Source of the DNA: a virus
DNA length: 64,000 bases
Strand: one strand, 5' to 3'
IMG/VR virus record: IMGVR_UViG_645058793_000001
Coordinates: 1-64,000 of that record
Shown here: piece by piece, positions 1-64,000 of the stretch
How positions within the stretch are numbered: the stretch's first letter is position 1
Layout of the letters: every line of letters starts with the position of its first letter
Made by a program: the position numbers and the translations under genes
Notes under the pieces: model-generated
Database searches by the model: none
What the model saw: the letters and a program-made list of their open reading frames with translations, nothing else
Told to the model about the DNA's origin: nothing

Positions 1-25
1 ACTAATTAAAGCCGAGTGCTATTTT

Positions 26-232
26 TTATTGTTTAAATGTTATCAGAGTGCTCCAGCCAACCACCAGTAGCATATTGTATATATTTAAATCGTTCACCAA
101 CCAAACAGTAGATACTATCAGCATAAATACCATAAACATTCTCGCTATCCACGATGGTGTGGTTGAATTAAACCAATCATATGCAATCCCGGCTAGCCCA
201 ATCCAACCTATAATAGTTGCTAACGCTGTCAT
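26..232 (-). CDS. hypothetical membrane protein (68 aa)
   Basis: ORF with two hydrophobic segments; distal end of the leftward early operon. Confidence 0.3.
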   Translation of the reverse strand: MTALATIIGWIGLAGIAYDWFNSTTPSWIARMFMVFMLIVSTVWLVNDLNIYNMLLVVGWSTLITFKQ

Positions 233-522
233 AGGTTATTCCAACTGATCACAAGTTCTGACTTACCTTGAAATCCTCGATGAACAATGTACCCACTGTT
301 ACGCAATTTGTCCTCTATTCTATTAACAATGCGTATTCCTAATTGCGTATTTGTACCTGAATCATAAGTAACATTTGAATCACCACGGTTAATGGCCTCA
401 TTGATTGTATCAACGACTTCTGCCCACATGTGGTTATGCAATGACTTATATTCCAAACTATTAACTATCTTTTCATTTGCCTCGGTGGCTGTTAGTAATT
501 CCATTTTATTCACCCCAATCAA
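229..522 (-). CDS. hypothetical protein (97 aa)
   Basis: ORF packed tightly with overlapping neighbours in a co-oriented operon. Confidence 0.35.
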   Translation of the reverse strand: MIGVNKMELLTATEANEKIVNSLEYKSLHNHMWAEVVDTINEAINRGDSNVTYDSGTNTQLGIRIVNRIEDKLRNSGYIVHRGFQGKSELVISWNNL

Positions 523-766
523 TTCTTAATATAAACTCTGCCTGCTTATTGTCGCCATATACTGAACTCAAATCCACCTTATACCCATTGTGAATAAGCA
601 TAGATTTAATTGGATCAATGTCGCCTTCCTCATAATAATTAGTTGGAAACTTAAACACTGTAAAATCATATCCGTGTAACGCAGCCTTTTTAACCTCTTG
701 TTCGATACCAATAAACGGATTTAATTTTCTTGCTTCATCTGCTGTTAACATAGTACTACCCCACAC
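506..766 (-). CDS. hypothetical protein (86 aa)
   Basis: ORF, operon context. Confidence 0.35.
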   Translation of the reverse strand: MWGSTMLTADEARKLNPFIGIEQEVKKAALHGYDFTVFKFPTNYYEEGDIDPIKSMLIHNGYKVDLSSVYGDNKQAEFILRIDWGE

Positions 767-1091
767 TTGATACGATACTGTCAGTGTTAATTCTAACTAC
801 ACCGAACTCTCTATCCATTTCCTTGTCACACGCCTCGCACAAACCACCATTGCCACTCATGCGTTCAAAGAAATCAAACACCTTACCACATCGTTCACAA
901 CGCAGTCCATCAATAACCTGTTGTACCTCTTGTTGGAAACTAGTAACGATCGTTTCGTTGATTGGTGTAATCGTTACCTCACTGACGCCAAATTTCGGTT
1001 GTGGTCTGCTACGGAGATTCGATAACCGCTCATCAAAATATTTAGAAACTGTCCCATGTTCGGTAATATCTGCGTGCTTTATTCCTGCCAT
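756..1091 (-). CDS. zinc-ribbon protein (CxxC...CxxC), 111 aa
   Basis: CERCGK...CEACDK paired Cys motifs. Confidence 0.4.
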   Translation of the reverse strand: MAGIKHADITEHGTVSKYFDERLSNLRSRPQPKFGVSEVTITPINETIVTSFQQEVQQVIDGLRCERCGKVFDFFERMSGNGGLCEACDKEMDREFGVVRINTDSIVSSVG

Positions 1092-1729
1092 GTGTTCGCC
1101 TTGATGTCATACTCAGTCAGCAATTTACCTAACGTTAAGTCAGAATACTCATCAACCCAGTCAGTAATGAATACCAAATCATCAGAAGTAATACCACCAT
1201 TACGAATGCCGCGAATGTTTTCATCGTGTGCATAACGCATAATACCAAATGCAATCGGGTCTTTTTCTTTTTTAATATCGTCAGCAACCTTGCGCTCTGT
1301 TCCTGATTGATCTGTGTAAACGATAATGATGTCGTCGAATAAATCTTTCACATCATTAATCTTTGCCATGTTTTTATCAGGAATTAATCGCGTATACTCA
1401 GCTAACGTTTTCATTAACAACTGTTCAGCTTCGTAGTCATCAGCACTATGGATAGCCTTGTCTAACTGGTCGTAACTGATTGTCGTACGCAATCCAGCTG
1501 GAACAATATCATCTTTCATACGTTGTGCAAATGATTGTTGTGCTTTCAATTGAACAGTCATAGCTGTTTGGCCAATCGCCTCTGCTTGTGGTAACAAATG
1601 ATCAATGTTATCTAGTACCGTATCAATTTCATCATCGCTCACCTTACGCTTGTTGATTGCTTTCTTTAAATCTTTAAACATTTCGCCCACAGTTTTTGCC
1701 ATTGTGGTTACCTCCATAAATATCCACAC
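1079..1729 (-). CDS. hypothetical protein (216 aa)
   Basis: Long ORF, no recognisable motif. Confidence 0.45.
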   Translation of the reverse strand: MWIFMEVTTMAKTVGEMFKDLKKAINKRKVSDDEIDTVLDNIDHLLPQAEAIGQTAMTVQLKAQQSFAQRMKDDIVPAGLRTTISYDQLDKAIHSADDYEAEQLLMKTLAEYTRLIPDKNMAKINDVKDLFDDIIIVYTDQSGTERKVADDIKKEKDPIAFGIMRYAHDENIRGIRNGGITSDDLVFITDWVDEYSDLTLGKLLTEYDIKANTWQE

Positions 1730-1922
1730 GGATAGCTTTGCTTACTTTATACTTGCCGTTATATTTACCTTTAATTTTTGTTTCAACTACATACGGTCCA
1801 GCGACAAGAATTTCGTCACCAACTTCATAGTCATTCTTTAACTGGATACTCCGATTGCCATGCAACAACCTAATGAAATCATCATTGCTAACTTTTTCTA
1901 TGCCACGATAATACTCGTCCAA
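1674..1922 (-). CDS. hypothetical protein (82 aa; true start may be downstream)
   Basis: ORF overlapping the neighbour by about 56 nt. Confidence 0.3.
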   Translation of the reverse strand: MDEYYRGIEKVSNDDFIRLLHGNRSIQLKNDYEVGDEILVAGPYVVETKIKGKYNGKYKVSKAIRVDIYGGNHNGKNCGRNV

Positions 1923-2190
1923 TTATCTATTGCCTCCAAAGTATCTTCATGCAACTTATCAATCACTACTTGTGTATCTAGTACCATAATTTATTCCTTT
2001 ACCATTGCTTGATACACTGCCTGATCATCAGAGAATGGTGAGCCATACAATTTCCAACCGTCTTTGATTAATTCATTGACTTCATCGTTTAATCTACCTA
2101 CCATAGGTGCCCAAAGTAATTCGTATTTCATTAATCAAACTCCTTACTTAGTGATAATAATGCCCAGTTCTCCGTCGTCGTTAATACTCA

Positions 2191-2424
2191 TTATTCTGCC
2201 TCCAAAAATGTCTCAAATCTATCTAATATCTTTTTAGCGTTTTCTAGTTCTTCAATATCTCGTTCTGCATAATCAATACTATCTGACCACTCTTCAGATG
2301 ACGTATCTGGGTTATCATCATTGCATTCTAAATCACCATGTAACCCACGAATACAATAATTGAGTTCGCTGTTGGCATTTTTCAATTGTCTGTTAATATA
2401 ATTACGAAAACCATCAAGTTCCAT
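2191..2424 (-). CDS. hypothetical acidic protein (77 aa)
   Basis: ORF; stop of the upstream gene overlaps its start. Confidence 0.35.
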   Translation of the reverse strand: MELDGFRNYINRQLKNANSELNYCIRGLHGDLECNDDNPDTSSEEWSDSIDYAERDIEELENAKKILDRFETFLEAE

Positions 2425-3083
2425 TATCCTTCTACCTCCACCACTTCTTGATGAGCATTAGCCCAGCTTTCGGCTTCTTCTTTGGTATCAAATTTTGTGG
2501 CGTTTTCTGGAACATCTTGAGCAAGTGTTGGTACATCATATTTTAAAGTTTCATGGTTTTCAATTTCAACATACAAACGGTTATTGTCTAAATCAGTCTC
2601 TTTACTCCGAACCACCCACTTCTTAGGTTTCTCAACTTCGAATATATCTTTGTTGTTTAACCATTGTAGAATGGCGATTAAACGATTTCGGTTATCAAAT
2701 AATGTATTAGTATCTTTTACCCATTCAACTATTTTGTGAGGAAAATGAAACAAATCTGACCCGCTAATAAAAGTTGTTTGCAATTCATGGTTGTCTCGCC
2801 ACTCCACCAACGCATAATATACTTCCTTGCTAATCTTCATCTTGCTTTCCTTTCGTCCGTCATAAACGATTTTTTGATTATCTAATTGCGACATATAACA
2901 CCAACTAAGTTCACCATCATCAAGTAGTGCATACGGAAAAGCGCCTAAGGCCACCTTACTAGTGGGAGTCCATTCAGTTGGTTTTTCACCTCCGCCAAAC
3001 CAAATGTATCCTTGATTTTCAAATTGTTCTAGCACTTCATGTTCTTGCTCTTCATTCACCACGATATATGCTTTATCTGTCAT
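2424..3083 (-). CDS. hypothetical protein (219 aa)
   Basis: ORF, translationally coupled (ATGA overlaps). Confidence 0.45.
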   Translation of the reverse strand: MTDKAYIVVNEEQEHEVLEQFENQGYIWFGGGEKPTEWTPTSKVALGAFPYALLDDGELSWCYMSQLDNQKIVYDGRKESKMKISKEVYYALVEWRDNHELQTTFISGSDLFHFPHKIVEWVKDTNTLFDNRNRLIAILQWLNNKDIFEVEKPKKWVVRSKETDLDNNRLYVEIENHETLKYDVPTLAQDVPENATKFDTKEEAESWANAHQEVVEVEG

Positions 3084-3421
3084 TAACTCATACTCCTAAT
3101 AATTGAATATATTGGATTTAATGCGTCCATAATATTGAATGATGATATAATTATTGTCACAACTGCTACTAGCAGTAACCCCATTGCCACCACATAATGT
3201 GCCTCACCATCGGCATAACTTTCATCACTATCTATTGCCACGCCTCTTTTATATAATGTGTGAGCTACTGAAATTAAGATAACAGTAATTACAGCATAGA
3301 TAATTGCTCCAACATAATGTGCAACTACGTATTGATGCACCATTGTATCAACCATACTTGGCATGTTTTGTGCGCCGCTGTTTATGGTGTCGATTAACTT
3401 AGCGATTGCTTTATCTGTCAT
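3083..3421 (-). CDS. hypothetical membrane protein (112 aa)
   Basis: Three hydrophobic helices. Confidence 0.4.
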   Translation of the reverse strand: MTDKAIAKLIDTINSGAQNMPSMVDTMVHQYVVAHYVGAIIYAVITVILISVAHTLYKRGVAIDSDESYADGEAHYVVAMGLLLVAVVTIIISSFNIMDALNPIYSIIRSMS

Positions 3422-4358
3422 TGATCACACCTCTAATCACTGTGGAAATCTGCTTGTTTAATTCCTTGTTTACTACTGGCTCAACTAATTCTTGTGATAC
3501 ACCTTCATCACGAACATATTCTTTAATAATGTCAGCCTTTACAGCTTTGCTTAATTCACCAAAGTTTTTAAAGTCCAACTCAATACCATGTGATGATACA
3601 TTCATGACACGATTATCAGTTACATAGCGCTCAACATCGATTGCCAACGCTGATAATTCATGAGGTTGACTATGTTTCTTAGGTACGTGTCGCACTTCAA
3701 GATATTTATCAGTCTTGTGTTTAACTACTCGGTAGTGTTCCAGTTCATTGCTATCGTACAGACTAGCTTTAAATGGTTTATATACTAACCCCTCGCTGAT
3801 ACCGCCGTATAATGATTTTTCGCTAGGTGTTTGTTTTAATAACTCTCCCAATGGTTGTGGTTCACTAACCGTTTCAACCATGAAATCATTAACTATTGCT
3901 TGTAAGTCATAAAGGTCAGGTTGCAAAAATTTATCTTCAACAATCAGAATCGCATCATATAACACAACTGCTTTACCTTTTACGTCATAATTTGATCGTT
4001 GAATTTTATCTCCGTATAACTCCCCATAGATATGTGCTTCAACAATCTTACTATCATAGATAAAATCAATTGCTTCACGCATGGTATCAACATCTTCATG
4101 ACTGATTAAATCAGGTAACACATTGAAAGGTTTTTCGTCTGGATCTTTAATAAATCCTGACCGCTTACCAAACTTATACTCACCAGTTGCCATATCGATT
4201 GTGATAGAAACGTTTGATCCGTCTACTTTTTCAGTAGCATACATCAGTTCATTCAATTCAAAATTACGTTCGTCAACTTTATAGTGATTAGTTAATGATG
4301 GATATTTTAGAAATTTCATTACGATTCCTTTCGCCATACGCTGTGACCAGTGAACCAT
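3411..4358 (-). CDS. ATP-dependent RNA/DNA ligase-like nucleotidyltransferase
   Basis: Motif I KVDGSN (KxDG); motif IV-like EGLVYK; motif V-like KHKTDK; 315 aa is in the range of Rnl2-type RNA ligases. Confidence 0.5.
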   Translation of the reverse strand: MVHWSQRMAKGIVMKFLKYPSLTNHYKVDERNFELNELMYATEKVDGSNVSITIDMATGEYKFGKRSGFIKDPDEKPFNVLPDLISHEDVDTMREAIDFIYDSKIVEAHIYGELYGDKIQRSNYDVKGKAVVLYDAILIVEDKFLQPDLYDLQAIVNDFMVETVSEPQPLGELLKQTPSEKSLYGGISEGLVYKPFKASLYDSNELEHYRVVKHKTDKYLEVRHVPKKHSQPHELSALAIDVERYVTDNRVMNVSSHGIELDFKNFGELSKAVKADIIKEYVRDEGVSQELVEPVVNKELNKQISTVIRGVINDR

Positions 4359-4816
4359 ACATCACCAACGCTTGCAGCATCTGGTTCGCAGTTATCGTAT
4401 GAATTGATAGCATGTCCCACTGGAATATCCTTGTTATTTAATTGATTAATAACTGATTGTGGATCTTTCATCGTGTCCCATTCCAAGCGAACGCCATAAC
4501 TGAAATTGCTATCCACATTAGCCATTAACGAAATGTATTTACCTTCAACAACTGTGCAAGACGTTACGCCTTCATACGTGCGTCCACCTGGAAAACCAGT
4601 TTCTGCTACGTAGATGTCATTAGATTTAATAAGTTTTAGTTGGTTCAAAACATCTTGTGGATCAGCCATACGAGACCATGGAATTATTGCGTTATACTCA
4701 TGACCGTTATTGTATTTGCCATAAACATGAATATGAATACTTGGAGTAACTGTGTAATCACAAACTCCTGACCACACATCTACGCCTGATGACTTACATT
4801 TAACTTTTAATTCCAT
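4319..4816 (-). CDS. hypothetical protein (165 aa)
   Basis: ORF. Confidence 0.4.
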   Translation of the reverse strand: MELKVKCKSSGVDVWSGVCDYTVTPSIHIHVYGKYNNGHEYNAIIPWSRMADPQDVLNQLKLIKSNDIYVAETGFPGGRTYEGVTSCTVVEGKYISLMANVDSNFSYGVRLEWDTMKDPQSVINQLNNKDIPVGHAINSYDNCEPDAASVGDVWFTGHSVWRKES

Positions 4817-4818
4817 AA

Positions 4819-5034
4819 TTACTCAGCCTCTTCATCTAACTGCTTAGCAATACCCAACACACGCATTAATGGACCGTATGCCGCACGGCTATCATCTTCA
4901 TCTGGATCATCAAGATTTAATAACATTGTGGACAATTTGATTTTCTTAGCAATTGTTTCGTCATCTTGTAATGACAAGTTAACTAGGTTGTCGAAATCTA
5001 CGACCATATATGCTACGGCTTGTTTATGATTCAT
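4819..5034 (-). CDS. hypothetical acidic protein (71 aa)
   Basis: ORF. Confidence 0.35.
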   Translation of the reverse strand: MNHKQAVAYMVVDFDNLVNLSLQDDETIAKKIKLSTMLLNLDDPDEDDSRAAYGPLMRVLGIAKQLDEEAE

Positions 5035-5285
5035 TAATTGTTCTCCTCATCTAATTCTTGTGCGACATTTAAAAACTTGCGAAATTTATTACCGACTTCT
5101 AACACTTTATCTTCATCAGTGAATTCCTCCATAGCCATGTGGAAACGCTCGACAATAACGTCTTTATCTAAGTCTGCAACTTCCAATGCCCATGCAGTTT
5201 GGTAATACAAAAGGTCTTTATAGGTTAGTTTCATAATAATGTCTCCTACATACTGGTACGTAATCGTCGTCACCGCCAATAACAA
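5034..5285 (-). CDS. hypothetical protein (83 aa)
   Basis: ORF. Confidence 0.35.
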   Translation of the reverse strand: MLLAVTTITYQYVGDIIMKLTYKDLLYYQTAWALEVADLDKDVIVERFHMAMEEFTDEDKVLEVGNKFRKFLNVAQELDEENN

Positions 5286-5763
5286 TCTGTTCTGTACTAT
5301 CTGACAATCGCTTATTCATAGTTGCCTTGTGTCCACAATAGTTACAAATTGTTTTCATCTCTGAAATCTTATCGGCAAATACTAGCAACGCTTCCGAACC
5401 TTCGAACAAACAATTATCGAAATCATTCTTTAACCCGAAACACATCACTGGTATATCATTTGTATCCACAATTTTTGCCAGTGCAACCACCTGCTTACGT
5501 GTCAAAAATTGTGCCTCATCAATTAAGATTGCTGCATAGCCGTCAGTATTTAGCTGGGATAAATCTTCGTCCATGCCAATTGCATAAGCATCGCTTTCCA
5601 TACCGATACGTGACGTGATTTTCCCTATTCCATAACGTGTATCAACGCTACTGGTTGCTAGTAGCACACGTCGATTTTGTTGCTGGTAATTATGTGCAAC
5701 CTTTAATATCTCAATGCTTTTACCGCTCGCCATTGTGCCGTATTTATAAAATAACTGAGCCAT
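5218..5763 (-). CDS. tdk: thymidine kinase
   Basis: P-loop YGTMASGKS and a C-terminal zinc ribbon CNYCG...PVCRRH typical of type II thymidine kinases. Confidence 0.85.
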   Translation of the reverse strand: MAQLFYKYGTMASGKSIEILKVAHNYQQQNRRVLLATSSVDTRYGIGKITSRIGMESDAYAIGMDEDLSQLNTDGYAAILIDEAQFLTRKQVVALAKIVDTNDIPVMCFGLKNDFDNCLFEGSEALLVFADKISEMKTICNYCGHKATMNKRLSDSTEQIVIGGDDDYVPVCRRHYYETNL

Positions 5764-6028
5764 TTAATTTATATTTCCCTTCTGGTACAAGCAATTTATA
5801 TCCAGTGTCCACACCATAATCTCGGTAATCATTAAAATCGATAATGAAATTATTGTGCAGCATACTGATTACCGTTTCTGGAAACAATAGGTTTGCCATA
5901 TCAATTGCCACGTAACCGTAATTTTCAAATAGTGATACCTTCGTATCGTTGATATAAATTTCTTTACTCTCCGTCACGTTTATATTCAACACGTTCCACA
6001 CCACCTCGGAAAAATATTTGTCCTTCAT
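5744..6028 (-). CDS. hypothetical protein (94 aa)
   Basis: ORF. Confidence 0.35.
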   Translation of the reverse strand: MKDKYFSEVVWNVLNINVTESKEIYINDTKVSLFENYGYVAIDMANLLFPETVISMLHNNFIIDFNDYRDYGVDTGYKLLVPEGKYKLNGSVIL

Positions 6029-6161
6029 AATCTGAATAACCTTGTGTTGCTAGTTGATTTAACATTTGTGATATATCACGACCATAAATTTTGTTAATGA
6101 TTTGATATGATCCACTGGTTGTGTAAATCTTTAGGTTATATAACTCTTTAAATTGAATCAT
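5964..6161 (-). CDS. hypothetical protein (65 aa)
   Basis: ORF. Confidence 0.3.
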   Translation of the reverse strand: MIQFKELYNLKIYTTSGSYQIINKIYGRDISQMLNQLATQGYSDYEGQIFFRGGVERVEYKRDGE

Positions 6162-6363
6162 TATTATTTGCCTCTCCAGTTATTTTTAATACACCGCTAT
6201 GCTTATCGAAGTATTCCAATTTATATGCCTTTGGTTTTAGCGTTACAGTGTTAGTGTTCCAATCAATTTTTAAAGTAGCTAATCCTTTGCTGACTTTCTT
6301 GCCGTCTAACCATACTTCTGGAACGTCAGTGATTTTATCGAACTCAATTCGTACTCGTTTCAA
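6148..6363 (-). CDS. hypothetical protein (71 aa)
   Basis: ORF with an AGGAGG RBS immediately upstream (6371-6376 on plus). Confidence 0.4.
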   Translation of the reverse strand: MKRVRIEFDKITDVPEVWLDGKKVSKGLATLKIDWNTNTVTLKPKAYKLEYFDKHSGVLKITGEANNNDSI

Positions 6364-6382
6364 AGTTAACCTCCTGCTACAT

Positions 6383-6406
6383 TAACGTATACGTTAACGT
6401 TAACCT
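6383..6406. repeat. ACGTWW hexamer palindromic array, copy A (TTAACGTATACGTTAACGTTAACC)
   Basis: Seen directly; the same motif family recurs at 18973, 21404, 25048 and 27835. Confidence 0.6.
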
Positions 6407-6422
6407 ACCATTTAATCTCATC

Positions 6423-6662
6423 TTATGTAACGGTGTAACCTTTTGGCTCAAACACTTTACGGATTTCGTCTGTTGTTAAACCACTGTATTTTGTATAGAT
6501 ATGATTACTAACAGAATCCCTAATCTCATGCCACAAACAATCAATGATTTCTTTACGTTTTTTGTCGGCTGTTGGTTTATATGGCATGTCTAAACTAATG
6601 TATATTGCTACTGCTATAACTGTAACTACACTAGCAACTAGCAAACTCATTAATATATCCAC
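6423..6662 (-). CDS. hypothetical membrane protein (79 aa)
   Basis: N-terminal TM helix. Confidence 0.35.
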   Translation of the reverse strand: MDILMSLLVASVVTVIAVAIYISLDMPYKPTADKKRKEIIDCLWHEIRDSVSNHIYTKYSGLTTDEIRKVFEPKGYTVT

Positions 6663-6898
6663 TTCCCTGTCTCCCTCCGGTAACGTCCCTGAAACTCATC
6701 TTCATATAATTTATTCTTGTAATACCAGCCTAGTTCCTTAGCAATCTTGGCGTATAATAACGGTCTGGATAATTCACCGTGGTTGTTATCACAAGCTGCT
6801 TTGAATACTTGGTACTGGTGTTCTGCCTTACCGTTTTTCTTGTTCATAGATACCACCCGATTAACACAACGATCACTAGCAGTATGATTGATAACCAC
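6650..6898 (-). CDS. hypothetical protein (82 aa)
   Basis: ORF. Confidence 0.35.
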   Translation of the reverse strand: MVINHTASDRCVNRVVSMNKKNGKAEHQYQVFKAACDNNHGELSRPLLYAKIAKELGWYYKNKLYEDEFQGRYRRETGKWIY

Positions 6899-6908
6899 AA
6901 TGCTGCTT

Positions 6909-7250
6909 TCATGTGAACAGACCTACGATTGCGATAATCATTGTCAGTCCGAGTAAGATGTTGTTTAGTCGGAACGCTTCATCATGGTCGTTGAGTTTAT
7001 TACTGACCGCCTTGAATGTATCGGTAACGCCGACGAACAATTCAGTGTGTTTACCCACATCATCTTGTAACTTAGTAACCCTGCTGTCAGTTTCATCTAC
7101 ACGACTATGAAGTCGTTGTGTTTCAGTAGTAGCTACCGTTAATTTACCATCGTTCACGTCCAAGCGTTGGCTGAGTTTTTGTGTTTCAGTAGTAGCAGTT
7201 GTTAATTTATCGTCGATACTATTTCTGTAACTATCATTTTCCGTCATCAT
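6909..7250 (-). CDS. coiled-coil repeat protein with C-terminal TM anchor (113 aa)
   Basis: Tandem TVATTETQ(K/R)L repeats; a direct repeat of about 60 bp is visible in the DNA at 7120-7210; hydrophobic C-terminus. Confidence 0.4.
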   Translation of the reverse strand: MMTENDSYRNSIDDKLTTATTETQKLSQRLDVNDGKLTVATTETQRLHSRVDETDSRVTKLQDDVGKHTELFVGVTDTFKAVSNKLNDHDEAFRLNNILLGLTMIIAIVGLFT

Positions 7251-7530
7251 TCACCGCCTCCAGTACAGCCAATGCACCATCAATAAATCCGTTCGCATAT
7301 TCAACCGTTACCTCGCCGGTATTTAAATAGGTAGAAAAGTCTGCGAATATTTGTTGTGTATCTTTAGCGTTCATAACTATCAACCTCAGTAGTTTTAGCT
7401 AGTACTGCTGTCTTGATTGGTTGTATCTTATATCCGTCTTTTAATAGTTCAGCGACTTCTGAATAAAACACTTCATCGTCACCTTCCATAACTAACTTTG
7501 TGTCTAATTTAACAGTTACATGTTCTGCCA

Positions 7531-7761
7531 TTACACTAACCTCACTACATTCGTATCGTGTGCAATCATTTCATGCACTGCATCATCAACTTCCGTAATC
7601 GTGTGCAGACCACCATCATGCAAGCGGTTGTATTCGTCTCGCGGATATTCGTAAACGTAATCGAATAAAATCATATTCATTTCCATATATCCAGCACGAT
7701 CAACAAGTCCTTCTGAATCTCTCCACATATTTCGGAATTCCTCTGTCGTTAGTTTGTACAT
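7531..7761 (-). CDS. hypothetical protein (76 aa)
   Basis: ORF. Confidence 0.35.
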   Translation of the reverse strand: MYKLTTEEFRNMWRDSEGLVDRAGYMEMNMILFDYVYEYPRDEYNRLHDGGLHTITEVDDAVHEMIAHDTNVVRLV

Positions 7762-7763
7762 AT

Positions 7764-7952
7764 CTACAACCCGATTTCTTTCACGGTTTCTTTTAACTCA
7801 CTTGCAGAAATACCTTCGTCATTGTCGATAAATCCTTGAATGACGTCTTCTAACTGAATTAATTTGTTTAAATAATCGTTTGGCACAGTGGCTAAAGTTT
7901 CAATTTTTGCCACACCAAATCCTAATTCGATATCAAGAGTTTCATTTCGCAT
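7764..7952 (-). CDS. hypothetical protein (62 aa)
   Basis: ORF. Confidence 0.3.
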   Translation of the reverse strand: MRNETLDIELGFGVAKIETLATVPNDYLNKLIQLEDVIQGFIDNDEGISASELKETVKEIGL

Positions 7953-7960
7953 ACCATCAC

Positions 7961-8263
7961 CTAAATTTTAATGTCGATTGTTGCTTGCTTAACCTTAGTA
8001 TTAATTTGCTTCAACAGCCTACGATTAATATCCTCGGTATCAATTTCCCAACTCTCGATAGCTTTGTTAATAACCAATTTCACTTGCTTATCAACAATGG
8101 CAAATGCCGAACCATCTTTTCGTTCCCAACGATTTGAATTAAACGCTTGGTTAATTGCATCTTTAATTGCTCGATCAATCTTTTTATTAATGATCGCTTG
8201 GTAGTCTTCCTTATGTGTCTCCAACCAATTGGCAATCATCTCGTTTGTAATTTCAATTTTCAT
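7961..8263 (-). CDS. hypothetical protein (100 aa)
   Basis: ORF. Confidence 0.4.
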   Translation of the reverse strand: MKIEITNEMIANWLETHKEDYQAIINKKIDRAIKDAINQAFNSNRWERKDGSAFAIVDKQVKLVINKAIESWEIDTEDINRRLLKQINTKVKQATIDIKI

Positions 8264-8422
8264 TTACTCGTCACCCTCCACCAACTGACCTTCCACAACG
8301 ATTGATCCATACTCATCGGCATCGGTAATTAAATCTCCATCTTCGTCATACAAAGCAAACTTTTGCATAATCGCAGCTACCATAAACTGTGATAATTCAA
8401 CTTTCACAAATTTATTATCCAT

Positions 8423-8710
8423 TTATTCAACCACCTTTACGCACTCTGGGTGCAACCACGCTTGTGCTAATTCTTCATCAGTTAAATGACCATATAGTTC
8501 ATCTGAATAAAGTATGAAATCAAGAAAACCTGTAAGACTAGAAGTTTCTTTTTGGGTTAATAATAAAGCCTTCTCTTCTTTAGACATCTTGATAGTTGGC
8601 GTATAAGTTAATTTAAAATTGTCAATAACATAGATAGCTAACACTCTTAATTCTGTCTTTCTAGTTGGAATGTTTTCTAGTAATAAATCCATGCCCTCAT
8701 CAAACGTCAT
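8423..8710 (-). CDS. hypothetical protein (95 aa)
   Basis: ORF. Confidence 0.35.
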   Translation of the reverse strand: MTFDEGMDLLLENIPTRKTELRVLAIYVIDNFKLTYTPTIKMSKEEKALLLTQKETSSLTGFLDFILYSDELYGHLTDEELAQAWLHPECVKVVE

Positions 8711-8819
8711 TCCTCAACCTCCCGAATTTCATACCGCTTATCATGGTATCGACTAAGTAGTTCGCTTAAATCAATACCCCAGTCGAACGGAATATTATCT
8801 TCGTAGACAACGTATTTAG

Positions 8820-9056
8820 TCATTCGTACTCCACTCCTGCAATGTTTTCGTTTGGGATAAGCACAAAATTGTGTACAGTAGTTACTCTAAAAGTATCGTC
8901 TAACCAGTTATCAATATCCGTAACAACTGATCCATTAATCCATTCCTTCAATGTGAATTCTTTGAACACCGGTTCGCCAACCGTAAACGTAACTGCTGGA
9001 TATTTACCGTGGACATACACCTGCTCACGTAAACTGATTGTTTTAATCTCTTTCAT
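8820..9056 (-). CDS. hypothetical protein (78 aa)
   Basis: ORF. Confidence 0.35.
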   Translation of the reverse strand: MKEIKTISLREQVYVHGKYPAVTFTVGEPVFKEFTLKEWINGSVVTDIDNWLDDTFRVTTVHNFVLIPNENIAGVEYE

Positions 9057-9262
9057 ATCTTATATACCTTATAATTCCCTCTGACCGATTCACGCTTGCC
9101 TGTCTTGATACGACTAACTGCTGAATCAAAGGAACCTAGTTTAATACCTAACCAATCAGCAACTTCAATTCTGCTACCCACCATAATAGGTAAATCATCA
9201 GTGTCGTATACAATATACAGGCTAGTATTCATACGTATCAGCGTCCTCCAATACGAAACCAA
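9053..9262 (-). CDS. hypothetical protein (69 aa)
   Basis: ORF. Confidence 0.3.
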   Translation of the reverse strand: MVSYWRTLIRMNTSLYIVYDTDDLPIMVGSRIEVADWLGIKLGSFDSAVSRIKTGKRESVRGNYKVYKI

Positions 9263-9590
9263 ACTCGTCTAATTTACCAATCACATAGTGTGCCTCTCGG
9301 TTATCTAACACGCTTTTGCGACGGTCAAATTCATCACTGATAATATATGCCCCATCTAATCGACTAACGTATAGTTCATCGTCACTGGTAATAACATATT
9401 TCTTTTCCGCACCCTCTGGTAAATCAGCAACCTTAACGTTAGTGAACGTACCATTACCATTTGAATATGAAATCGTTTCTACATCGAACGGCACATCAAT
9501 TAATTTCTTCATTTCTAACAACCTCTTTTTTCTTTGAATCATAGATAACAATTCGCTTGTCATTTTTAAACTTGTAGTGTTTATCGCCAT
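9222..9590 (-). CDS. hypothetical protein (122 aa)
   Basis: ORF. Confidence 0.4.
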   Translation of the reverse strand: MAINTTSLKMTSELLSMIQRKKRLLEMKKLIDVPFDVETISYSNGNGTFTNVKVADLPEGAEKKYVITSDDELYVSRLDGAYIISDEFDRRKSVLDNREAHYVIGKLDEFGFVLEDADTYEY

Positions 9591-9822
9591 ACCAGTATCT
9601 GTAATTGGTAGTTACCGTGACCTGATAACGGTCGTTGTTATATTTTTTGCTAGTGTTACCAGCATTAGTTGATGACGCCGTTCCGACCACAATCAACACG
9701 CCAACAATGAATAGCCACACGATTACGCAAAAAATGTAATCTCCAATACCAAAAAATGTTCCCCAGAACAGTGCAATAATTACTATTAATGCCGCGACTG
9801 ATAACCCAAAAAACCAAATCAT
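9496..9822 (-). CDS. hypothetical membrane protein (108 aa)
   Basis: Two long hydrophobic segments. Confidence 0.4.
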   Translation of the reverse strand: MIWFFGLSVAALIVIIALFWGTFFGIGDYIFCVIVWLFIVGVLIVVGTASSTNAGNTSKKYNNDRYQVTVTTNYRYWYGDKHYKFKNDKRIVIYDSKKKEVVRNEEIN

Positions 9823-10004
9823 AAACTGTCCACCAACGCCTTTGCTCGTTTAAAATCACCTGTGTACATCAAACCTTTTAACTTACTAATTTTCGAATAC
9901 ATGTGAACGTAATCTCTATCCACAATGTTTATCACTTCGTCTGCCAACTCATCAGCAGGACGACCGTTGCTTTCAATCTTCACGGTTATATTCATCTGAC
10001 TCAT
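9819..10004 (-). CDS. hypothetical protein (61 aa)
   Basis: ORF. Confidence 0.3.
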   Translation of the reverse strand: MSQMNITVKIESNGRPADELADEVINIVDRDYVHMYSKISKLKGLMYTGDFKRAKALVDSL

Positions 10005-10155
10005 ACTCCTTCATTTGGTTGTATCTGTGTAGGTAGTGATACTTATAAGCGTATTCGCTCACACCTAGCAACCGCATTGCTTCTTCATCGTTCATACCAA
10101 TTGCTTTATACATACGCATCTGGTTGAACAAATCATTCTCTTCTCTACTCCGCAT
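9973..10155 (-). CDS. hypothetical protein (60 aa)
   Basis: ORF. Confidence 0.3.
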   Translation of the reverse strand: MRSREENDLFNQMRMYKAIGMNDEEAMRLLGVSEYAYKYHYLHRYNQMKEYESDEYNRED

Positions 10156-10654
10156 AGCTAGTCAACGCTGTTAGCCCATCTGTATATGCAACGTAATCCG
10201 CCCATACGTTATCCAACATTTCAGTAGTGTCTTTTACATCATCAACCGTTAACTTACCGTAATTTAAATGCGTACCAATAACTTTTGCTTGTTCAAGCAA
10301 ATCTGTGTCAGCTTCTTTATGCAAATCTTCGGCTACACCATCTAAATCTTTACGCAATCTATCAGGAAAATCATTACCAAATACATGCATAACCGTAACG
10401 ATTACTTTTTGTGCTGGGTTAATTACCATACCGACTTCACCACTTGTCCACAATTGGCAGCCGTCTTTTTGATTACGAGTTAATTCTGCATTCTCGTTAA
10501 AGTTAATCAGCCAATTTTTCCAACCGCTTCGTTTCGTCTTGAAACGACTTTCCATTTGTTCCACTGCATGATCAGAAAAATCATACAGTTCAATTCGTTT
10601 AATGCCCATACAACAATACCTCTCCGATACGATTTGCTTGCTCCTCTGTTCCAA
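10145..10654 (-). CDS. hypothetical protein (169 aa)
   Basis: ORF. Confidence 0.4.
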   Translation of the reverse strand: MEQRSKQIVSERYCCMGIKRIELYDFSDHAVEQMESRFKTKRSGWKNWLINFNENAELTRNQKDGCQLWTSGEVGMVINPAQKVIVTVMHVFGNDFPDRLRKDLDGVAEDLHKEADTDLLEQAKVIGTHLNYGKLTVDDVKDTTEMLDNVWADYVAYTDGLTALTSYAE

Positions 10655-10784
10655 AGAATCGAACTAGCTGGTAGATGCCCCAGTAAATCACACGTTTGAT
10701 ATAAGGTAGCAAATACACTAGCAGGAACACTGGAACGAACCAAATCAATATTTCCACAAACATTTTAATTAATAGTTGAACCAT
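10599..10784 (-). CDS. small hydrophobic protein (61 aa; start uncertain)
   Basis: TM-like segment; overlaps the downstream gene, so an internal Met may be the true start. Confidence 0.3.
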   Translation of the reverse strand: MVQLLIKMFVEILIWFVPVFLLVYLLPYIKRVIYWGIYQLVRFFGTEEQANRIGEVLLYGH

Positions 10785-10990
10785 TTTTTTATTTTCCTTC
10801 TATATAAGAACGCTCTGGCTGCCCAGAAAATTGATAGGACAATACTAATGAGTGAAAGGATAATGACGAATACGTTTCCTGTAAACAGTAATACTAGGTT
10901 GATAATCGACAAAACCAGTACATGAACTGAAAGCATATTGCTTAGATAGTTCATGTGATTATTTATTTTTAATCTATCCATGTGCTTCAC
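10769..10990 (-). CDS. small membrane protein (73 aa)
   Basis: Two TM helices. Confidence 0.35.
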   Translation of the reverse strand: MKHMDRLKINNHMNYLSNMLSVHVLVLSIINLVLLFTGNVFVIILSLISIVLSIFWAARAFLYRRKIKKWFNY

Positions 10991-11975
10991 CAGTTAGTTG
11001 TTCGATCGAAACGTCTAGGGCATCTGATAGTTTGAAAATAGTTTCTAATCTAGGAGTTGTACGTCCGTTTTCGTAATTAAAAATATTATTTACATACAGC
11101 CCTGAACGTCTTGCTAATTCATTCATTGAATACCCACGTTCTAAACGATATTTATTAACATTATTTCCAATCGCAACTGCTGGACTAACATATTCAGATT
11201 TCAATTTCTTGGCAAAGTAATTATGACCTTTAGGAGTAATCATAGTTGTACGGCTTACCTTGTTATTGCTAACTATTTGGTAAGTATAAAGTGTCTCTTT
11301 AACTTCCATATATCCAAAATCAAGTGATTTAGATGTAGGTAAGTTATAATTATCACCACGTTTTGTTGTGCATACCCAACCGTTATCACGGAACCATTGG
11401 TATAACTTTTTCTCACCAATCTTAATTCCGTATTCCTTATTCAACACTTTCGCAAATGCTGACACGCCCATGCTTTCCTTGCTGCCTTCCATGATTAAGG
11501 CAACCTTTGCGTCTTCCTGTAACTTCGCAGTCAATGCACGTTCGTTCTTTAAGTCGGTTGCCACACGAATTAATGTTTCAGGACTTAGCAACACTTCCTC
11601 AGTCATGTAAGCACCATGCTTACGAATGTCGGGTAAGACTTCGGTCGTTAGCCAGCGCTTAAATTTCTTGGCTTGCTCTTTCATTTGTGGGTTACGTGAT
11701 TGCTTTGATGCGTCCCAAATCATTGAGTAGATACCTGACTCGTTGATGAAGATTGGATATTGCTCACGGCCAAGGCTGTCTGTTATCGATGGGGCTCCAA
11801 CTTGGGGTCCCATCTTTCTATCTTCATTATCAACATGCTTTACAACAGCATCTTTTGCTTTCGCATATCCCAATACCTCAGCCACATCTTTACCAACGAA
11901 CCATGGTTCATCATCAATCATTACCTGGCGGACGTCTTTACCTTCAAAACCTAGAACTTGTAACTCATTGTTCAT
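10974..11975 (-). CDS. Bro-N family antirepressor-like protein with C-terminal XRE HTH
   Basis: N-terminal Bro-N-like segment (QVLGFEG...DEPWFVGKDVAEVLGY); C-terminal HTH (YSMNELARRSGLYVNNIFNYENG). Confidence 0.6.
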   Translation of the reverse strand: MNNELQVLGFEGKDVRQVMIDDEPWFVGKDVAEVLGYAKAKDAVVKHVDNEDRKMGPQVGAPSITDSLGREQYPIFINESGIYSMIWDASKQSRNPQMKEQAKKFKRWLTTEVLPDIRKHGAYMTEEVLLSPETLIRVATDLKNERALTAKLQEDAKVALIMEGSKESMGVSAFAKVLNKEYGIKIGEKKLYQWFRDNGWVCTTKRGDNYNLPTSKSLDFGYMEVKETLYTYQIVSNNKVSRTTMITPKGHNYFAKKLKSEYVSPAVAIGNNVNKYRLERGYSMNELARRSGLYVNNIFNYENGRTTPRLETIFKLSDALDVSIEQLTGEAHG

Positions 11976-12180
11976 GACGAGCCTCCCATAATTCGTTGAC
12001 GTAACTTTCTGCTTTACTTAGAACTTCATTAGTCTTTTCCTTTGATGCAATTCCTTTTTGAACTCGTGCAAACGTCGTATTGTTCACACCGATGTGATAT
12101 AACAATTCGTCTTGATGCAATTGAACGGAAAACATTTTTCCTTTTAACGTACCAACACGATCCAGAACTTCCTGTTCCAT
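11965..12180 (-). CDS. Cro-like small HTH regulator (71 aa)
   Basis: First gene of the leftward operon at the divergent switch; HTH-like TFARVQKGIAS. Confidence 0.5.
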   Translation of the reverse strand: MEQEVLDRVGTLKGKMFSVQLHQDELLYHIGVNNTTFARVQKGIASKEKTNEVLSKAESYVNELWEARHEQ

Positions 12181-12404
12181 AAAAAACCTCCAATAATGTA
12201 GTCATATTGTTAGCAATCACATAATTATGTGTTATAATATACACATAAAGAACTTTTAATAACGTATCTTGGCGGAAACGGTTGATTAAATAGCAGTTCT
12301 TACTAACAAGTAGCTTTGTACATAAATTAATATAACACACAATAATGTGTCGTGCAATGTTTTTACACTTAATTATGTGTATATTGATTTGAAAGGATTT
12401 TTTT
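12181..12404. promoter_or_regulatory. divergent early promoter / operator region (genetic switch)
   Basis: 14-bp perfect palindrome CACATAATTATGTG at 12218-12231 overlapping a TATAAT at 12233-12238; near-identical copy CACTTAATTATGTG at 12366-12379 followed by TATATT; related ACACACAATAATGTGT at 12335-12350. Confidence 0.55.
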
Positions 12405-12734
12405 ATGTCTTTATACGAACGTGTAGTTGATTTATCTAATAAAAGAAATTTTAAAAGTGTGCGTGATTTATCTATCGCTGCTGGCATGTCTCAGAATGCT
12501 TTATATAGTTGGAAAACGCAGAGTCCTTCTGCCGACAATCTGAATGCTGTGGCAAAAATACTTGGTGTGTCAGCAGATTATCTATTAGGCAATACAGATG
12601 ATATGTATTCAAATCAAAACGATAATCAATTGGACATTAAGAACGCCCCTATACTTGCATACGACGGCAAACCAGTATCAGATGAAACTCGCGACATATT
12701 AGAAAGAATTTTAGAGATGGAAACACATAAATGA
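12405..12734 (+). CDS. XRE-family transcriptional repressor (ImmR/CI-like, no peptidase domain)
   Basis: HTH_XRE signature (SVRDLSIAAGMSQNALYSWKTQ); first gene of the rightward operon at the switch. Confidence 0.7.
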   Translation: MSLYERVVDLSNKRNFKSVRDLSIAAGMSQNALYSWKTQSPSADNLNAVAKILGVSADYLLGNTDDMYSNQNDNQLDIKNAPILAYDGKPVSDETRDILERILEMETHK

Positions 12735-13138
12735 AAAATGTAATGACCTACTTACAATATCTAGCTGACGTGAACGGTATCACTATTATTGTTACTGACC
12801 AGCTAGACGAATATGAAAGCGACAAATGTATTCCAGCAATTAATACAATTATTATTAACGAGAATTATGCTACAAAAGTTGATGTGGCTTTTAGACTTGC
12901 GCATGAGTTATCTCATTTAATATTTGGATCACGTTTTTCAGATGCAATCTATTCATTTTCAATTGGAAGCAATCGTGACGCAGAACGTGAAGCCAATATC
13001 AATGCATTAAAGATGTTGTGCAAGTATCTATACACTGATACACCTTTAGAATATCGTAACTACATTAATTTTATGAATGAATTCGGTTTACCAGCTAGTA
13101 TGGAAAACATGGTGAAGGACGCTATATTAGCTGTTTAA
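12731..13138 (+). CDS. ImmA/IrrE-family zinc metallopeptidase (anti-repressor protease)
   Basis: HEXXH motif (AHELSHLIFG); translationally coupled to the XRE repressor, a classic ImmR/ImmA pair. Confidence 0.7.
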   Translation: MKNVMTYLQYLADVNGITIIVTDQLDEYESDKCIPAINTIIINENYATKVDVAFRLAHELSHLIFGSRFSDAIYSFSIGSNRDAEREANINALKMLCKYLYTDTPLEYRNYINFMNEFGLPASMENMVKDAILAV

Positions 13139-13190
13139 AATACATACGTGCAATAATTGATCCACGATAAAAGCTAAGGAGTAATGGGCA

Positions 13191-13763
13191 ATGAAACACA
13201 AAAAGGTAATCATTTCTAGTATCATCGGGCTAATCGTTATAGTAGCGATCGTATTCACATCAATGTGGGCAGTGAATAACAACCAAACAAAGAAATTTGC
13301 GACGGTAAATGGGCACGATTTGTATAAGGTTAAAATAACTAAAGATGTACCAGCTGCTAATCCGCCCGCATTAAAAGGTGGCTATGCTAAAGGAGTTCGT
13401 GATATTGAAGGGAAAACTAAAGCTCCTGACGGGTCGCTAGTTGTTATTAAACAAGATGTTTCGTCTGGTTATTTTAAAGGAATTGGAATGGGCGCTACAT
13501 ATTCACACAAAGCAGACGGATTAACTTCTCAACAAATGATAAACAAAGTAGACGTAAATCAAAACGCTTTTGCAACTACTGTACATGATGGTAAATTCAA
13601 GACTATGTTTGTCCCAGACATGGACGATAAAAATGGAAAGTATATGATATTTGCTGGGACGGAATTTTTATCAGAGCCCACATCTAAAAAAGTAATTAAA
13701 ACATACAAAGCCAACATGGGTTACTACACCGTCACAAACTCAGGTAAACTAATCGAACCATAA
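13191..13763 (+). CDS. membrane-anchored protein (190 aa), possible prophage-expressed surface protein
   Basis: N-terminal signal-anchor (KKVIISSIIGLIVIVAIVF); GGAG RBS upstream. Confidence 0.5.
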   Translation: MKHKKVIISSIIGLIVIVAIVFTSMWAVNNNQTKKFATVNGHDLYKVKITKDVPAANPPALKGGYAKGVRDIEGKTKAPDGSLVVIKQDVSSGYFKGIGMGATYSHKADGLTSQQMINKVDVNQNAFATTVHDGKFKTMFVPDMDDKNGKYMIFAGTEFLSEPTSKKVIKTYKANMGYYTVTNSGKLIEP

Positions 13764-13765
13764 AA

Positions 13766-13800
13766 AATAACGCACCCGAAATTAATCGAGTGCGTTTTTA
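13766..13800 (+). terminator. rho-independent terminator
   Basis: AACGCAC ... GTGCGTT hairpin followed by TTTTTAATT. Confidence 0.5.
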
Positions 13801-14040
13801 ATTGTAATAAAAAAGAGCTGTCGACCCACGACAACCCAAACAAACAAACCAGCATAGTAGCCAACTACACTAATCCAACTAACATCGAACATACAATATA
13901 TTCTATGAATTTCATTTATCTATACATAAATAATAACACAACTGTTATACCTGTCAACCATCATCAATTATTATGCTATACTAATTAGTACATAGATTAG
14001 CCATCTATGTACTATCTCCAACGAAAGGAGAGCATACGAT

Positions 14041-14205
14041 ATGTCAGGAATTTCATTTATCTTTAGAGAATTCTTGTTCGCTTTTGCTATGTTATTTATA
14101 ACTGGTAGCACTGGTGAATTAATTCTCGCTGCATTGCATTTCGTCGCTGCTTACACGATTTATATCGTTGGTGGTAACGAGCACACCAAGCAAGACAAAC
14201 AATAA
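14041..14205 (+). CDS. small hydrophobic peptide (54 aa), below the ORF-track cutoff
   Basis: AAAGGAGAG RBS 7 nt upstream of the ATG; predicted single/dual TM peptide MSGISFIFREFLFAFAMLFITGSTGELILAALHFVAAYTIYIVGG; followed by hairpin 14221-14250 and a T-rich stretch. Confidence 0.3.
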   Translation: MSGISFIFREFLFAFAMLFITGSTGELILAALHFVAAYTIYIVGGNEHTKQDKQ

Positions 14206-14311
14206 GCGATGCTTTGTATATGGGGCTACACCGATAAGATAAGTGTAGCCTAGCAAGCCAATACATACCTTAAAACACTTGGGGTCACTTTATTGCCACC
14301 CTCGTGTTTTT

Positions 14312-15016
14312 TTATTTTGCATTTTTTCGTGACCAGATAGAGTAAAACTTTCCATACAATGCAGTCACTAAGTAGAATAACATCGTTAGTAACATAGGCA
14401 AGCTAGATGCTGAGTAACCGATAAACAATGCTGATACCCACAGAGCAATATTAACAAAGTCAGACATTAACCACAATGAGTAGCTGTCACCATAACCCTT
14501 GAACACGTACCATGAAGCCATTGCTCCAATAATCAATACGATTGAATCCCATAGTGGGTTTGTATCACCTAACGCTGTGTACGCCATCAGTACTGGGTAC
14601 CATAGTGCTAGAATTAATACGATAGTAAAAATCCAGCCTTTAATAGATAGGAATTTTACACCGTCTTTTACACGGTTGCCCCACTTTTTCCATGTGATGA
14701 TTAATGGCACATCAATCAAGGCAACGAATACCAGTTGATCTAATACACTAGCGAAATGTCCAGCAGACCAGTTAATGTAAATATACCCTAACGCACTGAT
14801 TAATCCAAGCAGCCCATTAATAGGTTTACCAATCATCATGTACACGGTACATGCCGAACCAATAATTGTTGCGAATAATGTAATTGTGGATAGCACTGTA
14901 ATCGGCGCTGTTAGATAAAACGCTAACTGTACCCCCACAATAAACGCTAGCATAATTGCGCCAGCTGCATTCAGAGATTTAATCTCATCTAGTAACCATT
15001 TCCCATAACCTGTCAT
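14312..15016 (-). CDS. pnuC: nicotinamide riboside/NMN transporter PnuC-like
   Basis: 234 aa, about 7 TM helices, W-rich helices typical of the PnuC family. Confidence 0.6.
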   Translation of the reverse strand: MTGYGKWLLDEIKSLNAAGAIMLAFIVGVQLAFYLTAPITVLSTITLFATIIGSACTVYMMIGKPINGLLGLISALGYIYINWSAGHFASVLDQLVFVALIDVPLIITWKKWGNRVKDGVKFLSIKGWIFTIVLILALWYPVLMAYTALGDTNPLWDSIVLIIGAMASWYVFKGYGDSYSLWLMSDFVNIALWVSALFIGYSASSLPMLLTMLFYLVTALYGKFYSIWSRKNAK

Positions 15017-15139
15017 TTAATAACTACCTTTCCATTTTTAACGAACGCGCTCATACCATCAATAGCACCCTGCACATACGAAACGATTTCTCCATCTTTA
15101 TTTTTAATTCCTGCAATATATACGTCAGAATCGTGAACA

Positions 15140-15568
15140 CTAAAGTTCCTCTGTTTTGTCATTACTAACTACCTCCGTAACAACTTTCAATTCCTCAATC
15201 CTTTTACGTTTACCATTCAATTGCTTGTTACCTTTTTCAATGTGCTCACGGTTGTGATTAGCTGGTGAAACAACTTCTAGGTTATCCACATCAGCTCGTC
15301 CTTCCCATGCTTCACGCAAAGGCACAATGTGGTGAACTGTATTCCCATCAATCAACCGACCAAAGTCCACTAATTCCACTTGATCAAAACCATGGTCACG
15401 ATTGATTACTTTACGTCTAACCGATAGCCATTCACGACTACGATAGAACGCTTGTACTTCCTTTTCAGACGGCTGGTAACTATTCGTATGTCGATACTTA
15501 TCAAACGCTTTCTTGCGCCTGTTGATAGCCGTCTGTTGCATGTCACTTATTAATGAGGTAGTTTGCAA
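15140..15568 (-). CDS. HNH endonuclease
   Basis: HNH motif (NTVHHIVPLREAW ... N ... H). Confidence 0.6.
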   Translation of the reverse strand: MQTTSLISDMQQTAINRRKKAFDKYRHTNSYQPSEKEVQAFYRSREWLSVRRKVINRDHGFDQVELVDFGRLIDGNTVHHIVPLREAWEGRADVDNLEVVSPANHNREHIEKGNKQLNGKRKRIEELKVVTEVVSNDKTEEL

Positions 15569-15845
15569 TTAACTCACCTTCATTTCCAACACCAGCTTCA
15601 TACCATTCAACGACTGCATCACTAGGTACTGGCTTACCTTTAACTAAAGAATCTTCCATTAACTTACCCATTGATTTAAGCAATGATCGTGACATAAATC
15701 CTCTGTTAGAATCTTCGCCAGATTCTTTAAACTGGTTTGATAAAACTTTAATACTTAATGCAGTAAATACGTCAGCAATCACATCTGGATTACCAGTGTC
15801 AGTGTGTTTCATACCTTCTAACCAATCGATTACATAATCTGGCAT
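15543..15845 (-). CDS. hypothetical protein (100 aa)
   Basis: ORF. Confidence 0.35.
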   Translation of the reverse strand: MPDYVIDWLEGMKHTDTGNPDVIADVFTALSIKVLSNQFKESGEDSNRGFMSRSLLKSMGKLMEDSLVKGKPVPSDAVVEWYEAGVGNEGELIANYLINK

Positions 15846-15846
15846 A

Positions 15847-16272
15847 TTAGATATACTCCTTTTCCATTGCTGCGAAATTTATCCACGGATATTCCTGTTC
15901 AACTGCTGGGAAATCATCGTCAGTCCAAACCAAATCGATGTCTAACATACCAGCAAGTTCCTCGTTCATATTAATTTCAATACGATCAGTAACTTTATTA
16001 CGACCAATATACTTACCACGTTCTGTACGCAACATAAATGGTTTGTCATCATCGTTACCGTCAATTAGCAAATCAATATACTTACGGGCTTTCTTTAAAT
16101 CTTCCTTGCCGTTTTTCTTATCAGCGCGAGAAACATACTTAATGATATTAGCAACCTTCCATGCCTCGCTGCCGTTCATACCAGCAACAATACTATTGAT
16201 ATGATCCTTCACTTCAGTACCGTCTGATAGTACGTAATGCTCTGGCTTATCTATAATGTCAAATGAACTCAT
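15847..16272 (-). CDS. DUF3310-like phage protein
   Basis: PEHY...KY(V)SRADKKNGKEDLKKARKYIDLLI pattern resembles the DUF3310 family. Confidence 0.4.
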   Translation of the reverse strand: MSSFDIIDKPEHYVLSDGTEVKDHINSIVAGMNGSEAWKVANIIKYVSRADKKNGKEDLKKARKYIDLLIDGNDDDKPFMLRTERGKYIGRNKVTDRIEINMNEELAGMLDIDLVWTDDDFPAVEQEYPWINFAAMEKEYI

Positions 16273-16654
16273 ACACCTTTTCTCTTTCTAAATTAGAATC
16301 TAATACACGCTGGTAAATATCTACTCGTTTAAATCGTTTCAATAAACGGTCTAGGTTGTTCAATCCAAACTCATAAGCACTGCGTTTTGATTCTGATAAC
16401 CATAACGAATAGGTGTCATCACCAATCACTTCCCACACGCTGATAGGATTAGGATCTTGTTCAACTGAGATACTACCTGCGGAAAATAAATCTAATCGGC
16501 TTAACGTTTCAGCTAACTCATCAGCCTTCGTTCGACTAAATAATTTAGCTCCATCAGCCGAATATACCCACTCTAAATTCACTGGGTTCTCACTAGCAAA
16601 ATATGCTTTCATACCAGCTAGTTCGTACACCACAACGTATTTATACATTGGCAA
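16259..16654 (-). CDS. hypothetical protein (131 aa)
   Basis: ORF. Confidence 0.35.
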   Translation of the reverse strand: MPMYKYVVVYELAGMKAYFASENPVNLEWVYSADGAKLFSRTKADELAETLSRLDLFSAGSISVEQDPNPISVWEVIGDDTYSLWLSESKRSAYEFGLNNLDRLLKRFKRVDIYQRVLDSNLEREKVYEFI

Positions 16655-17270
16655 TTTTCCTATCGATAATATCCAATACTCTCAGTGCATCTTCTGGATT
16701 AGATAAATCATTGTGCTCCAAATCAATTCGAATCTTTGGAGATATATCATAATCATCAAACCACTCACGATAACGATTCCACATACGATGATAATATTCT
16801 TCAAGGCTTGGGTCATTTTCAATTTGTTCATAATCACGACCACGTTTCTTAATACGATTTAGAATGGTATCAAAATCTGCATCGATAAATACCAGTAAAT
16901 CTGGACGTTCCTTAGCCGTCGCATTAATTTCGCCCATCATATTATCAAGTAGGTCTAAGTAGATGTTATATTCAACATCGGTGATATTACCTGATTTATG
17001 ATTTTCTGCGGTGAACAAAGCGTCCTCATAAATCGAACGGTCTAAGATATTGTTATCGTCTGCTAGCGCTTGCTTAATCATCGCGAACCGCTTGTTTAAA
17101 AAGTAAATCTGCAACGAGAATGCAAACCGTTCCGGATTCTTATAATAATCAGGTAGCACGGGGTTACCTTCAACTGGTTCGTAGAATGGTCGTGTACCTA
17201 AATGTTCTGCTAATAGTGTGGTCAGTGTTGTTTTCCCTACACCAATCATGCCTGCTGTAATAATCACCAT
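16641..17270 (-). CDS. deoxynucleoside kinase (dAK/dCK/dGK family)
   Basis: P-loop GMIGVGKTT; DRS motif (LDRSIYED); arginine-rich lid (KKRGRDYE). Confidence 0.8.
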   Translation of the reverse strand: MVIITAGMIGVGKTTLTTLLAEHLGTRPFYEPVEGNPVLPDYYKNPERFAFSLQIYFLNKRFAMIKQALADDNNILDRSIYEDALFTAENHKSGNITDVEYNIYLDLLDNMMGEINATAKERPDLLVFIDADFDTILNRIKKRGRDYEQIENDPSLEEYYHRMWNRYREWFDDYDISPKIRIDLEHNDLSNPEDALRVLDIIDRKIANV

Positions 17271-17374
17271 TACTCCTACTTTCGTTTGTTAATCTGATAC
17301 ATCAAGATAATCAGCATTGCTAGTATCGTGACAATAAAAATCTTACCGATGAAAAATGCCATGTTAGTTACCTC

Positions 17375-18223
17375 TTACTTGTTATCGACAATCGTTCCGT
17401 TAGAACCTTGAACGGTAACCCAACCATGTTGCTTACGAGCCTCTGCTTCCATGTATTGGATAGTCTTGTCATTTACAGAATCATTAATTTTCTTATTGGC
17501 TTCTGCTTGTGCGTTAGCCTTTTCAATGGTTGCGTCAGCTTCACCCTTCGCCTTAGTCTTTGCAGCCTTGGCATCAGCTTCTGCCTGCGTGTTCTTTGTT
17601 TCAGCTTCTAATTGGGCTTTCTTATTGTCTTGGCCAGCTTTGATAATATCGTCAATTGACTTTTGTGTTTGTGGATCCAATGTTGGTGTTCCAAATGATA
17701 AATCTTCAATGATAAATCCTTGCTTATCGGCGCGTTCACGGAACATATCCAATAGCTTTGCTTGAACCTTAGTTGAATCAGAACCAACAACATCTAACAA
17801 CGTGTATTGAGATAATACGGTACGTCCAGATGCAGTTAACTGTTGGTTTAACCAACCCTTTTCAATTGTTTCAATATCAACGTTTCCAAATTTCTTATAA
17901 ACAGAAGTTGCCTTTGACGGATCCACATGATACGTAAATGTGATTGCTGTATCTGTTTTCTTACCGTCAGATGTTGCTAACGAAACTGTTTGCTTAACTG
18001 TTTGTGACTTAATTGGATATTGTGTAACCTTATCTAGCCCAACCCAGTGAACACCTTGTGTCAGTGCTTGATTGCGTACACCACCACTCATTGAATACTC
18101 GATACCAACGTTTCCATTGTCAACTTTCTCAAACGTCTTAAAACCTCCAATTGTAACTACTACACCAGCAATAGCGACAATCGCGCCTCCCTTAACCATC
18201 TTCACAAATGTACTCTCTTGCAT
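17375..18223 (-). CDS. SPFH/band-7 (prohibitin/stomatin-like) membrane protein with Ala/Lys-rich coiled-coil tail
   Basis: N-terminal TM anchor, SPFH-like core (VGIEYSMSGGV ... FIIEDLSFGTP), C-terminal AEADAKAAKTKAKGEADA low-complexity coil. Confidence 0.55.
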   Translation of the reverse strand: MQESTFVKMVKGGAIVAIAGVVVTIGGFKTFEKVDNGNVGIEYSMSGGVRNQALTQGVHWVGLDKVTQYPIKSQTVKQTVSLATSDGKKTDTAITFTYHVDPSKATSVYKKFGNVDIETIEKGWLNQQLTASGRTVLSQYTLLDVVGSDSTKVQAKLLDMFRERADKQGFIIEDLSFGTPTLDPQTQKSIDDIIKAGQDNKKAQLEAETKNTQAEADAKAAKTKAKGEADATIEKANAQAEANKKINDSVNDKTIQYMEAEARKQHGWVTVQGSNGTIVDNK

Positions 18224-18226
18224 GTT

Positions 18227-18643
18227 TTATTCCTCCGTAAGTAATCGTTTATATAATCGCTTGAAAAAAGCGTTTCGTTGTCTAAAAAGTAAAGCTCGAC
18301 TAACACCAAACTTTATTGCTAACGAGACCATTGTCTCTTGTGTATGACGTTTGAAATACAATTCATTAATTAGTGTTTGCATTTCATCACTTTCACGACC
18401 AACCATGCGACGAATTGTCTTTTGATTGTGTGTCAGTGTATTTAATTTTTTATCATCAGCAACCTTGATTACTGTGCTTTCGAACGCGTGCGTGTTGTTA
18501 TTCTGCATACGTCCACCACCAATATTTTCATCGGTTTCATTCCGCTTAACCATTAACTCGAATTCGGTACGTTTGATTTCCACATCAAGCTCTGGATAGC
18601 GTCTCAACCAAGCCGCAACTGTTGCTGTTTCTTTACTCGTCAA
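18227..18643 (-). CDS. ArpU-family phage late transcriptional regulator
   Basis: Sigma-like helix pattern (ATVAAWLRRYPELDVEIKRTEFEL ... ALLFRQRNAFFKRL). Confidence 0.6.
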   Translation of the reverse strand: MTSKETATVAAWLRRYPELDVEIKRTEFELMVKRNETDENIGGGRMQNNNTHAFESTVIKVADDKKLNTLTHNQKTIRRMVGRESDEMQTLINELYFKRHTQETMVSLAIKFGVSRALLFRQRNAFFKRLYKRLLTEE

Positions 18644-18971
18644 ATCCGTAACCTACCAATCCTTCATTAATAATTTTCAAGGCATCTTCTGACGAACGTG
18701 CAATACCGTGAATAACTCCACGGTTGCTTAATGCTTGATGGAAAAATATCTGGTCTTTTCGTGGCCGACCAGTGGCAGTTTTAACTTCTATGTAGAACAC
18801 CTGATTATCTGTCTTACGGAACCCATATAAATCAGGGTGTCCATTCGGTACGCCAGTCATGAACCAACGATCATCTTTAGTCAGAACTTTACCAGTGTTA
18901 ATACGGAAAACAACGTGTCCGTCATGTTCAACTGCAGCACGAATAGCGTTTTGAATATCTTGTTCTCTCAT
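18633..18971 (-). CDS. VRR-NUC domain nuclease (start moved to the internal Met)
   Basis: VRR-NUC motifs (GHPDLYGF ... IEVKTATG ... K); the longer ORF to 19031 would translate the hexamer repeat (NVYVNVNVN), so ATG at 18969-18971 is preferred. Confidence 0.65.
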   Translation of the reverse strand: MREQDIQNAIRAAVEHDGHVVFRINTGKVLTKDDRWFMTGVPNGHPDLYGFRKTDNQVFYIEVKTATGRPRKDQIFFHQALSNRGVIHGIARSSEDALKIINEGLVGYGFDE

Positions 18972-18972
18972 G

Positions 18973-19000
18973 TTTACGTTAACGTTAACGTATACGTTAA
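18973..19000. repeat. ACGTWW hexamer array, copy B (TTTACGTTAACGTTAACGTATACGTTAA); extra partial unit 19015-19028 inside the primase 3' end
   Basis: Seen directly. Confidence 0.6.
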
Positions 19001-21387
19001 TGTTCTGGTATCTTAAACGTATACGATACACCCTCCTTCAACATAATTCCTTTGTATCCACGGCCTCTAGCTGTGCGTTTTGTTTTAAAGCGTTTAGCTA
19101 ACTCACTACCTAACATCTTACGAGTTGGATAATCATCAGGTTCCTCACCAACAAATTGACCCCAAGCATTTGTAACGTCTGGACCTTCTACAAAACCAGC
19201 TTCATTTTCAATGAATGTTTCTTTGATAAATTCGCCAATCGGATCACTGCTTGAATGATATTTTTCGTTTGCTTGTTTCACTGCATAAGGAACGGGACCT
19301 AGTCCTTCGTTACGCCACTTAGTAGCAGCTTTAATAAGGTACCATAGAATTGCACCAGCTTCCGTTTCTAACTTATGACCAAGGTTAACGTCAACGTCTT
19401 CCTCTTTGATTGTTAAATTGAATGGTATGACGTTCGTACGACGCCAGATACCTTCGGACGTATCGTTAATTTGTGGTAAGTAGTTTGTATCAAAGAACGG
19501 TACACCAGCTGATTGGAACTCGTATGGACGATTGTATTTTTCATTGGCAACGAACGTGCCACCACCAGTAAGTTTCTTAATGATTGCTGCGTCTAACTTT
19601 TTATTCTGTGCAATCTCAGATACCGATACCAAACGTGCGCCACGCAAACGCGCTAACTCATCGTTATTGCTGGTACTTTTCTTGCCGTCGTCCATGAATG
19701 TATCTGGGTTAACAGCTGTTACGTAATCTCCTAAGGCGTTTTTAATTGCACTCATCAAAACACCTTTACCATTACGACCGTTACCGTATAGCAAGACGTA
19801 TTCTTGTTCCTCACCATTACCGAACATTGAATATCCAACGAATTTCATCAGATAGTCAACCATGTCAGCGTCACCCAACATAACCTGATTTAGAAAAGTT
19901 TTGAATTCCTTAGGTTCAAGGTTTTTATCAGGCGCAATCAGCGTGCTCTTAGTGAAATATCGCTTAGGGTCATTGTCACTACGCTCACCAGTTGCTAAAT
20001 CATAGACACCATCTGGTGTGTTAATAACACCAACTTCCTTATCGAATATATTGATGTCCACATTAACCATCGAGGCTAGTAACTTCTTAGCACTATTCAA
20101 CCCTTTATCAGTACGTACCGACTTGGCAAATTTATGGAACGCATTAATTGCCGATTTTTTATCTTTTGAATAATTCTTCTCAGCAAGTTCTAAATCCTTT
20201 TGGTCTGGATAATTCTCGACGGTTGGTTCTGGTGGCATGATAGGTTCCTCAGTCTCAAGGATAATATCGCTGAGCTTAATAAACAATTTGTGTACCACAC
20301 GCTCAACGTCACGTTTCCATACCGTTCCGTCGAATACCATAAACGTTGTCTCAGACTTTTCCGAATCAACATGTAACACCTTGTCGCCCCAACGTTCATA
20401 GAAACGTTCTGCCATTCCTTGATCAGTGTAATCATGGTGTGGATAAACCTTTTCTTCGTCACCGTTTCCAATCACAACTGAGAAAGCTTCTGTCTTAGGA
20501 CGATACGTTTCAGTCACGTCAGTAATTGCACGATTAATCGTACCTTCACCATACGTTGACTTACCATGTTTCTCGTCCCATTTATCACGCATCAAACCAG
20601 AGTCTCGGAATATTTCGTCCATGAGATAACGGTCACGACCAGTCCAGAATGCTAATAGATTAACGAACGCTAGGTCAGCCTCCGATGCTGAACCATATTC
20701 GTCTTGCCAGTTACCGTCATAAAGCTTTTTAAAATTAGCACCACCATTAGATGCCAAAGCTTTTTCGATAACTTCTTCTTTAGTTAAATCGTTATGTTCA
20801 ATCACAACATCTTCTAATCTAGGGCGTTCCTCTGGACGAATAAGCGTGTTATATACGTGGTCAATCATTTCTTGTCCGGGAGCATTAATAGTATCTTTGT
20901 GACCCATGATGCTCATACCAGTTAAAGCAAAGAAACGACCTGTGCTGTACATCTCAACAACTTTGTCACCGTCTTGGTTTTGACGCGACTTATCACCGGG
21001 CAAGGTACCTTTAGCAATGATATGAATGCCTTCGTGAGATTGTGACAATTCGGTATATGATCCCATTGCTTCAATTGCCATACCAAGTTGCGTAGTATTA
21101 TAACCTTGTTCATACAAGTCAATCTCATCTTGGTAATGATCCATATCAATACCGAAAAACGGTGGCTTCAAAAAGAAAGCCAAACCGTCTGCATCAAAGA
21201 TTTCCATGTTTGCTAAAGCTTCATCAAAAGTTGTCCATGTACGTTCATCAGTAGAACTAGCGTGTCGGCCAGTCATTGCACTGACAGGAATTTTCGTATA
21301 ACGACTGCTCGTATCGTTCCATTCTTTACGATACAAGCCCCATTGATTAACTGACTTTAATTCTTCTGGTAAGTCTTGATAGCTCAT
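18997..21387 (-). CDS. DNA primase / P4-type (D5-like) primase-helicase
   Basis: 796 aa; C-terminal Walker A NGRNGKGVLMSAI; N-terminal primase-like region; position in the replication module. Confidence 0.75.
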   Translation of the reverse strand: MSYQDLPEELKSVNQWGLYRKEWNDTSSRYTKIPVSAMTGRHASSTDERTWTTFDEALANMEIFDADGLAFFLKPPFFGIDMDHYQDEIDLYEQGYNTTQLGMAIEAMGSYTELSQSHEGIHIIAKGTLPGDKSRQNQDGDKVVEMYSTGRFFALTGMSIMGHKDTINAPGQEMIDHVYNTLIRPEERPRLEDVVIEHNDLTKEEVIEKALASNGGANFKKLYDGNWQDEYGSASEADLAFVNLLAFWTGRDRYLMDEIFRDSGLMRDKWDEKHGKSTYGEGTINRAITDVTETYRPKTEAFSVVIGNGDEEKVYPHHDYTDQGMAERFYERWGDKVLHVDSEKSETTFMVFDGTVWKRDVERVVHKLFIKLSDIILETEEPIMPPEPTVENYPDQKDLELAEKNYSKDKKSAINAFHKFAKSVRTDKGLNSAKKLLASMVNVDINIFDKEVGVINTPDGVYDLATGERSDNDPKRYFTKSTLIAPDKNLEPKEFKTFLNQVMLGDADMVDYLMKFVGYSMFGNGEEQEYVLLYGNGRNGKGVLMSAIKNALGDYVTAVNPDTFMDDGKKSTSNNDELARLRGARLVSVSEIAQNKKLDAAIIKKLTGGGTFVANEKYNRPYEFQSAGVPFFDTNYLPQINDTSEGIWRRTNVIPFNLTIKEEDVDVNLGHKLETEAGAILWYLIKAATKWRNEGLGPVPYAVKQANEKYHSSSDPIGEFIKETFIENEAGFVEGPDVTNAWGQFVGEEPDDYPTRKMLGSELAKRFKTKRTARGRGYKGIMLKEGVSYTFKIPEH

Positions 21388-21403
21388 GTAATCCTCTTTC
21401 TAA

Positions 21404-21436
21404 ATTAACGTATACGTATACGTTAACGTTAACTTT
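21404..21436. repeat. ACGTWW hexamer array, copy C (AATTAACGTATACGTATACGTTAACGTTAACTTT)
   Basis: Seen directly. Confidence 0.6.
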
Positions 21437-21440
21437 AAAA

Positions 21441-21941
21441 TTAAAATGGTAGATCGTCAGCAGAAATATTGACCTCTTCACCACCAGCGAATAAATCAAT
21501 GCCATTAGCACGGTAATCTACTTGTGGGAACTTAGATACGTTGCGTGCCTTCACGCGCAAGTTCTCATATTCCTTACCTTGCCATGATGATTTCTCGTTC
21601 TTAACACGAACTCGTAGTGGCTTACCAACAAAGGCATCTAGGAAATCGCCAAAATCTTTAAATTCTTGTCCTTCATTTAATCCAGCAGCCTTAGCAAATC
21701 CCATTAAGATACTGTTGTTATACTTACCATCAACAGCTTGCGGATACATATCGTCGAAGATGTGTGCGCCACCGAAACGTTGATCAGTAATATCCTTACG
21801 AATAACTAAATCAAAATGTAGACGTGACTTGCCATTTGGATTAGTTCCTTCTTCGGCTTTCTTAACAACAACTTCATATTCACCATCAGCGATATTGTAG
21901 TCGTTATCATTTACTTCTGAAAAATCTAGCTTGAAACTCAT
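21441..21941 (-). CDS. DUF669-like protein (putative ssDNA-binding) with SSB-like acidic C-terminal tail
   Basis: GEYEVVVKKAEEG...LHFDLVI pattern; C-terminal ADDLPF resembles the SSB DDDIPF tail. Confidence 0.45.
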   Translation of the reverse strand: MSFKLDFSEVNDNDYNIADGEYEVVVKKAEEGTNPNGKSRLHFDLVIRKDITDQRFGGAHIFDDMYPQAVDGKYNNSILMGFAKAAGLNEGQEFKDFGDFLDAFVGKPLRVRVKNEKSSWQGKEYENLRVKARNVSKFPQVDYRANGIDLFAGGEEVNISADDLPF

Positions 21942-21949
21942 TGTATAAT

Positions 21950-23305
21950 TTACCTCTTTACAAATTTATGAACCCACCAGTTGTATTTCTTTGGGTATGG
22001 AATGTCTCTCATCGCAGCTTCACGCACAGCTTTATAAACTGAATGCTGCTTTGTTTTGGCTATCGCAAGTAAATCATCAAATGTTTTTGCATCTGAATAC
22101 TCGCGATAATCCAAAGTAATTGTTTCTTTAGTAGGGGCTGATATTAATTGTTCCAGTTCCGTTTCTCGTTTAACTTCATATTGTCGTCTTGAGTTCGGTT
22201 CGAGGAACGTGAATTCTTCATTGAATTTTGGAACTGGTAATTTATCAAATCCCGATTGTTTGGTCTCACCATCTAATGACCAGTCGTGGTCAGTATCAGG
22301 AAAACCGTGTATTGCATAATTACCAACGTGATCAATAATCTTAGCGACTTTACCCGGAACGTATCGCATTGAACGCATAGCGAATTGAATGTACATTGAT
22401 AGCGATTTCGTCGGACGTAGCTGAATAACAGTTTCAACATTAGGAACATCAACACCTTCCAAAAACAATTCCGCATTGGATAGTATCTTGATATCTCCGT
22501 CACGGAACGAATTCATTAACGCAGCACGCTCGTCCTTATGCGTTTTACCGTCAACGTGAGCAGCAGGTATGCCAGCATCATTAAACGCCTGTACAACTGC
22601 CTTAGAACTTTCCACATCAACTGCGTAAACAAATGCTTGCGTGTTGTTAGCTATTCTCTGGTAACTTTTAACAACATCACCGAAGATAACTTTCTTAGAT
22701 GCCTCATGCATCGACTTATTCGTGTAATCACCGCGTGACACTTTCAAACTTTCTAAGTCAAACAGGGTAGGGGCATAATATTCAAACGGCGCTAATCGCT
22801 TATGTTCGATTAGCCATGACACTGACTTGCCAATCACCATACCGTCGGCTACATCTCTAAAACCTTCACCAGATAATCTAACGGGTGTCGCAGTAAACAT
22901 TAACTGAACCACATTATCGAATTGTGCCAGCAAACGTTTATACGTAGCAGCTAAACTGTGGTGGGCCTCATCAACGAACACAACGTCAGGGTGGGTGAGC
23001 TTGTCTTTTTTTCGTTCGATTGTTTTAATCATGCCGACGTCCGCCAAGTCCATGTTTACACCATGCTTAGTAAAACTGTTCTTAACCTGATTGACGATTT
23101 CCACACGATGTACCACGAATAATACGCGGTTGCCCTTGTCGGTGGTACGCTTAGCAATTTCTGCCATAGTAACGGTCTTACCTGATCCAGCCGGGCTAAC
23201 AACCATAACGTGTTTATGACCGTTAGTAAGTTCTTTATAAATCCCATCGATTAACTCCAGTTGGTAATCGTATAAACTAAACGTCAAACTTGAACAAGTC
23301 CTCAC
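21950..23305 (-). CDS. DEAD/DEAH-box superfamily-2 DNA helicase
   Basis: Walker A SPAGSGKT; DEAH box VFVDEAHH; helicase C-terminal domain. Confidence 0.75.
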   Translation of the reverse strand: MRTCSSLTFSLYDYQLELIDGIYKELTNGHKHVMVVSPAGSGKTVTMAEIAKRTTDKGNRVLFVVHRVEIVNQVKNSFTKHGVNMDLADVGMIKTIERKKDKLTHPDVVFVDEAHHSLAATYKRLLAQFDNVVQLMFTATPVRLSGEGFRDVADGMVIGKSVSWLIEHKRLAPFEYYAPTLFDLESLKVSRGDYTNKSMHEASKKVIFGDVVKSYQRIANNTQAFVYAVDVESSKAVVQAFNDAGIPAAHVDGKTHKDERAALMNSFRDGDIKILSNAELFLEGVDVPNVETVIQLRPTKSLSMYIQFAMRSMRYVPGKVAKIIDHVGNYAIHGFPDTDHDWSLDGETKQSGFDKLPVPKFNEEFTFLEPNSRRQYEVKRETELEQLISAPTKETITLDYREYSDAKTFDDLLAIAKTKQHSVYKAVREAAMRDIPYPKKYNWWVHKFVKR

Positions 23306-23963
23306 TAGACGACGCTGTTCGATTATCTAAACGATTCTTAGCGGTAACGAAATCATTACCAGAAAGGATAACGCCACGGTTACCAGTATCAGGATTAATC
23401 ATCATACGACCGACCATATCGGTTAACCCAAGTAATCCGTTACGTGAGTTAGCACGAATTTCTGGAACAAACTTTTTAAATGTTTGACCACTTTCATTTG
23501 GTACATCATCATTGACTTCCCATGCGGTTACCAAAATATTGATTGGTAGCTCATAGATAACTGTCATGATACGTGCAAAATAATTCGTCCATTGTGAGTA
23601 GTGTTGCAGCTCATTACTAATACCGTTCTTAGACTCGCGACCTTTTTCAACGAACCAATCTTTCTCAAGGGAAGATACGTTATCAATCACTAATGTATCG
23701 AAATGATTTTCCTCGATAGTAGTGGGTATATCACGCAGCAATTCCTCCATTGATTGCGAGGGGTGTTGCCGATCAAACGGCACGATAAAAATGTTATCTT
23801 CACCAGCCAATACACGACTGGAATTATCTAAATCAACGACCAACGTCTTACCAGGCAAATTACGAATAGCTGACGTTTTACCAACGCCCGGCTTTCCATA
23901 AAGTAAGATGCGCCAATTGTTGATACGCTTAAGTCCCTTAGCAGGGGCGAAATTAATTGTCAT
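23277..23963 (-). CDS. AAA/RecA-like ATPase (Sak4-like)
   Basis: Walker A YGKPGVGKTS; 228 aa; sits between Gp157-like and DUF669 genes, as in the Sak4 module. Confidence 0.6.
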   Translation of the reverse strand: MTINFAPAKGLKRINNWRILLYGKPGVGKTSAIRNLPGKTLVVDLDNSSRVLAGEDNIFIVPFDRQHPSQSMEELLRDIPTTIEENHFDTLVIDNVSSLEKDWFVEKGRESKNGISNELQHYSQWTNYFARIMTVIYELPINILVTAWEVNDDVPNESGQTFKKFVPEIRANSRNGLLGLTDMVGRMMINPDTGNRGVILSGNDFVTAKNRLDNRTASSSEDLFKFDV

Positions 23964-24298
23964 TTAAAATACCTATTCTTAATTTTTGTAAACGCAGGAA
24001 ATAAATCCAAATCCTTGGCGTATTGATCGAGCGTGCTAATACCAACGTTTAACTCATTGTATATCTGTAAGTAATTAGCATTTTGTAATACCAACTCACG
24101 GAAACGTTTCAAACGTCGTTCACGTTCGTTGCGTAGCTTCTCAGCACGTTTCGTAATGTTCCGTTCATCGTTATACCCAGTGCTTTTTCCTTGTGCAGGG
24201 CGCTCAACAACGGCTGTCAGATTAAGTTCACTTGCTTTATAAAACTTACCAGTGTGGATTTTACTTGGACCCATTGTCCCAACATCATAATCTCCCAT
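23960..24298 (-). CDS. hypothetical protein (112 aa)
   Basis: ORF. Confidence 0.35.
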   Translation of the reverse strand: MGDYDVGTMGPSKIHTGKFYKASELNLTAVVERPAQGKSTGYNDERNITKRAEKLRNERERRLKRFRELVLQNANYLQIYNELNVGISTLDQYAKDLDLFPAFTKIKNRYFK

Positions 24299-24777
24299 TA
24301 ACGTAATCCGAGTGTCTGATTATCCACAATGCGTGCTCCTGGCACTTCAATACCAGACTTAATTGCGTCCTTGATGTCAGCACGCTTTAATGAAACCTTG
24401 TATTCAGCATATTGTGGTGGTACAGATTCTTCATCGTCGATAACAACTTTTGAAGATTTACGATACTTGAATTTAAAATTACCGGCATCGACTTCATTCA
24501 TACCAAATGTATACATCGCTTCATCAACAGCTGACATCATACGACTGATTTTATTTTCAATTGTCTTACGCTTTTCACTTAGCTGCTTTTCCTCAGCTTT
24601 CAATGCATCTCGGTCAGCCTCAAGATTACGAATAACATGCCCATAACCAATTAACTTGTCAGAACTTGCGTCACGAATTGCGTCCAAGGTATCTTGTTTT
24701 AACTCATCATCATCAATATCTGAATTATATAGTCGCAAAAAATCACCTTGCATTTCATATAAGTTCAATCTCGACAC
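24298..24777 (-). CDS. Siphovirus Gp157-like protein
   Basis: Size, coiled-coil composition and position upstream of the Sak4-like ATPase. Confidence 0.45.
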   Translation of the reverse strand: MSRLNLYEMQGDFLRLYNSDIDDDELKQDTLDAIRDASSDKLIGYGHVIRNLEADRDALKAEEKQLSEKRKTIENKISRMMSAVDEAMYTFGMNEVDAGNFKFKYRKSSKVVIDDEESVPPQYAEYKVSLKRADIKDAIKSGIEVPGARIVDNQTLGLR

Positions 24778-24785
24778 ACTCCTTT

Positions 24786-25013
24786 CTAGAAAAAATCTTC
24801 CTCAGTTACTCGTTTAACGGTGACGATATTATCTTCTGTAAAATCCTCTACATCAGCTAAATCGTTCGATAGGGTACTGTATGAACCAACGGTTATCCAA
24901 TACCAAATATCATCACTATTAATGAATTCTGATAAGGTCATGACGTTCTCCACATTGTCGTAAATGGTTGGTTCCTCTTTAGATAACCAATCCATATATT
25001 CATCTAGGGACAT
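24786..25013 (-). CDS. hypothetical acidic protein (75 aa)
   Basis: First ORF of the leftward replication operon. Confidence 0.3.
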   Translation of the reverse strand: MSLDEYMDWLSKEEPTIYDNVENVMTLSEFINSDDIWYWITVGSYSTLSNDLADVEDFTEDNIVTVKRVTEEDFF

Positions 25014-25047
25014 TTGTCACTCCTTGTGTTATAATTTATTAAGTTAT

Positions 25048-25078
25048 CGTAAACGTATACGTGAACGTTAACGTCAAC
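25048..25078. repeat. ACGTWW hexamer array, copy D (CGTAAACGTATACGTGAACGTTAACGTCAAC) in the divergent promoter region
   Basis: Seen directly. Confidence 0.6.
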
Positions 25079-25172
25079 TTACAAGTAATAATATAAATCC
25101 AAACAGGTCAGGGAACTATCAAATATAAAGAATGCCAATAAAACAATTAATTTTATAAGAAAGGTCAATATT

Positions 25173-25517
25173 ATGAACTCGGTAAAAGACTTCGACTTAA
25201 AAGAACGAATAAAAATTTTAGCTGAGCAGCAAGGAAAATCATTAGCGGACATCACAAAAGAATCTGGATATACGTCTGGACGTATTGGTAATTGGTCACA
25301 ATTTTTTCCTGGCATGGCTCAGGTTGAACACATCGCAAGTTTGCTGGACGTATCGATATTAGATTTGTTGCCATACACGGCAGAAGATTTAGGAATTGAT
25401 ACAATACCAGAAACAACACCAAAAGGCGTGTTAATGACGACAGTAAACAAATCAAACTTAACGGACAGCCAGTACATCATATTAGTCGATTTAATTAAAT
25501 CAATGGAGGAAGGTTAA
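25173..25517 (+). CDS. XRE-family HTH regulator (114 aa)
   Basis: HTH (SLADITKESGYTSGRIGNWSQ); first gene of the par operon. Confidence 0.55.
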   Translation: MNSVKDFDLKERIKILAEQQGKSLADITKESGYTSGRIGNWSQFFPGMAQVEHIASLLDVSILDLLPYTAEDLGIDTIPETTPKGVLMTTVNKSNLTDSQYIILVDLIKSMEEG

Positions 25518-26272
25518 TGTCAGCAACCATAACAGCGTTTTATAACAACAAGGGTGGGGTAGCTAAGACGACATCAACAATTAATATTGCTGGGGAATTG
25601 TCTAAGCAACAAAAAAAGACCCTGATAATCGACGCGGATCCACAGGGGCATTCAACATTAAGTTTTGGATATGATGCAGACTCAATTGATGTTGAACTAG
25701 GTACAATGTTGTACAACAAGTTAGAAGGTTCACAAGCAAAAGAATACTTTATTCACATAAACGACTATCTCGATGTTGTACCAGCAAATCAAACGTTAGC
25801 CGATTTCATCGCCTCAAACCCAGAAGGGAACAATTACCTTAATGACTTCCTAAAAGGGCTGAGAGACGAATATGATTACATATTTATCGATATGGCACCG
25901 GCAGTCGACGTTATCCTAGCCAATGTGTTGAATGTAGTTGACGACTTAGTGGTATTATCTAGTCCACAACCATACGCAGTTCGTAATACCGAACGTACTT
26001 TAAACACAACTGACAGCTACAATGTACCAATTCGACGGATAGTTGCAACCATGGTGGATAAGCGTGTCAATACAGATAAAGAATTTCTAGAGCAGTTAAA
26101 GGAAATTGCAACAGAACATAACGTAAAGTTAGCTGATACGTATATTCCAATGCGTGCTGCATTCCGCGACAGTATGGGTAGGTATCAAATGCCGTTATCG
26201 CTAGTTGATGAACCTAGCTATAAAGAGGCACAACAGTATTATCATAAATTAACGAAAGAGTTGGGATATTAA
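25517..26272 (+). CDS. parA: ParA/Soj-family partition ATPase
   Basis: Deviant Walker A NNKGGVAKTT; ParA-like length and motifs (IIDADPQG). Confidence 0.8.
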   Translation: MSATITAFYNNKGGVAKTTSTINIAGELSKQQKKTLIIDADPQGHSTLSFGYDADSIDVELGTMLYNKLEGSQAKEYFIHINDYLDVVPANQTLADFIASNPEGNNYLNDFLKGLRDEYDYIFIDMAPAVDVILANVLNVVDDLVVLSSPQPYAVRNTERTLNTTDSYNVPIRRIVATMVDKRVNTDKEFLEQLKEIATEHNVKLADTYIPMRAAFRDSMGRYQMPLSLVDEPSYKEAQQYYHKLTKELGY

Positions 26273-26273
26273 T

Positions 26274-26522
26274 ATGGCTAAACCACAATTTCTAAGGAGA
26301 CCAACAAACGTATTAAAGCAGGATCCACAACCTGAAAAAGAAGTGGATCTAAGAACTAAAAGCAGTGAGGAAACAGCAACCGAATTATTAGCTGTTAGAG
26401 CAACACCAACAGTTAAGAAATTATTAGATGATTTAGGTAGTGAACTTGGTGTTAGGCAGGGTGGTAGAAGAAAAATTATCGAAGACGCCTTGTTTGATTA
26501 CTATGAAAAACAAAAAGATTAA
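26274..26522 (+). CDS. ParG/ParB-like small centromere-binding protein (putative RHH fold)
   Basis: 82 aa, basic N-terminal tail, C-terminal RHH-like (RRKIIEDALFDYYE); translationally coupled to parA. Confidence 0.45.
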   Translation: MAKPQFLRRPTNVLKQDPQPEKEVDLRTKSSEETATELLAVRATPTVKKLLDDLGSELGVRQGGRRKIIEDALFDYYEKQKD

Positions 26523-26529
26523 GTTTAAC

Positions 26530-26568
26530 GACTGGCTATCGCGTATGTGCAACTGCTAGTCGTTTTTT
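26530..26568 (+). terminator. rho-independent terminator of the par operon
   Basis: ACGACTGG...CTAGTCGT hairpin followed by TTTTTT. Confidence 0.5.
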
Positions 26569-26569
26569 A

Positions 26570-27456
26570 ACGCTATCCAAAACGCTCGCTGTACAAGTGA
26601 ACTTAATGTACGACTAAATTATATCCAGAACCGATTGTTAGTATCCTGCAGTCACTTAGTAGCCTCAAGCCGGCAGGCATTTATCACTTACGTTCTTTTA
26701 AAAATCTTCTAAAACCTTTGACAAGTAACCAAGATTAACGCTTTGAGCGCTAGGAGTGAGTTGAAGATACAGTTCACCCATAAGTCGTAGTATGAACCGT
26801 AACTGAATTGATTAACGCTTCTCGCGAAGTCGGTCGTCTCATCACATCTATCGCTCACTCATAACATTACTTTACCATGTGTCGGATTCCGTATACCTGC
26901 ATGTTTTGATTTCTCAATTTGTAACGTCCATTCGTTTGTCTTACCAAACGAGGAATCGTAGATCAACCTAGTTACCGTTCATAGCGTATAACCACGTCAA
27001 TGTTTTGCCACCCACAAGCCCAGTTAATCATGCGTTAATATTAATATTTAACGTTTAGAAATTTTCCCATTACTGAGTTGGAAGCCAGAGGCAGTGTCCT
27101 TAGATGCGCTCCCCACACCCCGATACACCTGATAGAAAGTAGCATATCGGGAAGCCCTTTGAATAACCGCGGTAACCTCTCCGCGCCACAATGTGGATAA
27201 CCAATGACGAAGGTTTCTCACGCAAAAAAAGAGACTCCAGTTACAATCCATCTGTTGTAATCGAAGTCTCTACTTGCTTGAAATTCTATCTGAAATAGGT
27301 TATAATTATCCTATTAAATAAAGATAGTAATTCTTTGTGAGTCGTTATCAAGGTCTGCCAACCAAGATAACATTTCGATACTCGCAACGTGTGAATGAGA
27401 TTGCTAATATCTGGAACACTTCAAAGCCTGCCAGCTGAGAAGTGTTCTTTTTTTGT
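26570..27456 (+). ncRNA. candidate large structured ncRNA (ORF-free, terminator-bounded)
   Basis: About 900 nt without a credible ORF, GC content visibly above the flanking genes, many local hairpins (e.g. CCGATA...TATCGG, CGCGG...CCGCG), ends at a strong plus-strand terminator at 27414-27456. Confidence 0.25.
27414..27456 (+). terminator. rho-independent terminator
   Basis: GAACACTTC ... GAAGTGTTC 9-bp stem followed by TTTTTTTG. Confidence 0.55.
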
Positions 27457-27559
27457 ATTAAGTTATTTGATGTCTCAATCATAACCTATCGGTGGGCTAG
27501 AAGTCAACAACCAAATTGTAAGAATTGCTAAAGACGTATTAAAGTTTACATAATCTATA

Positions 27560-27754
27560 TTATCGTAAGTTGTTTTTCTTTTCTAATTCCGCTAATTTTT
27601 GACGCAACAACTCGTTTTCAAGCCGTGCGTTCTGCTCGTTAATCTTATTCATTTTATATTGCTGACCTTGATTAGATCCCTCTATAAACGAATTAAATAT
27701 ATACCCGATTGAACCAATAACAAACAATACTAATGCTAATACAAATGGCCACAT
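27560..27754 (-). CDS. small membrane/coiled-coil protein (64 aa), possible lysis accessory
   Basis: N-terminal TM helix then coiled coil. Confidence 0.4.
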   Translation of the reverse strand: MWPFVLALVLFVIGSIGYIFNSFIEGSNQGQQYKMNKINEQNARLENELLRQKLAELEKKNNLR

Positions 27755-27789
27755 AACAATTACCCTCCGTTTTAAATATATTTATTATA

Positions 27790-27832
27790 CACAAAAAGCC
27801 CCACCAGTACCATCAGATACCAGTGGGGCAAT
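27790..27832 (-). terminator. rho-independent terminator (minus strand)
   Basis: GCCCCACCAGTA...TACCAGTGGGGC hairpin followed by T-run on the minus strand. Confidence 0.5.
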
Positions 27833-27834
27833 GG

Positions 27835-27870
27835 GTTAACGTAAATGTATACGTTAACGTTAACGTTATT
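27835..27870. repeat. ACGTWW hexamer array, copy E (GTTAACGTAAATGTATACGTTAACGTTAACGTTATT)
   Basis: Seen directly; lies between the endolysin stop and its terminator. Confidence 0.6.
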
Positions 27871-28796
27871 TATTTAACTTCGGTAAGACTAGCAGCATTC
27901 ACCCATACGTTGCCATATCGGGTACTGAATGCAATACCATTAGAGGCTTCATCAACATCTTCCACACGAATGCGGTCAGAGTGTAGACGGAAATAGTCGC
28001 CAACCTTAAGCGTTTGGTTAGCAGTCTTATTTCCTTTGCTATCAACCTTATCGACTGATTCAACACCTAATCCATTAAGTGTCCAATTGATTGGTTTACC
28101 GCCAGCAAAAGCATAGTTGACAACTTGCCAGATGCCATTAACTTGCTTTAGTTCGTCCACACGATATGCAGGTTTAGCTTTGAAATACTCGCCAACGTTT
28201 AATACTTGGTCGACTTTTGCAGTTGACTTAGCAGAAGTGGCGGGAGTGGTGACTGCACCACCGACACCGTATTTAATATCATGCTTTAGCTTATCGTATG
28301 ATACACCCCACTTTTGTAGAAATGGTAGTGGGTCGACATGGTCAGAACCATGACCAGTACGTGAAGCATAGTTGTGAGTTTTAACTCCAACAGTACCCGG
28401 TGTGTCTAACGTGAAATCAGTAATGCCAGCTTCCTTTGCTAGTTGCCGTGCAAGTTCAATATAAATTTTATAGTCACGATTGAACTCAGCTTGGTTAGCT
28501 ACATGTTCATTGAACTCGATTGCTGCATATCCTTCCCAGTTCCAATCTCCGCCAACATCATACGCACCACCATTAGTAGCAGCTACTTGAATAGCTTGTC
28601 CTTCACCAACGATGTGTGTGTAATAGGCGTTACCATACGAACGTGATAGGTATGAAATTGAGTTAGCATTAGTTGCATTAGGATTACCAGTTGAGTGCAA
28701 ATGAACTTGTCGGAAAGGCGCACGCGCCAATCCAGCTGCAACTGCAGGCTTACCTGGAACCACAATATTTTTAATTACGTTAACCATTATTACCAC
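27870..28796 (-). CDS. endolysin: N-acetylmuramoyl-L-alanine amidase-type catalytic domain with two C-terminal SH3b-like repeats
   Basis: N-terminal amidase-like motifs (VHLHSTGNP, GYAAIEFN, HGSDHVDP); two repeated C-terminal VG(E/D)YF...V modules. Confidence 0.7.
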   Translation of the reverse strand: MVIMVNVIKNIVVPGKPAVAAGLARAPFRQVHLHSTGNPNATNANSISYLSRSYGNAYYTHIVGEGQAIQVAATNGGAYDVGGDWNWEGYAAIEFNEHVANQAEFNRDYKIYIELARQLAKEAGITDFTLDTPGTVGVKTHNYASRTGHGSDHVDPLPFLQKWGVSYDKLKHDIKYGVGGAVTTPATSAKSTAKVDQVLNVGEYFKAKPAYRVDELKQVNGIWQVVNYAFAGGKPINWTLNGLGVESVDKVDSKGNKTANQTLKVGDYFRLHSDRIRVEDVDEASNGIAFSTRYGNVWVNAASLTEVK

Positions 28797-29097
28797 CTTT
28801 CATAAATTGCTTGACTATCTGATCCAACCAAGTGGAATTTGCACCAGCAAACCCACCAAGGGCGACATCAGTCCACACTGGTGTGCCGGTTGTCATGCCA
28901 AACAAAAAACCAATTAACAATCCGACAACCACCGATAATGCTGGTAGCCACTTTGGATTGATAACTGGTATCTTCTCTACTAATTCAATTACAGCGTAGG
29001 TTACAAGCAGCATTACAATTCCACCACCTGCTAACCACGCAGATATATCATTCATTATTTTTCCTTTTGTCCCTTTCTTCATGAATACGTTGGGCAT
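28780..29097 (-). CDS. holin
   Basis: 105 aa, two or three TM helices, charged C-terminus, immediately upstream of the endolysin. Confidence 0.55.
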   Translation of the reverse strand: MPNVFMKKGTKGKIMNDISAWLAGGGIVMLLVTYAVIELVEKIPVINPKWLPALSVVVGLLIGFLFGMTTGTPVWTDVALGGFAGANSTWLDQIVKQFMKGGNNG

Positions 29098-29518
29098 CTT
29101 GAATTAACGTATCAGTTCCCTCACTCACTGGTAAGTCTAGAACCTTATGCCCCATCGCTTCACCAGTACCATTACCACCTAAATCAAGATATGGTTGATA
29201 CATATTTAGAAAATTGTCAATGTCGTCCATTGTTGCCCAACCTTGTTTCAACAACCGTCGTCCTTCCTGATACACACGGTCGTGTAATACTGATATTGAT
29301 GCTTTCTTCTGCTTGTCCAATTCTTCTACTAACTTTTTATGCTCACGTTCGTAAGCTTCAATTAGTGGTTGCGTGGCTTGTTCTACTGCTTTAGTTAGCC
29401 TTTCTGACTTTTTCAGTTGTCTCTGCTGAAACCAACGAGTAATCGGCTTAAATATTGACCACGCAGAGACAGTTCCGACGATTCCGACAATCGTTGCTAT
29501 CTCATTCAACTTATCCAT
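29048..29518 (-). CDS. membrane-anchored coiled-coil protein (156 aa)
   Basis: N-terminal TM helix. Confidence 0.4.
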   Translation of the reverse strand: MDKLNEIATIVGIVGTVSAWSIFKPITRWFQQRQLKKSERLTKAVEQATQPLIEAYEREHKKLVEELDKQKKASISVLHDRVYQEGRRLLKQGWATMDDIDNFLNMYQPYLDLGGNGTGEAMGHKVLDLPVSEGTDTLIQDAQRIHEERDKRKNNE

Positions 29519-29520
29519 AA

Positions 29521-29799
29521 TTACTTTGCGTCAACCTCAGCATCATCTGATCCGGTAGTTACAGTTGTGTCAGGCGTTTCAACGGCTACTGTATCAGCTA
29601 ATTTTTTACGTCCTAATGATTCGATTTGCTTACGACTTAAATCATCTAGAGTTACGCCATCTTCTAAATCTGCTGGACGTAGTGCCATATTTGCATTGAC
29701 ACTATCATTGTCCACATAGCCAGAAAAGGCTGTGCCAATTTCTGACGTGTTTCCAGTTGAATCAATACGGTAGTTGATGTTAGTTAGTTTGATATCCAT
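29521..29799 (-). CDS. hypothetical protein (92 aa)
   Basis: ORF. Confidence 0.35.
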   Translation of the reverse strand: MDIKLTNINYRIDSTGNTSEIGTAFSGYVDNDSVNANMALRPADLEDGVTLDDLSRKQIESLGRKKLADTVAVETPDTTVTTGSDDAEVDAK

Positions 29800-29892
29800 A
29801 GTTAGTTCTCCTTTTGTACTTCGGCAAGTTGTGCCTTAAGCTGTGTGTTTTCTGCTTGCAATTGAGCGTTCTTGATATTTAGATTAGCAATC

Positions 29893-32800
29893 TCAATCGC
29901 TAGGTTGTTGACTATTTGATCGTTCATTTTTTAATGCCTCTATTTCTGCTGATAATTCTTGGACCGCTTTGTACAATACTGACGTGTAATCGTAAATCGA
30001 AACAAACTTCTTATCATCGGTTAATAAACGCTCATCGGTTTCATCAGCAATCACACCAATTTCCGTTTGACCATTTTTGGTGTATCGGTGAATCTTTGTG
30101 TTATTAACAATGTCCAAAGCATTATCTTCTAAATCAGTAATGTTTGTTTTGAATTTACGTTGTGACGAAACATTGAAATGTGCTGCTGCAATATCATAGT
30201 ATGTTGACAAATCACGGCTAACAATACGAACCTGACCACCAGAATAAGGTGAAAGATAAAGGTTCTTTGACCCACCATCTTCGTCGATTGCTAGAATTTG
30301 GTTAGCTTTGAAACGTATTCCCAAACCATGTCCTGAGTTAGTTGGATTAGAATAGTAATTCAACGTACCCTTCATGCTATCGTCAACATCGCTAGTGTTA
30401 GCTAGTAATTCTAGTTGCGCACGATTAGTTGAATTGTTGTACATGCTTTTGGCAGCTAACTGTAAGTGGTTATCCTGCTTGTTAATAATACGTCCGGTAT
30501 CAGTCGTGCCTAAGTGACCTGTATCACCAGTCAACACTTTGGCATTTAACTGTCCAGTAGTAATTAGACTTGCGTTGAAATTACCAGTATTAATATTTGA
30601 AGCATTGATGTTGGTGATATTGGCTTTGGCACCATTTAACGTACCTGTGGAAATTGAACCTGCATCTAAGTTAATAATATTTAAGTTCGCACCATTTAAC
30701 GTACCAACCGTTATGTTGGAGGCGTTAAGGTTTTTGAAGTTTCCACCGAGTGCATAGAAATCACCGGTAACTGAGACGTTACCATCAAGCGTAATTTGCT
30801 TACCAACAATACGAGTGTTAGATGTATCACCATTGATACCGGTTATTAACTTACCAGAGTTATCTTGAATACCAATTGCCCAATTATCTTTGAATAGTTG
30901 TAGGACAGTATCAGTAGCCATATAAGAACCTGGCATATACGGTTGAGCAGCTTTCGTAAACGTTAGCATTGGTCTTTTTAAATAAGCATTCGTTCCTTCT
31001 CTGCACTGGAATGAAACACGAATATATTTCGCATCTGTTGGTACAGAAATGTTTTCAACTTTTTTACTGTACCAAGTTCCATCATCAGTACCGTTCCAGT
31101 ACTTTAATACATTCAAGTCACTATTTACGTTTTTATGATTGGAATCTAAAAAACTAAACCATAACGACGTGTAATTTGTATTGGTAATAGTTCTAACGTC
31201 CCATGACAACGAGAATACTGTATTCCCGTTATTTCCAGGTACTGCAACATCTTGTTCGAAGTATGAATACCATTTAGTGGTATCGTTACCCGCGTCTGTT
31301 GGAACATTAATACCGACAGTTGTTTCTCCATCAACAACGTAGCTACGATAAAAATTATAATTCTTACCATTCGCTCCGTTGTTAGCAACATTCCACCCTT
31401 GCAAATCAGGGGTGAATTGCGTGTTAAATAAGCGATTTACTTGCGATACACTGGCCATAATTCCATCAGCACTCTGGCTAATTTCTGATTCCAATCCGGA
31501 CTTAGCACTTGCAATCTGACTAGTTGTATAACTTTTAGATTGCGATAATGTATTAGTATCGCCGTTCTTACGGTCTTGAATTTCAGTAGTAAACTGACCA
31601 GCCGTCTGTGTGCTAAGTGATTTAATTTGTCCACCAACATCATCGACTTTATCTTGAATCATGCCAGCTAATTGTGTTCTGGTAGACTCAACTAAGTTAT
31701 TGTTGTTATATGGCCCTGGTGTGTATGACCCAATTGTCGCACCGAGGACTAGCATCGGGTGTCCTAGATAAGCGTTTGTCCCTTCACGCGCTTCGAACGA
31801 AACATTAAGTTGAGTTGCTCCGTCCGGTACAGCAATGCCTTCCCACTTATTTTGAACATTCCAACTATTCTGACCACTGGGACTATGGCCATTCAAGTCA
31901 GCCCAATTTACATAAACAGTTGAAATTTTAACGCCATTTGAATCTTGGAACTCTAACCATAAGTTGTTATAGAACGCTGTCGTTCTAGCGTTTGCGTACC
32001 ATGACATCGAAATGTATTGTCCTGATAAAGGCGTACTAGCCAATTGCACTTGTTGTCTCAATCGTGCATAAGATGAGTCAGTACCGGCAGAAGTTTCCCA
32101 GCCCACAACAGTTGCATTTATATTTCCTTGTGTGTATGAGCGATATGGTTTCCTTATACCATTGGTTCCTTCTGTATACCACCCTTCTAAGTCTGGGTTG
32201 AACTCCGAATTAATTAATAGGTTTGATTGCCCCATAGAATTAACTTGATCAGCAACGTTTTTAATTTTTGTTTCGAACAACTGCGATGTTTGCGTATTTA
32301 ACGAGGTGTACCCTTGAGTTATATCAATAACCTTTTGATTAATCACCCCAGTCAATTGTGTGACCGTTGACTTGTCACCAGTCTTTCTGTCTTCAACTTC
32401 GTCAGTAATCTGATCAGCTAGCTGCGTGCGAATTGACTGCATTGAGGAATTATTGTTATAACTACCAGAAACATATACGTCACCAATAGTTTTTCCCAAT
32501 ACAATCATAGGCTGACTCAAATAAGCACTAACACCTTCTCTAGCTTCAAATGAAATACGTACAGTCTTAGCATTATCTGGAACGGAAATCCCTTCCCATT
32601 TTTGCAGTAACCATTTTTTTGAACCGCTTTTGTCGTCCCAATTGTTCATTGGTCTATCGTTGCCGGTGATTATATCATTGTGGTTAGAGTCATAGAAATT
32701 AATCCATATATGTTGATACATGCCATCAGTTTTTGAACGAGTCCACGAACGCCATGACATTGAAATATACTTGCCCGATTGTGGCGTTCCATACAAATTA

Positions 32801-35800
32801 ACCTCTTGTCTAAAGGTTGCAAAGTAAGCACCGTTTGATGTATCAGCGCTAGTAGTATCAATACCAACGGCAACCCCATTAAATTCATTTGTCGAAAACG
32901 AACGATAAAAATTGTGCTTATTGTCATTAGAACTCGTACCCCAACCTTCAATGTCAGGATTGAAATCTGAATTATTGAACAAATTAATTGATTGCATACT
33001 TTCCACTGTGGTCTGTATGCCGTCAGCTTTTTGAATAGCCGTTGATGCAGCAGATTGTGCATTGGTAGCAACTGTCATACCGTTAGCTGCAAGTGTAGCT
33101 GTGGCAGATAAGCCGTTATTGGGGTCTTTAACTAAGCCAGTGATACCATCGAGACTGACTTCTAATTCGGCGACACGGGCATTGTTGTTGTAGTTACCCG
33201 GAACGTAGTCACCAATAGTTGAACCTAGAACCAACATAGGTTGTGATAGATAGGCTAACGTACCTTCACGGGCTTGAAACCATACAGTTAATTTAACTGC
33301 TGTTTCAGGAACATCAATACCTTCCCACTTTTTACGTTTCGTCCATGAATTGTCTGTGTCTGTTTGGCTCCATTGTTTATAACTCTCACCAACCTTCATA
33401 CCAGACTTATCATAAAACCTTACCCACAAGCCATTATAGTTATCTACTCGACTAGCCCACGAAGCCCATGACATTGATATTTGATGTCCGGAACCAGGTG
33501 TAGATGCAAGCATAAAATCTTGTTTAAATGATACCCATGTATTTGCAGGAGCATTCTGTGTATCAAACCCAACGACATTTGCTTGAATAACACCTTGCCA
33601 GTATGAGCGATAGGGAAATTTACTTCCCGTATCAGCTTCGGTATACCACCCTTCCAAATCAGGATTAAACTCCGTATTCATCAACTGATTAACTTGACCT
33701 TGCGCATTTGCTTTCGCCTGCAACTCGGTAACGATATTAGATATGCTATCAACAGTTTGCTTGGTTTCGGAATACTTACCTTCCAAATCTTTTGTTTCTT
33801 TATCGTAATCAGTCTGACTTACCTTAGAAGTTATCTGGTTATTTAATACATTAATACTTGCGGTATTAGCGTTAACTTTCTTATCATTAGTAGATTTATA
33901 ACTAGCAACATCAGCCGTCACTGCATCAGCCGTTGTTTTAACCTGACCATATTTAGTATCTAGATCTTTAGTTTTCTTATCGTAATCTGATTGGCTGACT
34001 TTAGTTGTAATCGCTTTACTATTCGCATCAATCGCAGCAGTATTAGACGAGACCTTGCCGTCATTAGTCTTTTGGTATGCTTCTACATCAGCACGAACAC
34101 CATCAGCTTTTTGACTAACCGTGGAAATCGAATTATTTAACGTTTGATTGTTCTTGTCATAATCTGACTTAGCAACTTTTGTTTTAACTTCGTCTGCTAG
34201 TTGAGTAATTGAAGATGTATTGGTTTCAATGCCTGACTGAACATCTTCAGGAGCTGGTGTCCAATCTGTTGCAATAGTACCAATTTCTAACTTAGGTCTT
34301 GAAGCTTCGATATAATCTGCTTTAATTCCTTGAATATATATACCAACACTAACCCCTTTATTTGGGTCAATATCGACATTTGTTAGGTTTTTGAATGCTG
34401 TTATTCTACCTGAAAATGAGTCGCCAACTTTAAGATAGCTTTGGGTGATACTCGTACTTGGTGACACATATAATTTATTCCCGTCTACATCAAAGAAAAT
34501 AAGTTCCATTAATACACGATTGAAGCCATTACTAAATGATGTAATGTTTTTAATATCAACATACAATGATGTTGTTACCATCTTGTGCGAAAATTCAGAA
34601 CCATTAACTGTTGTTCCCAAATTTGATTTGTATGGATAAGGAACACCATCAGATTGTACAATTTTTAAGTCTGAGTTAGGAATGTAGTTCCTACCACCAA
34701 CCGCTAAGTTATTAATCTTGGTAACGGTGCTTTCAAACCCATCTGCTCGTTGCTTTAATTGTGATACACTCTCGTCAATTTGACCTGTTTTCTGATTATA
34801 TTCAGTTTGAGAAACCTTACTTGAAACCTCATCAGAAACAACTTTAAGTTGTGCTGTATTTGCAGAAACTTTTTTATCATTATCCAATTTATAACTAGCA
34901 ACGTCAGTTGTTACACCATCAGCTGTTTGCTTAATTTGTGCATACTTAGTATCTAAATCTTTTGTTTTTGTATCATAGTCTGACTGTGAGACTTTACTTG
35001 ATAATTCTTCTTGGGTTGCTACAATATCAGCATGATTCTTTTGAATATCATCTCCCAAGTCTTTCTTTGCATCTGCAAGGGCCTGGTTTGCTGATTGAGC
35101 AACTTGTTGAGCTTCTGAATGAGCTGTTGCTGTTGCTGTATCTACCATTGACTTAGCAGCACTACCAGCCGTTGTGTTAATACGCGTTTCCGCTTCGGAG
35201 AGTGCCACGTTTGCACTACTCAATGCACTGGAAGCTTGTGCTTTACCGTATGCAGCAGCCGAACTCGCCATACTATTTGCACGGCTTGCAGCACTGTTGG
35301 CCATACTGGTGGCAGCACTAGAAAACGCCGTTCGCTCCGAAGTTGCTAGTTGTAATTGATGTGCTGCACTACTTGCGATTGAGTCAGCTTCGGCAGCTAA
35401 ACTCTCGCGTTCACTTGCCGCACTACTCAATGCTGTGTTAGCCTCTGATTGGAACTCGGCTGCTTCACTAGCACGGACTGCGTCCATAGCAGCTGCTTGT
35501 GACTTAGCAGTTTCGATAGCTTCATCAACTTTGTTAGCAATGTATTCACCAGTTTTAGTAGAAACTAACTCAACCCACGTTGTACCGTCCCACATGAAAA
35601 TGTACTCATCGTCACCATCTTTAACGAAATACTTGTCACCAACTTTTGGGTTAGCAGGAAATGGATCATTGATTGAATTTCCGTAGTAGTCAGTATTCTT
35701 ACCATCAGCAGATGCAATAGCTGCACCTTGTGCAATATGTAAAGCTTTATCAGCAGTCTCTTTCGCACTGGCAACATTGTTAATAAACTGTTGTGTCAGC

Positions 35801-36867
35801 GTACGTTTCTTAGCACCAATTGTATAACTGTCGTACTGATCTAATAACACGTTCCATGTAATTGCGCTAACTTGTGCTAACGTATTGATACGTAATGCTT
35901 GGAAATAAACCTTAATCGTGTCACCTAAGTCGAGTGACTCCACATTCTCGCCTAAGGCTTTATTCATATCAACCGTGGATAGGTCAATTGAAACTTCTGG
36001 AATACCAACTTTATTATTGGTTATATATTGCTTGGCAAACGCACGCAACTTGTCATCAGTGTAACTCTTGATTGCGTTATCACCAGTAAACTTATCCGAG
36101 AAGTCAACCACTTGTATAACAGGCGCATTGAAGTTGTCAAAATATTTTGATTCAACAATTGTCTCAGGTAACGTCTTAACAATTGTTTTTTTGCTATCAC
36201 TATCGTCAGTGAACTGCGCGTATGGATAAATTGCATTATACGTTGAGGTGATATTTTCCTCTTGCGTTAATGTGGTAATGTTTTTCCCATACACCAACAT
36301 GTCGTGTGATTCTTTACCACGCTGATTTAGTAGTGAAACTTCAAAGTTATCGAACTTGTATTGTCCACCAACTAAATCTAGTATCGAACCTTCCTGACCA
36401 CCTAATACCGTACGTGCGTTACCGAACGTTTGCGGTGTGAATGTTCCAGTAGATTGTGTCATGACATCAGACTTAACTGTGAATAAATCGCTGCCGTATA
36501 ATAACTGAGCTTTCCACGCAGTTAACATTTGTAGGCCATTGCCAGTAGCGGTATAGGCTTTTGTTGGAATACCGTTCAATCGATAACTAATATGCTCGGC
36601 GTAAACGCTACGGTTATAAGTCGTATCACTGGTAATTTTTTTAATTTCGAATATTTGCCCCTTAAGCACATTGCCAGCATCAACCTTAACAAACGCCTGT
36701 TCCTCGATTGCGCTATCTAATGCACCGCCAACTGGATAAGTAAATTCAAAAATAAATTGTCCGTTGAGTTCCTCAGTGACAATCGCTTTCTCGGTATCAG
36801 TTAACAATCCTAGACCTAAGTTATCGAAGTCAGTCGTACCCGGTTTGTAAATAATTGGATAACTCAT
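29893..36867 (-). CDS. tail-associated lysin / receptor-binding tail fibre protein (Tal), 2324 aa, with C-terminal S74-type intramolecular chaperone
   Basis: N-terminus matches the siphovirus Tal (prophage tail endopeptidase) fold; long Ala/Ser coiled-coil; four tandem ~280-aa repeats each starting (N)xFNPDLEGW; C-terminal IGVIADET motif typical of peptidase S74 chaperone domains. Confidence 0.75.
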   Translation of the reverse strand: MSYPIIYKPGTTDFDNLGLGLLTDTEKAIVTEELNGQFIFEFTYPVGGALDSAIEEQAFVKVDAGNVLKGQIFEIKKITSDTTYNRSVYAEHISYRLNGIPTKAYTATGNGLQMLTAWKAQLLYGSDLFTVKSDVMTQSTGTFTPQTFGNARTVLGGQEGSILDLVGGQYKFDNFEVSLLNQRGKESHDMLVYGKNITTLTQEENITSTYNAIYPYAQFTDDSDSKKTIVKTLPETIVESKYFDNFNAPVIQVVDFSDKFTGDNAIKSYTDDKLRAFAKQYITNNKVGIPEVSIDLSTVDMNKALGENVESLDLGDTIKVYFQALRINTLAQVSAITWNVLLDQYDSYTIGAKKRTLTQQFINNVASAKETADKALHIAQGAAIASADGKNTDYYGNSINDPFPANPKVGDKYFVKDGDDEYIFMWDGTTWVELVSTKTGEYIANKVDEAIETAKSQAAAMDAVRASEAAEFQSEANTALSSAASERESLAAEADSIASSAAHQLQLATSERTAFSSAATSMANSAASRANSMASSAAAYGKAQASSALSSANVALSEAETRINTTAGSAAKSMVDTATATAHSEAQQVAQSANQALADAKKDLGDDIQKNHADIVATQEELSSKVSQSDYDTKTKDLDTKYAQIKQTADGVTTDVASYKLDNDKKVSANTAQLKVVSDEVSSKVSQTEYNQKTGQIDESVSQLKQRADGFESTVTKINNLAVGGRNYIPNSDLKIVQSDGVPYPYKSNLGTTVNGSEFSHKMVTTSLYVDIKNITSFSNGFNRVLMELIFFDVDGNKLYVSPSTSITQSYLKVGDSFSGRITAFKNLTNVDIDPNKGVSVGIYIQGIKADYIEASRPKLEIGTIATDWTPAPEDVQSGIETNTSSITQLADEVKTKVAKSDYDKNNQTLNNSISTVSQKADGVRADVEAYQKTNDGKVSSNTAAIDANSKAITTKVSQSDYDKKTKDLDTKYGQVKTTADAVTADVASYKSTNDKKVNANTASINVLNNQITSKVSQTDYDKETKDLEGKYSETKQTVDSISNIVTELQAKANAQGQVNQLMNTEFNPDLEGWYTEADTGSKFPYRSYWQGVIQANVVGFDTQNAPANTWVSFKQDFMLASTPGSGHQISMSWASWASRVDNYNGLWVRFYDKSGMKVGESYKQWSQTDTDNSWTKRKKWEGIDVPETAVKLTVWFQAREGTLAYLSQPMLVLGSTIGDYVPGNYNNNARVAELEVSLDGITGLVKDPNNGLSATATLAANGMTVATNAQSAASTAIQKADGIQTTVESMQSINLFNNSDFNPDIEGWGTSSNDNKHNFYRSFSTNEFNGVAVGIDTTSADTSNGAYFATFRQEVNLYGTPQSGKYISMSWRSWTRSKTDGMYQHIWINFYDSNHNDIITGNDRPMNNWDDKSGSKKWLLQKWEGISVPDNAKTVRISFEAREGVSAYLSQPMIVLGKTIGDVYVSGSYNNNSSMQSIRTQLADQITDEVEDRKTGDKSTVTQLTGVINQKVIDITQGYTSLNTQTSQLFETKIKNVADQVNSMGQSNLLINSEFNPDLEGWYTEGTNGIRKPYRSYTQGNINATVVGWETSAGTDSSYARLRQQVQLASTPLSGQYISMSWYANARTTAFYNNLWLEFQDSNGVKISTVYVNWADLNGHSPSGQNSWNVQNKWEGIAVPDGATQLNVSFEAREGTNAYLGHPMLVLGATIGSYTPGPYNNNNLVESTRTQLAGMIQDKVDDVGGQIKSLSTQTAGQFTTEIQDRKNGDTNTLSQSKSYTTSQIASAKSGLESEISQSADGIMASVSQVNRLFNTQFTPDLQGWNVANNGANGKNYNFYRSYVVDGETTVGINVPTDAGNDTTKWYSYFEQDVAVPGNNGNTVFSLSWDVRTITNTNYTSLWFSFLDSNHKNVNSDLNVLKYWNGTDDGTWYSKKVENISVPTDAKYIRVSFQCREGTNAYLKRPMLTFTKAAQPYMPGSYMATDTVLQLFKDNWAIGIQDNSGKLITGINGDTSNTRIVGKQITLDGNVSVTGDFYALGGNFKNLNASNITVGTLNGANLNIINLDAGSISTGTLNGAKANITNINASNINTGNFNASLITTGQLNAKVLTGDTGHLGTTDTGRIINKQDNHLQLAAKSMYNNSTNRAQLELLANTSDVDDSMKGTLNYYSNPTNSGHGLGIRFKANQILAIDEDGGSKNLYLSPYSGGQVRIVSRDLSTYYDIAAAHFNVSSQRKFKTNITDLEDNALDIVNNTKIHRYTKNGQTEIGVIADETDERLLTDDKKFVSIYDYTSVLYKAVQELSAEIEALKNERSNSQQPSD

Positions 36868-36870
36868 GTC

Positions 36871-37668
36871 CTATATCAGCTCCTCCCATTTTGGAATAAT
36901 TGTCATTGTTGTATCACCGGTTGTGGTCCATGAAATGGTATTATTACCGGGCAATAGTTTTAGGAACGGTAGACTGTTGATACGAAACATTGAGTTGTCA
37001 TTTGTTTTCGTACTGATTGCTGTCATAGCTTTCGAGTCCAAAATAATACCACCATCTAAATTAAGTAGCTTCATTGTTTGGCTACCAATTGTAATGGTGG
37101 TATCTCCGCTTCCGGTTAATTTAATTGTTGGATATGCATCTGACTTCGTTGGGTTATTGATTGTGCCACCGCTTTTAATTGTTGTCTCCGTTAAACCAGA
37201 AAGTAAGAACCGCTTGGGTTCAAAACGGAATTGTACATCAGCGGTTGCAGCATATTGATTAATACGCGTGAATGTATATTCAGCACTAATGTAAACGTTA
37301 TAGTAAACATCAGGTTCGGCTGACCACATGAAGGCACCACCAGCGTAAGTCCCTTTGAACCACTCGTCAACTTCCTGAATTGCCGTTTCAATTGAACGGT
37401 TACCAGCAGTGACAATAGCAATAGGTAGTGTACGCACGACTGTTTTATAACGATTGTTTGAAATAGCAACCGACCCATCACGACCAGGTACCTCAACGTA
37501 TGTAATATCTGTTTCTGGTGAGACAAACGTAAAACTGTGTTGCAGATAAACACCAAAGTCTGACGAGTATTTACCGCCATAAAAAAAGTGTCGATCGTCG
37601 CTCGGTAATGCTTTGAATTTTGTTTGTGCATCTAGCAACGTCTGAGTTGCTGGTTTATAAAACTTCAT
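36871..37668 (-). CDS. distal tail protein (Dit)
   Basis: 265 aa; position between tape measure and Tal. Confidence 0.6.
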   Translation of the reverse strand: MKFYKPATQTLLDAQTKFKALPSDDRHFFYGGKYSSDFGVYLQHSFTFVSPETDITYVEVPGRDGSVAISNNRYKTVVRTLPIAIVTAGNRSIETAIQEVDEWFKGTYAGGAFMWSAEPDVYYNVYISAEYTFTRINQYAATADVQFRFEPKRFLLSGLTETTIKSGGTINNPTKSDAYPTIKLTGSGDTTITIGSQTMKLLNLDGGIILDSKAMTAISTKTNDNSMFRINSLPFLKLLPGNNTISWTTTGDTTMTIIPKWEELI

Positions 37669-37708
37669 GAATAATTACCTCGTATCATATATGTATGGTA
37701 GGAAAATC

Positions 37709-40700
37709 CTACCCCATAGAACCACGTTGTTCCTTCATCGCTTCGAAAGCTAAACGCTCACTCATTGATTTAGCTGATTCTACGTATGTGTTAGACCTAT
37801 TGTTTTTATTAATCTGATTACCCTCGGTCAATAAGGAAACCATTTTTTGTAGTACCTGAATAACGTCTTGGTTATCGACATTAACTACGGTAGATTGTGG
37901 AGCAGGCTGTTGTTGCTGTGTGCGGAACGTGTCGTTAGCATTAACGATACCCTGCATCTGTCCAGCAACTGGAACCGTACCACCAGTCGCAAACTTAGGA
38001 ATCATACTTGGATCAATTGTCCGTCCAGTATCAGCAGAGAATGCAGACATTGACGACCAAACTTTCGTTCCAGCAGGCAATGGTGTTAGCGTCCAATCAG
38101 CAGGTGAAACGCCTAAGCGTCCTTCAGGTGTTAGGTATGGCTCATTCTTACCACCGTCACCTAGCCAATAGTTACCGTCAGTTGATGCGCCAGAAGTTCC
38201 AGTAGCGAAACCTTCTTTAATCTTTTTATAGATACTTTTGAAAACAGAAGTAATGGTAACTGTTTTACCGTGAACGCTATCAATGCTTGATTTAGCAGAA
38301 CTGACACCACCGTGAGTTTGATTACTTGCATGTAAGTTGGCAGTTTTACCTTGCAAGGAATTGATTGTTCTTTGAGCGCTACCCTTACCTTGTCCAGCTT
38401 GGTTGCTTGCTTGCAATGGTGAGGTTTTACCATGTAAACTATCAATCGTTCCTTGAGCAGATGCTTTACCGGGACCAGCTTGATTAGAACCCTTCAATGG
38501 TGAAGTCTTTCCGTGTAAACTATCTATGGTACCTTGAGCGCCCATAACACCAGGGTGAGTTCTATTCAAAGCCTCAAGTTTTTTCTGAGCAGCTTTCTGC
38601 TTGTTCCAACTTTCGATTTGTTTTCTGGCGGTTGTTGACTTACCACTAGCTAAGTCGTTAGCAATCAACTTCTTCTGAGATGGTGTCAGCTTATTCCAAT
38701 CTTTAAGCTTAATACCAGCACTAGAAAGTAACTTACTTGCACTATCTTTAGCAGTAAGGTTTTTGGCATTTGGCTTAGCAGCATTCCACAAAGCAATTTT
38801 TTGCTTAGCTTTATCAGTTTTTCCAGAAGCCATATCGTTAACAAGAATCTTTTGTTGTTTGGGAGTTAACTTATTCCAATTTTTAACAGAACCAACAGCT
38901 AATTGTGCTTCCTTAGTAGCCATATTTTTTGCAATAATTTTTGCTTGCTTAGGACTAATCTTGTTCCAATCAGCGACTTGTTTCTTAGCACCCTTAACGT
39001 TTCCGCTAGCTAAGTCGTCCGCTAACAACTTTTTCTTTCGTGGTGATAATTTATTATATTGATCAACGCTGACGCCAGCAGTCTTAAGCAACTTAGTAGC
39101 CGCATCAGTTGCTTCAAGTTTTTTCTTACCTGGCTTTAAAGTATTCCAAACGTTAATTCGATTTTTAGCACTATCAACTTTTCCGCTAGATAAATCTTCG
39201 GCAACTAATCGCTTTTCTTTTGGCGACAGTTTATTCCAGTCTTGGAATTTAATACCAGCTTGTGCCAACACCTTACTTGCAGCATCGTTAGCTTTAAGAT
39301 TCTTTGAATCAGCTTTAGATGCGTTCCACAAAGCTACCTTTGCTTTAGCTCGATCGGTGTTTCCTGATGCAAGGTCTTTAACTATCAGGTTCTTAATCTT
39401 AGGATCCATCTTGTCCCATTCGCCTGATTTTTCAAGTGGTTTTATAAGTGCTTCACTAGCTTTATCTTCTGCAATAAAAGCCTTTTCTTCAACACTTAAA
39501 CCATTCCACGAATCCAAACCTTCCATCGCATTTAACAGAACAGCATGACCTTCGTCGTTCTTAAGCATTATTTCTTTTTGTTCTGGTGTCGTATGATTCC
39601 AATTCTCAACATCTTCAACACCTTGCTTGCTTGCAATGTGGAATTGCTTTTGGAATTGTCCCCAGTCGATACCAGCTGCTTGAACAGATGCTTTCAGATT
39701 ATCGTAAGATTTACCATAGTCCTTAACGGATTGTGCTTGGTTGTCCCAATCAATTTTCTTAAGTTGGGTATTGAAATCGCTAACTAACGGCTTGATTGAT
39801 TCAGCATTCTGTTCAAAAAAGTCTTTCCACGCTAAACGTTTTCCTTCTTTACCGCCGATAGCTTTAGCTTGTTCCTTAGCTTGTGTGATTGCATCACCAA
39901 GACTTTGTCCCAGAACTTCACCGTAGTTTTTCATCGATGTACGCAATTGCTTTAATGACAAATCAGATAAGTCAGCGTTATTAATCATGTCTGTCAAAGC
40001 ATCACGTTGTGACTGACTAAATTTTGTGTTGGTTTGAATCTGCTCAGCTAAAATGGCTTTGCGATCCTCTTCCATTTTTGCCATTTCATCTTTGGTTAAT
40101 GAACGATGCTCGTTAGCAGCCTTAGTCAAAATGTCAGTAACTTCTTGCTGTGCATTTGTGACCGTTTGCTTTGAATATTCGTATGATTGATTCTTTTCGT
40201 TCAATGTATCAATCTCTGATTTAGCAGCGGATTTCATTGCAGCCGATGCCGATGGATCGTCTAAGATAGCTTGCAACTTTTTGATACGTGCAGACGTTTT
40301 ATCAATATCACCTTGTACTTGTGAATTAACGACTTGCGCCCATGAACCAAATGCACCAGCAGCGTCTTTAATATTTTCTGGATTGAGCTTAACATTAGAT
40401 AACTTACGCAAAGATATTTCAGCAACATCAGCTTCTTTCTGCATCTTGCTAAATTCTTTAGCTTGCGATTGAGTCATTTTAATGTTGTACTTACCAGTTT
40501 CCTGACGTTCTTTTTCAGCCTTCTTAACCTTGTCCACATGGTCTTTATAAACTTTCCAACCAACGACACCTACCGCAGCGGCAGCAGCTAATCCAAGCAT
40601 TACTGGAACACCAACGCCCATAGTACCGAATAATGCAGCTCCAGCAGTTTTAAGTAACCCAGCTGACTTACCAGCAGTCGCTACTTCCTTGCCAGCTTTA

Positions 40701-43700
40701 CCAGCTGCACCACCAAATTTACCAAGTCCAGCCGCACCAACACCAGTTTGTGCGGCAATTTCTGCAAACGTTAATCCTTTGTTTGCTTCACTTAATAGCT
40801 TAGCCTCTTTACCGGCTTTGCCGGCAGCCGAACCGTAACGTCCGAAGCCCGTAACCGCACCAGCTAACTCAGCCATAGTGGTTACATCTTTAATTCGACC
40901 GGCAATCTTAATGAAACCACTGACGGTTTTAGTAGCAATACCAACACTAGAAACCAATGGTCCAAACACAAGCGCCATCGCCCCTAGTCCAGCACTAGCC
41001 AATGCGGTATTAGCAATTAATGATTTTGTGCCATCAGACAAACCACTAAACCAGTGTATTAATCGTTCAATACCCTGCATCGTTTTGTTGATTGTCGGCA
41101 TCATTGAATCGCCCAGCTGCATGACCACATCATCTAATGTTGCTTTGAATATCTTCATTTGTGACGCAGGGTCTTTCATATTCGCATGAGCCAATTTCTG
41201 AATATATGACCCAGCTTCAGTTGCGTTTGCCCCAACGTCTTTCATTGTTTCACTTAATTGCTTAGTGTTATTCAAAAAGATACCAGCAGCTTGCATACCT
41301 GTTTGGCCAAAGACGGCCTTTAAAATACCCAACTGTTGGTCTTGTGGCAAATCTTTAATAGCACCATTTAATTGTCCAAATATATCAGGCAACGAACGCA
41401 ACTTTGTCTTACCAGTTTTTGCATCAACCTCAGTCAACTTAACACCGAATGAATCCAGTGTATCTTTAGCTGTTGCAGTTGGCGCAGATAGAGATGTCAA
41501 AACTTTACGGAAACCAGTTCCTGCTTTTTCCGCTTCGACACCGTTGTTGCTAAGGACTCCGATTGCACTAGCTGTATCACTAACCGAATAACCAACCGTA
41601 TGAGCTGCTTGTGATACATACGTCATAGCAACTCCCATACCGTGGAAATCGGTAGCCGTAGTATCGGCAGCGTATGCTAACGTATTAGCAACCATACGTG
41701 TGTTTTTCATCTGAGTTGAAGCATCAGTAGAACGTAGGCCAAATCCTTCAAGGGTTGATGTAGTTGTTCTCAACGTATCACTCAAAGAATCTCCAGATGC
41801 CTTTGAAGCGTACATGATGTCTTTTAATGAAGCTAACGCTGACTCACCATCGTAACCACGACGGATCAATTCCTCATAACCCTTAGCAATCGTCTTTTGT
41901 GAATCACCATATTCAAGTGATAACTTACGTCCTTCAACACGCATTTTATTAACCGTGCGTTGTGATTCAGCAGCACCCTCACCAGACGTTTTCAACAAGT
42001 TGTAATTAATGTTGTAAGCGTGAGATAATTCAGCTGCATCTTTGGCGCCTTTAGCAAACGCTCCACCAATCATAGTAGTGTTCATAACGGCATTCATACC
42101 AAAACTCGTCATGGTGCGTCCGGTGTTTCTTAATGAGTTACCAATCTTATTACTACCATCAACGACACGGGCAAATCCTGTGGACATACCCGGTAACGTT
42201 TTAGCAGTCTTGGTAATCTCACCAGCCATACTTGCCATATTAGCTTTGGTGTTAGCAATAGCCACACGTTGTTCACTAATTGCAGATGCATTCTGACGCT
42301 CAGCACTGGTTAATTCATTTAACTTATTAACCTGAGCAGTTAACGTACTACCAAGAATTTTATATTGCTGCGATAGTCCAATGACATGCTCACGATTAGC
42401 TAGCAACGTTTGATTGTTTGCTCGGAACACCGCTTCACTCTCGCGTGTCTTAGCTTGCATCAGTGCTAATTCACGATCCAATGATTTAACTGATTCCTCA
42501 GCTTGCTTAACACTGTTATCGTCAATGCGAATTTTATTTTGTGCTGAATCTTCTTTTAATTGTTGTAAATCTCGACGTAACTCTTTAGCTTTCGTAGACG
42601 ACGAACCAAACTCTTGACTAGCAGACGCCAATGCCGTTTTCAATTGCTTTTGTTTGTCAGCAAGTAACGTCGTTTCAGTTTTTAATCCTGTTTCCTCGGT
42701 ACGTAAAGCATTAGCTTCGTCACCAACCATACGAAAAGTTTCAGCAGAAGCTTTAACACTAGCACGCAATTGTTTAAGATTTTCGTTAACTAATTCTAGA
42801 CCAGTCGACTTCAATGCATAAGCAGCTTGTTTTTCTTCTGATATTAATGAAGTGTACGAAGATTTTAAATCTCGAATAACAGCAATTTGCTCACGATACT
42901 CGTCTGAATTGCGTCCAAATTGATGACCTACTTCTTTCAGAACTGATTGCTCGGCTTTAATCTGTTGTTCGTAAGCTTTAACTGATTCGCCGAGCATTCG
43001 ATAGTTCTTAACTTGGGCACCCTCTTTATCACCCTGTAACTCTAATGCCTGAATATCAGCTCGACGAGTAGCTTCAAGTTCTTTAGTACTAGATGCCAGT
43101 TCTTTTGTGCCAGCTGTCTCTTGTGCTAATGCGACCTTAGCTTCTTTGTATTCACGAGTTAAGTTAGCTTCTTGTAAAGCTAAGTCTTTAACTTGCAACT
43201 CTTGTTTTTCGATTGCATCAGTGTCTTTATCTTTGGCAGATTTCAATTCATTAAGTACAGATTTTTCTGCTAATAATTTTTCTGATAGCTTACTATGTTG
43301 AGCAGTTAAACCAGCAACATTCTTAGCAGCAGCTGTCATTGACTGACCTTGTGCATCAGCTAATTTAATATCAGCTTGCCGAGTTTTATCTAGCAACTCA
43401 TACTCGTGCGAAAGTTTTTGTACTTGATTCTGAGCAGCAATATATCCACTGTTGGTTTTCTTAATCTGCTCATTGGTCTGAGACATTTTCTCGTTAGTGG
43501 TGGCTAACTTACTGGCCAACTTGTCATACTCTGGATTAGTACGTTCGACTGTTTCAGCTGTCTTAGCTAACTGAGCTTGTAGCTTAGCCATTTTTTCAGT
43601 AGCACCTTGACCACCTTGTTTAGCTAATGCCTCAATCTTTTCTTTTAACTGATCATAAACAGGATTAGCTTCACGAGTAACTCTCGCGGTAGCTTCCATT

Positions 43701-43927
43701 TGCCTTGCTAAGTCTTTTGACTCCTGTTCATACAGCTTACTTGTTCGTTGTAATCCTTCAAGTTTTGCCTGATAAGCTTTAACCCAGTTGCCCGAACTCG
43801 ATAATTCACGGAACTGTGTTTTCCACAATGCCGTATTTGTTTTTATCTCTCTTGCTAGGTTCGCCCATTTTCTTACGAAACCAGAATCATCAAGCAACGC
43901 ACGGACAACAATATCGTTTCCTGCCAT
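37709..43927 (-). CDS. tail tape measure protein (2072 aa)
   Basis: Very long coiled-coil protein with a Gly-rich hydrophobic segment, about ten tandem ~40-aa repeats (WNKLSPKEKRL...) and GTIDSLHGKTSPL repeats; position downstream of G/GT. Confidence 0.85.
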   Translation of the reverse strand: MAGNDIVVRALLDDSGFVRKWANLAREIKTNTALWKTQFRELSSSGNWVKAYQAKLEGLQRTSKLYEQESKDLARQMEATARVTREANPVYDQLKEKIEALAKQGGQGATEKMAKLQAQLAKTAETVERTNPEYDKLASKLATTNEKMSQTNEQIKKTNSGYIAAQNQVQKLSHEYELLDKTRQADIKLADAQGQSMTAAAKNVAGLTAQHSKLSEKLLAEKSVLNELKSAKDKDTDAIEKQELQVKDLALQEANLTREYKEAKVALAQETAGTKELASSTKELEATRRADIQALELQGDKEGAQVKNYRMLGESVKAYEQQIKAEQSVLKEVGHQFGRNSDEYREQIAVIRDLKSSYTSLISEEKQAAYALKSTGLELVNENLKQLRASVKASAETFRMVGDEANALRTEETGLKTETTLLADKQKQLKTALASASQEFGSSSTKAKELRRDLQQLKEDSAQNKIRIDDNSVKQAEESVKSLDRELALMQAKTRESEAVFRANNQTLLANREHVIGLSQQYKILGSTLTAQVNKLNELTSAERQNASAISEQRVAIANTKANMASMAGEITKTAKTLPGMSTGFARVVDGSNKIGNSLRNTGRTMTSFGMNAVMNTTMIGGAFAKGAKDAAELSHAYNINYNLLKTSGEGAAESQRTVNKMRVEGRKLSLEYGDSQKTIAKGYEELIRRGYDGESALASLKDIMYASKASGDSLSDTLRTTTSTLEGFGLRSTDASTQMKNTRMVANTLAYAADTTATDFHGMGVAMTYVSQAAHTVGYSVSDTASAIGVLSNNGVEAEKAGTGFRKVLTSLSAPTATAKDTLDSFGVKLTEVDAKTGKTKLRSLPDIFGQLNGAIKDLPQDQQLGILKAVFGQTGMQAAGIFLNNTKQLSETMKDVGANATEAGSYIQKLAHANMKDPASQMKIFKATLDDVVMQLGDSMMPTINKTMQGIERLIHWFSGLSDGTKSLIANTALASAGLGAMALVFGPLVSSVGIATKTVSGFIKIAGRIKDVTTMAELAGAVTGFGRYGSAAGKAGKEAKLLSEANKGLTFAEIAAQTGVGAAGLGKFGGAAGKAGKEVATAGKSAGLLKTAGAALFGTMGVGVPVMLGLAAAAAVGVVGWKVYKDHVDKVKKAEKERQETGKYNIKMTQSQAKEFSKMQKEADVAEISLRKLSNVKLNPENIKDAAGAFGSWAQVVNSQVQGDIDKTSARIKKLQAILDDPSASAAMKSAAKSEIDTLNEKNQSYEYSKQTVTNAQQEVTDILTKAANEHRSLTKDEMAKMEEDRKAILAEQIQTNTKFSQSQRDALTDMINNADLSDLSLKQLRTSMKNYGEVLGQSLGDAITQAKEQAKAIGGKEGKRLAWKDFFEQNAESIKPLVSDFNTQLKKIDWDNQAQSVKDYGKSYDNLKASVQAAGIDWGQFQKQFHIASKQGVEDVENWNHTTPEQKEIMLKNDEGHAVLLNAMEGLDSWNGLSVEEKAFIAEDKASEALIKPLEKSGEWDKMDPKIKNLIVKDLASGNTDRAKAKVALWNASKADSKNLKANDAASKVLAQAGIKFQDWNKLSPKEKRLVAEDLSSGKVDSAKNRINVWNTLKPGKKKLEATDAATKLLKTAGVSVDQYNKLSPRKKKLLADDLASGNVKGAKKQVADWNKISPKQAKIIAKNMATKEAQLAVGSVKNWNKLTPKQQKILVNDMASGKTDKAKQKIALWNAAKPNAKNLTAKDSASKLLSSAGIKLKDWNKLTPSQKKLIANDLASGKSTTARKQIESWNKQKAAQKKLEALNRTHPGVMGAQGTIDSLHGKTSPLKGSNQAGPGKASAQGTIDSLHGKTSPLQASNQAGQGKGSAQRTINSLQGKTANLHASNQTHGGVSSAKSSIDSVHGKTVTITSVFKSIYKKIKEGFATGTSGASTDGNYWLGDGGKNEPYLTPEGRLGVSPADWTLTPLPAGTKVWSSMSAFSADTGRTIDPSMIPKFATGGTVPVAGQMQGIVNANDTFRTQQQQPAPQSTVVNVDNQDVIQVLQKMVSLLTEGNQINKNNRSNTYVESAKSMSERLAFEAMKEQRGSMG

Positions 43928-44498
43928 TATCCAATTCCTTCCTTGGCTGCCTGATTAGAACTAACATAATCAAACAAGCTCATCGTTTGTTCGCCTTGCG
44001 AGTCGCCTGCCTGCTCAGAACCATTTTCAACAAATCGGATAACATCGTCTAAGTCTTGATTCCACGCAGTGTTGACGTCCCACTGATAATTTTGAATCAA
44101 TGAAGTGACGAACCCATCTACTTGTTTGATTGCGTCATCGATTCCAATATTTTTGACGCTTCATCTGATTCAGACAAAGTATCTTCACGAGTTGATTCCC
44201 ATAGGTACACGTCATTGTACAAGTCTGAGATTGCCTTTGGATCAAACTCCTCAAAGTTATCAGCTGGTGTCTCAAACAGTTCTGCTAAGTAATCAATTCG
44301 CAATTCTAGCAATTTAATTTCAGTGTCCAATAGAGCAACACCGTCAAATTCAATATCTTCCTCTAACAACTCGTTGAACTTCTGTCGTTCCTTTTCGAGT
44401 TTTTGTTCTGCAACCAATGCCTTGCGGAATGACCCAACTGTACGTGTCAACGTCTTAACTGAACCATCTACAAACTTAAATGTTTTCGTTACTGCCAT
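43927..44498 (-). CDS. tail assembly chaperone GT fusion via programmed -1 frameshift
   Basis: The -1 frame is open from the A-run TCAAAAATA (about 44150) through the whole 190-nt gap and stops at TAA overlapping the tape-measure ATG (ggaTAATGg). Confidence 0.45.
44118..44498 (-). CDS. tail assembly chaperone (gpG-like)
   Basis: 126-aa acidic protein immediately upstream of the tape measure. Confidence 0.6.
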   Translation of the reverse strand: MAVTKTFKFVDGSVKTLTRTVGSFRKALVAEQKLEKERQKFNELLEEDIEFDGVALLDTEIKLLELRIDYLAELFETPADNFEEFDPKAISDLYNDVYLWESTREDTLSESDEASKILESMTQSNK

Positions 44499-44660
44499 GA
44501 TTTAATTACCTCTTTTATTTAAAATATGTATGCCAGAGTTATCGCACCCTGACTGAGCGACAATGCCTTTTTATTTTAGGAGGCAAGGTCTTATATGTAT
44601 GGTAGCAATTAAGCTACCGTAATTTTTGCAGTGGTCGTACCTACTATGGTGTTACTCACC

Positions 44661-45242
44661 TTAGGCGTTACTCGCTGTACCGAAAGCCAATGCTTCGAAC
44701 TTTGCACGCGTAACTTCATTTTCACCAACCACACCTTCTGCATAAGTAAATCCTTGCTTGTTGCTAACAGCATGGAATACCAATGAGTCGGTTGTGTTTT
44801 GAACTGAGGCGTTGTTTGTTTGTGGATTAACATCACCACGAGTGAATGTTCCACGGAACAATGCCATCAATGCTTCGTTGTTGTCTTTGTCATGTGACAC
44901 AGCCATGATGGTTGCGTATGCAGGATTAGAATCCTTACCGTGCAACCATGCACCTGAGGCCTCGTCTTGTTGGTAACCTAGCAAACGTGCAGTCAAGTCA
45001 CCTGGAATATCCAAGGCGTTGAATGTTGCTTGCACATCACCAGTACCAGCTGACAATGTTAGGAAAGCACCGTCACCAGCATAAAGAGTAGTTGGTGACT
45101 TTGAAAGGTTTTGCAAGTTAAATCCAGTTGGACCACCATTTGAATTGTCCAGCGTATAGATGTCAGCAGCTGCAATAGTTGGGTCAGTTGAAGACTTGTG
45201 AATACCAATCTTCACTTCTGACAAACCTTGTAGTAATGTCAT
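44661..45242 (-). CDS. major tail protein
   Basis: 193 aa, composition and position typical of a TP901-1-like major tail protein. Confidence 0.7.
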   Translation of the reverse strand: MTLLQGLSEVKIGIHKSSTDPTIAAADIYTLDNSNGGPTGFNLQNLSKSPTTLYAGDGAFLTLSAGTGDVQATFNALDIPGDLTARLLGYQQDEASGAWLHGKDSNPAYATIMAVSHDKDNNEALMALFRGTFTRGDVNPQTNNASVQNTTDSLVFHAVSNKQGFTYAEGVVGENEVTRAKFEALAFGTASNA

Positions 45243-45257
45243 GTTTATTTTCTCCTT

Positions 45258-45665
45258 CTATATAAAAGAGCTGCCATCAGACAGCCCTTCGTAACGCAAT
45301 GTTATTTTTAATTGACTTGTTTCCTCGTCTAAATCGTGTCCTAAGTTATCGATTGGAAACCAATGATTTTCTTCCATTAATCGATTAAGTTGCCATTCAA
45401 ACTTATCCACATCAACTCCTTTTTTGTACCAGACCTGAATCTGAAACCGTTGTCTAAGTTTTCTGGCATGGTCGCCAGCATACTCATCGGGTGTGTTTCT
45501 GATTTCATCTAATAGGAGCAATGTGAAGTCATCTCGTTTAACAAACTCACTAGGAATGCGATACGAAAAAACGCCCCGTGTATCTAAGTCACCAACCAGA
45601 ACTTTATCTAGTGGCAAGTCAGACGCACGGAGCAAGTCTTTTAATTTATTTATAATCATTATCAA
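45258..45665 (-). CDS. tail completion/terminator protein
   Basis: Position between neck proteins and major tail. Confidence 0.4.
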   Translation of the reverse strand: MIMIINKLKDLLRASDLPLDKVLVGDLDTRGVFSYRIPSEFVKRDDFTLLLLDEIRNTPDEYAGDHARKLRQRFQIQVWYKKGVDVDKFEWQLNRLMEENHWFPIDNLGHDLDEETSQLKITLRYEGLSDGSSFI

Positions 45666-46261
45666 AGTCCTTTGGCGTGTAACTTAGCGATGAATGCTTT
45701 ACGCATATCCTCAACCGCAGCCGCACGTTTTTCTTCGACACCTTGATCAACGAAATGAAGACCTTGAAAGCTTCGACTACCTGAATCAACGGTTTTTAAC
45801 TTGTAGCGATAATTACGTCCAGTACTATTAACAAAGTGTGGACGATTATCAACCACGAAGTGTCCCTCATCAACAAATTTCCAGTAGTAACCTTCGGACG
45901 GGAACTCGACATCAGTTGCAGCCATATTTTCAGGGCTATGCAATTTAATAACGTTTTCCAACCCAAGAAAGTGTTGTTGACGATTAGTGAAGGTTGTACC
46001 GTCTGGTGTAGTATGAGGCTTAGAACCACCAGTATTATCAGTCTTACTCTTAAGTGAATCCTGAATTCCTAATTGTGCTTGCCTTGCACCTTGTTCAGTA
46101 ATCTGTTGTTTCTCTGCAATTGATAGATTAATCTGGTCAGCAATTTTATTTAACCCTGATAGGTCAATGTCTAAATCCATTTCCATATTAAGTACCTCCT
46201 GCATTGCGGTATGTACGATTAACACCATTACCACGTTGTAATGTGAGCAAGTCGTAACCAC
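45662..46261 (-). CDS. HK97 gp10-like neck protein
   Basis: Position and size. Confidence 0.45.
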   Translation of the reverse strand: MVTTCSHYNVVMVLIVHTAMQEVLNMEMDLDIDLSGLNKIADQINLSIAEKQQITEQGARQAQLGIQDSLKSKTDNTGGSKPHTTPDGTTFTNRQQHFLGLENVIKLHSPENMAATDVEFPSEGYYWKFVDEGHFVVDNRPHFVNSTGRNYRYKLKTVDSGSRSFQGLHFVDQGVEEKRAAAVEDMRKAFIAKLHAKGL

Positions 46262-46571
46262 GTGGATCTCTTAAGTCTCCCCATGGTGATACACGAACCA
46301 CGACATACTCAATATCATCGATATGCGCTAACATATTGATGTGAACTTTGCCCTGATCTTTAATTGCGTACACCTGATCTTCTTGCTGGTTTGGGCCTTC
46401 GTTTCCAACTTGTTCGTGATAAAGAATGCGGTATGGTGAAGTCCATAAAAAGAAATCTTTCACGAATTCTTGTCGTACAATACCGTCTTGGTCTTCGTGG
46501 GATTGATAATGACCGAATGTTATTTTTTGATTGAATCTAGGTAACTCAACGTACTTCTGTAATCGTGCCAT
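46188..46571 (-). CDS. head-tail joining (head closure) protein
   Basis: Position and size. Confidence 0.4.
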   Translation of the reverse strand: MARLQKYVELPRFNQKITFGHYQSHEDQDGIVRQEFVKDFFLWTSPYRILYHEQVGNEGPNQQEDQVYAIKDQGKVHINMLAHIDDIEYVVVRVSPWGDLRDPRGYDLLTLQRGNGVNRTYRNAGGT

Positions 46572-46881
46572 TGTTTTGCTCCCACACCATGTAATCAGCT
46601 TTCATTTCTAAGATTAAATCATTGTACCCAGTCGGTGTTTTATACAAGTTAACATCAGTCGTAGCAGAACGATTTAAGTAGTCATTTGCAGTTAGTTTCA
46701 AAATCGCTAACACATAACTTGGATTGTCCACAAAGAAACTTTCTTGTGTGCCAACAGCATGACGTACGGTTCTGTCAGCTGATTGAATCATGGTTTTTAA
46801 AATATCATCTTCATCGTTGAATACGATACGTAAATTTTGTTTTACTAATTTCAAGATATCGGAGTATACTTCATCAGTCAT
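46546..46881 (-). CDS. gp6-like head-tail connector protein
   Basis: Position and size. Confidence 0.45.
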   Translation of the reverse strand: MTDEVYSDILKLVKQNLRIVFNDEDDILKTMIQSADRTVRHAVGTQESFFVDNPSYVLAILKLTANDYLNRSATTDVNLYKTPTGYNDLILEMKADYMVWEQNNGTITEVR

Positions 46882-46925
46882 AAAAAGTTATCTCCTTAAT
46901 AACGGGCGTCCCACCCGCTCGGTAG

Positions 46926-47837
46926 TTAAATATGCTTACTGGCGGTAATTGCCTGTACGTATTTGTACGAGGCTTTCTGTTTATTAACAAACGATAAATC
47001 ATCATCGAACGGTTCATGATCAATATAGTTACCTTTAAAAAAAAGATCGTTCATATCACTTATGACACCAGCATTATGAAATAATTTATGTTCATAATAT
47101 TTTTCAATATCATCGACTGCCCAACTAAATGACAGTTCGTCGGTGACCGTTGGAACAATATTGAATGCAGCTAAAGTCCAAACTTGCGCATACATCTCGG
47201 CCGTCCACGATTGGATATACCCTCCTGTTGATTGGCCAATGTCTGTTTTGTTTGGAATTGATTGAAAGTAGTTATAGATGTCGATACAGTTATGATAAAC
47301 CTGAAACCAGTAATCTGATTTTGGTTTATCAATAAACCATTGTGCACCACCCATACCTCTATCGATTTCTTTTAATTGATTAGTTGTTACACCAACAATA
47401 TCATTCATCTTTGCAACTATTTCGTCACCACATGGACGTGTACTAACGTATGTATAATTTGTATATCCTAGCGTATCGGCACAATACCATCTATTAGTTG
47501 ATAAATTATCAGGAGTAACAGGCAACTCTCGAAAGATAATATCACTATCTATATATAGGTAGGAACTTGTTTCTCGTTGACTATCCTCTGATAAAAATTG
47601 CCACCAAAGATATGGTCGAATACTAGGAATATACTTTTTATCCACACGATTATCAGTGTACGTATGTGTCTCAACACCAAACTTGCTACGGAAGTAATCA
47701 GCATAATCGTTACTATCACTAGCAAACAAAAGCACTACGTCATTTAATGGAAAATGTAAGTTATCTAAATTATTTAGAAGGACTTTCAATTCCCACTTAA
47801 AGCGCAATACTGTTGGTTGTGCTAATAGTATTTTCAT
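46926..47837 (-). CDS. GT8-family (LgtC-like) glycosyltransferase
   Basis: N-terminal VVLLFASDSNDYADYF matches the GT8 IVFAADDNYAAYL box; DXD motif in YLYIDSDIIF matches LgtC LYLDIDVLV. Confidence 0.55.
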   Translation of the reverse strand: MKILLAQPTVLRFKWELKVLLNNLDNLHFPLNDVVLLFASDSNDYADYFRSKFGVETHTYTDNRVDKKYIPSIRPYLWWQFLSEDSQRETSSYLYIDSDIIFRELPVTPDNLSTNRWYCADTLGYTNYTYVSTRPCGDEIVAKMNDIVGVTTNQLKEIDRGMGGAQWFIDKPKSDYWFQVYHNCIDIYNYFQSIPNKTDIGQSTGGYIQSWTAEMYAQVWTLAAFNIVPTVTDELSFSWAVDDIEKYYEHKLFHNAGVISDMNDLFFKGNYIDHEPFDDDLSFVNKQKASYKYVQAITASKHI

Positions 47838-48190
47838 TAAGCCTTAGGAGCCTCCGTGGTTGTAGTTGTGGTTGGGGCTACCGTAGTCGTCGTTGTCGTA
47901 GTAGGCTTTGACGTAGTAGTGGTAGTTGTTGTCGGAGCCACTGTTGTGGTTGTCGTTGTTGTAGTTGGTTTAGCTGTCGTTGTAGTTGTTGTCGGCTTTG
48001 GAGTGGTTGTCGTCGTTGTTGTAGGCTCTGCCTGTGTCTTAAACGACAATTCAGTCTTCGCTGATTGGCCAGCATAGGCAACCGCATAGTTGTCATATTG
48101 TGTCGCTGGCTTTAATCCAGTAATTTCGATAGGTGACTCAACGCCAGCTTGGTCGACCTTACCGTCTTTGTATAAATCGAATTTAGCCAT
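47837..48190 (-). CDS. Ig-like head decoration-type protein with long poly-threonine tail
   Basis: N-terminal Ig/FN3-like domain of about 50 aa followed by (T7-8 X P/K) repeats. Confidence 0.5.
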   Translation of the reverse strand: MAKFDLYKDGKVDQAGVESPIEITGLKPATQYDNYAVAYAGQSAKTELSFKTQAEPTTTTTTTPKPTTTTTTAKPTTTTTTTTVAPTTTTTTTSKPTTTTTTTVAPTTTTTTEAPKA

Positions 48191-48236
48191 TAGTTAATTC
48201 ACCTCAATTTCTGCACTATTAGCGGTGGTAGTTATC

Positions 48237-49424
48237 TTACTCGCCTTTGGCGCTACTCGCTGCTACGTCAACAATACGGAATGCAGATGGGCGCTTGATA
48301 GCTGCGTCGTACCATAATGTGTATTGAGCGTAAGTAACACCAGTTTCTGGCTTACGGTATTGTTCAATCAATGAACCTTGTGGATCGTAGTTTTGGTGGT
48401 ACATTGCGAAGTTACCAACGACTGGCTTTACAGCGTATGACGTAAAGTAAACTGGCACACCAATAACTGATTCAGGTTGTGCAGCATATAGTGTTGCAGA
48501 ACCGTTAGCTAATACCTTGATAATCTTGTTGTAATCAGCACGCTTCATAAATACAGCTGCTTGATCAACATCAGCATCTGACAAGTCAGCCAAAGCATCA
48601 AGAATAGCAGTGAACAAATCGTCACCAGCAATGTGCTTGATGCCATTTGATGCGTCATACAATGACATGTGTTCCTCACCAACAACTGGCGTTGAGGCAA
48701 AGGCACGTGCTAATTCAAGCATTGAAGCTCCGTTAGCTAACTTTTGTTGTGCATATTGTAGCAATGCCAATGACGTACCAGCTACCAACGTATCAGTAAA
48801 TCCGATACGAACCTTTGACTCGAAACGTCCGAAAGTAATTTGCTTTCCTGACACTTCGGCTTCGTTAGCTTCGGCACCTTCACCAATAGTCTTGAATGCG
48901 TCACCGAACTCAACGTCCAAAGCTGGAATACGCAAGTTGACCATTGATGATGTTGAGATAACACCACGTAATGGGTTTGGCATATCAGGCTCTGAGATTA
49001 CTTCGTTTGACAAAGTAATTGGTAGGAAGTTGTCACCAACAACCGGACCATCTTCACCGTTAACTGATACGCCAGCAGCTTGCTTAAATCCGTTTAAGTC
49101 AATTGATTGACCTGACTTGATTACGCCACGTAGACGTTCTGCAAATGCATTAACATCTTTTTCAGCTGGTGTATCAGTAGCCTTCTTCTTCTTTGGATCC
49201 TCTGCATCAGCAGCAGCGGCTTCATCTTCTGCTTTCTTTGCTTCGTTATATTGCTCACGCATACCTTCGTAACGTTGCTTAGAATCAGCAGCAATTTTTT
49301 GCTTTTCAGAAATTTCTTCTGACGTAGCCTTAGGATTCAATAAAACTTCTTGGTACTTTTCGTTGTCAGCCTTAGCGACTTCACCTAGGTTTTGTACCGC
49401 ACCACGCATTTGATATAAATTCAT
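48237..49424 (-). CDS. major capsid protein (HK97 fold) with N-terminal scaffolding/delta domain
   Basis: 395 aa; N-terminal charged coiled coil; position after the prohead protease. Confidence 0.8.
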   Translation of the reverse strand: MNLYQMRGAVQNLGEVAKADNEKYQEVLLNPKATSEEISEKQKIAADSKQRYEGMREQYNEAKKAEDEAAAADAEDPKKKKATDTPAEKDVNAFAERLRGVIKSGQSIDLNGFKQAAGVSVNGEDGPVVGDNFLPITLSNEVISEPDMPNPLRGVISTSSMVNLRIPALDVEFGDAFKTIGEGAEANEAEVSGKQITFGRFESKVRIGFTDTLVAGTSLALLQYAQQKLANGASMLELARAFASTPVVGEEHMSLYDASNGIKHIAGDDLFTAILDALADLSDADVDQAAVFMKRADYNKIIKVLANGSATLYAAQPESVIGVPVYFTSYAVKPVVGNFAMYHQNYDPQGSLIEQYRKPETGVTYAQYTLWYDAAIKRPSAFRIVDVAASSAKGE

Positions 49425-50197
49425 TACTTGATCTCCTTTAGATAAGCTTCGGCACTATCGATATAATCTTGAATTGCCTCAGCACGTTGTTTGCGTTCTT
49501 CCATGCTCATTCCCTCGGATTGTTCCTTGTCAGGTTTTTCTTGAGCATTCAAAAACTCCGGCACGTGTTCATACATGTCGGAGTATCGTTGTGATATTGA
49601 TTGCATTACAGCTGGACGTTCATTCTTTTGATCAGCCCAACCAGCAGTGATTGCTTCATCAGCAGTTAGCCATGTTTCATTATCCATGACTGACTTGATT
49701 GCTTCTTTGTCGATACCAGTTTTCTCGTGGTAAATATTCACAGAGCTTTCACGAATTTGGTCTAACGTATCGGCCATCTCGCGTAACTCACTAGCATTAC
49801 CAACTGCCATTGTGAATGGGTTGTGAATCATCAACATTGAACCAGTGTCCATCGTCAATGTATCACCAGCCATTGCAATAACCGAAGCAATTGAAGCAGC
49901 TAATCCCTCAACCGTTACATTAACCGTTGCAGGATTTTTCTTTAGCATATTGTAAATGGCAATTCCGTCGAACACGGAACCACCGGGTGAATTGATGGAC
50001 ATGTTGATTGTTTTAACTGGCCCAAGTTCTTTTAATGAATCTCGGAAATCAGTTGCTGAGACATCGCTATCCCATAACTTCTCAGAAACAATCTCACCAT
50101 CAATATGAATTTCAGCAACTTCGTTATCCGTCGCTTTCATCTGAAAGTACATCGTTGTCTTCTGTCTCCTTTCCAGTTCGTTCTTCCATCGTGGCAT
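49424..50197 (-). CDS. prohead maturation protease (ClpP/S14 family); real start probably an internal Met
   Basis: ClpP-like core (INSPGGSVFDGIAIYN ... IASVIAMAGD); the 5' end overlaps the portal gene. Confidence 0.7.
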   Translation of the reverse strand: MPRWKNELERRQKTTMYFQMKATDNEVAEIHIDGEIVSEKLWDSDVSATDFRDSLKELGPVKTINMSINSPGGSVFDGIAIYNMLKKNPATVNVTVEGLAASIASVIAMAGDTLTMDTGSMLMIHNPFTMAVGNASELREMADTLDQIRESSVNIYHEKTGIDKEAIKSVMDNETWLTADEAITAGWADQKNERPAVMQSISQRYSDMYEHVPEFLNAQEKPDKEQSEGMSMEERKQRAEAIQDYIDSAEAYLKEIK

Positions 50198-51365
50198 CAG
50201 TTGGATATAAGTCTCCTGATATCCATAACTTGTTAGCGCCAGCTTGGTTGTTGATTGGAATACCTTCTAATTCTTGAATGTATTCTGGTGAAGCAATACC
50301 ATTACGAATTAACATCTGGTAGTATGCGGTACGTGCAGCAGTATTTCCACGAAGCAACACGTTGGTATCGAACTTAAAATAAAAACCGGCTGCCTTTTGG
50401 CTGTCGGTTAATAGTTTCATATTCAATTCTGATTCATACTGTCGAACAATTGGTAAGATAGTTCCTTCAACGAACGTGATGAAATGTTCTTCGGAATCAC
50501 GATAACCAGAACCCTGATCACCAGAGTTCAAGAATATCAGTGGGACGTTGAACACGTTGGCCACACGTCTGATATAAGTATCATCATTACGTGCAACATC
50601 AGCAGTCGCAATCTTACGGTCAATCGTATCAACTTCCATGCCCGGTTCGCTGAACAGCACACCAGAGTTATCTTTGATAAATGCTTGAACGTTTAATGCA
50701 ACAGCTTTCTTACGAGTGTCATCAATGTTCTTATCAAACTTAATGGTAAATCCATCACGCTTAGACATTTCATTCAGCGAGAATTTATTGAAGGCCTCGT
50801 TATAATCTGCGGAACCTTGTAATACATCAATCGGACTAATTCCAACAACACGTGACGAACCAGTCAAATGTTTCAAGTGAATCATCTGATACGCTGGTAC
50901 ATACATCGCGCCATTTTGTCCTTGAACTTTATACCACACGGTAGAGTCGTCCGAATTAATAAATGGCATTACTAACCCATGGTCTAAATTCCAAAGTGCT
51001 TTCGGTTGTAGGTACTCATCGTATTGGATAAACACATAGGCGTTGCCAAATTCATTCCGGTCAACTTCCGCTTTGTGCCAAACATCATAAGACGAAAAAA
51101 CCGGATTAGCTTGTTGAGAAACTAACCGATCAATTGAATCTGTTCTAATGTGTTTACGATCGGCATCATACAAGTCGACATTCATAGAAGCGATGATACC
51201 AGCAAGTCGAGTAATGACAGAAAAGATTACTGGGTCTTTCTGTAACTCGACCTTACCAGTTCCGAAAAGGTTATTCGTCATGATGAGAGGAGCAGAAGAT
51301 GTACCGCTTGATTTTGGCGACGCGTTCAAACGTTCCCAAACATTATGTAGGATTCCCACAGGCAC
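50124..51365 (-). CDS. portal protein
   Basis: 413 aa; position between TerL and prohead protease. Confidence 0.8.
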   Translation of the reverse strand: MPVGILHNVWERLNASPKSSGTSSAPLIMTNNLFGTGKVELQKDPVIFSVITRLAGIIASMNVDLYDADRKHIRTDSIDRLVSQQANPVFSSYDVWHKAEVDRNEFGNAYVFIQYDEYLQPKALWNLDHGLVMPFINSDDSTVWYKVQGQNGAMYVPAYQMIHLKHLTGSSRVVGISPIDVLQGSADYNEAFNKFSLNEMSKRDGFTIKFDKNIDDTRKKAVALNVQAFIKDNSGVLFSEPGMEVDTIDRKIATADVARNDDTYIRRVANVFNVPLIFLNSGDQGSGYRDSEEHFITFVEGTILPIVRQYESELNMKLLTDSQKAAGFYFKFDTNVLLRGNTAARTAYYQMLIRNGIASPEYIQELEGIPINNQAGANKLWISGDLYPTDATMEERTGKETEDNDVLSDESDG

Positions 51366-51922
51366 ACTTCCTTTTTGATAATTTCTCTATACTACCATTA
51401 TATAGCTGTATTGAACTATGGAATCTACAATTAGTCTACAATTAGTCTACACTTATTTTAACTAGTTATTTCCACACGAAATATGCCTCCGATTTCCACA
51501 GTGTGTAGCACCTCTGAAAATTCCAAAAATGACTCATTGGCGGATATTTCGGTATCGTCTTTCTATATATAGATTATTTCTTTTTATTTTTTTCTTTTAT
51601 ACTTTTTCTAAAAAAAGAGTAAATGAATCATTCTTAAAAAATGTAAGCGCTAACAACCTTATTATATAAACGTTTGTAGCTAGTGACTCATTTTTAAGGT
51701 AGAGTCAAAATGCGTCAAAATGAATCATTCATAGTTCGGTTATCACGAACATTGGTCTCATAATTCTCTCACCATTGTGGATATTTGTTCAACAATTAGT
51801 ACAACCAATTTTATAGCTTAAACATAACTTAAATTAAACATAAAACAACCTTAAAACAATGACTCATTAGTGACGCATTTGTGACTCATTTCAAAAATGA
51901 ATCATTCAAAAAAAGACGCCCA
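51366..51922. repeat. repeat-rich non-coding region between terminase and portal
   Basis: Seven copies of the 11-bp palindrome AATGA(A/C)TCATT (51528, 51622, 51682, 51719, 51859, 51880, 51896); tandem TCTACAATTAGTCTACAATTAGTCTACAC at 51424-51452; AT-rich stretch 51560-51615; TerL terminator hairpin at 51908-51935. Confidence 0.55.
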
Positions 51923-53818
51923 TTAAGCGTCTAAATTCATCAGTTCTTCAAACGACATATACGTCAAATTTGGTTCACTATTATTTATATTTGATACCAA
52001 CATTGGAGCAATTGTCACGTGGCAATTTAATGCTGCGGCAAATCCATCTATCTTTCGATAGCGACTAGTTTTCGTCGGCATCCAATTATTGTTACGGTCA
52101 GTTACTAATGCAACGTTTGATAGATACCATTTAAATAATCTACTATTGTTAAATACTACCTTGTGGTCAAGCATTAGTTCTTTGAAATTTTGTAATGGGC
52201 CACCTAGTGTGGTAAACCCTTGTCGAGTAACCTCAGTGTGGAAACCTTGGTTCTCTAACATCGCATTCAAAGTAATTGCTTTAGCTGGGTCATAGTTAAT
52301 TTGTCTGATTGTATACTGCTTATCCATTTCGATTAACCAATCATAGACAGCACCATGGTCAACATGTTCGCCTGGCAATACGGTCATTTCATCTGCTTCT
52401 ATCCATTCATTGAAACGTTCCTTATATTGTTCCTCACGATCATAACGTGCTTGTGGAATCCAAGTATGCTGCTTAATAAATATCCGACCATCTGGTAACG
52501 GGAATTCTAATGCAGCTGCCGTAAAATCTTCCGTATCAGAAAGGTCAAATCCGGCAACTGGGTGAATACCAGCTAATTCTGATTCATCTATTTCATCGTT
52601 ATTAGCTAAAATGGTTTCCGCATCTAGCAAACTTTGTTCACCACTCTCACTGAACAGATTGAATTGCTTAGTTATCCAATCACGACGTTGCTGTGGTGTA
52701 CGCATATCTTTTTTATAATTAGATAGTAAACTAAGTCCGTCCATCATTGGTAAGTTTGGATTAGCCTTGATCCACATTTCTGGGTTGTCAGCTTCCTTAA
52801 CATCATCTATCTTAGCTAAGTAGTAAAATGAACGTTCATTTAAATTCTCGTCGTACTGTTCCAAAGTTTCTTTACCGCTTCGAAAGAAATCGGTCATTGG
52901 TCCGTCTAATACTGTACCAGCTGTACTGATATAAACAGTTAATGGTTGCATACGTTGTCCCATTGAACGACGCATAACCTCAATTAACTCATAATCTTTA
53001 TACTCGTGGATTTCATCAAACACGGCAAAGCTAGTATTGAAACCATCTTTACTATGTTTCTCAGCAGACAATGATAATATTGTGGAGTGTGTTCTTTGAT
53101 GCTCCACCTTGTGCATTGACTTAGTTGTCTTAAATCTTTTCTTTAGGAATTCCGATGCGTCAATCATCGCAATAGTTTCATCAACCAGTCGACCAGCTTG
53201 CGCTTTCATGTTGGCTAGTGCATAGACTTCGGCACCGTTTTCCCCGTCAAAACCTGCCATATATATAGCAAGTCCTGACTGGATTGTCGTTTTTCCGTTT
53301 TTACGTCCCACGAATATCAAACCTTCGTTGAATCTTCGCAGCCCTGTTTCCTTATCAACCCAGCCAAATATATTTCCTAACACGAAATGTTGCCATGGTT
53401 GTAGAACCAATCGTTTAATCGTACCTTTTGACGGCTTAGTGTTTTCCTCGATGAACCTGATTGGTCGCCATGCCTTTTCTTCATCGAACACCCATGGATA
53501 ATCTGGATCGTTCTTACTTCGTTCCAAATCATTTAGATGTCGTTGTGCTGCCATAATATTTTCTTTCGATGCTGGCACCGTGCCATCAACTAATAATTGA
53601 GCATAGTATGTGGTAAGTAGTGTAGCAGAAGGTTCTGTTAGGTAATACCAGCCGTGATAATACTCGACTAACTCTTTCCACCACTTCTTTTGACCACTGA
53701 AATCCATCTTTAATGGATTAGTCTCAGTCCCACTCACTCTTTGTATCTTCCTTCTTTTCAGAACCAAATTGCTTGTTGGCCAGCGATGCACGGCTGCTTG
53801 GTGTAAAGCCAATTTCAT
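51923..53818 (-). CDS. terL: terminase large subunit
   Basis: 631 aa; ATPase Walker A (VGRKNGKTT); C-terminal nuclease region. Confidence 0.85.
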   Translation of the reverse strand: MKLALHQAAVHRWPTSNLVLKRRKIQRVSGTETNPLKMDFSGQKKWWKELVEYYHGWYYLTEPSATLLTTYYAQLLVDGTVPASKENIMAAQRHLNDLERSKNDPDYPWVFDEEKAWRPIRFIEENTKPSKGTIKRLVLQPWQHFVLGNIFGWVDKETGLRRFNEGLIFVGRKNGKTTIQSGLAIYMAGFDGENGAEVYALANMKAQAGRLVDETIAMIDASEFLKKRFKTTKSMHKVEHQRTHSTILSLSAEKHSKDGFNTSFAVFDEIHEYKDYELIEVMRRSMGQRMQPLTVYISTAGTVLDGPMTDFFRSGKETLEQYDENLNERSFYYLAKIDDVKEADNPEMWIKANPNLPMMDGLSLLSNYKKDMRTPQQRRDWITKQFNLFSESGEQSLLDAETILANNDEIDESELAGIHPVAGFDLSDTEDFTAAALEFPLPDGRIFIKQHTWIPQARYDREEQYKERFNEWIEADEMTVLPGEHVDHGAVYDWLIEMDKQYTIRQINYDPAKAITLNAMLENQGFHTEVTRQGFTTLGGPLQNFKELMLDHKVVFNNSRLFKWYLSNVALVTDRNNNWMPTKTSRYRKIDGFAAALNCHVTIAPMLVSNINNSEPNLTYMSFEELMNLDA

Positions 53819-54209
53819 TTCCTAATTTAACTAACTGTTGTGTTGTACGACGCCACTCGTTAATAGTTGGGTTATTTCTTACCACACCTTTTTCGTCAAC
53901 ATACGTCAATCCCATTGTGTCTATTTCAGCCCACAACTCATCGACCATTACGGCCGTTCGTGCGTAACTTGCAACTAATCTAACGTCTGCGTTGTGTAGT
54001 AGGGACATTTTCTTTAACATATTCTTTGTTTCATAGAACACATCACGCTCTTTTCCCTGCATATCATCAGGCGCAACAAACTTATCTGGTTGCACAACGT
54101 TCATTGCTTCCTCACGTTTCGTACGCCCTTCAATTTCTACTTTCGATTTTCTAAGTGCGTTTCCTTCCATAGTAATAACGTTGGCTGGCTTTGCTTTTCT
54201 TCCTGGCAT
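53724..54209 (-). CDS. terS: terminase small subunit (P27 family-like)
   Basis: 161 aa immediately upstream of TerL. Confidence 0.6.
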   Translation of the reverse strand: MPGRKAKPANVITMEGNALRKSKVEIEGRTKREEAMNVVQPDKFVAPDDMQGKERDVFYETKNMLKKMSLLHNADVRLVASYARTAVMVDELWAEIDTMGLTYVDEKGVVRNNPTINEWRRTTQQLVKLGNEIGFTPSSRASLANKQFGSEKKEDTKSEWD

Positions 54210-54212
54210 TAT

Positions 54213-54695
54213 TTACCCCACTTTCAATTGCTCGTTTGCTAAGACACTTGCTGCTGCGGCAATGATTGCACCTGCTAAATCATCAGCAAATGTGTTGATG
54301 TGTTCCTTATCTTGGTCTAATTCACCGATAATGCCACGCTTCATACGGTCTTCATATCCATAATTTGTTGTGGCAATCGTTCCATACAGACTAGCGATGC
54401 CGAATGCAAGGTGTTCGTCTACCCCAAACATTGGATCATCATTTGCAATCTTGCTGGCTAGTGACTGGTACTTGCTATCCACATGATTATTTTCGACTAG
54501 CTCATCAAGTAGCAACATTGTAAAAATGTAATCTTGGACGATTGGGTTGGCCATGACTTCGCCCACTGCCATGTACGCATCAGTTTGTACTAGCTCTGGA
54601 TTATGCGTGATTTGATTCTCATATACGATGTTAGCCAGACTTTCTGACGTGATTCCACGACTTTCCAACATCTTTTCTACCTTATATAACTCCAT
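54213..54695 (-). CDS. hypothetical protein (160 aa), first gene of the packaging operon
   Basis: ORF. Confidence 0.4.
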   Translation of the reverse strand: MELYKVEKMLESRGITSESLANIVYENQITHNPELVQTDAYMAVGEVMANPIVQDYIFTMLLLDELVENNHVDSKYQSLASKIANDDPMFGVDEHLAFGIASLYGTIATTNYGYEDRMKRGIIGELDQDKEHINTFADDLAGAIIAAAASVLANEQLKVG

Positions 54696-54754
54696 TATTG
54701 TTCTCGTTTCATATTGTTTTACTTTAATATTACTTTATAAAACAGTGTATAAAA

Positions 54755-54771
54755 TCTACAATTAGTCTACA
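54755..54771. repeat. TCTACAATTAGTCTACA element, same as the tandem copies at 51424-51452
   Basis: Exact sequence identity with the copies upstream of the portal gene. Confidence 0.55.
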
Positions 54772-55475
54772 TTTGCAATTAGCCCTATCCCTTTGTACTA
54801 CTGGTTTTTTCGTGAAGTTTATATTTATTAGGCAACATGTTGAACAATAAAATGAAGATGAAAAAATGAAGTTTTTGCACACGAAGGGCAATCCCGTTCA
54901 ATAGTTATATTTTTAATCCATATACCTTTGGTAGGGGGGTACTTATAAACATTGATATACCAAGGGTTACAGCTATTTAAAGCAGGTAGACCAATCAAAT
55001 TATTTGGTTTCAAAAAGTTATACTATTTTAAATCTGTTCGGTGTTTCTGATCGTGTTTGATCGACCGCTCGATGTATATTTATGCAAGGTTATGTATAAA
55101 TATAAATGTTAGTCACGGTTAAATAATAAGTATGTCATTGTGTATGTAGTCTATTCTGATTGTTGTAAAAAACGAATAGAACATAGTATGTATATCTAGA
55201 TGTAGTAGTATATATGTATAGATAGTTGTTAGATACGTTAGTACATGTATCTATACAACCTAGTACGCAATACTAGATACATTCTTATTTGTTTCTATGG
55301 TAGAAAAGTAGTAATAAAAAGAATTTTAAAAGTCATGTAACCGTTGTGGCCGTAAGATCCGTGACGTGTTTGTACATGTGCATTTGCAAATTAGTTGTTG
55401 ACAGTTAATACATACCGTGAGATTATAGTTATGTCGAAAGGCAACAACGACAAAAAATAAAAGTTCCAAAAATGC

Positions 55476-55505
55476 CTTGACAAGTTGAAACATACTTGAT
55501 AACAT
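55476..55505 (+). promoter_or_regulatory. sigma70-like promoter P1 (TTGACA-18-TAACAT)
   Basis: Consensus -35 plus a GTTGAAAC element; first of three copies of a ~30-bp repeat. Confidence 0.45.
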
Positions 55506-55651
55506 GGTGTTGTTGAGTTGGTCACTAAGGTTTGCGGGTACGTCCCCTTACTTCGGTAATTGTTAACAGTGATGTATCGCTTGTTACATATCAGTTAGTA
55601 CCGTTACGCGGTCGCTGGTAACACCCAATACAGTGATGTTAAAAATTAAAC

Positions 55652-55681
55652 TTGACATGTTGAAACTAACCATGTTACAAT
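55652..55681 (+). promoter_or_regulatory. sigma70-like promoter P2 (TTGACA-18-TACAAT)
   Basis: Second copy of the repeat. Confidence 0.45.
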
Positions 55682-55731
55682 GGTTTTGTTGATTGATAAC
55701 CACAACGTTAAAAAAGTTTATCAATTAAATG

Positions 55732-55760
55732 TTGACAAGTTGAAACTAACCTGATAGCAT
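55732..55760 (+). promoter_or_regulatory. sigma70-like promoter P3 (TTGACA-17-TAGCAT)
   Basis: Third copy of the repeat. Confidence 0.45.
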
Positions 55761-56016
55761 TTAAGTCGTTGGCAAAGGTTGAAACTTACCAACCCAATCA
55801 CAATAGTTTTAGTTCATTGACAATTAAATAGCGCGCTAGATTGATAGGGTCGCTGGGGTCTGCGGATACGTACGACAGTACAGGATAACCAGAATGTATG
55901 CGGTGGTAAGCCGTATATAGAAGTGATGTATAAAATGAGCGCGAATGATTGGTAATAGTACGCCAATAATACATATACGATTTGGATATATGAAACGAAA
56001 GGAAAAGGTGAAATTT

Positions 56017-56292
56017 ATGACGACATACATGACAGGAATAGTAGCGGCATTATACCGTGATCTAGAAACTCGTTACAACGAAACAGGTTCAACTTGGAAT
56101 TATACGTATGAGTTGGGGCAAATAAAATATATTGAGCAGTACGTGGATAATGATGATTTTAACCACTTCTTCTATAACCGCTTACAGCAAGTGCTGCCTA
56201 CTCTTACGGCAGAAGAAAAAGCTGATAGTGAAGCAGGTTTGGAAATTGCAGTTATCATTACCGGCGAATGGGAATATGGAGTAAATAAATGA
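56017..56292 (+). CDS. hypothetical protein (start at MTTYMTG; the ORF track begins at 55945)
   Basis: AAAGGTGAAA RBS precedes the ATG at 56017. Confidence 0.35.
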   Translation: MTTYMTGIVAALYRDLETRYNETGSTWNYTYELGQIKYIEQYVDNDDFNHFFYNRLQQVLPTLTAEEKADSEAGLEIAVIITGEWEYGVNK

Positions 56293-56549
56293 AAGCCCAA
56301 GCAATCGTACTACTAGCAATGACGGCACTGGGTCTCACTCATACGGGAACAGTCCACGCCCCTAAACGGGTGAATTGGTATGACCACGACAAGGAAATAA
56401 TCGTGTATAACGGTAGTTCTGAAATAGTTGCGGACTTGGTTAAATATGACGGCGCATTTTATGACTACTCAAAAGCCGGTGTGACGTTGAGTAAACCAGT
56501 TAGTCCGGAAAAATATAACAATTCAGAATATAAGTTACAGGAATTTTAG
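56289..56549 (+). CDS. small secreted protein (86 aa)
   Basis: Signal peptide MKAQAIVLLAMTALGLTHTGTVHA. Confidence 0.4.
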   Translation: MKAQAIVLLAMTALGLTHTGTVHAPKRVNWYDHDKEIIVYNGSSEIVADLVKYDGAFYDYSKAGVTLSKPVSPEKYNNSEYKLQEF

Positions 56550-56594
56550 TTCCTTGTATTGAGCTATTAAGTAATTCTTGATAGTTGAATACTG

Positions 56595-57227
56595 GTGATT
56601 AAACCGGTAGAAAGAAAGGTATTTATTATGCACAAAACAGTAGAAACAATTGCAAAAAGCAAGACAACTAACGGACAACCAAGTTTACATAGTGTTCACA
56701 TTTCGTCTGAACAATTGGTAACAACGGACAGGCACGTACTAATTCGTGAACAATTCAAAACACCGATTGATAATCTAAATGGGGAACTGACGATTGATCC
56801 AAACGGTGTACCACTGAATGTGAACTATCCCGACACGGATAGATTGATACCAACGGACGATAACATTCGATACCACTTGAATATTGAAGCAGGCAAATGG
56901 GTAGATATTATTCAGGTGTATAAGAAAAACATGTATGCAGCAATCAATATCACGGACGGAATTGTGACGATTGCATTTGGCGAATCGTCTGACGATTTGA
57001 GTGGTGAATTTGAAATTGGTAAATCGGATAATGAAGATTTGACAATCTACTTTCAACCCAAGTTTTTGAAAATGATCGGAGACTACGGCAAGGAAGTAAT
57101 CGGGCGCAACTTTAAAGATTCGTATTTTGAATTGGAAGTTGTAAGTCGGTACGAACCAGCAAAAGTAATTTTTGAGAATGACGATATTACAGGAACATTT
57201 TTGGTAACACCATTGCACGTTAATTAA
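56595..57227 (+). CDS. hypothetical protein (210 aa; start may be the Met at 56628)
   Basis: ORF. Confidence 0.4.
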   Translation: MIKPVERKVFIMHKTVETIAKSKTTNGQPSLHSVHISSEQLVTTDRHVLIREQFKTPIDNLNGELTIDPNGVPLNVNYPDTDRLIPTDDNIRYHLNIEAGKWVDIIQVYKKNMYAAINITDGIVTIAFGESSDDLSGEFEIGKSDNEDLTIYFQPKFLKMIGDYGKEVIGRNFKDSYFELEVVSRYEPAKVIFENDDITGTFLVTPLHVN

Positions 57228-57229
57228 GA

Positions 57230-57637
57230 TTGGAGAATAAAATTATGTTTAAAAAATTAGCAGTTTCAACCGCAGTATTGGCAACAGTAATTCTTGGTGG
57301 TACGGTCACAGCGCACGCTGACGAATTCGGTAGTGATAACCCAAACGGACAACGTACGGAATACATCGTACAATCTGGCGACACGTTACAAACAATTGCA
57401 TGGAAAGAAGGTTTTTCACTTGGTAGCCTAGCATTGGTAAATGGCATTGAAAATTGGAATCACATCGAAGTTGGCCAGAAGTTGGTGTTAGATTATACCC
57501 CCACTATTTATGATGAAATTGCAATCAATAAAGAAAATGAGCTGACAGAACAATATGGCGGATTCGATGAAATTGACGACGACACATACAATTACATTTT
57601 ATGGACAGCAGACGAAGAAATGATCAAGATTGATTAG
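57230..57637 (+). CDS. secreted LysM-domain protein
   Basis: Signal peptide; LysM motif YIVQSGDTLQTIAWKEG...VGQKLVL. Confidence 0.55.
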   Translation: MENKIMFKKLAVSTAVLATVILGGTVTAHADEFGSDNPNGQRTEYIVQSGDTLQTIAWKEGFSLGSLALVNGIENWNHIEVGQKLVLDYTPTIYDEIAINKENELTEQYGGFDEIDDDTYNYILWTADEEMIKID

Positions 57638-57649
57638 GAGAATTGACAA

Positions 57650-57976
57650 ATGAAAACATACGCAGACCAAATAAACGCAACCGTATCGTCAATTGAATGG
57701 TTCGACGAATACTCTGATATTGCAGTTGAGAATTGGCGAGAATTATCAGGAGTACCTGACGCAATCAGAAATAGTGAAACGTTGGTGTACGAATTGTATG
57801 AAGTGAAAATTAAGGACGACAGCGAATTAAGCCGATTAGGAATTTGGTTTGATCCACAGATGAAAACTTATATCATGCCAGTATTGCCTGGAGATTTGGA
57901 AACAGCAGATTCGTGCAGCGAAATGAACTGGGAAAATGTAAAACAAGACGCACGATACTGGGCGTTTAATAACTAG
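57650..57976 (+). CDS. hypothetical protein (108 aa)
   Basis: ORF with RBS GGAG. Confidence 0.4.
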   Translation: MKTYADQINATVSSIEWFDEYSDIAVENWRELSGVPDAIRNSETLVYELYEVKIKDDSELSRLGIWFDPQMKTYIMPVLPGDLETADSCSEMNWENVKQDARYWAFNN

Positions 57977-57991
57977 AATTGGAGTAGAGAA

Positions 57992-58276
57992 ATGAAAAGA
58001 ATTTTAACGACTAACACCGGTACAGAATACGTTACCACTGGTAAAGACGTATATGAGATATTTGACAAACTGCTTGAAGATTATGACGAAGATATTTTAT
58101 ATTACCTGAAAAATTTATATTACGATTGGTGGGTAGAAGCTGACAATTGGTATGAGGAATTGAATTTAAATAAAGATACCCTCAAGAAATTTAAGGACAA
58201 CGCTACTGTGGAATCAATGGAACGTGCGATTACAGACACTGATAAAAATTATGGACATGTAGAATTGGAGAAATAA
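57992..58276 (+). CDS. hypothetical protein (94 aa)
   Basis: ORF with RBS. Confidence 0.4.
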   Translation: MKRILTTNTGTEYVTTGKDVYEIFDKLLEDYDEDILYYLKNLYYDWWVEADNWYEELNLNKDTLKKFKDNATVESMERAITDTDKNYGHVELEK

Positions 58277-58277
58277 A

Positions 58278-58526
58278 ATGATTAAATATAACGTACTACC
58301 ACCAAAGACACAAATTAAATTCATGCAGAAACTAGAAGACGCTTTACCACAAGGCGTTTATGAATTTGCTAGTTACCCTGCACGTGACGGTAAGATGTAT
58401 TTCGTATCGGGAAATGATATTACAATTACATGGTATGCACGCGCACCAAAGATGAAGTCGCTCAATGAATTGATGTTCAATAATCAATCAGAATTACTTA
58501 CGTATATTACAAAGGAGCTAGCATAA
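58278..58526 (+). CDS. hypothetical protein (82 aa)
   Basis: ORF. Confidence 0.4.
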   Translation: MIKYNVLPPKTQIKFMQKLEDALPQGVYEFASYPARDGKMYFVSGNDITITWYARAPKMKSLNELMFNNQSELLTYITKELA

Positions 58527-58711
58527 TGACTTATAACGAACTATGGAATTTAATAGATTTGACAGCGCTGATTGACGATGTGGACACAGACGACATCAAC
58601 CGTATGTTATCGGTGATTAACGCACACCCTGCCCTAACCACAGAGTTACGCAGTATGAATGCAGATGATTTAGAATCGGCACTACTAGAATTGATGGAGA
58701 GAATTGGATAG
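58526..58711 (+). CDS. hypothetical protein (61 aa)
   Basis: ORF. Confidence 0.35.
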   Translation: MTYNELWNLIDLTALIDDVDTDDINRMLSVINAHPALTTELRSMNADDLESALLELMERIG

Positions 58712-58758
58712 TATAAATTCCCTACTACACGTGGTATAATCGATTTTGAGGTAGCGGA

Positions 58759-59088
58759 ATGAATACGGAAAATCAATACACACCCGCACGGCAACGGGCA
58801 CAAAAGAAATATTATGACGAGAATAAATCGGTACGCGAACACGCAAATAATCTAGCTGGTGCAAAGTATTTCGTGAAGTGGTTGGCCAGCGAAAGTGACA
58901 TGATTGATTTGCAACATTACTTTACTGACCCGAATTATAAAGCGCCACACGAACACGGTAATACACGTCAGTTTACTAAGCAACGTAGCAAGGCACGCAA
59001 ATATGTCAGGTTTGAGGACGCGGATTGGCTAATGTTGTACGAGTTATACATGGAATATAAGGATCATCGGGACGAGTGGGCAGAATAA
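58759..59088 (+). CDS. hypothetical basic protein (109 aa)
   Basis: ORF. Confidence 0.4.
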   Translation: MNTENQYTPARQRAQKKYYDENKSVREHANNLAGAKYFVKWLASESDMIDLQHYFTDPNYKAPHEHGNTRQFTKQRSKARKYVRFEDADWLMLYELYMEYKDHRDEWAE

Positions 59089-59138
59089 ATCGCTCATAGA
59101 ATACGTTTATATGACGTCGAAAATGGAGAAATCACACA

Positions 59139-59291
59139 ATGAATGCAGAAGAAGAACAGAAATGGAAGAATCGTAAGAAGGTTGCGAAGTCAAAAGGGAA
59201 AAAATTTATTCGAGAATACGCAACTGAAGAAGAACTAGATTGGGCAGCAGAATTGATAAATAAAAAATGGAACGGTGAGGAGATTAAATAA
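59139..59291 (+). CDS. small Lys-rich protein (50 aa), below the ORF-track cutoff
   Basis: GGAG RBS; stop overlaps the next ATG (TAATG). Confidence 0.3.
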   Translation: MNAEEEQKWKNRKKVAKSKGKKFIREYATEEELDWAAELINKKWNGEEIK

Positions 59292-59479
59292 TGCCTTACA
59301 AAGACAATGAGAAACAAGTTAAGTACACCACTGCTTATAACTTGGTACACAAGCAACAAGCAAAACGTAATCAAGCTAAAGCATTATATAAAACATACGT
59401 CCGAGATTTCGCAGATGATATTGATTTAGAAGAATTGCGTGATATGATACGAGCAAGACGACAGGAACTAAAAGGTTGA
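59291..59479 (+). CDS. hypothetical protein (62 aa)
   Basis: ORF. Confidence 0.35.
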   Translation: MPYKDNEKQVKYTTAYNLVHKQQAKRNQAKALYKTYVRDFADDIDLEELRDMIRARRQELKG

Positions 59480-59502
59480 TAGTTATGAATAGCAATACTA
59501 AA

Positions 59503-59537
59503 AGACGCCCACCGATAATTCAGTGAGCGTTTTGTTA
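59503..59537 (+). terminator. probable rho-independent terminator of the rightward cluster
   Basis: ACGCCCAC ... GTGAGCGT imperfect hairpin followed by TTTGTT. Confidence 0.35.
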
Positions 59538-59670
59538 TATATAAATAAGTTCGGCTAGTATGTAGCTTTCACCAAGTCCACAACTTCTGACACATCAATT
59601 TCGTATGTCGTATTGAGTAAGTCAAATGTAGATTCCATCGCAACTGGCAAGCTTGGCATTGTGGTTAGTT

Positions 59671-59811
59671 TTAATAATGCAAAATCGATATGCCGTCTTG
59701 ATTCAACTCTTCTAGTTCATCAGCAATACGACTCAACTGTTCAATCTTTGCAAATTCTAATCGTTGATCAATCGTACTTACTCTATGGCTTAAATCTTTA
59801 ATATCTTCCAT
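59671..59811 (-). CDS. small ORF (46 aa), below cutoff
   Basis: Translationally coupled (TAATG) to the upstream small ORF. Confidence 0.3.
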   Translation of the reverse strand: MEDIKDLSHRVSTIDQRLEFAKIEQLSRIADELEELNQDGISILHY

Positions 59812-59939
59812 TACATAATCTTCCTTTCAGGATTGGCAGTTGGAATTGGCTCAACTAATCCGAAACCGCTTAGGATATTAATTAACTCTTCGGAATTGAT
59901 TGATTTTTCAAAATCAGATACCGAAATTACTCCGTCCAT
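59811..59939 (-). CDS. small ORF (42 aa), below cutoff
   Basis: Start 1 nt downstream of the NDT stop. Confidence 0.3.
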   Translation of the reverse strand: MDGVISVSDFEKSINSEELINILSGFGLVEPIPTANPERKIM

Positions 59940-60470
59940 TTATACAATCTTCCCCTTGTAATCACGAGTTTCAATGCTGCGGAAATCAAATGTTTGTAAT
60001 TCGTCCAGCGAATTGACATAACTATCTGGTCCAATAGCCGTCATTAAGTTGATTGGATTAGCATTCCAGTCACCAACATAGTACGTTACCGTAGGTTTAC
60101 CAGTAGCTTTTGCATATCCTAATTCGTATGCAGTTCCGCTATCCTCATTGCCTGCTTCGAGTACACCTAGTGTGAAGTCTGAGTTTCGGATAGCGGTTTC
60201 GTCTGCGTTATACGTATTCACACCCCACTTGAAGTCAGGGTTGAAGTCGCCGTTCTCATCGTACACATTACCTTCCGACTGATTCAAAAGTGGCAAATGT
60301 ACGTATGCAACTGTTGGATTATTTAATAATGCTCGATACCCAGTGACTAACGTTTTAATCTGCACATCTGAAAACCAACCGGCCCCAAAATATCCGGTCT
60401 TTGCACCCGGTAACTTGTCATTTGGTGCTTGCGATTGAATCTCTAGTAATTGTTTAATTAGTTCGTCCAT
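59940..60470 (-). CDS. nucleoside 2-deoxyribosyltransferase (NDT family)
   Basis: YFGAGWFSD and SGTAYELGYA motifs characteristic of Lactobacillus NDT. Confidence 0.75.
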   Translation of the reverse strand: MDELIKQLLEIQSQAPNDKLPGAKTGYFGAGWFSDVQIKTLVTGYRALLNNPTVAYVHLPLLNQSEGNVYDENGDFNPDFKWGVNTYNADETAIRNSDFTLGVLEAGNEDSGTAYELGYAKATGKPTVTYYVGDWNANPINLMTAIGPDSYVNSLDELQTFDFRSIETRDYKGKIV

Positions 60471-60646
60471 TTATTTTCCCTCCGATTGTAAATTCTTTAG
60501 CATATCTTGTAAGCCTAGATAATAACCAAATGAAAATTCAGTTGCAGCCGTTTCTGAATAGCTACCATAGTCATGCTTTCTGTTATATTCGTAGCTGGCT
60601 TTGGCTTTGCGTAATAGCTCGAACGTTTGTTGGTTAAATTTTAGTT

Positions 60647-60916
60647 TCAATACATCACCATTGGCCGTGTAAGACCGTCCTTAATTGTGCCAACACTAAT
60701 GTTTTCCGTACGACTATCTATTTCCACACGTTCACTATGGTCAATCACACTAGCAAACGCACGTTCCTTAATCATTCCTTCTGCTATCACAATTAAATCA
60801 TCATAGTAAGTTAGATCAGATACCATATCAATTGCCGTATTATATGTAGCACTTTTATTCATTGCCTCATCAGCTAATGCCGTCGCTAGTTTCTCTATTT
60901 CATTATCGTAATTCAT
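60647..60916 (-). CDS. hypothetical protein (89 aa)
   Basis: ORF. Confidence 0.35.
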   Translation of the reverse strand: MNYDNEIEKLATALADEAMNKSATYNTAIDMVSDLTYYDDLIVIAEGMIKERAFASVIDHSERVEIDSRTENISVGTIKDGLTRPMVMY

Positions 60917-61088
60917 TTAACGCGTCCTCCAATGCTTTACGGTATCCGACATCATAACCACCGTACCAGTCATTATCGGTCAGAGTTTGTGACCGATTAA
61001 CAGCCGTCTTCATTTTATTAAGCTTATATATGAATTGATTTTTCTGATCATGAAGCGCTTCTTCTGCTGGTAGATTATTTAAGTTCAT
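60903..61088 (-). CDS. hypothetical protein (61 aa)
   Basis: ORF. Confidence 0.3.
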   Translation of the reverse strand: MNLNNLPAEEALHDQKNQFIYKLNKMKTAVNRSQTLTDNDWYGGYDVGYRKALEDALNELR

Positions 61089-61294
61089 CTAATACGTGCC
61101 TCCAATGCTTGTTGATTGATTACATTTACAACCAATCTAAGCAATGCTTTTTCTGCATCAGTTCTATATCTAGCACTCTTGCTTTCGTAGACATACGTGA
61201 TTGCTTCACTATATGTTTCCGTATTGTTGATTGCACTTTCTGCTACTGCCATCGCTAACTTATCTAATTCTTTTGCTGCCTCTTGTAATTCCAT
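61085..61294 (-). CDS. hypothetical protein (69 aa)
   Basis: ORF. Confidence 0.3.
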   Translation of the reverse strand: MELQEAAKELDKLAMAVAESAINNTETYSEAITYVYESKSARYRTDAEKALLRLVVNVINQQALEARIR

Positions 61295-61427
61295 TGTTTT
61301 ACCTCACTGTTTTCTACATGCCGTTCAATTCGATTGGCTGCTTGCTTGTAATACTTCTGTGTATGTTTGCTGTCGGGTTCATCGTACTCATCTAGACGAG
61401 TGAACTTATTTAATGCTTGTAGTCGAT

Positions 61428-61649
61428 TCATTTACCCTTCCATTTCCACAACGGTGTGTCACCACGGTTACGACTTCTAAAATCAACAATTTCCCATGAC
61501 TCAAACTGCTTACGATAACCCTTGTTAGGTAGAATAAACTCCGCTCGTCTCACCCGACGATTAGCTATTTTCTTATATGTAATATGTTTTGTATGATTAC
61601 GAAACGACTTGTCTGGCCGCCACATGCTGTGTCTGTAACTTCTTGACAT
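61428..61649 (-). CDS. small basic protein (73 aa)
   Basis: Arg/Lys-rich, possibly nucleic-acid binding. Confidence 0.35.
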   Translation of the reverse strand: MSRSYRHSMWRPDKSFRNHTKHITYKKIANRRVRRAEFILPNKGYRKQFESWEIVDFRSRNRGDTPLWKWKGK

Positions 61650-61938
61650 AACCTTTAACCTCCAACATCAAACGAAAGTCATTGCTATTATTTAATTGAT
61701 TGACAATGCTATCTAGGAACCGTTTCATATTCGGCATCGGATTAACAGTAATGTCAGGTAACACATCTAGATCACTATCGTATACACCATAATCAGTAGT
61801 CGTAAAATGGTGTTCGAACAATGGTCTGCCGTATGTTACAAATGAACTATTCCAAACCATGAACATCACGTTGTGGACATCATGCAAGTCGCAATTGTCT
61901 TTCATATATTTAGCTATTGTTAGTTTATCCACAATCAT
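61597..61938 (-). CDS. hypothetical protein (113 aa)
   Basis: ORF. Confidence 0.4.
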   Translation of the reverse strand: MIVDKLTIAKYMKDNCDLHDVHNVMFMVWNSSFVTYGRPLFEHHFTTTDYGVYDSDLDVLPDITVNPMPNMKRFLDSIVNQLNNSNDFRLMLEVKGYVKKLQTQHVAARQVVS

Positions 61939-62785
61939 TCCTCCTACTAAAAAGGAACGCCTTTAAACGTTCCCTAATTATATGTATTGCACGACTACTA
62001 GCTAGTACCGCTGTTCCTCACCGTATCTTCGTGGCGAAACAACGCTAGTCGTACAAGTACACTGCAACTTTATCTAGAATGGGTGTTGCGAACCCACAGT
62101 TCATCTGTTCATCGTGTCTATTGTAAAGACGTAAGTAACTCAACCCTTCCGACCAGTTACCATTGGTTTTGTGCGTGTCACACAGGATATTATATGTATG
62201 CCGGCTTGAGAATATAGCCACAGCTCGAACGCCTTTAATTGCATTATGATTTCGCAACGTTTCCACGCTATCCCTAACGTATCGTTCATGTTCATATTAT
62301 TACTTCATAAGTATCTCGGCACGTTTCACTTAGGTAAGATGCAGCTAACATCTAACTTGCGCTACTAGTTACTGAACCGTTTCGTCTTGCGAACAGCCAC
62401 GGCACTCACTTCGTTATTGTAACGGTGAGTATTAGAACACATCACTCATGAAGGCAAAGCACTTTTGCTTGTAAGTATAATGTTTAATAGATTGTATTAT
62501 TTACCGGTCAATTCAACGATGTGGCCTTGCAGGAGTTCCGTTACCTTTTGAGTAACAGAATGCTCCACACCGCCTATTGTGTTTTGTTTGTAGGACGCAA
62601 CACTTGAAGTAGTGATCACTGGTTGTCAGTCAGCAATATAATTCATTCGTATCGCATGCGATTTACGGTCGCATACTGTTTAGTAGTCCTTTGGAATGAC
62701 CGTTGACATGGTGTCTCATCATTTGACATCAACCAAGCGTTCCTTAGGACTACATTACGTGCATAGATTGACCATTACTGGCACG

Positions 62786-62820
62786 ACTACGAATTCCGAG
62801 TAGTCTTTTTCGCTAACGTC
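62786..62820 (+). terminator. plus-strand rho-independent terminator inside the ORF-free region
   Basis: GACTAC-GAATTCCGA-GTAGTC hairpin followed by TTTTTCG. Confidence 0.45.
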
Positions 62821-62921
62821 ACCGCTAGTTATCAGGGCTATGCCCCCTATGAATACCCCGCTTTGCCAAACATCAACTAGGAGGATTTTAATTAAGTTTA
62901 TCGCCTGCACTTAATCTTTAA

Positions 62922-62964
62922 TATCCGTAACCGGAATCGAACCGATTATTACTACCATACGGAC
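62922..62964 (-). other. tRNA-like minihelix (acceptor stem + T-arm only)
   Basis: GTCCGTA/TACGGAT acceptor pairing and GGTTCGATTCC T-loop, but only 11 nt between them. Confidence 0.3.
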
Positions 62965-63013
62965 ACCACATTTAAATAGAAATATCAGAATAGCCACAAG
63001 AAAATGTAGCTAA

Positions 63014-63086
63014 CGAGAACTACTGGATTCGAACCAGTGACATCATGATTAACGATCATACGCTCTACCAACTGAGCTAAGTTCCC
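63014..63086 (-). tRNA. tRNA, Asn-like (anticodon GTT)
   Basis: Hand-folded canonical cloverleaf: acceptor GGGAACT/AGTTCTC, D-stem GCTC/GAGC, anticodon stem TATGA/TCATG with loop TCGTTAA, variable loop ATGTC, T-arm ACTGG-TTCGAAT-CCAGT; position 33 is C rather than U. Confidence 0.65.
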
Positions 63087-63158
63087 ATAAATGGTAGCAA
63101 GCCGGGAAACTATGCTACCTATAAGGATAATGTTTTGCTAATCCAAAGGATAAGCAAT

Positions 63159-63220
63159 GCAATAGCCGAAGATTCGAACTCCGCATAGTTACAATTAAGA
63201 ACTACGACCACCTACTATTG
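63159..63220 (-). other. non-canonical tRNA-like element lacking a D-arm
   Basis: Acceptor CAATAGT/GCTATTG; T-arm CGGAG-TTCGAAT-CTTCG; anticodon-like stem TAGTT/AACTA; only 30 nt between acceptor and T-stem. Confidence 0.3.
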
Positions 63221-63358
63221 TCAACGATAGTAAGGCACCCAGTGCTGACAATTAAATTGCTTTCTACCGTTTATTCACAACCAGTAATATGTGATACCTA
63301 GGGTTCTGTCCTACCATAATAATGTGTGAGACAGTCACGCATACTTTAGTTTGTGATA

Positions 63359-63429
63359 TGCCACGGTCGGGATTCGAACCCAACACTCACTATCGGATGA
63401 AATAGCAAGTTGACCTCATACTCCGTGGC
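63359..63429 (-). tRNA. tRNA-like element with non-canonical D/anticodon region
   Basis: Perfect 7-bp acceptor GCCACGG/CCGTGGC and T-arm TTGGG-TTCGAAT-CCCGA; possible anticodon loop containing CAT; D-arm not foldable by eye. Confidence 0.35.
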
Positions 63430-63906
63430 TGTTATGTCAGACTTCCGACTATCGGTGAGACATAACAATCACCGTAGGACACTAACGATATATGTGCCAA
63501 GTGTTACCGTTACCAAGTCTTGAAAGATATTAACCACCGCATCACCAGTCGGTTAATAGTTTCTCATTGATAATCCAATTAATGAACAGAATCTTATTAG
63601 GCGCGACCTAAATGGCTGTCAACTGTTCAAGAGGATCGTCCTAAATCGAACGGGAATCTTGGCTGTTCCTACCATGCAATTACCATTATTGCTACGATCC
63701 TGTTCGGAATGTGTGAGGCACGATCTCACAACTGATATATACCAGCAACGGTTTAGCGAACCGCCTGCTAACCAACTTCGCTTACATTCCATATATGCCA
63801 GGAGCTACCCTGGACTTTCGTAGACACACAATGCCTAGCTAGTTAAGCCTCCTCATCACGGACGTTCTCGGTGTGACCTATTCCGTACATTTACAGTGTC
63901 CTACTA

Positions 63907-63986
63907 CGTGAGCGGCAGGAATCGAACCTACGATGCATGAGAGGTTTTCAAGACCTCATGCAATCTTTCAAGTATATGGTACTCAC
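63907..63986 (-). other. tRNA-like element with elongated anticodon-type hairpin (loop CTTGAAA, TGA)
   Basis: T-arm GTAGG-TTCGATT-CCTGC; acceptor 6/7 bp; hairpin GCATGAGGT...ACCTCTCATGC of about 10 bp instead of a 5-bp anticodon stem; no recognisable D-arm. Confidence 0.3.
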
Positions 63987-64000
63987 ACATTATGCAAGTA

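Follow-up and report, generated by a model that had tools for sequence, protein, structure and literature searches.

Poly-threonine tails of phage structural proteins and an adjoining family of predicted GT-A fold glycosyltransferases

The window analyzed here, a 64-kb (64,000-nucleotide) stretch of viral DNA, carries a gene for a candidate glycosyltransferase among its head genes, directly beside a gene whose product ends in a long threonine repeat. To our knowledge, virion glycosylation has so far been documented only in some actinobacteriophages, where it alters antibody recognition. The locus thus raises the question of whether the enzyme attaches sugars to the neighboring threonine tail, as an earlier note on this DNA had suggested, and whether the same arrangement occurs in other phages.

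A poly-threonine protein and a 303-aa protein in the head module

All genes between 37.7 and 54.2 kb lie on the minus strand and, judged by the ORF list, Pfam and PHROG, form a standard siphovirus late operon. It comprises the small terminase (53724–54209), the large terminase (51923–53818), the portal (50124–51365), a ClpP-like protease (49424–50197), the major capsid protein (48237–49424; phrog_10, E = 4e-33), a 117-aa poly-Thr protein (47837–48190; phrog_14018), the 303-aa candidate transferase (46926–47837), a gp6-like head-tail connector (46546–46881; PF05135, E = 1e-8; phrog_40), neck and tail-tube genes (44118–46571) and a tape measure protein of 2072 aa (37709–43927). The 303-aa ORF is thus present as first described, on the minus strand, and its position between the connector and the 117-aa gene is borne out by the ORFs and by the PF05135 match. 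The order relative to the capsid gene had been misread: with every one of these genes encoded on the minus strand, the poly-Thr gene directly follows the capsid gene rather than preceding it, and transcription runs from the capsid through the 117-aa and 303-aa proteins to the connector. The 117-aa and 303-aa ORFs share one base (GCT TAATG AAA), with the TAATG stop/start overlap read from the minus-strand sequence at 47835–47839, and a search of that strand from the capsid to the connector genes revealed no terminator-like sites. The capsid protein itself ends in ...VAASSAKGE and bears no poly-Thr tail; a counterpart with 37% identity is found in L. fermentum phages.

The remainder of the window is also of phage character, encoding a primase-helicase, helicases, RNA ligase 2, a PnuC transporter, ParA, thymidine and deoxynucleoside kinases, and an amidase endolysin with a zoocin-type targeting domain. 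The 303-aa protein is the sole candidate transferase among the 25 larger ORFs of the window that were put through Pfam. When compared with isolated phages by megablast, the 17-kb structural region gave no nucleotide match.

The 117-aa protein consists of an N-terminal module (residues 1–55; 48026–48190, minus strand) and a poly-Thr tail (residues 56–117; 47840–48025, minus strand), the proposed O-glycosylation acceptor. The approximately 60 residues of Thr repeats noticed earlier are real, as 41 of the last 62 residues are Thr, arranged in blocks of six to eight and separated by PKP, AKP, VAP or SKP spacers. All four Thr codons are used (17 ACA, 10 ACG, 9 ACT and 5 ACC), and we therefore conclude that the tail is selected as protein and not as a DNA microsatellite. 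This codon mixture, together with conservation as protein, led us to reject a DNA-repeat artefact; a plus-strand poly-Val ORF at 47856–48077 was likewise rejected as a mere antisense reading of the Thr codons. Across the six frames of the window, this is the only poly-Thr tract. A metagenome contig (L146) whose transferase is 97% identical encodes the same 117-aa protein minus one Thr block, and thus the repeat number varies between close relatives.

Pfam returned only a sub-threshold Mucin match for the 117-aa protein and no Ig, FN3 or Big match at E ≤ 1. The first ~55 residues had been called Ig/FN3-like, a label that these searches do not sustain; where homologs do carry an fn3 domain, it is a different, C-terminal one. 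The N-terminal module, which is without a Pfam assignment, is kept in Lactobacillus phages (tblastn matches in 33 phage records) and is the presumed virion-binding part; a search of a protein collection with this module, taken as 56 aa, returned a single fragment. Single-sequence AlphaFold2 (AF2) modeling gave pLDDT values below 50 for the module and rendered the tail as a β-meander with high local confidence, which may be an artefact of the repeat. The name "major tail protein", attached to PHROG 14018 and to RefSeq records, is probably a misnomer and is doubtful because the genomes so labeled have separate tail-tube genes.

Two Lactobacillus phages, Lenus and ATCC 8014-B2, are informative about the role of the N-terminal module. 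Both encode this module at the equivalent position, with the capsid gene on one side and the connector gene on the other, and in both it is followed by a Pfam fn3 domain at residues 75–145. In the complete Lenus genome, neither tblastn nor the family profile detected a homolog of the 303-aa protein, and there is no poly-Thr tract. Lenus is thus a natural negative control, in which the tail has been swapped for FN3 and the transferase is absent. The simplest reading is that the 117-aa protein is a head-binding adaptor, presumably located in the virion, that presents a folded domain in some phages and a Thr stalk in others.

Fold and family of the 303-aa protein

The 303-aa protein had been assigned to GT8 on the basis of an N-terminal box and a DXD motif. 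The PF01501 (Glyco_transf_8) match that this assignment predicts is absent: no Pfam family matched at E ≤ 1, the PF01501 threshold was not reached, and NCBIfam gave no match. Against the PDB, neither phmmer with the protein nor a profile of 49 sequences returned any chain at E ≤ 10 other than chance haemagglutinin matches. The protein belongs to PHROG 4417, whose function is unknown (E = 1.3e-110, with residues 1–300 on profile positions 1–291 of 293).

An AlphaFold model, built from an alignment of 49 homologs with 38–79% identity, has a mean pLDDT of 95.8 and a pTM of 0.93, and shows a confident GT-A fold whose best solved structural neighbors are GT8 enzymes. Foldseek also matched WbbM, UGGT, and the ABO and α-3-Gal transferases (E = 1e-7 to 1e-5); among the GT8 enzymes, glycogenin is as good a structural match as GlyE. 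Against viral models (BFVD), uncharacterised members of the family, LP65 Orf49 among them, score best, and GT8-type enzymes from giant viruses and cyanophages come next. Judged by the model, the protein appears structurally nearest to the retaining GT8/GT24 group, although the GT8 neighbors are only 8–14% identical to it. The GT8 assignment thus survives as a GT-A fold with GT8 nearest in structure, and falls as a sequence membership, given that the PF01501 and PDB profile searches were without a match.

The DXD motif is real. It lies in YLYIDSDIIF (residues 93–102), directly after the fourth β strand of the model (residues 92–95), and the codons of Asp97, Ser98 and Asp99 occupy 47541–47549 on the minus strand. 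Asp97 and Asp99 are invariant in the 49 homologs, as are Gln209, Trp211, Glu214, His254, Gly257 and Lys268. Such a pattern would be expected of a metal-dependent GT-A enzyme. The position of the DXD behind the fourth strand and the conservation of a late His are features shared with GT8 (glycogenin, LgtC, GlyE; PF01501), of which glycogenin and GlyE act on proteins. The spacing of His254, Gly257 and Lys268 differs, however, from that of the GT8 H-x-x-G-x-x-K-P-W motif, and the family may carry an 8-residue insertion there. As for the N-terminal box, its letters are indeed present as VVLLFASDSNDYADYF (residues 34–49), but it is probably not the homologous element: this segment falls on the second strand and a helix, its D, N and Y are not conserved, and the first-strand motif of the family is (A/C)QPxxxRFxWEL, not the GT8 AxDxNY box. 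This placement is based on the order of secondary structure in the model, not on superposition.

Homologs occur in 77 isolated-phage records (Lactobacillus, Enterococcus, Staphylococcus, Lactococcus, Clostridium and others), where all are labeled hypothetical, and at least 510 more loci were found in IMG/VR. Beside Clostridium and Staphylococcus, the hosts of the enzyme and tail module also include halophilic Bacillaceae and Listeria. A HMMER search of 1.84 billion cluster representatives gave 892 members at E ≤ 1e-3, a number that falls to 770 at E ≤ 1e-10. These form a closed set of about 900 clusters that stays apart from the very large set of canonical GT8 enzymes. The 303-aa protein is a member of a distinct, mostly phage-borne GT-A fold family. 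Approximately 40% of the best 150 representatives are 450–780 aa long, and at least 35 of these long members have in common a further domain that itself contains a DXD motif (FDTDVV); in one (P0164), this domain has an above-threshold Glyco_transf_7C match. Other fusions involve a radical-SAM/SPASM domain or, weakly, methyltransferase or GT25-like regions. By sequence, the fusions to a second transferase domain would fit a role in glycan building.

Pairing with poly-threonine tails across phages

A survey for transferase and poly-Thr gene pairs in related phages, as the earlier note had proposed, found the pairing to be nearly universal, and we regard this comparison as the main result. Among 68 distinct upstream regions taken from IMG/VR and isolates, 67 contain a stretch of at least 5–6 Thr that ends 0–120 nt before the homolog, the cut-off being about 120 nt from the start codon; the lone exception has just 35 nt of upstream sequence. 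The IMG/VR regions come mostly from related Lacticaseibacillus prophages, and because these dominate, the 68 regions are not independent. The adjacency argument is instead best carried by two other sets. When one genome per species was considered, a strong tract was located within 250 nt upstream, mostly within 20 nt, in 42 of 48 loci, and five of the six others have a weaker T-rich C-terminus. The sole locus among the 48 without a Thr-rich neighbor is a Woesearchaeota MAG with a 29%-identical homolog. In divergent isolates (25–40% identity), a poly-Thr tail is encoded directly upstream in seven of seven. By comparison, the opposite strand of the genome loci contains one tract in 318 kb; of the 88 tracts, 85 form the extreme C-terminal end of an open frame.

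The protein that carries the tail varies. Capsid carriers include Lactococcus CHPC836, where the upstream gene encodes a capsid protein ending in ...GAPTTTTTTQATTTTTSHA, and casei-group prophages. Tail-tube carriers include phiFL1A, where the upstream gene product is the major tail protein gp50 (ending in ...NGTTTTTSTTTTTTSSTTTTTTTQASSK), phiCTP1, where it is the tail-tube-like gp18 (ending in ...EETTTTTNAPITTTTTTV), and Staphylococcus PT1-1, whose tail tube has 16 consecutive Thr. Small carriers are found in the window, in iLp84 (a 126-aa protein resembling the 117-aa protein of the window), and in Bacchae and LP65. In the myoviruses Bacchae (39% identical), 521B (27%) and LP65 (25%), a protein with a T-rich tail is still encoded upstream, with the pair outside the head module. 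At many loci, the number of structural genes with tails is two to four; in phiFL1A, tails are present on both the capsid-like gp45 and gp50. In several relatives, poly-Thr is seemingly added to the capsid protein by a −1 shift at A-AAG-stop. Moreover, the record of LP65 annotates orf51, the T/Q-tailed neighbor of the homolog, as a structural protein identified by 2-D gel and MS.

The adjacency across varying carriers, taken together with Lenus, leads us to conclude that the enzyme gene tracks the tail and not any particular carrier protein. The proposed tie between the transferase and its poly-Thr neighbor therefore holds up in its fold and is considerably strengthened by the recurrent pairing, whereas the GT8 sequence match is absent, the box is doubtful, the Ig label is unsupported and the gene order was misread.

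A proposed sugar coat and its alternatives

Observed in this study are the GT-A fold, the conserved catalytic-type residues, the operon arrangement and the near-universal adjacency to poly-Thr tails. We consider it likely that the 303-aa protein is a dedicated metal-dependent O-glycosyltransferase for poly-Thr "tags" on virion proteins, with its chemistry predicted. In the mechanism that we propose, the transferase would be made from the late structural operon right after its substrate, probably by coupled translation. It would use a host nucleotide sugar in the host cytoplasm, before or during assembly, to glycosylate the Thr hydroxyls in the tail of the 117-aa protein. The modified protein, which we would expect in the virion, would then join the head through its N-terminal module and display a mucin-like glycosylated stalk. 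Tails that are fused to capsid or tail-tube subunits, or added by frameshifting, may be served by members of this enzyme family in related phages. Thr as the acceptor, the O-linked nature of the product, the identity of the sugar and its anomeric form are what we infer for this reaction. The nearest structures, from which the anomeric form is derived, are retaining enzymes. Direct transfer to Thr is an assumption, because GT8 enzymes in serine-rich-repeat pathways extend sugars that are already attached. The coat could serve solubility or prevent aggregation, shield against proteases or immunity, or mediate adhesion.

A different reading of the assumed direct transfer is that a host system primes Thr (e.g., with GlcNAc) and that the phage enzyme performs elongation only, adding the second sugar. 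An elongating role is conceivable because GlyE-type GT8 enzymes work in this manner; a single transferase gene among the 25 window ORFs scanned with Pfam would suit such a division of labor, and GtfA/GtfB-type host systems exist in lactobacilli and streptococci. A priming system common to hosts as diverse as halophilic Bacillaceae, Clostridium, Listeria and Staphylococcus seems unlikely, however. Glycogenin, which matches the model equally well, glycosylates protein directly, and the second-transferase-domain fusions in many members suggest a self-sufficient initiator-plus-extender. We therefore regard elongation only as unlikely. Catalysis itself would be in doubt if the tails were unmodified spacers or β elements and the 303-aa protein were a non-catalytic assembly factor or chaperone with a transferase-like fold. 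The β-meander of the tail in the single-sequence AF2 model, with its high local confidence, is compatible with this idea, subject to the same caveat of a repeat artefact. Arguing for retained catalysis are the invariant DXD, His, Gln, Glu and Lys at 38–79% identity, and the fusions to further transferase-like domains favor it likewise; a repeat number that differs between near-identical phages fits a brush better than a fixed fold. To this explanation we give the least credence.

The transferase might also act elsewhere, on host wall teichoic acid, cell-wall polysaccharide or phage DNA, with its adjacency to poly-Thr being incidental. Prophages do use GT-A fold enzymes on host surface polymers, for example in receptor masking (TarP or Gtr enzymes), and the fold of the 303-aa protein offers no readable acceptor. 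In Bacchae, 521B and LP65, moreover, the homolog gene follows recombinase and sigma-factor genes instead of standing in the head module; even there, however, the gene directly upstream ends T-rich. The adjacency persists over different carriers and about 48 host species, and in Lenus, where FN3 replaces the tail, the enzyme is missing. The window gene is part of a late operon, with no lysogeny module close to it, and GT-B is the fold of the phage DNA glucosyltransferases known so far. Action on another target is accordingly very improbable in our estimation.

Extending the preferred reading, in which the enzyme glycosylates the tails, we lean on balance towards a two-part module that is widespread in Bacillota phages: a poly-Thr tag and, encoded right behind it, a GT-A transferase, which together yield a mucin-like sugar coat. 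Any exposed virion protein could receive the short tag, whether by direct fusion, through a small adaptor or through a −1 frameshift at the stop codon of the capsid gene, which would determine its dose. In the full-text literature searched, outside which most subscription journals lie, we found the tag and transferase module undescribed; there was no report of poly-Thr tails, of the 303-aa family or of glycosylated virions in Bacillota phages, and no biochemical work on any family member. If the proposal is true, Enterococcus VPE25 and phiFL1-2, Staphylococcus Sextaecvirus, Lactococcus CHPC836/P1046 and Lactobacillus LP65 would have been glycosylated unnoticed, and glycosylated particles would be common in phages of lactic acid bacteria, enterococci, staphylococci, listeriae, clostridia and bacilli. 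The phages affected include ones in therapy research and spoilers of dairy fermentation. About 900 sequence clusters that are now hypothetical would gain a function, there would be an explanation for why capsid and tail-tube proteins repeatedly end in poly-Thr, and the "major tail protein" mislabels would be corrected. The pair would also provide a compact enzyme-plus-tag system for attaching sugars to proteins inside bacteria. The proposal is directly testable with phages that are already cultured.

The virion glycosylation of mycobacteriophages (Freeman et al. 2023) is the only phage precedent that we found, in the form in which it is related in passages of PMC12894461, PMC13313380 and PMC12582341; according to those passages, phage-encoded transferases are held to decorate the phages' own capsid and tail-tube subunits. 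Similarly, relatives of the window carry tails on both capsid and tail-tube proteins (phiFL1A gp45 and gp50). A phage-encoded glycosyltransferase is likewise found here, recognized at the level of fold only, and so is a Ser/Thr-rich terminal extension, located on capsid, tail-tube and small head-module proteins and, in the window, on the 117-aa protein only. The mycobacteriophage glycans reportedly sit on C-terminal extensions, and their genes are said to form a separate operon with several transferases and methyltransferases. Unlike that operon, the present system has one small enzyme adjoining its presumed substrate, and its acceptor is a stereotyped poly-Thr repeat. The hosts also differ, being Actinobacteria there and Bacillota here, where the system is known as a prediction only. 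No mycobacteriophage protein was among the 50 best BFVD matches of the 303-aa model, and on that basis the enzyme appears to be of a different family from the mycobacteriophage transferases.

Two further systems invite comparison. A64R of the Chlorella virus PBCV-1 glycosylates the viral major capsid protein. PBCV-1 glycans are attached at Asn in atypical sequons. That system belongs to a eukaryotic giant virus and has no poly-Thr tag, and A64R has a weaker structural similarity to the 303-aa protein. Ig-like and FN3 display domains are also borne by phage structural proteins, in some cases through programmed frameshifting, as in the capsid and tail of Lactobacillus phage A2. The poly-Thr tails resemble these as accessory surface modules on structural proteins, and the N-terminal module of the window bears FN3 in Lenus and ATCC 8014-B2; they differ in that the displayed element is a Thr repeat of low complexity, accompanied by a gene for a dedicated enzyme, rather than a folded domain. 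The A2 frameshifting, finally, has a likely parallel in the several relatives of the window that seem to add poly-Thr to the capsid by a −1 shift.

Poly-Thr tracts in a shifted reading frame

At five independent loci around homologs of the predicted 303-aa glycosyltransferase, a poly-Thr tract follows a long upstream ORF in the −1 frame, without a start codon of its own. These sites lie at 4725-4885 in L004 (Enterococcus phage VPE25), and around 3578 in L060, 2906 in L098, 2853 in L119 and 2904 in L125, each in local positions. The upstream ORFs, the one in VPE25 encoding the capsid protein, end in ...tcA AAG TAA, gcA AAG TAA, tcA AAA TAA or C CCA AAA GCG TAG, an arrangement suggestive of a programmed −1 frameshift on the final sense codon. 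Database records mark the −1 frame poly-Thr stretch as non-coding. If −1 frameshifting does take place, the poly-Thr tail would be carried by a fraction of the subunits.

Continuation in the +1 frame was observed at two further loci, in which the upstream product itself ends in a short poly-Thr run and a longer poly-Thr reading frame runs on past the stop codon. One is the tail-tube protein of Arcanobacterium phage TPWB06 (L091, 2720-2926), and the other is a 215-aa ORF in L072 (5864-5927). The +1 continuation could represent a second type of frameshift, or else could reflect indel errors in low-complexity sequence.

Tail length, modeling and annotation of the 117-aa protein

The counterpart of the 117-aa poly-Thr protein in a phage of 97% relatedness (L146, 2675-3001; metagenome run SRR28489347) has 108 aa and lacks one Thr block present in the window; therefore, even near-identical phages differ in repeat number. 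Single-sequence AlphaFold modeling folded the Thr blocks (window 47840-48025) as a six-stranded β-meander, in which local pLDDT reached 96. In the same model, the N-terminal module had a pLDDT below 50. The β-meander is probably a repeat artefact. The possibility was also raised that poly-Thr, if unmodified, would be prone to form β aggregates. The 73-aa poly-Val ORF on the plus strand at 47856-48077 was rejected as a gene, since it arises only from reading the Thr codons in antisense.

Both RefSeq and PHROGs apply the name ‘major tail protein’ to small proteins that combine the N-terminal module with poly-Thr or FN3 (NC_047924, Bacchae gp069; NC_047760; NC_048753, and others; PHROG 14018). 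Despite this label, the siphovirus genomes checked (Lenus and ATCC 8014-B2) carry separate tail-tube genes. The LpeD copy is labeled ‘glycoprotein’, a name for which its record gives no evidence.

Domain fusions and distribution of the predicted transferase family

Longer forms occur among the family representatives (P0152-P0270). About 40% of the best 150 members are 450-780 aa long, and a second GT-A-like domain with its own DXD motif is common to at least 35 of these; in P0164, this second domain matches Glyco_transf_7C. One member is fused to radical-SAM/SPASM domains, and methyltransferase or GT25-like regions are weak fusion partners in others. A genome contig scan also detected family members on contigs of MAGs classified as Saccharimonadales, Woesearchaeota and Poseidonia (L139, L141 and L143). 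The Saccharimonadales copy retains an upstream ...STTTTT tail, and no such tail was found upstream of the Woesearchaeota copy. These occurrences could reflect true host range or binning contamination.

Other genes of the window

A ParA/MinD-type partition ATPase (25517-26272, plus strand) is encoded opposite to nearly all other genes of the phage; its presence may point to a prophage maintained like a plasmid, or to some role in partitioning. Unusual auxiliary genes encode a T4 Rnl2-type RNA ligase (3411-4358), a PnuC nicotinamide-mononucleotide transporter (14312-15016), an SPFH/Band-7 protein (17375-18223), a PgpA-like phosphatidylglycerophosphatase directly adjoining the small terminase (54213-54695), and a nucleoside 2-deoxyribosyltransferase (59940-60470). 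Directly after the Dit-like tail gene (36871-37668), a 2324-aa ORF (29893-36867, minus strand) encodes a candidate very large distal-tail or host-recognition protein.

Follow-up and report, generated by a model that had tools for sequence, protein, structure and literature searches.

Why are the genes for the large terminase subunit and the portal protein separated in this phage by more than half a kilobase of DNA without genes, and what could this DNA be for? The window (the whole stretch of 64,000 nucleotides that was analysed) consists almost entirely of one temperate siphovirus-type phage, which carries most of its genes on the minus strand. Around the locus the order on that strand is pgpA-like gene, P27-family terS, terL, a gap of 557 bp, HK97-type portal, ClpP-type protease and major capsid protein. 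The gap is bordered by the following genes and signals.

54213-54695, minus strand: pgpA-like gene
53724-54209, minus strand: gene for P27-family TerS
51923-53818, minus strand: gene for TerL (PHROG/Pfam)
51914-51932, minus strand: intrinsic terminator of terL, a stem-loop AGACGCTTAATGGGCGTCT with the TAA stop codon in its loop, followed by T7 at 51907-51913
51359-51374, minus strand: ribosome-binding site AAAGGAAG (51367-51374) and start codon of the portal gene
50124-51365, minus strand: HK97-type portal gene

The original prediction described a gene-free gap of about 558 bp between terL and portal. We obtained 557-563 bp, the value depending on whether the portal is taken to start at GTG 51365 or at GTG 51359, as other assemblies call it. 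The terminator that had been assigned to terL itself was also found, as the stem-loop and its T-run overlap the end of the TerL gene, and an equivalent hairpin with T-run directly follows terL in the relatives L004, L007, L143 and L137. Contiguity of the two genes is indeed the norm: they are adjacent in about 110 of about 120 related loci, and adjacent in the closest cultured phage, JCL1032. Where they are not, the junction holds one of two kinds of insert. Some loci have accessory genes there, namely small ORFs or, for L145, genes for the M and S subunits of a type I restriction-modification system; others (L003/L004/L005, L007, L143, L144 and the window's own lineage) have a gene-free cassette. 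Such inserts in the relatives make the terL/portal junction an insertion hot spot.

Four haplotypes of the locus were compared, namely the window (identical to L284-L286), L137, L282 and L283. Between L282 and the window, identity is 73-95% in terL and 90-92% in the left part of the gap, whereas it reaches 98-100% from the A/T tract of the gap through the capsid gene. This jump in identity reveals a recombination junction inside the gap, by which the island also marks a module boundary. When the gap was used in a DNA similarity search of phage and plasmid collections, no match was obtained.

Relatives at 56-73% TerL identity show the same layout with other repeat words. The conserved order begins with the terL terminator, a repeated short word, a tract that is A-rich on the gene strand and more copies of the word, and it ends with tandem repeats of ~11 bp, a -10 box and the portal gene. 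The repeated word is TGTAGAAA in L143, TATACCT in L144 (a W. confusa prophage), GCACCC in L004/L005 and GCACTT in L007. The island is real, conserved and gene-free, and it is a non-coding cassette of two parts. Most relatives lack the gap, a finding that had been named beforehand as one that would refute the original prediction, but the closest lineages keep the cassette layout, so that this comparison is not decisive.

The portal and ParA proteins of the phage are identical to proteins of Weissella paramesenteroides, strain ATCC 33313 among them. In several W. paramesenteroides genomes the element is carried by stand-alone contigs of 63.3-65.1 kb with differing break points. One of these contigs (65,138 bp) is opened at another place than the window, from which we infer that the phage molecule is circular or concatemeric in cells. 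A ParA gene is encoded at 25517-26272 and is followed by an 82-aa basic ORF; an integrase was not detected in the ORFs that were scanned. A search of viral contigs gave no relatives of ParA. With a ParA gene and no integrase among these ORFs, the element looks like a plasmid-like prophage, an apparently episomal temperate phage of W. paramesenteroides of ~64-65 kb. Plasmid-like prophages of Gram-positive bacteria have barely been studied.

The first part of the cassette lies beside the portal gene. Its features are listed here together with those elsewhere in the window that bear on it.

51452-51524, minus strand: conserved, GC-richer block in which GTGTGGAAAT occurs twice, at a distance of 24 nt, with ~1-2 substitutions among haplotypes
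51422-51451, minus strand: tandem 11-bp direct repeats TGTAGACTAAT TGTAGACTAAT TGTAGATT (2.7 copies), the proposed site of a RinA-family activator
51387-51405, minus strand: portal -10 region with TATAAT (51397-51402) and TAGTAT (51389-51394), without a usable -35
54753-54771, minus strand: second repeat copy TGTAGACTAATTGTAGATT, 1.7 units, 60 nt upstream of the pgpA-terS-terL operon
18227-18643, minus strand: gene for a RinA-family late activator (TIGR01636), the candidate reader of the direct repeats

The tandem repeat that had been noticed beside the portal gene is present and spans roughly -33 to -62 of the portal promoter. Its single variable column is located at the upstream edge, in L282 and L283. 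The TATAAT box follows 19 nt past the repeats, and then comes TAGTAT as a second candidate -10 box. As stated in the original prediction, the repeat unit recurs upstream of the packaging operon, where we found an exact 19-mer at 54753-54771. This 19-mer has two sites only in the window, even when 3 mismatches are allowed, and the 17-mer TGTAGACTAATTGTAGA is confined to the DNA upstream of portal and of pgpA-terS. The shared CAATTAGTCTA unit, for which a role as late-promoter recognition element had been suggested, marks the heads of the two late units, on the gene strand, and is found nowhere else. At both promoters its distance is ~60 nt to the start codon and 19-20 nt to the -10 box, in agreement with the suggested role. 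The -10 box of the pgpA-terS promoter is TAATAT, 20 nt downstream of the repeat element, and the same arrangement is seen in L137. GTAGTATA is kept in L004 and L007 at the same distance from their own repeats. In addition, the terS and portal promoters share a word in each of three lineages; two of these are independent of the window's lineage and have words of their own, TATGCGACAAGT in L143 and TGATACTTTT/TGAGACTTTT in L004/L005.

The gene at 18227-18643 had been taken to encode ArpU. Its product belongs instead to the RinA family (NCBIfam TIGR01636, 71.5 bits compared to a cut-off of 31.9) and matches PHROG 36 and the Alt-like PHROG 2198, while neither an ArpU-family nor a Pfam match of the product was found. 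RinA, ArpU and LtrC have each been shown to bind, and to depend on, 2-3 short direct repeats that are specific to the phage and precede the late promoter of terS (PMC3753634). Taken together, this model, the repeats, the -10 boxes without -35, the words shared by the two promoters and the RinA-family gene give a well supported prediction, namely that the portal-side part is a second activator-dependent late promoter restarting transcription after the terL terminator. Transcription of pgpA-terS-terL would stop at this terminator, and transcription of the portal and head/tail genes would restart at the -10-only promoter (~51360-51451). The RinA-family activator would bind to the TGTAGACTAAT repeats as well as to the identical 19-mer upstream of pgpA-terS, and by binding at both sites it would cause both late units to fire together.

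This arrangement resembles the late promoters controlled by the Ltr superfamily (RinA/ArpU/LtrC/Alt). Here as there, the phage encodes a RinA-family regulator, and the promoters harbour 2-3 short phage-specific direct repeats and a weak or absent -35 (PMC3753634, PMC3152322); the copies number 2.7 and 1.7 at the two promoters of the window. The element upstream of terS is a further likeness. However, the late operon of the described Ltr-type phages has a single promoter, at terS, for its whole length, whereas here the element is duplicated, the island's own copy heads portal and not terS, and the second promoter would restart transcription at portal. The repeat units are 7 nt long in those phages and 11 bp long here. 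Their activator gene adjoins terS, so that the element upstream of terS is directly downstream of it, while in the window the activator gene (18.2-18.6 kb) is far from the late promoter upstream of pgpA-terS (54.7 kb).

The duplicated element suggests that RinA-type control can run two late promoters and not only one, and with two such promoters non-coding or accessory DNA could be inserted in a late operon without breaking it. In L145 the repeats and the promoter are retained although genes replace the dyad and A/T module, suggesting that a restart promoter accompanies any insertion at the terL/portal junction.

The second, distal part of the cassette comprises ~400 bp (about 51528-51906). 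From terL towards portal it contains the following features, those without a direction being marked as unstranded.

51858-51906, unstranded: cluster A, four dyads with a centre spacing of 16, 11 and 11 bp, namely AATGATTCATT (51896-51906), AATGAGTCAC (51881-51890), AATGCGTCAC (51870-51879) and AATGAGTCATT (51858-51868)
51731-51857, unstranded: variable spacer with TAAGGTTGTT (51844-51853), TTTAAG-N5-TTTAAG and the DnaA-box-like ATATCCACA (51776-51784)
51683-51729, unstranded: cluster B, with AATGATTCATT (51719-51729), AATGAGTCAC (51683-51692), the degenerate site TTGACGCATT (51709-51718, not conserved) and the half-site TTGACTCTAC (51699-51708)
51657-51670, minus strand: internal -10-like box TATAAT (51661-51666), predicted from sequence only
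51622-51632, unstranded: single dyad AATGATTCATT on the terL side of the A/T tract, its core invariant in all haplotypes
51559-51620, unstranded: A/T tract, A-rich on the gene strand, which holds the 12-bp palindrome TCTATATATAGA (51562-51573)
51528-51538, unstranded: single dyad AATGAGTCATT on the portal side of the A/T tract

The distal part thus holds 8-9 dyad sites in two clusters and two singles, with the consensus (A)ATGA-N-TCA(T/C). Seven copies of a palindrome had been reported originally. Five of these are perfect copies of ATGANTCAT (51529, 51623, 51720, 51859 and 51897), but those at 51682 and 51880 are GTGACTCAT, which is perfect on one side only. Two TGACGCA-type variants (51870-51879 and 51709-51718) and the half-site at 51699-51708 had been overlooked. 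The sequence TGANTCA is present 7 times in the gap, compared to a mean of 0.21 and a maximum of 3 in 5000 dinucleotide shuffles of the gap, and ATGANTCAT 5 times compared to 0.02 in dinucleotide shuffles. The whole window contains 41 TGANTCA sequences, and no other regulatory-looking cluster of them was found in the 64 kb. A sixth copy of ATGANTCAT, at 5026, turned out to be a stop/start codon overlap and was discarded as a regulatory site. Likewise, a dense motif array beside an A/T tract is found in no other non-coding region of the window.

When viral contigs were scanned for the triple-dyad pattern, only unrelated repeats were detected, mostly in giant-virus bins. The pattern of cluster A gave no match in viral contigs, and in the single metagenome scan it matched only an unrelated 11-bp tandem satellite, GAATGAGTCAC. 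Two further sequences of the gap were considered and set aside. TGTGGAAAT is present 9 times where 0.9 are expected, but its other copies are mostly coding and share no flanks, and the DnaA-box-like ATATCCACA is a single 8/9 match in the gap that is absent in L282 and L283. The DnaA-box motif TATCCACA is over-represented throughout the window, mostly inside genes.

The A/T tract had been described as an almost pure A/T sequence at 51560-51615. A tract is present there, but its A+T content is 89%. It is the least stable duplex segment of the 64 kb in windows of 40, 60 and 100 bp (z ~4), and the equivalent tract is the least stable 60-mer in 7 of the 7 related loci tested. This is stability computed from the sequence, by which the tract is a candidate unwinding element. 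The tract was also compared by eye with the consensus of Firmicutes XerCD dif sites; the XerD arm matches poorly and this candidate was dropped.

A role of the gap as pac or cos site, with recognition or cleavage by the terminase inside it, had been part of the original prediction. Site arrays around a bendable A/T tract with the palindrome TCTATATATAGA do resemble lambda cosB. However, the linear-DNA contig ends of two samples flank 54888-54896, which is 3 kb away. The Logan contig SRR27732218_7148 (63,741 bp) starts at window position 54887, the end of another contig, of the sister sample SRR27732225, is at window position 54897, and exactly CGGGATTGC (54888-54896), 9 nt, remains between these two ends. 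CGGGATTGC is part of the motif TGAA|CGGGnnnnC|CCTTCG, a sequence that L143 and L144 have conserved upstream of pgpA-terS, and it resembles the annotated cos CGGGCGCCAG of JCL1032. This HK97-like Lactobacillus phage with P27-TerS has the same terminase family. The repeats and A/T-rich DNA of the island are superficially like terminase-binding regions, but the cos of JCL1032 is located upstream of terS, as is 54888-54896 here, and terL and portal are adjacent in JCL1032. Inside the gap no contig ends were found in the window's own lineage. The contig ends of L138/L139 near terL were rejected as genome ends, because they run into an insertion-sequence-like ORF. We therefore regard a cos or pac-associated site in the gap as hardly credible; judged by the contig ends and the conserved motif, the cos of this phage appears to map upstream of pgpA-terS, at 54888-54896, and the island is excluded as cos.

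Next to these features, the variation among the four haplotypes is informative. In the eight dyad cores 2 of 64 columns are variable, compared to 46 of the 393 other columns (p = 0.022, one-sided Fisher test), and one of the two is the free central N. The variable columns amount to 1 of 50 in cluster A, 26 of 125 in the spacer, 7 of 49 in cluster B, 0 of 60 in the A/T tract and 2 of 93 in the repeats and promoter. In L283 the single dyad on the portal side is disrupted (TGAGTCA to TTAGTCA). Judged by these counts, which come from only four haplotypes, the dyad cores, cluster A and the A/T tract are apparently under selection. Such constraint on the dyads and the tract, together with a layout that is kept across 56-73% TerL identity, implies a function at the DNA level, and the distal part looks like the DNA target of a dimeric protein specific to the lineage.

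The same observations make it improbable that the island is a non-coding RNA, a small protein gene or the decaying remnant of a moron with no function beyond the restart promoter. Such an origin would suit the hot-spot character of the junction, where relatives hold small ORFs or restriction-modification genes, and also the recombination junction inside the gap. However, neither a known RNA family nor a fold better than chance was found, as Rfam matches in the gap are at chance level only and the fold of the gap is not better than that of shuffled sequence (z = -1.5). Dyads with a 1-nt loop would be useless as RNA hairpins, and the ORFs of the gap are all of low complexity and 46 aa or less.

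If a protein binds to the dyads, the array could be an operator or silencer that keeps the head/tail genes off in the plasmid-prophage state, or times them, and plays no role in replication. A phage repressor or another regulator would then coat the internal TATAAT and the 400 bp in front of the portal promoter. We consider this a less likely alternative. The dyads are typical of dimeric regulators and show 11-bp phasing, the words are lineage-specific as in operators, and the array is directly upstream of the late promoter. Moreover, the dyad at 51683-51692 occupies the -35 position of the internal TATAAT, with a 17-nt spacer. This box has the form TGATATAAT, an extended -10, in L137 and L282, and in the window it is followed by TAAGGTTGTT (51652-51661); a consensus promoter scan did not flag the box. 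On the other hand, most sites are 110-480 bp upstream of the portal promoter, which is too far for simple repression. No copy is present at the pgpA-terS promoter or near any regulator gene, although operators are usually found at the promoter of their regulator too, and the repeats in the neighbourhood of the candidate repressor genes are different ones. The operator reading also leaves unexplained why an invariant, extreme A/T tract is bracketed by sites.

A partition centromere, bound by a partner of ParA (25517-26272), would be another use of such an array. Centromeres are arrays of short phased repeats, the ParA-type ATPase gene is followed by the 82-aa basic ORF, and the plasmid-prophage N15 has dispersed palindromic centromere sites, some of them in late regions. 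A centromere array would, however, be expected beside the par operon, and the island lies 25 kb from the par genes. The par module itself has an array of the hexamer T[A/T/G]AACG on either side, with 5 copies in each (25043-25086 and 27835-27867), and these arrays are more natural par sites. A cassette of the same layout is found in L144, a prophage inside a 2-Mb W. confusa contig. Because of these hexamer arrays and this chromosomal cassette, a centromere in the island seems unlikely. In addition, a centromere does not need an extreme A/T tract, and a ribbon-helix-helix fold was not confirmed for the 82-aa ORF: its single-sequence model has a pLDDT of 68 and consists of helices only, and the ORF gave no family or PDB match.

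For the distal part we rank an origin-type site before an operator or silencer array and the latter before a centromere. The best explanation of the whole island is a two-part cassette, in which a second late promoter is combined with an origin-type protein-binding array, and we give it a probability of about 0.45. That the distal part is an origin-type nucleoprotein site we put, from its sequence features, at roughly one in three. This reading is suggested by the phased specific sites to either side of an A/T tract that is both extreme and invariant, by the insulation through terminator and restart promoter, by the turnover of the words while the layout is kept, and by a replicon that probably needs its own origin and has a replication gene block without a non-coding gap. 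That the replicon needs its own origin is probable since it encodes ParA, has no integrase in the scanned ORFs and is found as stand-alone contigs of 63.3-65.1 kb.

At such a site, a sequence-specific dimeric phage protein would coat the dyads. The resulting complex would melt the A/T tract to start replication or, like SPP1 oriR, would hold an initiator. Late transcription would be kept out of the site by the terminator at its one end and the restart promoter at its other end. The original prediction had likewise named a replication origin, and this remains plausible with regard to the phased sites and the least stable A/T tract, but an initiator was not recognised. Iteron origins combine several phased specific sites, an adjacent A/T-rich unwinding element and a cognate initiator gene. 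The sites are present here (8-9 dyads, more than 30-fold over shuffles, with conserved cores), and so is the A/T-rich element at the level of sequence-computed stability. Among the ORFs scanned, no gene for an initiator or replisome organiser was recognised.

A direct precedent for such a site in the midst of a packaging/head block is oriR of SPP1. Like the island, oriR is a non-coding segment that interrupts the order of packaging and head genes, is bracketed by transcription signals at a spot also taking accessory genes, and has repeated protein-binding boxes, which are predicted here, beside an A/T-rich unwinding tract (PMC6316719). The two sites differ in several respects. The oriR boxes are shared with oriL inside the initiator gene 38, whereas the window has a single cluster region and no recognised initiator; no second group of dyads, such as the sites that SPP1 (oriL) and lambda (O) carry within a replication gene, is present in the window. 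In SPP1 the site lies after portal and gp7, here between terL and portal, and the boxes of SPP1 are direct repeats, while those of the island are dyads. If the island is origin-type, it would be the second example, after SPP1 oriR, that is embedded in a packaging/head gene block.

Lambdoid origins have several phased dyad-symmetric sites beside a strand-asymmetric A/T-rich tract, and among related phages these sites differ in sequence but not in layout. The island is alike in its phased dyads, its strand-asymmetric A/T tract and the turnover of its words. The origin of lambda itself is inside the initiator gene O, in the early region. The island, in contrast, is in the late region, is insulated by a terminator and has sites on both sides of the A/T tract.

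Some observations count against an origin. The island is more than 26 kb away from the replication genes. Most TerL relatives are without the cassette, and in L145 its position is taken by restriction-modification genes. The cassette is also carried by the chromosomally embedded prophage L144. The primase type is not linked to the cassette, and the lone DnaA-box-like sequence is not conserved. In line with this, primase relatives are absent from contigs with the gap cassette, and the primase-helicase type is also present in JCL1032, which has no gap, so the cassette is not tied to the replication module. A second repeat-rich and A/T-rich region is located near cos, at 55070-55330, and the true origin could lie there.

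For the phages of Weissella, Leuconostoc and lactobacilli, which are relevant to food fermentations, there are few maps of replication origins and of the control of late genes. An origin-type site in the island would provide a defined 400-bp target for an initiator search, for 'phage-encoded resistance' constructs and for vectors.

A wider version of the origin-type reading starts from a portable, gene-free cassette of a kind not described before (terminator, lineage-specific words and extreme A/T tract), which would have colonised the junction in HK97-like phages of Lactobacillales. It would serve as origin or copy control of a plasmid-like prophage, with an initiator that was not recognised and possibly with gating by GANTC methylation. 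We consider this version doubtful. Dam sites are known to gate oriC by methylation. In the Weissella lineage GANTC is contained in every dyad site, and genome-wide it is only mildly depleted, with 147 sites observed compared to 205 expected.

The probable DNA-packaging site (cos) and the gene heading the packaging operon (pgpA-terS-terL) were found at the following positions of the window:

54881-54900: cos motif, marked by contig ends and a conserved motif
54934-54941: C-run near cos
54213-54695, minus strand: PgpA-family (phosphatidylglycerophosphatase A-like) gene

The sequence CGGGATTGC at 54888-54896 is bracketed by contig ends from two samples and sits within the conserved motif TGAA|CGGGnnnnC|CCTTCG, while TACCCCCC is conserved at approximately 40 nt from the cos motif. 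Among the related loci, the same motif was also found in L143 and L144 (a W. confusa prophage), and part of it in L004. The region 54888-54896 is a probable cohesive-end site. The packaging operon opens with the PgpA-family gene, immediately 5′ of terS, and this gene is kept before terS in L143 and L144 as well as in L137 and L282, which belong to the window's own lineage. In the HK97-like terminase family with P27-type TerS, an HNH gene normally adjoins cos. The HNH endonuclease gene of this phage is distant from terS:

15140-15568, minus strand: HNH endonuclease

Beyond cos lies the early region, with these features:

55398-55807, plus strand: four near-consensus promoters (TTGACA-17/18-TAnnAT)
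56595-57227, plus strand: gene of an early 210-aa protein with PDB and PHROG matches

Each of the four promoters carries a GTTGAAACTAACC repeat, and they point away from cos, toward a block of early genes on the plus strand. The stretch directly ahead of them, 55070-55330, is A/T-rich and contains many TGTATA-type repeats; it could be an alternative to the candidate origin in the island between terL and portal. The 210-aa protein resembles one DnaN sliding clamp domain (PDB 2awa_A, E = 1.8e-5) and its PHROG is annotated as 'DNA polymerase / processivity factor'. In the whole window, TATCCACA (the DnaA-box core) occurs 14 times versus 2.8 expected and TGTGGAAAT 9 times versus 0.9 expected; the copies are mostly intragenic, and no common flanks were seen around them. 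Three TGANTCA sites outside the island, at 41840, 41900 and 41963 (spacing 60-63 bp), lie within the 2072-aa tape-measure-like ORF and probably reflect a protein repeat. A second giant ORF (2324 aa) is present at 29893-36867.

Comparison of 51560-51960 with L282 places a mosaic junction within the gap. On the diverged side terL is 73-95% identical; on the other side, all sequence from the A/T tract onward, taking in portal, protease and capsid, is 98-100% identical. In the relative L145 (3401-6881), the terL-portal junction holds the M and S genes of a type I restriction-modification system, with their own promoter and terminator. L144 (7251-9365) is probably a decaying prophage, since its terL is broken.

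A par-like module was also found:

25173-26522, plus strand: operon with genes for an HTH protein and ParA plus a basic ORF of 82 aa
25043-25086 and 27835-27867: T[A/T/G]AACG hexamer arrays on either side of the operon

Each array consists of about five hexamers (ACGT every 6 bp), and together with the operon they likely form a partition or operator system. Modelling the structure of the 82-aa ORF gave no useful information. The scanned ORFs yielded no integrase. In W. paramesenteroides the element was recovered as stand-alone 63-65 kb contigs, pointing to a plasmid-like prophage. Further genes and RNAs of the phage are:

10974-11975, minus strand: Ant-type anti-repressor with an HTH at its C-terminal end
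12405-13138, plus strand: gene pair with products similar to an ImmR-type repressor and an ImmA-type metalloprotease
62203-62575, minus strand: GOLLD RNA (Rfam RF02032, 173 bits versus a gathering score of 150)
63013-63087, minus strand: tRNA-Asn gene

The GOLLD RNA adjoins the tRNA-Asn gene, and both lie within the phage.

Follow-up and report, generated by a model that had tools for sequence, protein, structure and literature searches.

A phage-borne set of deoxynucleoside salvage genes with a Pnu-family transporter that most likely belongs to a deoxynucleotide-linked clade

A stretch of viral DNA of 64,000 nucleotides (IMG/VR record IMGVR_UViG_645058793_000001, positions 1 to 64,000; here called the window) encodes a nucleoside 2-deoxyribosyltransferase (NDT), a deoxynucleoside kinase (dNK), a thymidine kinase (TK) and a Pnu-family transporter, and the question raised by this locus is what the combination does for a phage. 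The first-pass annotation described an unusually complete salvage set, proposed that an unusual base might be channelled into the phage DNA, and took the transporter, under the name PnuC, to point to NAD+ replenishment. The four open reading frames (ORFs) are present at exactly the positions first given for them, all on the minus strand and all above the Pfam gathering scores by which their families were called (Table 1). PHROGs and NCBIfam were used as well: the PHROGs assignments of all four are consistent with Pfam, and in NCBIfam TK falls within NF003300 (210.3 bits, cutoff 195) and the transporter within TIGR01528 (154.8 bits, cutoff 42.45). The genes are new members of known families in a new phage, and the view that this phage carries a coherent deoxynucleoside salvage set, with an NDT that looks catalytically competent, is borne out as far as sequence can tell.

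Table 1. Features of the window, in order of position
Feature	Position	Strand	Length	Remarks
Transposase-like PHROG match	1079-1729	minus		
T4 Rnl2-type RNA ligase	3411-4358	minus		overlaps the next ORF
Unannotated ORF	4319-4816	minus	165 aa	
TK	5218-5763	minus	181 aa	PF00265, 167 bits (gathering score 20.6)
Bro-N/KilAC antirepressor with C-terminal HTH	10974-11975	minus		
M78 (ImmA-like) peptidase	12731-13763	plus		
Pnu transporter	14312-15016	minus	234 aa	PF04973, 93.7 bits (gathering score 27.3)
dNK	16641-17270	minus	209 aa	PF01712, 145.3 bits (gathering score 27)
SPFH/Band 7 membrane protein	17375-18223	minus		PF01145, 70.5 bits; directly upstream of dNK
NrS-1-type primase-polymerase fused to D5 helicase	18997-21387	minus		
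ParA-type ATPase and small flanking ORFs	25173-26522	plus		
PgpA-like phosphatidylglycerophosphatase	54213-54695	minus		phrog_12432, 126 bits
Polymerase-like protein	56595-57227	plus	210 aa	matches PHROG labelled 'DNA polymerase' or processivity factor
Terminator-like hairpin	59505-59530	minus		11-pair stem, 6 G-C pairs, T-rich tail
NDT	59940-60470	minus	176 aa	PF05014, 55.9 bits (gathering score 28.8)
GOLLD RNA	62203-62575, 63013-63087	minus		RF02032, 173 bits, full model

The window has a GC content of 38.9%, is densely coded and carries one tRNA-Asn. Its replication module is of siphovirus type (Gp157, AAA_24, SF2 helicase, DUF669, primase-polymerase, VRR-NUC), and it also encodes an amidase endolysin, giant tail proteins, ParA, an antirepressor and an M78 peptidase. 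The fused primase-polymerase and the 210-aa protein are its only polymerase-like gene products. The scanned window proteins include no ribonucleotide reductase (RNR), thymidylate synthase, dUTPase or classical DNA polymerase, and the phage seems to rely on the replicative polymerases of its host. A megablast comparison of the NDT region with 50,697 annotated phage records returned no near-identical relative, and in terms of DNA the phage is therefore new; a phage 98-99% identical to it is present in metagenomes. A 13.3 kb contig of a close relative joins window positions 1 and 64000 through about 993 bp (L055, 3904-4896), which encode only a 172-aa HTH_3 (Cro/CI-type) protein on the opposite strand. 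This gives a genome of about 65 kb, circular or circularly permuted, of which the window represents about 98%. All four salvage genes lie in one leftward block, which runs from 25013 to 1, across the junction, and on from 64000 to about 59505. The terminator-like hairpin would end the leftward transcription unit that holds NDT; it is a match to a consensus, and the number of such sites lies within the range of shuffled sequences.

The closest homologues of the transporter and of a DUF3310 protein (71-80% identity) are found in Weissella prophages, which suggests Weissella or a related host. No integrase was detected in the window, and the presence of ParA, the antirepressor and the M78 peptidase without one suggests a temperate phage kept as a plasmid. 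A transposase-like PHROG match is also present. The GOLLD RNA lies just downstream of the tRNA-Asn; NDT is on the same strand and follows about 1.7 kb further on. Two other phage-like contigs (L053, 5276-6958; L054, 5259-6937), whose NDT homologues are 50-56% identical to that of the window, have an array of about 20 tRNAs, GOLLD and ROOL directly upstream of NDT, so that the order of tRNA and GOLLD (with or without ROOL) followed by NDT recurs. The RNA ligase and the 165-aa ORF that it overlaps belong to the leftward block that also holds the tRNA and GOLLD, and may represent RNA-repair equipment. An unusual lipid-metabolism gene, encoding a PgpA-like protein, is found beside the terminase region; its product is 36% identical to a gene product of Leuconostoc phage phiLM33_01.

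Salvage by means of NDT and dNK is established biochemistry in deoxynucleoside-dependent lactobacilli. In its enzymatic logic and its NDT catalytic residues, the window set agrees with Lactobacillus salvage, represented by the NDTs of L. leichmannii and L. helveticus and by dNKs of the L. acidophilus type; unlike that pathway, it is virus-borne and paired with a dedicated Pnu-family transporter. The window NDT matches phrog_7995 at 1e-32. Its best solved relative is the type II NDT of L. leichmannii (LlNDT, 1F8X; E 4e-22, 81.9 bits), and the match to the purine-only type I enzyme PTD (1S2D; E 5e-8, 36 bits) is far weaker; in sequence the protein is nearer to type II NDT than to type I PTD. Residues Y27, Q64, D90, D110, E116 and N141 correspond to LlNDT Tyr7, Gln46, Asp72, Asp92, Glu98 and Asn123, with E116 as the counterpart of the nucleophile Glu98, and all six catalytic positions are invariant in a 12-sequence alignment. 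The C terminus, the carboxylate of which would have to reach the neighbouring active site, aligns exactly with that of LlNDT in 12 of 12 sequences, the last residue being Val and not Tyr, and there is an N-terminal extension of 22 residues relative to the Lactobacillus enzyme. With its catalytic residues in place, the protein looks like a competent base-exchanging enzyme for both purines and pyrimidines. Homologues 46-99% identical to it occur in phage-like metagenomic contigs. The possibility that this NDT lineage is confined to phages was rejected, as a 66%-identical homologue is found in a bacterial chromosomal context.

Base exchange of this kind is what had suggested that NDT and the kinases channel a non-canonical base into the phage DNA. 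NDTs do tolerate many base analogues, as is known from biocatalysis (for example PMC9628941), and the kinases could phosphorylate the unusual-base product. However, the scanned window proteins include no enzyme for the synthesis of an unusual base or for DNA modification, and NDT has the active site of a canonical type II enzyme. There is also no replicative DNA polymerase of the phage's own beyond the primase-polymerase, so that host enzymes would need to accept the analogue, and Lactobacillales phages widely carry NDT in ordinary settings of nucleotide metabolism. The proposal is exceedingly improbable on this evidence, and that part of the first-pass annotation is not sustained.

The dNK is, from its motifs and relatives, a deoxynucleoside kinase of the non-TK1 dAK/dGK/dCK family. 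Its translation shows a P-loop (GMIGVGKTT), a DRS motif (LDRS) and an Arg-rich lid (RIKKRGRDYE); its nearest solved structures are the deoxynucleoside/deoxyguanosine kinases 8PUU and 2JAQ (E about 1e-27), and it is 63.5% identical to the dNK of phiLM33_01. The TK is assigned to the TK1 type of thymidine kinase. The SPFH/Band 7 protein is a neighbour of dNK, and its position does not imply membership of the salvage set. In phiLM33_01 a prohibitin-family gene (L001, 35061-35705) adjoins the dNK-linked Pnu gene of that phage, and no similarity was detectable between its product and the window SPFH protein.

Transporters of the Pnu family are facilitators whose function relies on a co-localised kinase for metabolic trapping (PMC5749112). 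The window protein aligns with the nicotinamide riboside (NR) transporter PnuC 4QTN at E 1.3e-10 over residues 20-228. A subgroup named PnuN has been predicted to carry deoxynucleosides on the basis of its regulation by NrdR (Rodionov and Gelfand 2005, as cited in PMC7749635), and NrdR boxes were accordingly sought in 379 kb of sequence, with the six conserved positions and the allowed spacers taken from the literature. Box pairs matching six of six positions occur only directly upstream of relatives of the window Pnu, in Lacticaseibacillus (L037, 5829-5886; L039, 5824-5880) and in Secundilactobacillus folii (L042, 5777-5853). The S. folii locus is a three-box array (spacers, 15 and 14 bp), and the Lacticaseibacillus boxes are separated by long spacers of 25-26 bp, a spacing that has recently been described for streptococci. 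Pairs with one mismatch are scattered; there are 16 of them, where shuffled sequences gave 5.9 on average and at most 10, and they were excluded from the evidence. No box pair is found in the window, even with one mismatch allowed. This is expected for a gene in a phage operon, yet it means that the regulatory hallmark of PnuN is absent here.

Sequence comparisons nevertheless place the window Pnu with the NrdR-boxed genes. Its identity is 47-52% to the bacterial Pnu genes that carry tandem NrdR boxes, and 23-25% to Pnu proteins that are NR-validated or linked to NadR. In a small bootstrapped neighbour-joining distance tree, one clade (98% support) comprises E. coli PnuC, N. mucosa 4QTN and the NadR-linked proteins, and another (99% support) comprises the window Pnu, the NrdR-boxed genes and all of the dNK-adjacent phage genes; within the latter, the window protein groups with the NrdR-boxed genes at 97%. 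Against an HMM built from five NrdR-boxed genes it scores 272.7 bits, compared with 73.8 bits against an NR-type HMM. The ligand motif in TM6 of NR-type transporters is WxxW(x)3D/N (PMC5749112). The corresponding segment of the window protein reads YSLWLMSD and departs from it, the first Trp being replaced by Tyr throughout the dNK/NrdR-linked clade, and the clade's derived motifs YxxW, INGLLG and LDxP are all present. The D/N position of the TM6 motif was rejected as a discriminator, since a NadR-adjacent paralogue also has D there.

The two types of Pnu can be seen side by side in phiLM33_01, which has one dNK-linked and one NadR-linked paralogue. The window Pnu matches the one beside dNK, NrdH and prohibitin (38.5%, E 3e-43), not the NadR-adjacent one. 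In L. allomyrinae, an NR-type Pnu gene is located 19 bp downstream of a NadR gene whose product is 52% identical to phage NadR, and both paralogue types coexist in the genome of Leuconostocaceae ESL0958. By these comparisons the NadR-linked Pnu is a paralogue separate from the window type, and the window 'PnuC' most likely belongs to a deoxynucleotide-linked Pnu clade. The same clade holds PnuN, annotated as an 'NrdR-regulated deoxyribonucleotide transporter, PnuC-like' and with a predicted substrate, and that name is already attached to some phage homologues in GenBank; unlike the NrdR-boxed PnuN genes, the window gene lacks the boxes.

A different model would follow from taking the PnuC label at face value. 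The transporter would import NR, NadR of the host would convert it to NAD+ and refill pools drained by NADase defences, and the deoxynucleoside genes would form an independent module. There is an experimentally established precedent in the phage NAD+ reconstitution pathway NARP3, in which a PnuC-like importer acts with a NadR-like kinase/adenylyltransferase (PMC13464706), and which demonstrates that phage PnuC-like proteins can serve NAD+ rescue. NadR is present in Lactococcus, public annotations of the homologues read NR/NMN transporter, and the TIGR01528 model that the window protein matches is designated a 'PnuC equivalog'. That model, however, passes all subtypes, the NrdR-boxed and dNK-adjacent proteins as readily as the others, and its score was rejected as evidence of NR specificity. 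NARP3 itself requires both the transporter and the NadR-like enzyme, with E. coli NadR alone being insufficient (PMC13464706), and no NadR was detected in the window by tblastn with a phage NadR. The roughly 1 kb absent from the window encodes only the HTH protein, and so leaves no room for one. Nudix, NrdH, guanylate kinase and RNR genes are also lacking in the window. No NAD+-II, TPP or FMN riboswitch was found at gathering thresholds upstream of the Pnu orthologues checked, and the absence of the NAD+ riboswitch, like the low identity to NR types and the separation from them in the tree, weighs against the model. What the window shares with NARP3 is a phage Pnu-family facilitator coupled to a trapping kinase; it differs in having no NadR-like partner, in the Pnu clade concerned and in the likely substrate. 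With no NadR partner and a transporter that falls in the NrdR-, dNK- and RNR-linked clade, the link to NAD+ replenishment made in the first-pass annotation is largely unsupported. The window Pnu is probably not an NAD device, and the model as a whole is considered unlikely.

The neighbourhoods of Pnu genes in phages offer a further line of evidence. In the window, the start of Pnu overlaps the stop of the upstream ORF, and dNK lies 1.6 kb away in the same direction of transcription, with four small ORFs between; NDT is about 21 kb from the Pnu-dNK region around the circle. In nattely, NDT, dNK and Pnu are consecutive. The order is dNK-NDT-endoDNase-Pnu in Lb338-1, class III RNR-dNK-Pnu in Schiekvirus TJE1 and dNK-NrdH-Pnu in phiLM33_01. 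Among the matches listed, 12 phages have both genes, and in 7 of these no more than 1.5 kb separates Pnu from dNK. The salvage genes are dispersed in the L. brevis phages and LP65.

Bacterial loci are less helpful. NrdR boxes are missing from the closest Pnu orthologues (68-80% identity), which come from Weissella, Lactococcus and Fructobacillus, and none of 35 loci of close bacterial orthologues has dNK, NadR, NDT or TK within 6 kb. With no kinase nearby, these neighbourhoods are uninformative on the substrate. A 16-bp palindrome, GATACAAAATTGTATC, upstream of the Lactococcus orthologue was rejected as an NrdR box because of its wrong C-to-G spacing. Several genomes hold more than one copy of the window-type Pnu: W. 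thailandensis has three, while W. paramesenteroides and Fructobacillus species have two each. In the Weissella, Fructobacillus and Lactococcus genomes examined (L010-L035), many copies are prophage genes with DUF3310 on one side and the terminase on the other, in a moron-like arrangement.

It may be that Pnu is lysogenic-conversion cargo that aids nutrient uptake by the host, and that its co-occurrence with dNK, TK and NDT is incidental. In Weissella and Fructobacillus prophages, close homologues are isolated genes flanked by DUF3310 and terminase genes. Their position, the presence of up to three copies per genome and the temperate or plasmid-like features of the window phage (ParA, antirepressor, M78 peptidase) would be compatible with a cargo role. 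The window gene, however, is inside the replication/early block and translationally coupled to the upstream ORF, and tight linkage of Pnu to dNK, NDT or RNR recurs in at least five phage lineages, including the strictly lytic Herelleviridae. Such a role is highly improbable for the window gene.

The combination is not rare. By tblastn, NDT is found in 44 phage records (42 with Lactobacillales hosts, one Aerococcus and one Listeria), window-type Pnu in 108, dNK in 134 and TK in 1703. NDT, dNK and Pnu occur together in at least eight distinct phages among the matches listed, namely phiLM33_01, Lb338-1, ENFP1, SAC12B, 521B, ATCCB, vB_EfaS_140 and nattely. Kyrkou et al. described dNK and NDT in L. 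plantarum myophages as 'nucleotide recycling' in 2019, assigned an array of PnuC, NMNAT and ADPR-pyrophosphatase to NAD+ salvage, and noted a second putative 'NMN transporter', the function of which was not verified there (PMC6669764). The description of the window set as unusually complete does not stand, given that the same or larger sets are present in annotated phages, that phiLM33_01 has a superset and that the combination was already under discussion in 2019 (PMC6669764).

Leuconostoc phage phiLM33_01 (PV780767) has, like the window, NDT (43% identical), dNK (63.5%), TK (43%), a dNK-linked Pnu (38.5%) and genes of the prohibitin/SPFH and PgpA-like types. In other respects the two phages are unrelated: phiLM33_01 is 81.6 kb long and encodes a DNA polymerase, primase, helicase and ligase of its own. 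Further genes of phiLM33_01 have no counterpart in the window, namely those for guanylate kinase and NrdH and, together with NMNAT and Nudix genes, a second Pnu that is linked to NadR. The Enterococcus Andrewesvirinae (nattely, VPE25) and Lactobacillus phage Lb338-1 have the same three families, with Pnu proteins that belong to the same major clade and are only about 27% identical to that of the window. Their genes are contiguous and co-oriented, whereas those of the window are dispersed over the long leftward block.

Taken together, the catalytic residues of NDT, the NrdR boxes, the phage gene clusters, the placement of Pnu in the tree and by HMM, and the lack of NadR in the window favour, with moderate confidence, a reading in which the four genes take up and salvage deoxynucleosides, and so provide dNTPs for a siphovirus without an RNR of its own. 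In such a pathway, Pnu would act as a PnuN-type facilitator and equilibrate external deoxynucleosides across the membrane. The dNK would phosphorylate dA, dG and dC, and TK would phosphorylate dT and dU, as expected from their families; the phosphorylated products could not exit by way of the facilitator, in keeping with the metabolic trapping known for Pnu transporters. The type II NDT, to judge from its residues, would swap deoxyribose between free purine and pyrimidine bases, such that any available deoxynucleoside could be converted into the limiting one. NMP and NDP kinases of the host would then complete the dNTPs, and both RNR and NrdR/dATP feedback would be bypassed. No connection of the set with NAD+ metabolism or with non-canonical bases in DNA could be demonstrated.

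Several observations count against the uptake-and-salvage reading. The PnuN substrate is a bioinformatic prediction from 2005. The closest orthologues have neither NrdR boxes nor a kinase within 6 kb, and many are prophage cargo. The window genes are not contiguous, a dispersal that is seen in the L. brevis phages and LP65 as well. NCBIfam and GenBank name the protein an NR transporter, although the NCBIfam model does not discriminate, and host NadR could trap imported NR.

A role in counter-defence has also to be considered. Bacterial dGTPase defences degrade dNTPs to deoxynucleosides (10.1101/2021.04.26.441389), which are substrates of dNK and NDT. The salvage set might then serve mainly to undo the action of dNTP-degrading defences (dGTPase or SAMHD1-like), with dNK and TK re-phosphorylating the deoxynucleosides that are freed and NDT rebalancing the pool. 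The logic of re-phosphorylation parallels that of the NARP pathways, but plain dNTP supply explains the set equally well, and deoxynucleoside kinases are mentioned in none of the retrieved papers that link phages and dGTPase defence. We regard a mainly defensive function as very unlikely. A broader version, in which Pnu, dNK, TK and NDT form an 'uptake-and-trap' pathway that is the dNTP counterpart of NARP, draws on deoxynucleosides from outside the cell and also re-phosphorylates those released by such defences, as counter-defence at the level of metabolites, is likewise speculative and appears quite unlikely. No literature was found on a salvage module that counters dNTP-depleting defences by re-phosphorylation. 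If this version were true, the many 'NMN transporter' genes of Lactobacillales phages would be misnamed.

The uptake-and-salvage reading has consequences for annotation. The tree, the NrdR boxes and the linkage of genes point to a tie between one large Pnu clade and deoxynucleotide supply, insofar as this can be judged from genomes, and more than 100 phage records and many prophages contain Pnu genes that are labelled as NMN or nicotinamide riboside transporters, which is likely to be a systematic misannotation. NARP3 has made phage PnuC topical, and such genes are easily taken for NAD+ counter-defence. If the tie of this clade to deoxynucleotide supply is confirmed, it would define a viral import route for DNA precursors, and would provide the first functional assignment of PnuN-type transporters.

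Follow-up and report, generated by a model that had tools for sequence, protein, structure and literature searches.

A minus-strand phage RNA island with a GOLLD RNA, a canonical tRNA-Asn and a probable remnant of a tRNA array

The ORF-free end (61939-64000) of the window, as we call the whole stretch of 64,000 nucleotides that was analysed, is a real non-coding RNA island on the minus strand, which matches the direction of the flanking genes. Its core runs, in this order, through tRNA-Asn(GUU), a 272-nt 5' domain and a 373-nt 3' domain of GOLLD RNA, a trailer of roughly 230 nt and an intrinsic terminator. The mosaic of elements upstream is very probably the reduced and reshuffled remnant of a tRNA array. 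As the island combines a known RNA (GOLLD) with one normal tRNA and tRNA-derived pieces, it is of a kind familiar among phages and not a new system; what is new are two small structured RNA modules outside the RNA family library. The identities of the parts, their strand, their RNA structures and the pattern among relatives are shown by the present analysis. The window encodes a terminase, a portal, a major head protein and an endolysin, and the phage is a siphovirus of roughly 65 kb, probably with a host among the Lactobacillaceae. The features of the island are listed below, with the basis of each call in brackets.

61952-61975, minus strand: hairpin resembling an intrinsic terminator, followed by UUUUU (10-bp hairpin, fold energy)
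61976-62202, minus strand: trailer on the 3' side of GOLLD; a hairpin at 62080-62096 resembles a T arm (comparison with relatives)
62203-62575, minus strand: GOLLD RNA, conserved 3' domain, 373 nt (covariance-model match, Rfam RF02032)
62576-62847, minus strand: GOLLD RNA, lineage-specific 5' domain, 272 nt (homology, covariation)
62786-62820, minus strand: helix 4 of the GOLLD 5' domain (covariation)
62852-63010, minus strand: window-specific 159-nt insert between tRNA-Asn and GOLLD (comparison with L149 and L232)
62922-62964, minus strand: element A, an acceptor/T-arm minihelix inside the insert (T-arm motif, ARAGORN at 80%)
63014-63086, minus strand: canonical tRNA-Asn(GUU) (ARAGORN default threshold, Rfam tRNA)
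63160-63220, minus strand: element B, a D-armless tRNA-like element with acceptor, one hairpin and T arm (ARAGORN, conservation)
63223-63356, minus strand: block 2, a conserved structured non-tRNA module (covariation)
63359-63429, minus strand: element C, tRNA-like (perfect 7-bp acceptor, T arm)
63631-63701, minus strand: Phe-like element, 'Phe GAA' in ARAGORN at the 90% threshold (7-bp acceptor, 4-bp D stem)
63704-63791, minus strand: type-II tRNA-Ser-like element, anticodon GCU (ARAGORN at the 90% threshold)
63792-63906, minus strand: block 1, a conserved structured non-tRNA module (nhmmer, covariation)
63907-64000, minus strand: element D, the 3' two-thirds of a 142-nt tRNA-like element (full copy in L149)

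GOLLD RNAs are among the largest and most elaborate RNAs of bacteria and phages and form RNA-only cages. The first-pass annotation had supposed an ornate RNA of the GOLLD or ROOL type beside the tRNAs and had proposed Infernal searches with GOLLD, ROOL and tmRNA models. The GOLLD part was borne out, with a score of 173.4 bits for RF02032 (gathering score 150, E = 5e-47), but ROOL and tmRNA were not among the four Rfam matches at E ≤ 10 in 61800-64000, and the tmRNA search of ARAGORN found none either. The GOLLD match spans the full model (1-416) on the minus strand, from 62575 to 62203, with no plus-strand match, and in the cmscan alignment each of the 10 pairs of the pseudoknot is present; a G-to-A change in L149 converts one of these pairs from G-U to A-U. 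The A/U-rich linker, about 45 nt long and located near 62470-62513, contains no tRNA. The domain is 98.9-99.2% identical in the close relatives L149 and L232, and GOLLD scores 171 bits in L149-L151. Among the loci collected, roughly 45 full-length GOLLD matches were found, most of them with a tRNA end 320-450 nt before the 3' domain and about 30 with another tRNA beginning within about 45 nt after it. Pattern searches were less productive: matches to a first GOLLD sequence pattern were mostly due to chance, the matches listed for the invariant 29-nt GOLLD hairpin signature in the genome collection were all actinobacterial loci, and its lineage-specific version had no match in metagenomes. No GOLLD was present in 80 loci collected via the terminase (identity ≤ 58%).

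Covariation indicates that 62576-62847 is the 5' domain of this GOLLD. Homology with relatives begins at 62847, and the segment matches the sequence that precedes the 3' domain of GOLLD in the more distant loci L238, L236 and L234 (nhmmer E = 5e-10). Against such relatives, 16 of its 46 predicted pairs show compensatory changes, and 98.9% of cells are paired, compared with 25-42% in slid controls. Its invariant G-U pairs are compatible with the minus strand only.

A canonical tRNA-Asn with anticodon GTT had been folded by hand at 63014-63086 on the minus strand, and both ARAGORN and Rfam (RF00005, 66 bits against a threshold of 29) agree with it. The tRNA is 98.7% identical in L149 and is also found in L232. 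Its variable loop and T arm had been described as identical to those of E. coli tRNA-Asn; the two tRNAs are similar, but the identity is 87-90% over the 3' 31 nt. From this tRNA to the GOLLD 5' domain the distance is 166 nt in the window versus 7-11 nt in L149 and L232, and the site of the window-specific insert holds 7 nt in L149 and 11 nt in L232. Within the insert, element A carries an exact GGTTCGATTCC at 62933-62943. This element has no D arm, is called by ARAGORN only at the 80% threshold and has a fold z of -0.06.

Downstream of GOLLD, the trailer is 81-93% identical in relatives, compared with 98-99% for GOLLD itself, and one pair of its hairpin is G-C, A-U and G-U across the three haplotypes (window, L149 and L232). 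ARAGORN gave only a sub-threshold match in the trailer, at 62070-62159, and no canonical tRNA follows GOLLD in the island of the window. The GOLLD of L234 is followed after 10 nt by a tRNA-Ala; the idea that the trailer is a decayed copy of this tRNA was rejected, as no similarity was found. The terminator-like hairpin at 61952-61975 has 10 bp, a fold energy of -11.5 kcal/mol and a z of -3.5, and it directly precedes the ribosome binding site and start of a gene for a 113-aa protein. L149 and L232 keep the stem and differ only in the loop. The consensus scan did not list this hairpin. Neither an exact look-up nor an IMG/VR search gave a match to the 113-aa protein.

The three close haplotypes all keep GOLLD and tRNA-Asn, and they differ from one another by whole cassettes, with breaks exactly at the boundaries of tRNA-like elements. 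The slots of elements C and B are occupied by a different cassette in each haplotype. At the same genomic position, upstream of the same gene for a deoxyribosyltransferase, the loci L234, L236 and L238 carry GOLLD together with 21-23 canonical tRNAs, and elements of the window align to the tRNA-Ser, tRNA(UCA) and tRNA-Trp slots of this group. The cassette swaps in near relatives and the large arrays in distant ones therefore point to a reduced mosaic tRNA array around GOLLD. Near and distant DNA searches with the region in 50,697 phage records returned only tRNA-level matches.

Four further tRNA-like loci had been noted from the sequence, and all four are tRNA-derived. Across the 64 kb the T-arm motif GGTTCGAWTCC has exactly four copies, each of them on the minus strand between 62933 and 63928, and ARAGORN at the 90% threshold gave five matches in the ORF-free end, again all on the minus strand, and none in the other 62 kb. 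That list was nevertheless incomplete, since it missed the elements at 63631-63701 and 63704-63791. ARAGORN called tRNA-Asn at its default threshold; elements A, B, C, the Phe-like and the Ser(GCU)-like element had no default call and were reported at the 80-90% thresholds only. These five also had no Rfam tRNA match at E ≤ 10, the sole tRNA-type exception among the tRNA-like elements at this cutoff being a 22-bit match to tRNA-Sec. The anticodon loop measures 8-9 nt in B and C. Element C has no D stem and an anticodon-type loop of 8 nt; it was called only at the 80% threshold, with a 4-base anticodon, and its fold z is -3.0. Its slot is a tRNA-Ser(UGA) in L149, and it aligns with the tRNA(UCA) of L234 and L238. 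The Phe-like element has G33 and C37 as defects and a T stem that is mismatched in the window copy and perfectly paired in L149; L232 does not have the element. The Ser-like element forms a cloverleaf with a long variable arm and an aberrant T loop (AUCGUGC), and it resembles the tRNA-Ser of L234 and L236 (z = 10.5). None of its 88 positions differs from L149, and it is absent from L232.

The element that had been placed at 63907-63986 is likewise tRNA-derived, but its boundaries were wrong: it belongs to a longer element of 142 nt, of which it forms the 3' part and which extends past the window end by about 48 nt. In L149 the element is complete (4849-4990, 142 nt) and scores 34 bits with the Rfam tRNA model (threshold 29), but only when a 76-nt insert in the anticodon loop is skipped. 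ARAGORN called it only with introns allowed, as tRNA-Leu(AAG) with a 72-nt intron; since this mode called nothing in control phage DNA amounting to 1.2 Mb, both tRNA halves of element D are considered real. A spliced tRNA-Leu(AAG) is unsupported, because we know of no bacterial mechanism that removes a tRNA insert of about 72-76 nt, a length too short for a group I intron; moreover, the intron boundary was chosen by the program, position 73 is G and a long variable arm is missing. At minimum energy the element folds into a five-way junction (z = -3.8). Element D lies at the position of tRNA-Trp in L234-L238 and is absent from L232. The ends of the tRNA-like elements were also considered as parts of a standard or permuted tmRNA, an idea prompted by the loci L080 and L087, where tRNA-Asn and GOLLD are preceded by a phage tmRNA. 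It was rejected, as no tmRNA model matched and the acceptor strands find their partners locally.

Blocks 1 and 2 and element B show covariation and lie outside every Rfam family; the two blocks had no Rfam match at all. Block 2 is conserved in L149, L232 and L240, and eight of its 43 predicted pairs are compensatory, compared with none in all slid controls; a pattern made from it had no match in metagenomes. Block 1 matches positions 4410-4509 of L238, after tRNA-Trp (nhmmer E = 3e-18), with four compensatory pairs, and its covariance model detects only this phage group and L234-L243, with no match in about 150 other loci, mostly GOLLD loci. Element B was called by ARAGORN at the 90% threshold (63159-63230) and in mitochondrial mode, and it is 79% conserved in the IMG/VR contigs L239-L243, where the T stem has undergone two compensatory changes and a C-to-U change in the acceptor yields G-U.

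It is quite possible, though not our preferred reading, that this upstream part is not array debris but a separate, undescribed structured non-coding RNA made of blocks 1, 2 and element B that received insertions of tRNA cassettes in this lineage. The 'remnant' label fits poorly with the compensatory T stem of B, the unchanged element D and Ser-like element and the conserved blocks. The three pieces are contiguous in L239-L243 (about 350 nt), in a gene-free gap of roughly 600 nt that ends in a hairpin and U-run and holds neither tRNA nor GOLLD; element B is the last element ahead of the terminator in L240. The covariation in both blocks and in the T stem of B, like the lack of Rfam matches, favours one RNA as well. 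However, the evidence comes from four or five lineages only, two of them near-identical, and the pieces also occur apart: block 1 stands alone after tRNA-Trp in L234-L238 and is cut to 64 nt in L232, and element B is missing from L149 and L232, where other sequence replaces it. Such a separate RNA would be compatible with the GOLLD assignment. Blocks 1, 2 and B may tentatively be seen as an undescribed structured non-coding RNA of Lactobacillaceae-type phages with a tRNA-like module at its end. If so, the RNA stands alone in L239-L243, whereas here tRNA cassettes split it and it is joined with tRNA-Asn and GOLLD, and its tRNA-like end could serve as an RNase P signal or as a handle to the tRNA/GOLLD pathway.

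The first-pass annotation had also suggested decoys or substrates for anticodon nucleases, and a role of the non-canonical elements as functional mimics of this type, or as cargo of the GOLLD cage, seems unlikely. Element D and the Ser-like element show no change over 182 nt relative to L149 and the intervening 116 nt show seven, which together with the compensatory changes in B, the good fold of the 142-nt element and an Rnl2-family RNA ligase encoded by the phage would suit a function. But L232 lacks elements D, Ser-like, Phe-like and C altogether, although the sequence around their sites is 97-99% identical; the cassette exchange described above affects the slots of C and B; and the T stem of the Phe-like element has decayed in the window relative to L149. 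The near absence of Rfam tRNA matches argues in the same direction, and no kinase or phosphatase partner for the ligase was present among the neighbouring ORFs scanned. The decoy claim found no direct support, and most pieces are present, absent or replaced among near-identical relatives; for the few pieces that look constrained such a role is conceivable.

A plus-strand non-coding transcript over 62000-62900 with its own terminator at 62786-62820, as had been proposed, is highly improbable. The hairpin exists, and on the plus strand it reads as 6 bp followed by TTTTT, but it is a minus-strand helix (helix 4) in which five of eight pairs are altered on both sides between lineages with pairing kept. 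Matches to the GOLLD model are confined to the minus strand, the conserved G-U pairs would become C-A on the plus strand, the flanking A-run (the T-run of the plus strand) reads GAAAGG in relatives, and no plus-strand gene lies upstream. The supposed block in fact consists of GOLLD, from 62847 to 62203, and the trailer down to the terminator near 61952-61975. Its strings had been said to recur in the 26.5-27.5 kb region, but the sharing is at chance level: CGCTAGTCGT occurs once, at 62043, GCACGACTAC only at 61989 and 62781, and the 8-mer GTACAAGT is the only claimed string present there, at 26591. The k-mer sharing between the two regions lies within the range of other 1-kb windows, and the 26.3-27.9 kb gap had no Rfam match at E ≤ 1. 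Hidden small protein-coding genes can practically be dismissed as well: mechanical ORFs of 30-73 aa are present on both strands, but the longest overlap the GOLLD match, no genes were called in the homologous 2.0-2.6 kb of L149, L150 and L232, and the variation between lineages tracks base-pairing rather than codons. The earlier description of this end as ORF-free (longest ORFs ≤ 73 aa) and GC-richer than the rest (42.4% versus 38.8% elsewhere in the window) was correct.

For the reduced array around tRNA-Asn and GOLLD, the following course of events can be proposed. The whole island would be transcribed as a single precursor from a promoter beside a CI-like repressor gene just outside the window; the best promoter match, TTGATT-17-TATAAT, was found adjoining this gene in L149, in a region where promoter-consensus matches are no more numerous than expected by chance. 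Cuts by RNase P and RNase Z at tRNA-Asn, and possibly at the tRNA-like elements, would free the tRNA and set the ends of GOLLD. By analogy with family members of known structure, the GOLLD RNA may then self-assemble into a multimeric RNA cage and act in lytic growth. In GOLLD RNAs the 3' domain is conserved and the 5' domain variable, and they lie near phage tRNA islands; their level rises during lysis, they form 12- to 14-mer cages, and closed 10- to 14-mer cages have been described for the env-38 and Streptococcus agalactiae members, whose structures were solved by cryo-EM (PMC12286853, PMC12990946). The rise during lytic growth was reported in a Lactobacillus brevis prophage (cited in PMC12286853).

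The locus offers a compact natural comparison, in which nearly all tRNA and tRNA-like cassettes vary and tRNA-Asn and GOLLD are nearly constant. GOLLD is almost unchanged amid this turnover and therefore seems to be the retained part, rather than the surrounding array, as far as sequence comparison suggests. Since neighbouring blocks range from 82 to 99% identity, the identity of GOLLD among close relatives could also stem from recent recombination instead of selection. The arrangement argues against models that require many neighbouring phage tRNAs for GOLLD, and covariation at this locus backs a compact 5' domain of 272 nt. The two structured modules and the D-armless element without an Rfam family are directly testable.

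GOLLD RNA was reportedly described by Weinberg et al. in 2009. The window copy shares with RF02032 the full model, the pseudoknot, the A/U-rich linker, the variable 5' domain and the setting in a phage with tRNAs, and its 3' domain of 373 nt is close to the 375 nt of S. agalactiae (PMC12990946). It differs in its short 5' domain of 272 nt, with detectable sequence similarity only to the L234-L238 group among GOLLD loci, in the deletion of the hairpin at positions about 307-323 of the Rfam model, in the linker without a tRNA and in the trailer and terminator that replace the following canonical tRNA. ROOL and tmRNA share the genomic neighbourhood, but have no match here at E ≤ 10. MALAT1/mascRNA has a tRNA-like processing signal at the end of a long non-coding RNA, and bacterial RNase P cuts acceptor/T-arm minihelices; minihelix A and the D-armless element B, which lie at the boundaries of structured RNAs, may be compared with this signal, though only as a mechanistic analogy. 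Morgado et al. are said to have described, in 2020, tRNA arrays with GOLLD in mycobacteria and their phages. These arrays resemble the island in that GOLLD is embedded in a tRNA array with associated pseudo-tRNAs; a pseudo-tRNA was reported inside a GOLLD gene (PMC6582537). The actinobacterial loci L080, L087, L133, L134 and L143 likewise have tRNA-Asn upstream of GOLLD. The mycobacterial arrays differ in carrying 11-37 intact tRNAs, compared with one here (two in L149) plus about eight non-canonical elements.

The gene-free end of the window is a phage non-coding RNA island with a constant core, a tRNA-Asn and a bona fide GOLLD RNA, surrounded by a reduced tRNA array that swaps cassettes and by two small structured modules. 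From position 61939 to the window end only mechanical ORFs of at most 73 aa were present, in agreement with the first-pass annotation, and the flanking genes are all on the minus strand, like the island itself. The features are listed below, with identities to contigs L149 and L232, which together with the window represent three close haplotypes.

61952-61975, minus: trailer end, 10-bp hairpin followed by UUUUU (-11.5 kcal/mol, z -3.5)
62202-61976, minus: GOLLD trailer, 81-93% identity
62080-62096, minus: T-arm-like hairpin in the trailer, one pair being G-C, A-U and G-U across the three haplotypes
62575-62203, minus: GOLLD 3' domain (RF02032; 173.4 bits against a gathering score of 150, E 5e-47), 98.9-99.2% identity
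62847-62576, minus: GOLLD 5' part, 97.8-98.5% identity
62922-62964: element A, minihelix
63013-63087, minus: tRNA-Asn(GTT)
63160-63220: element B, D-armless, tRNA-like
63223-63356, minus: block 2, structured non-tRNA module
63359-63429: element C, tRNA-like
63631-63701, minus: Phe-like element, cloverleaf with G33 and C37
63704-63791, minus: Ser-like element, type-II cloverleaf, anticodon GCU, odd T loop
63792-63906, minus: block 1, structured non-tRNA module
63907-64000: element D, tRNA-like, at the window end

The window encodes a terminase, portal, major head protein, primase, helicase and endolysin, and the nearest terminases are those of Lactobacillus phages (50-55% identity). At the DNA level the region showed no resemblance to 50,697 phage records beyond generic tRNA similarity. 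The 113-aa protein adjoining it has one homologue, 92% identical, on contigs L149, L150 and L151, which are close relatives of the window phage. In a blastn map, window positions 1 and 64000 join L149 positions 3903 and 4897, respectively, so that the window ends lie about 1 kb apart on the relatives' contigs. The genome is therefore roughly 65 kb long, circular or permuted, and the window covers about 64 kb of it. In L149 the remaining kilobase contains a CI-like HTH gene (Pfam HTH_3 and Phage_CI_repr), plus some 480 nt of the gene-free locus, which measures 2.6 kb there with no called gene. The repressor gene and the RNA island are divergent, and the gene lies beside the best promoter match, TTGATT-17-TATAAT (L149 4442-4470). 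L232 was reached through a nucleoside deoxyribosyltransferase gene (81% identity). The more distant L234, L235, L236 and L238 carry this gene too (50-56%) along with a GOLLD, and the L234-L238 group has 21-23 canonical tRNAs and GOLLD at the same genomic position as the window island. Elsewhere in the window, a thymidine kinase is located at 5218-5763 and an Rnl2-family RNA ligase (Pfam RNA_ligase and T4_Rnl2_C) at 3411-4358 on the minus strand. The ligase may take part in tRNA repair; the neighbouring ORFs that were scanned included no polynucleotide kinase/phosphatase.

Scanning the window against all Rfam families gave two matches above the curated thresholds, tRNA-Asn and GOLLD, the latter confirming a suggestion of the first-pass annotation and spanning the whole model, pseudoknot included. 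A permissive scan of 61800-64000 added nothing more than a tRNA-Sec-like match of 22 bits (63908-63986) and a single snoRNA hit at chance level, with no ROOL or tmRNA. Homology with both L149 and L232 begins at 62847 and continues through the GOLLD match, and the GOLLD of the L234-L238 group is homologous to that of the window in the 5' part (E 5e-10) as well as the 3' part (E 2e-38). From six aligned sequences of the 5' part, effectively two lineages, RNAalifold predicted 46 pairs, of which 16 had changed on both sides with pairing kept; 98.9% of cells were paired, versus 25-42% when partners were slid by 1-3 columns. These 16 compensatory pairs, spread over ten helices, lend strong support to the predicted structure despite the effectively two lineages. 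The strand is fixed by several invariant G-U pairs, which on the opposite strand would read C-A. The hairpin at 62786-62820, earlier taken for a plus-strand terminator, is helix 4 of the 5' domain. Of its eight pairs five are compensatory, and the adjoining A-run, a run of T's if read on the plus strand, has not been kept in the other lineage. A second terminator-like plus-strand hairpin from a consensus scan (62656-62674) is helix 10, with six compensatory pairs.

The GC-richness noted earlier is real but small (42.4% versus 38.8%). The proposed kinship of the 62000-62900 block with the 26.5-27.5 kb region did not hold: of three strings said to be common to both, only the 8-mer occurs there, and for 8-, 9- and 10-mers the level of sharing falls inside the range seen for other 1-kb windows. 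Two further gaps longer than 1.2 kb lack any ORF of at least 80 aa, 26523-27869, with no Rfam match at E≤1, and 54696-55944, between divergent gene blocks.

The ends of the GOLLD transcript were considered among loci collected with GOLLD signatures (about 45 full-length matches, including many near-duplicates). Most have a tRNA ending 320-450 nt ahead of the 3' domain, i.e. just before the 5' domain, and in about 30 another tRNA begins at most about 45 nt past the 3' domain (10 nt in L234). The tRNA-Asn lies 7-11 nt ahead of GOLLD in L149 and L232; the window carries a 159-nt insert between the two. No canonical tRNA follows GOLLD in the window, its place being taken by the trailer of about 230 nt, the terminal hairpin of which directly precedes the ribosome-binding site of the 113-aa gene. 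From this arrangement and general knowledge of both enzymes, RNase P and RNase Z would process the transcript at the flanking tRNAs. Together with published work on other family members, it also suggests that the island may be co-transcribed and undergo tRNA-guided processing.

The tRNA-Asn was the sole tRNA called by ARAGORN in the whole window (Rfam tRNA, 66 bits). Its variable loop and T-arm were reported earlier as identical to those of E. coli; over the 3' 31 nt, E. coli tRNA-Asn matches it at 87-90%, not 100%. In the 64 kb there are exactly four copies of the motif GGTTCGAWTCC, always on the minus strand and within 62933-63928, whereas chance would give about 1.1 window-wide even with one mismatch permitted. 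Lowering the ARAGORN threshold to 90% gave five hits in the region, all on the minus strand, and none in the other 62 kb; at 85% the counts were six and three, and at 80% ten (nine on the minus strand) and 34, while shuffles of the region yielded about one hit at 80%. All four non-canonical loci described earlier were thus recovered, and two more were added, the Ser-like and Phe-like elements. At its default threshold ARAGORN calls none of them, and the Rfam tRNA model matches none at E≤10. For the last of the four (63907-63986) the tRNA-like sequence stood, but it is incomplete and its acceptor pairing was wrong. The full unit in L149 is 142 nt long (4849-4990), with a 7-bp acceptor stem, D arm, T arm and a 72-76-nt insert in the anticodon region; it scores 34 bits in Rfam, is called by ARAGORN only with introns allowed, and has a five-way junction as minimum-energy fold (z -3.8). 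The 5' acceptor strand of element D lies about 48 nt past the window end, and the "acceptor" paired earlier is a partial repeat within the insert.

That these elements are relics is suggested by several observations. In L232, whose GOLLD region and flanks are otherwise 97-99% identical, element D, the Ser-like and Phe-like elements and element C are all missing. The slot of element C is occupied in L149 by a good tRNA-Ser(UGA), with homology restarting exactly at its 3' end, that of element B by another tRNA-like cassette in L232 and by unrelated sequence in L149, and minihelix A sits in an insert found only in the window. The Phe-like T stem is mismatched in the window and perfect in L149. 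Against the full arrays of the L234-L238 group, the Ser-like element aligns to tRNA-Ser (z 10.5), element D to the tRNA-Trp slot, and element C to a tRNA with anticodon UCA. The latter (72 nt; L234 1937-2008, L238 2584-2655), which would read UGA, passes the default ARAGORN threshold inside the array of 21-23 tRNAs. A blanket relic label is nevertheless disfavoured, since element D and the Ser-like element show no changes in 182 nt relative to L149, versus seven in the 116 nt between them (probability about 0.001 by our own arithmetic if changes were random), and element B, with two compensatory changes in its T stem, is 79% conserved in another phage group. IS605-type TnpB genes (OrfB_IS605 / Cas12f1-like_TNB) were observed inside or beside the tRNA/GOLLD arrays of L236 (1213-2397) and L238 (8847-10596), the latter accompanied by a resolvase-type gene; TnpB is a possible agent of the cassette shuffling.

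Block 1 is kept after tRNA-Trp in L238 (E 3e-18) and has a conserved fold with four compensatory pairs. Its covariance model matched only the window phage, its relatives, the L234-L238 group and L239-L243, IMG/VR contigs of a different phage group, with no match in about 150 other loci searched, mostly GOLLD loci. For block 2, 43 pairs were predicted, of which eight are compensatory; every slid control gave none. In L239-L243 both blocks and element B are contiguous (L240 3025-3385) in a gene-free gap of about 600 nt that ends in a hairpin and U-run and contains neither tRNA nor GOLLD. The GOLLD family is already known; the two blocks and element B, for which no Rfam match was found, form a candidate new unit, and given so few lineages no more than a candidate.

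GOLLD RNAs are found in phages and prophages near tRNA islands, rise during lysis, combine a universally conserved 3' domain with a variable 5' domain, and assemble into 12- to 14-mer cages (PMC12286853, PMC12990946). By analogy and from its arrangement, the window GOLLD may assemble into such a cage. Its 3' domain of 373 nt is alike in size to that of Streptococcus agalactiae GOLLD (375 nt). Two high-GC prophage-like contigs (L080 6454-6797 and L087 6248-6649) show the order tmRNA, tRNA-Asn, GOLLD, and their tRNA-Asn-then-GOLLD order is that of the low-GC window phage.
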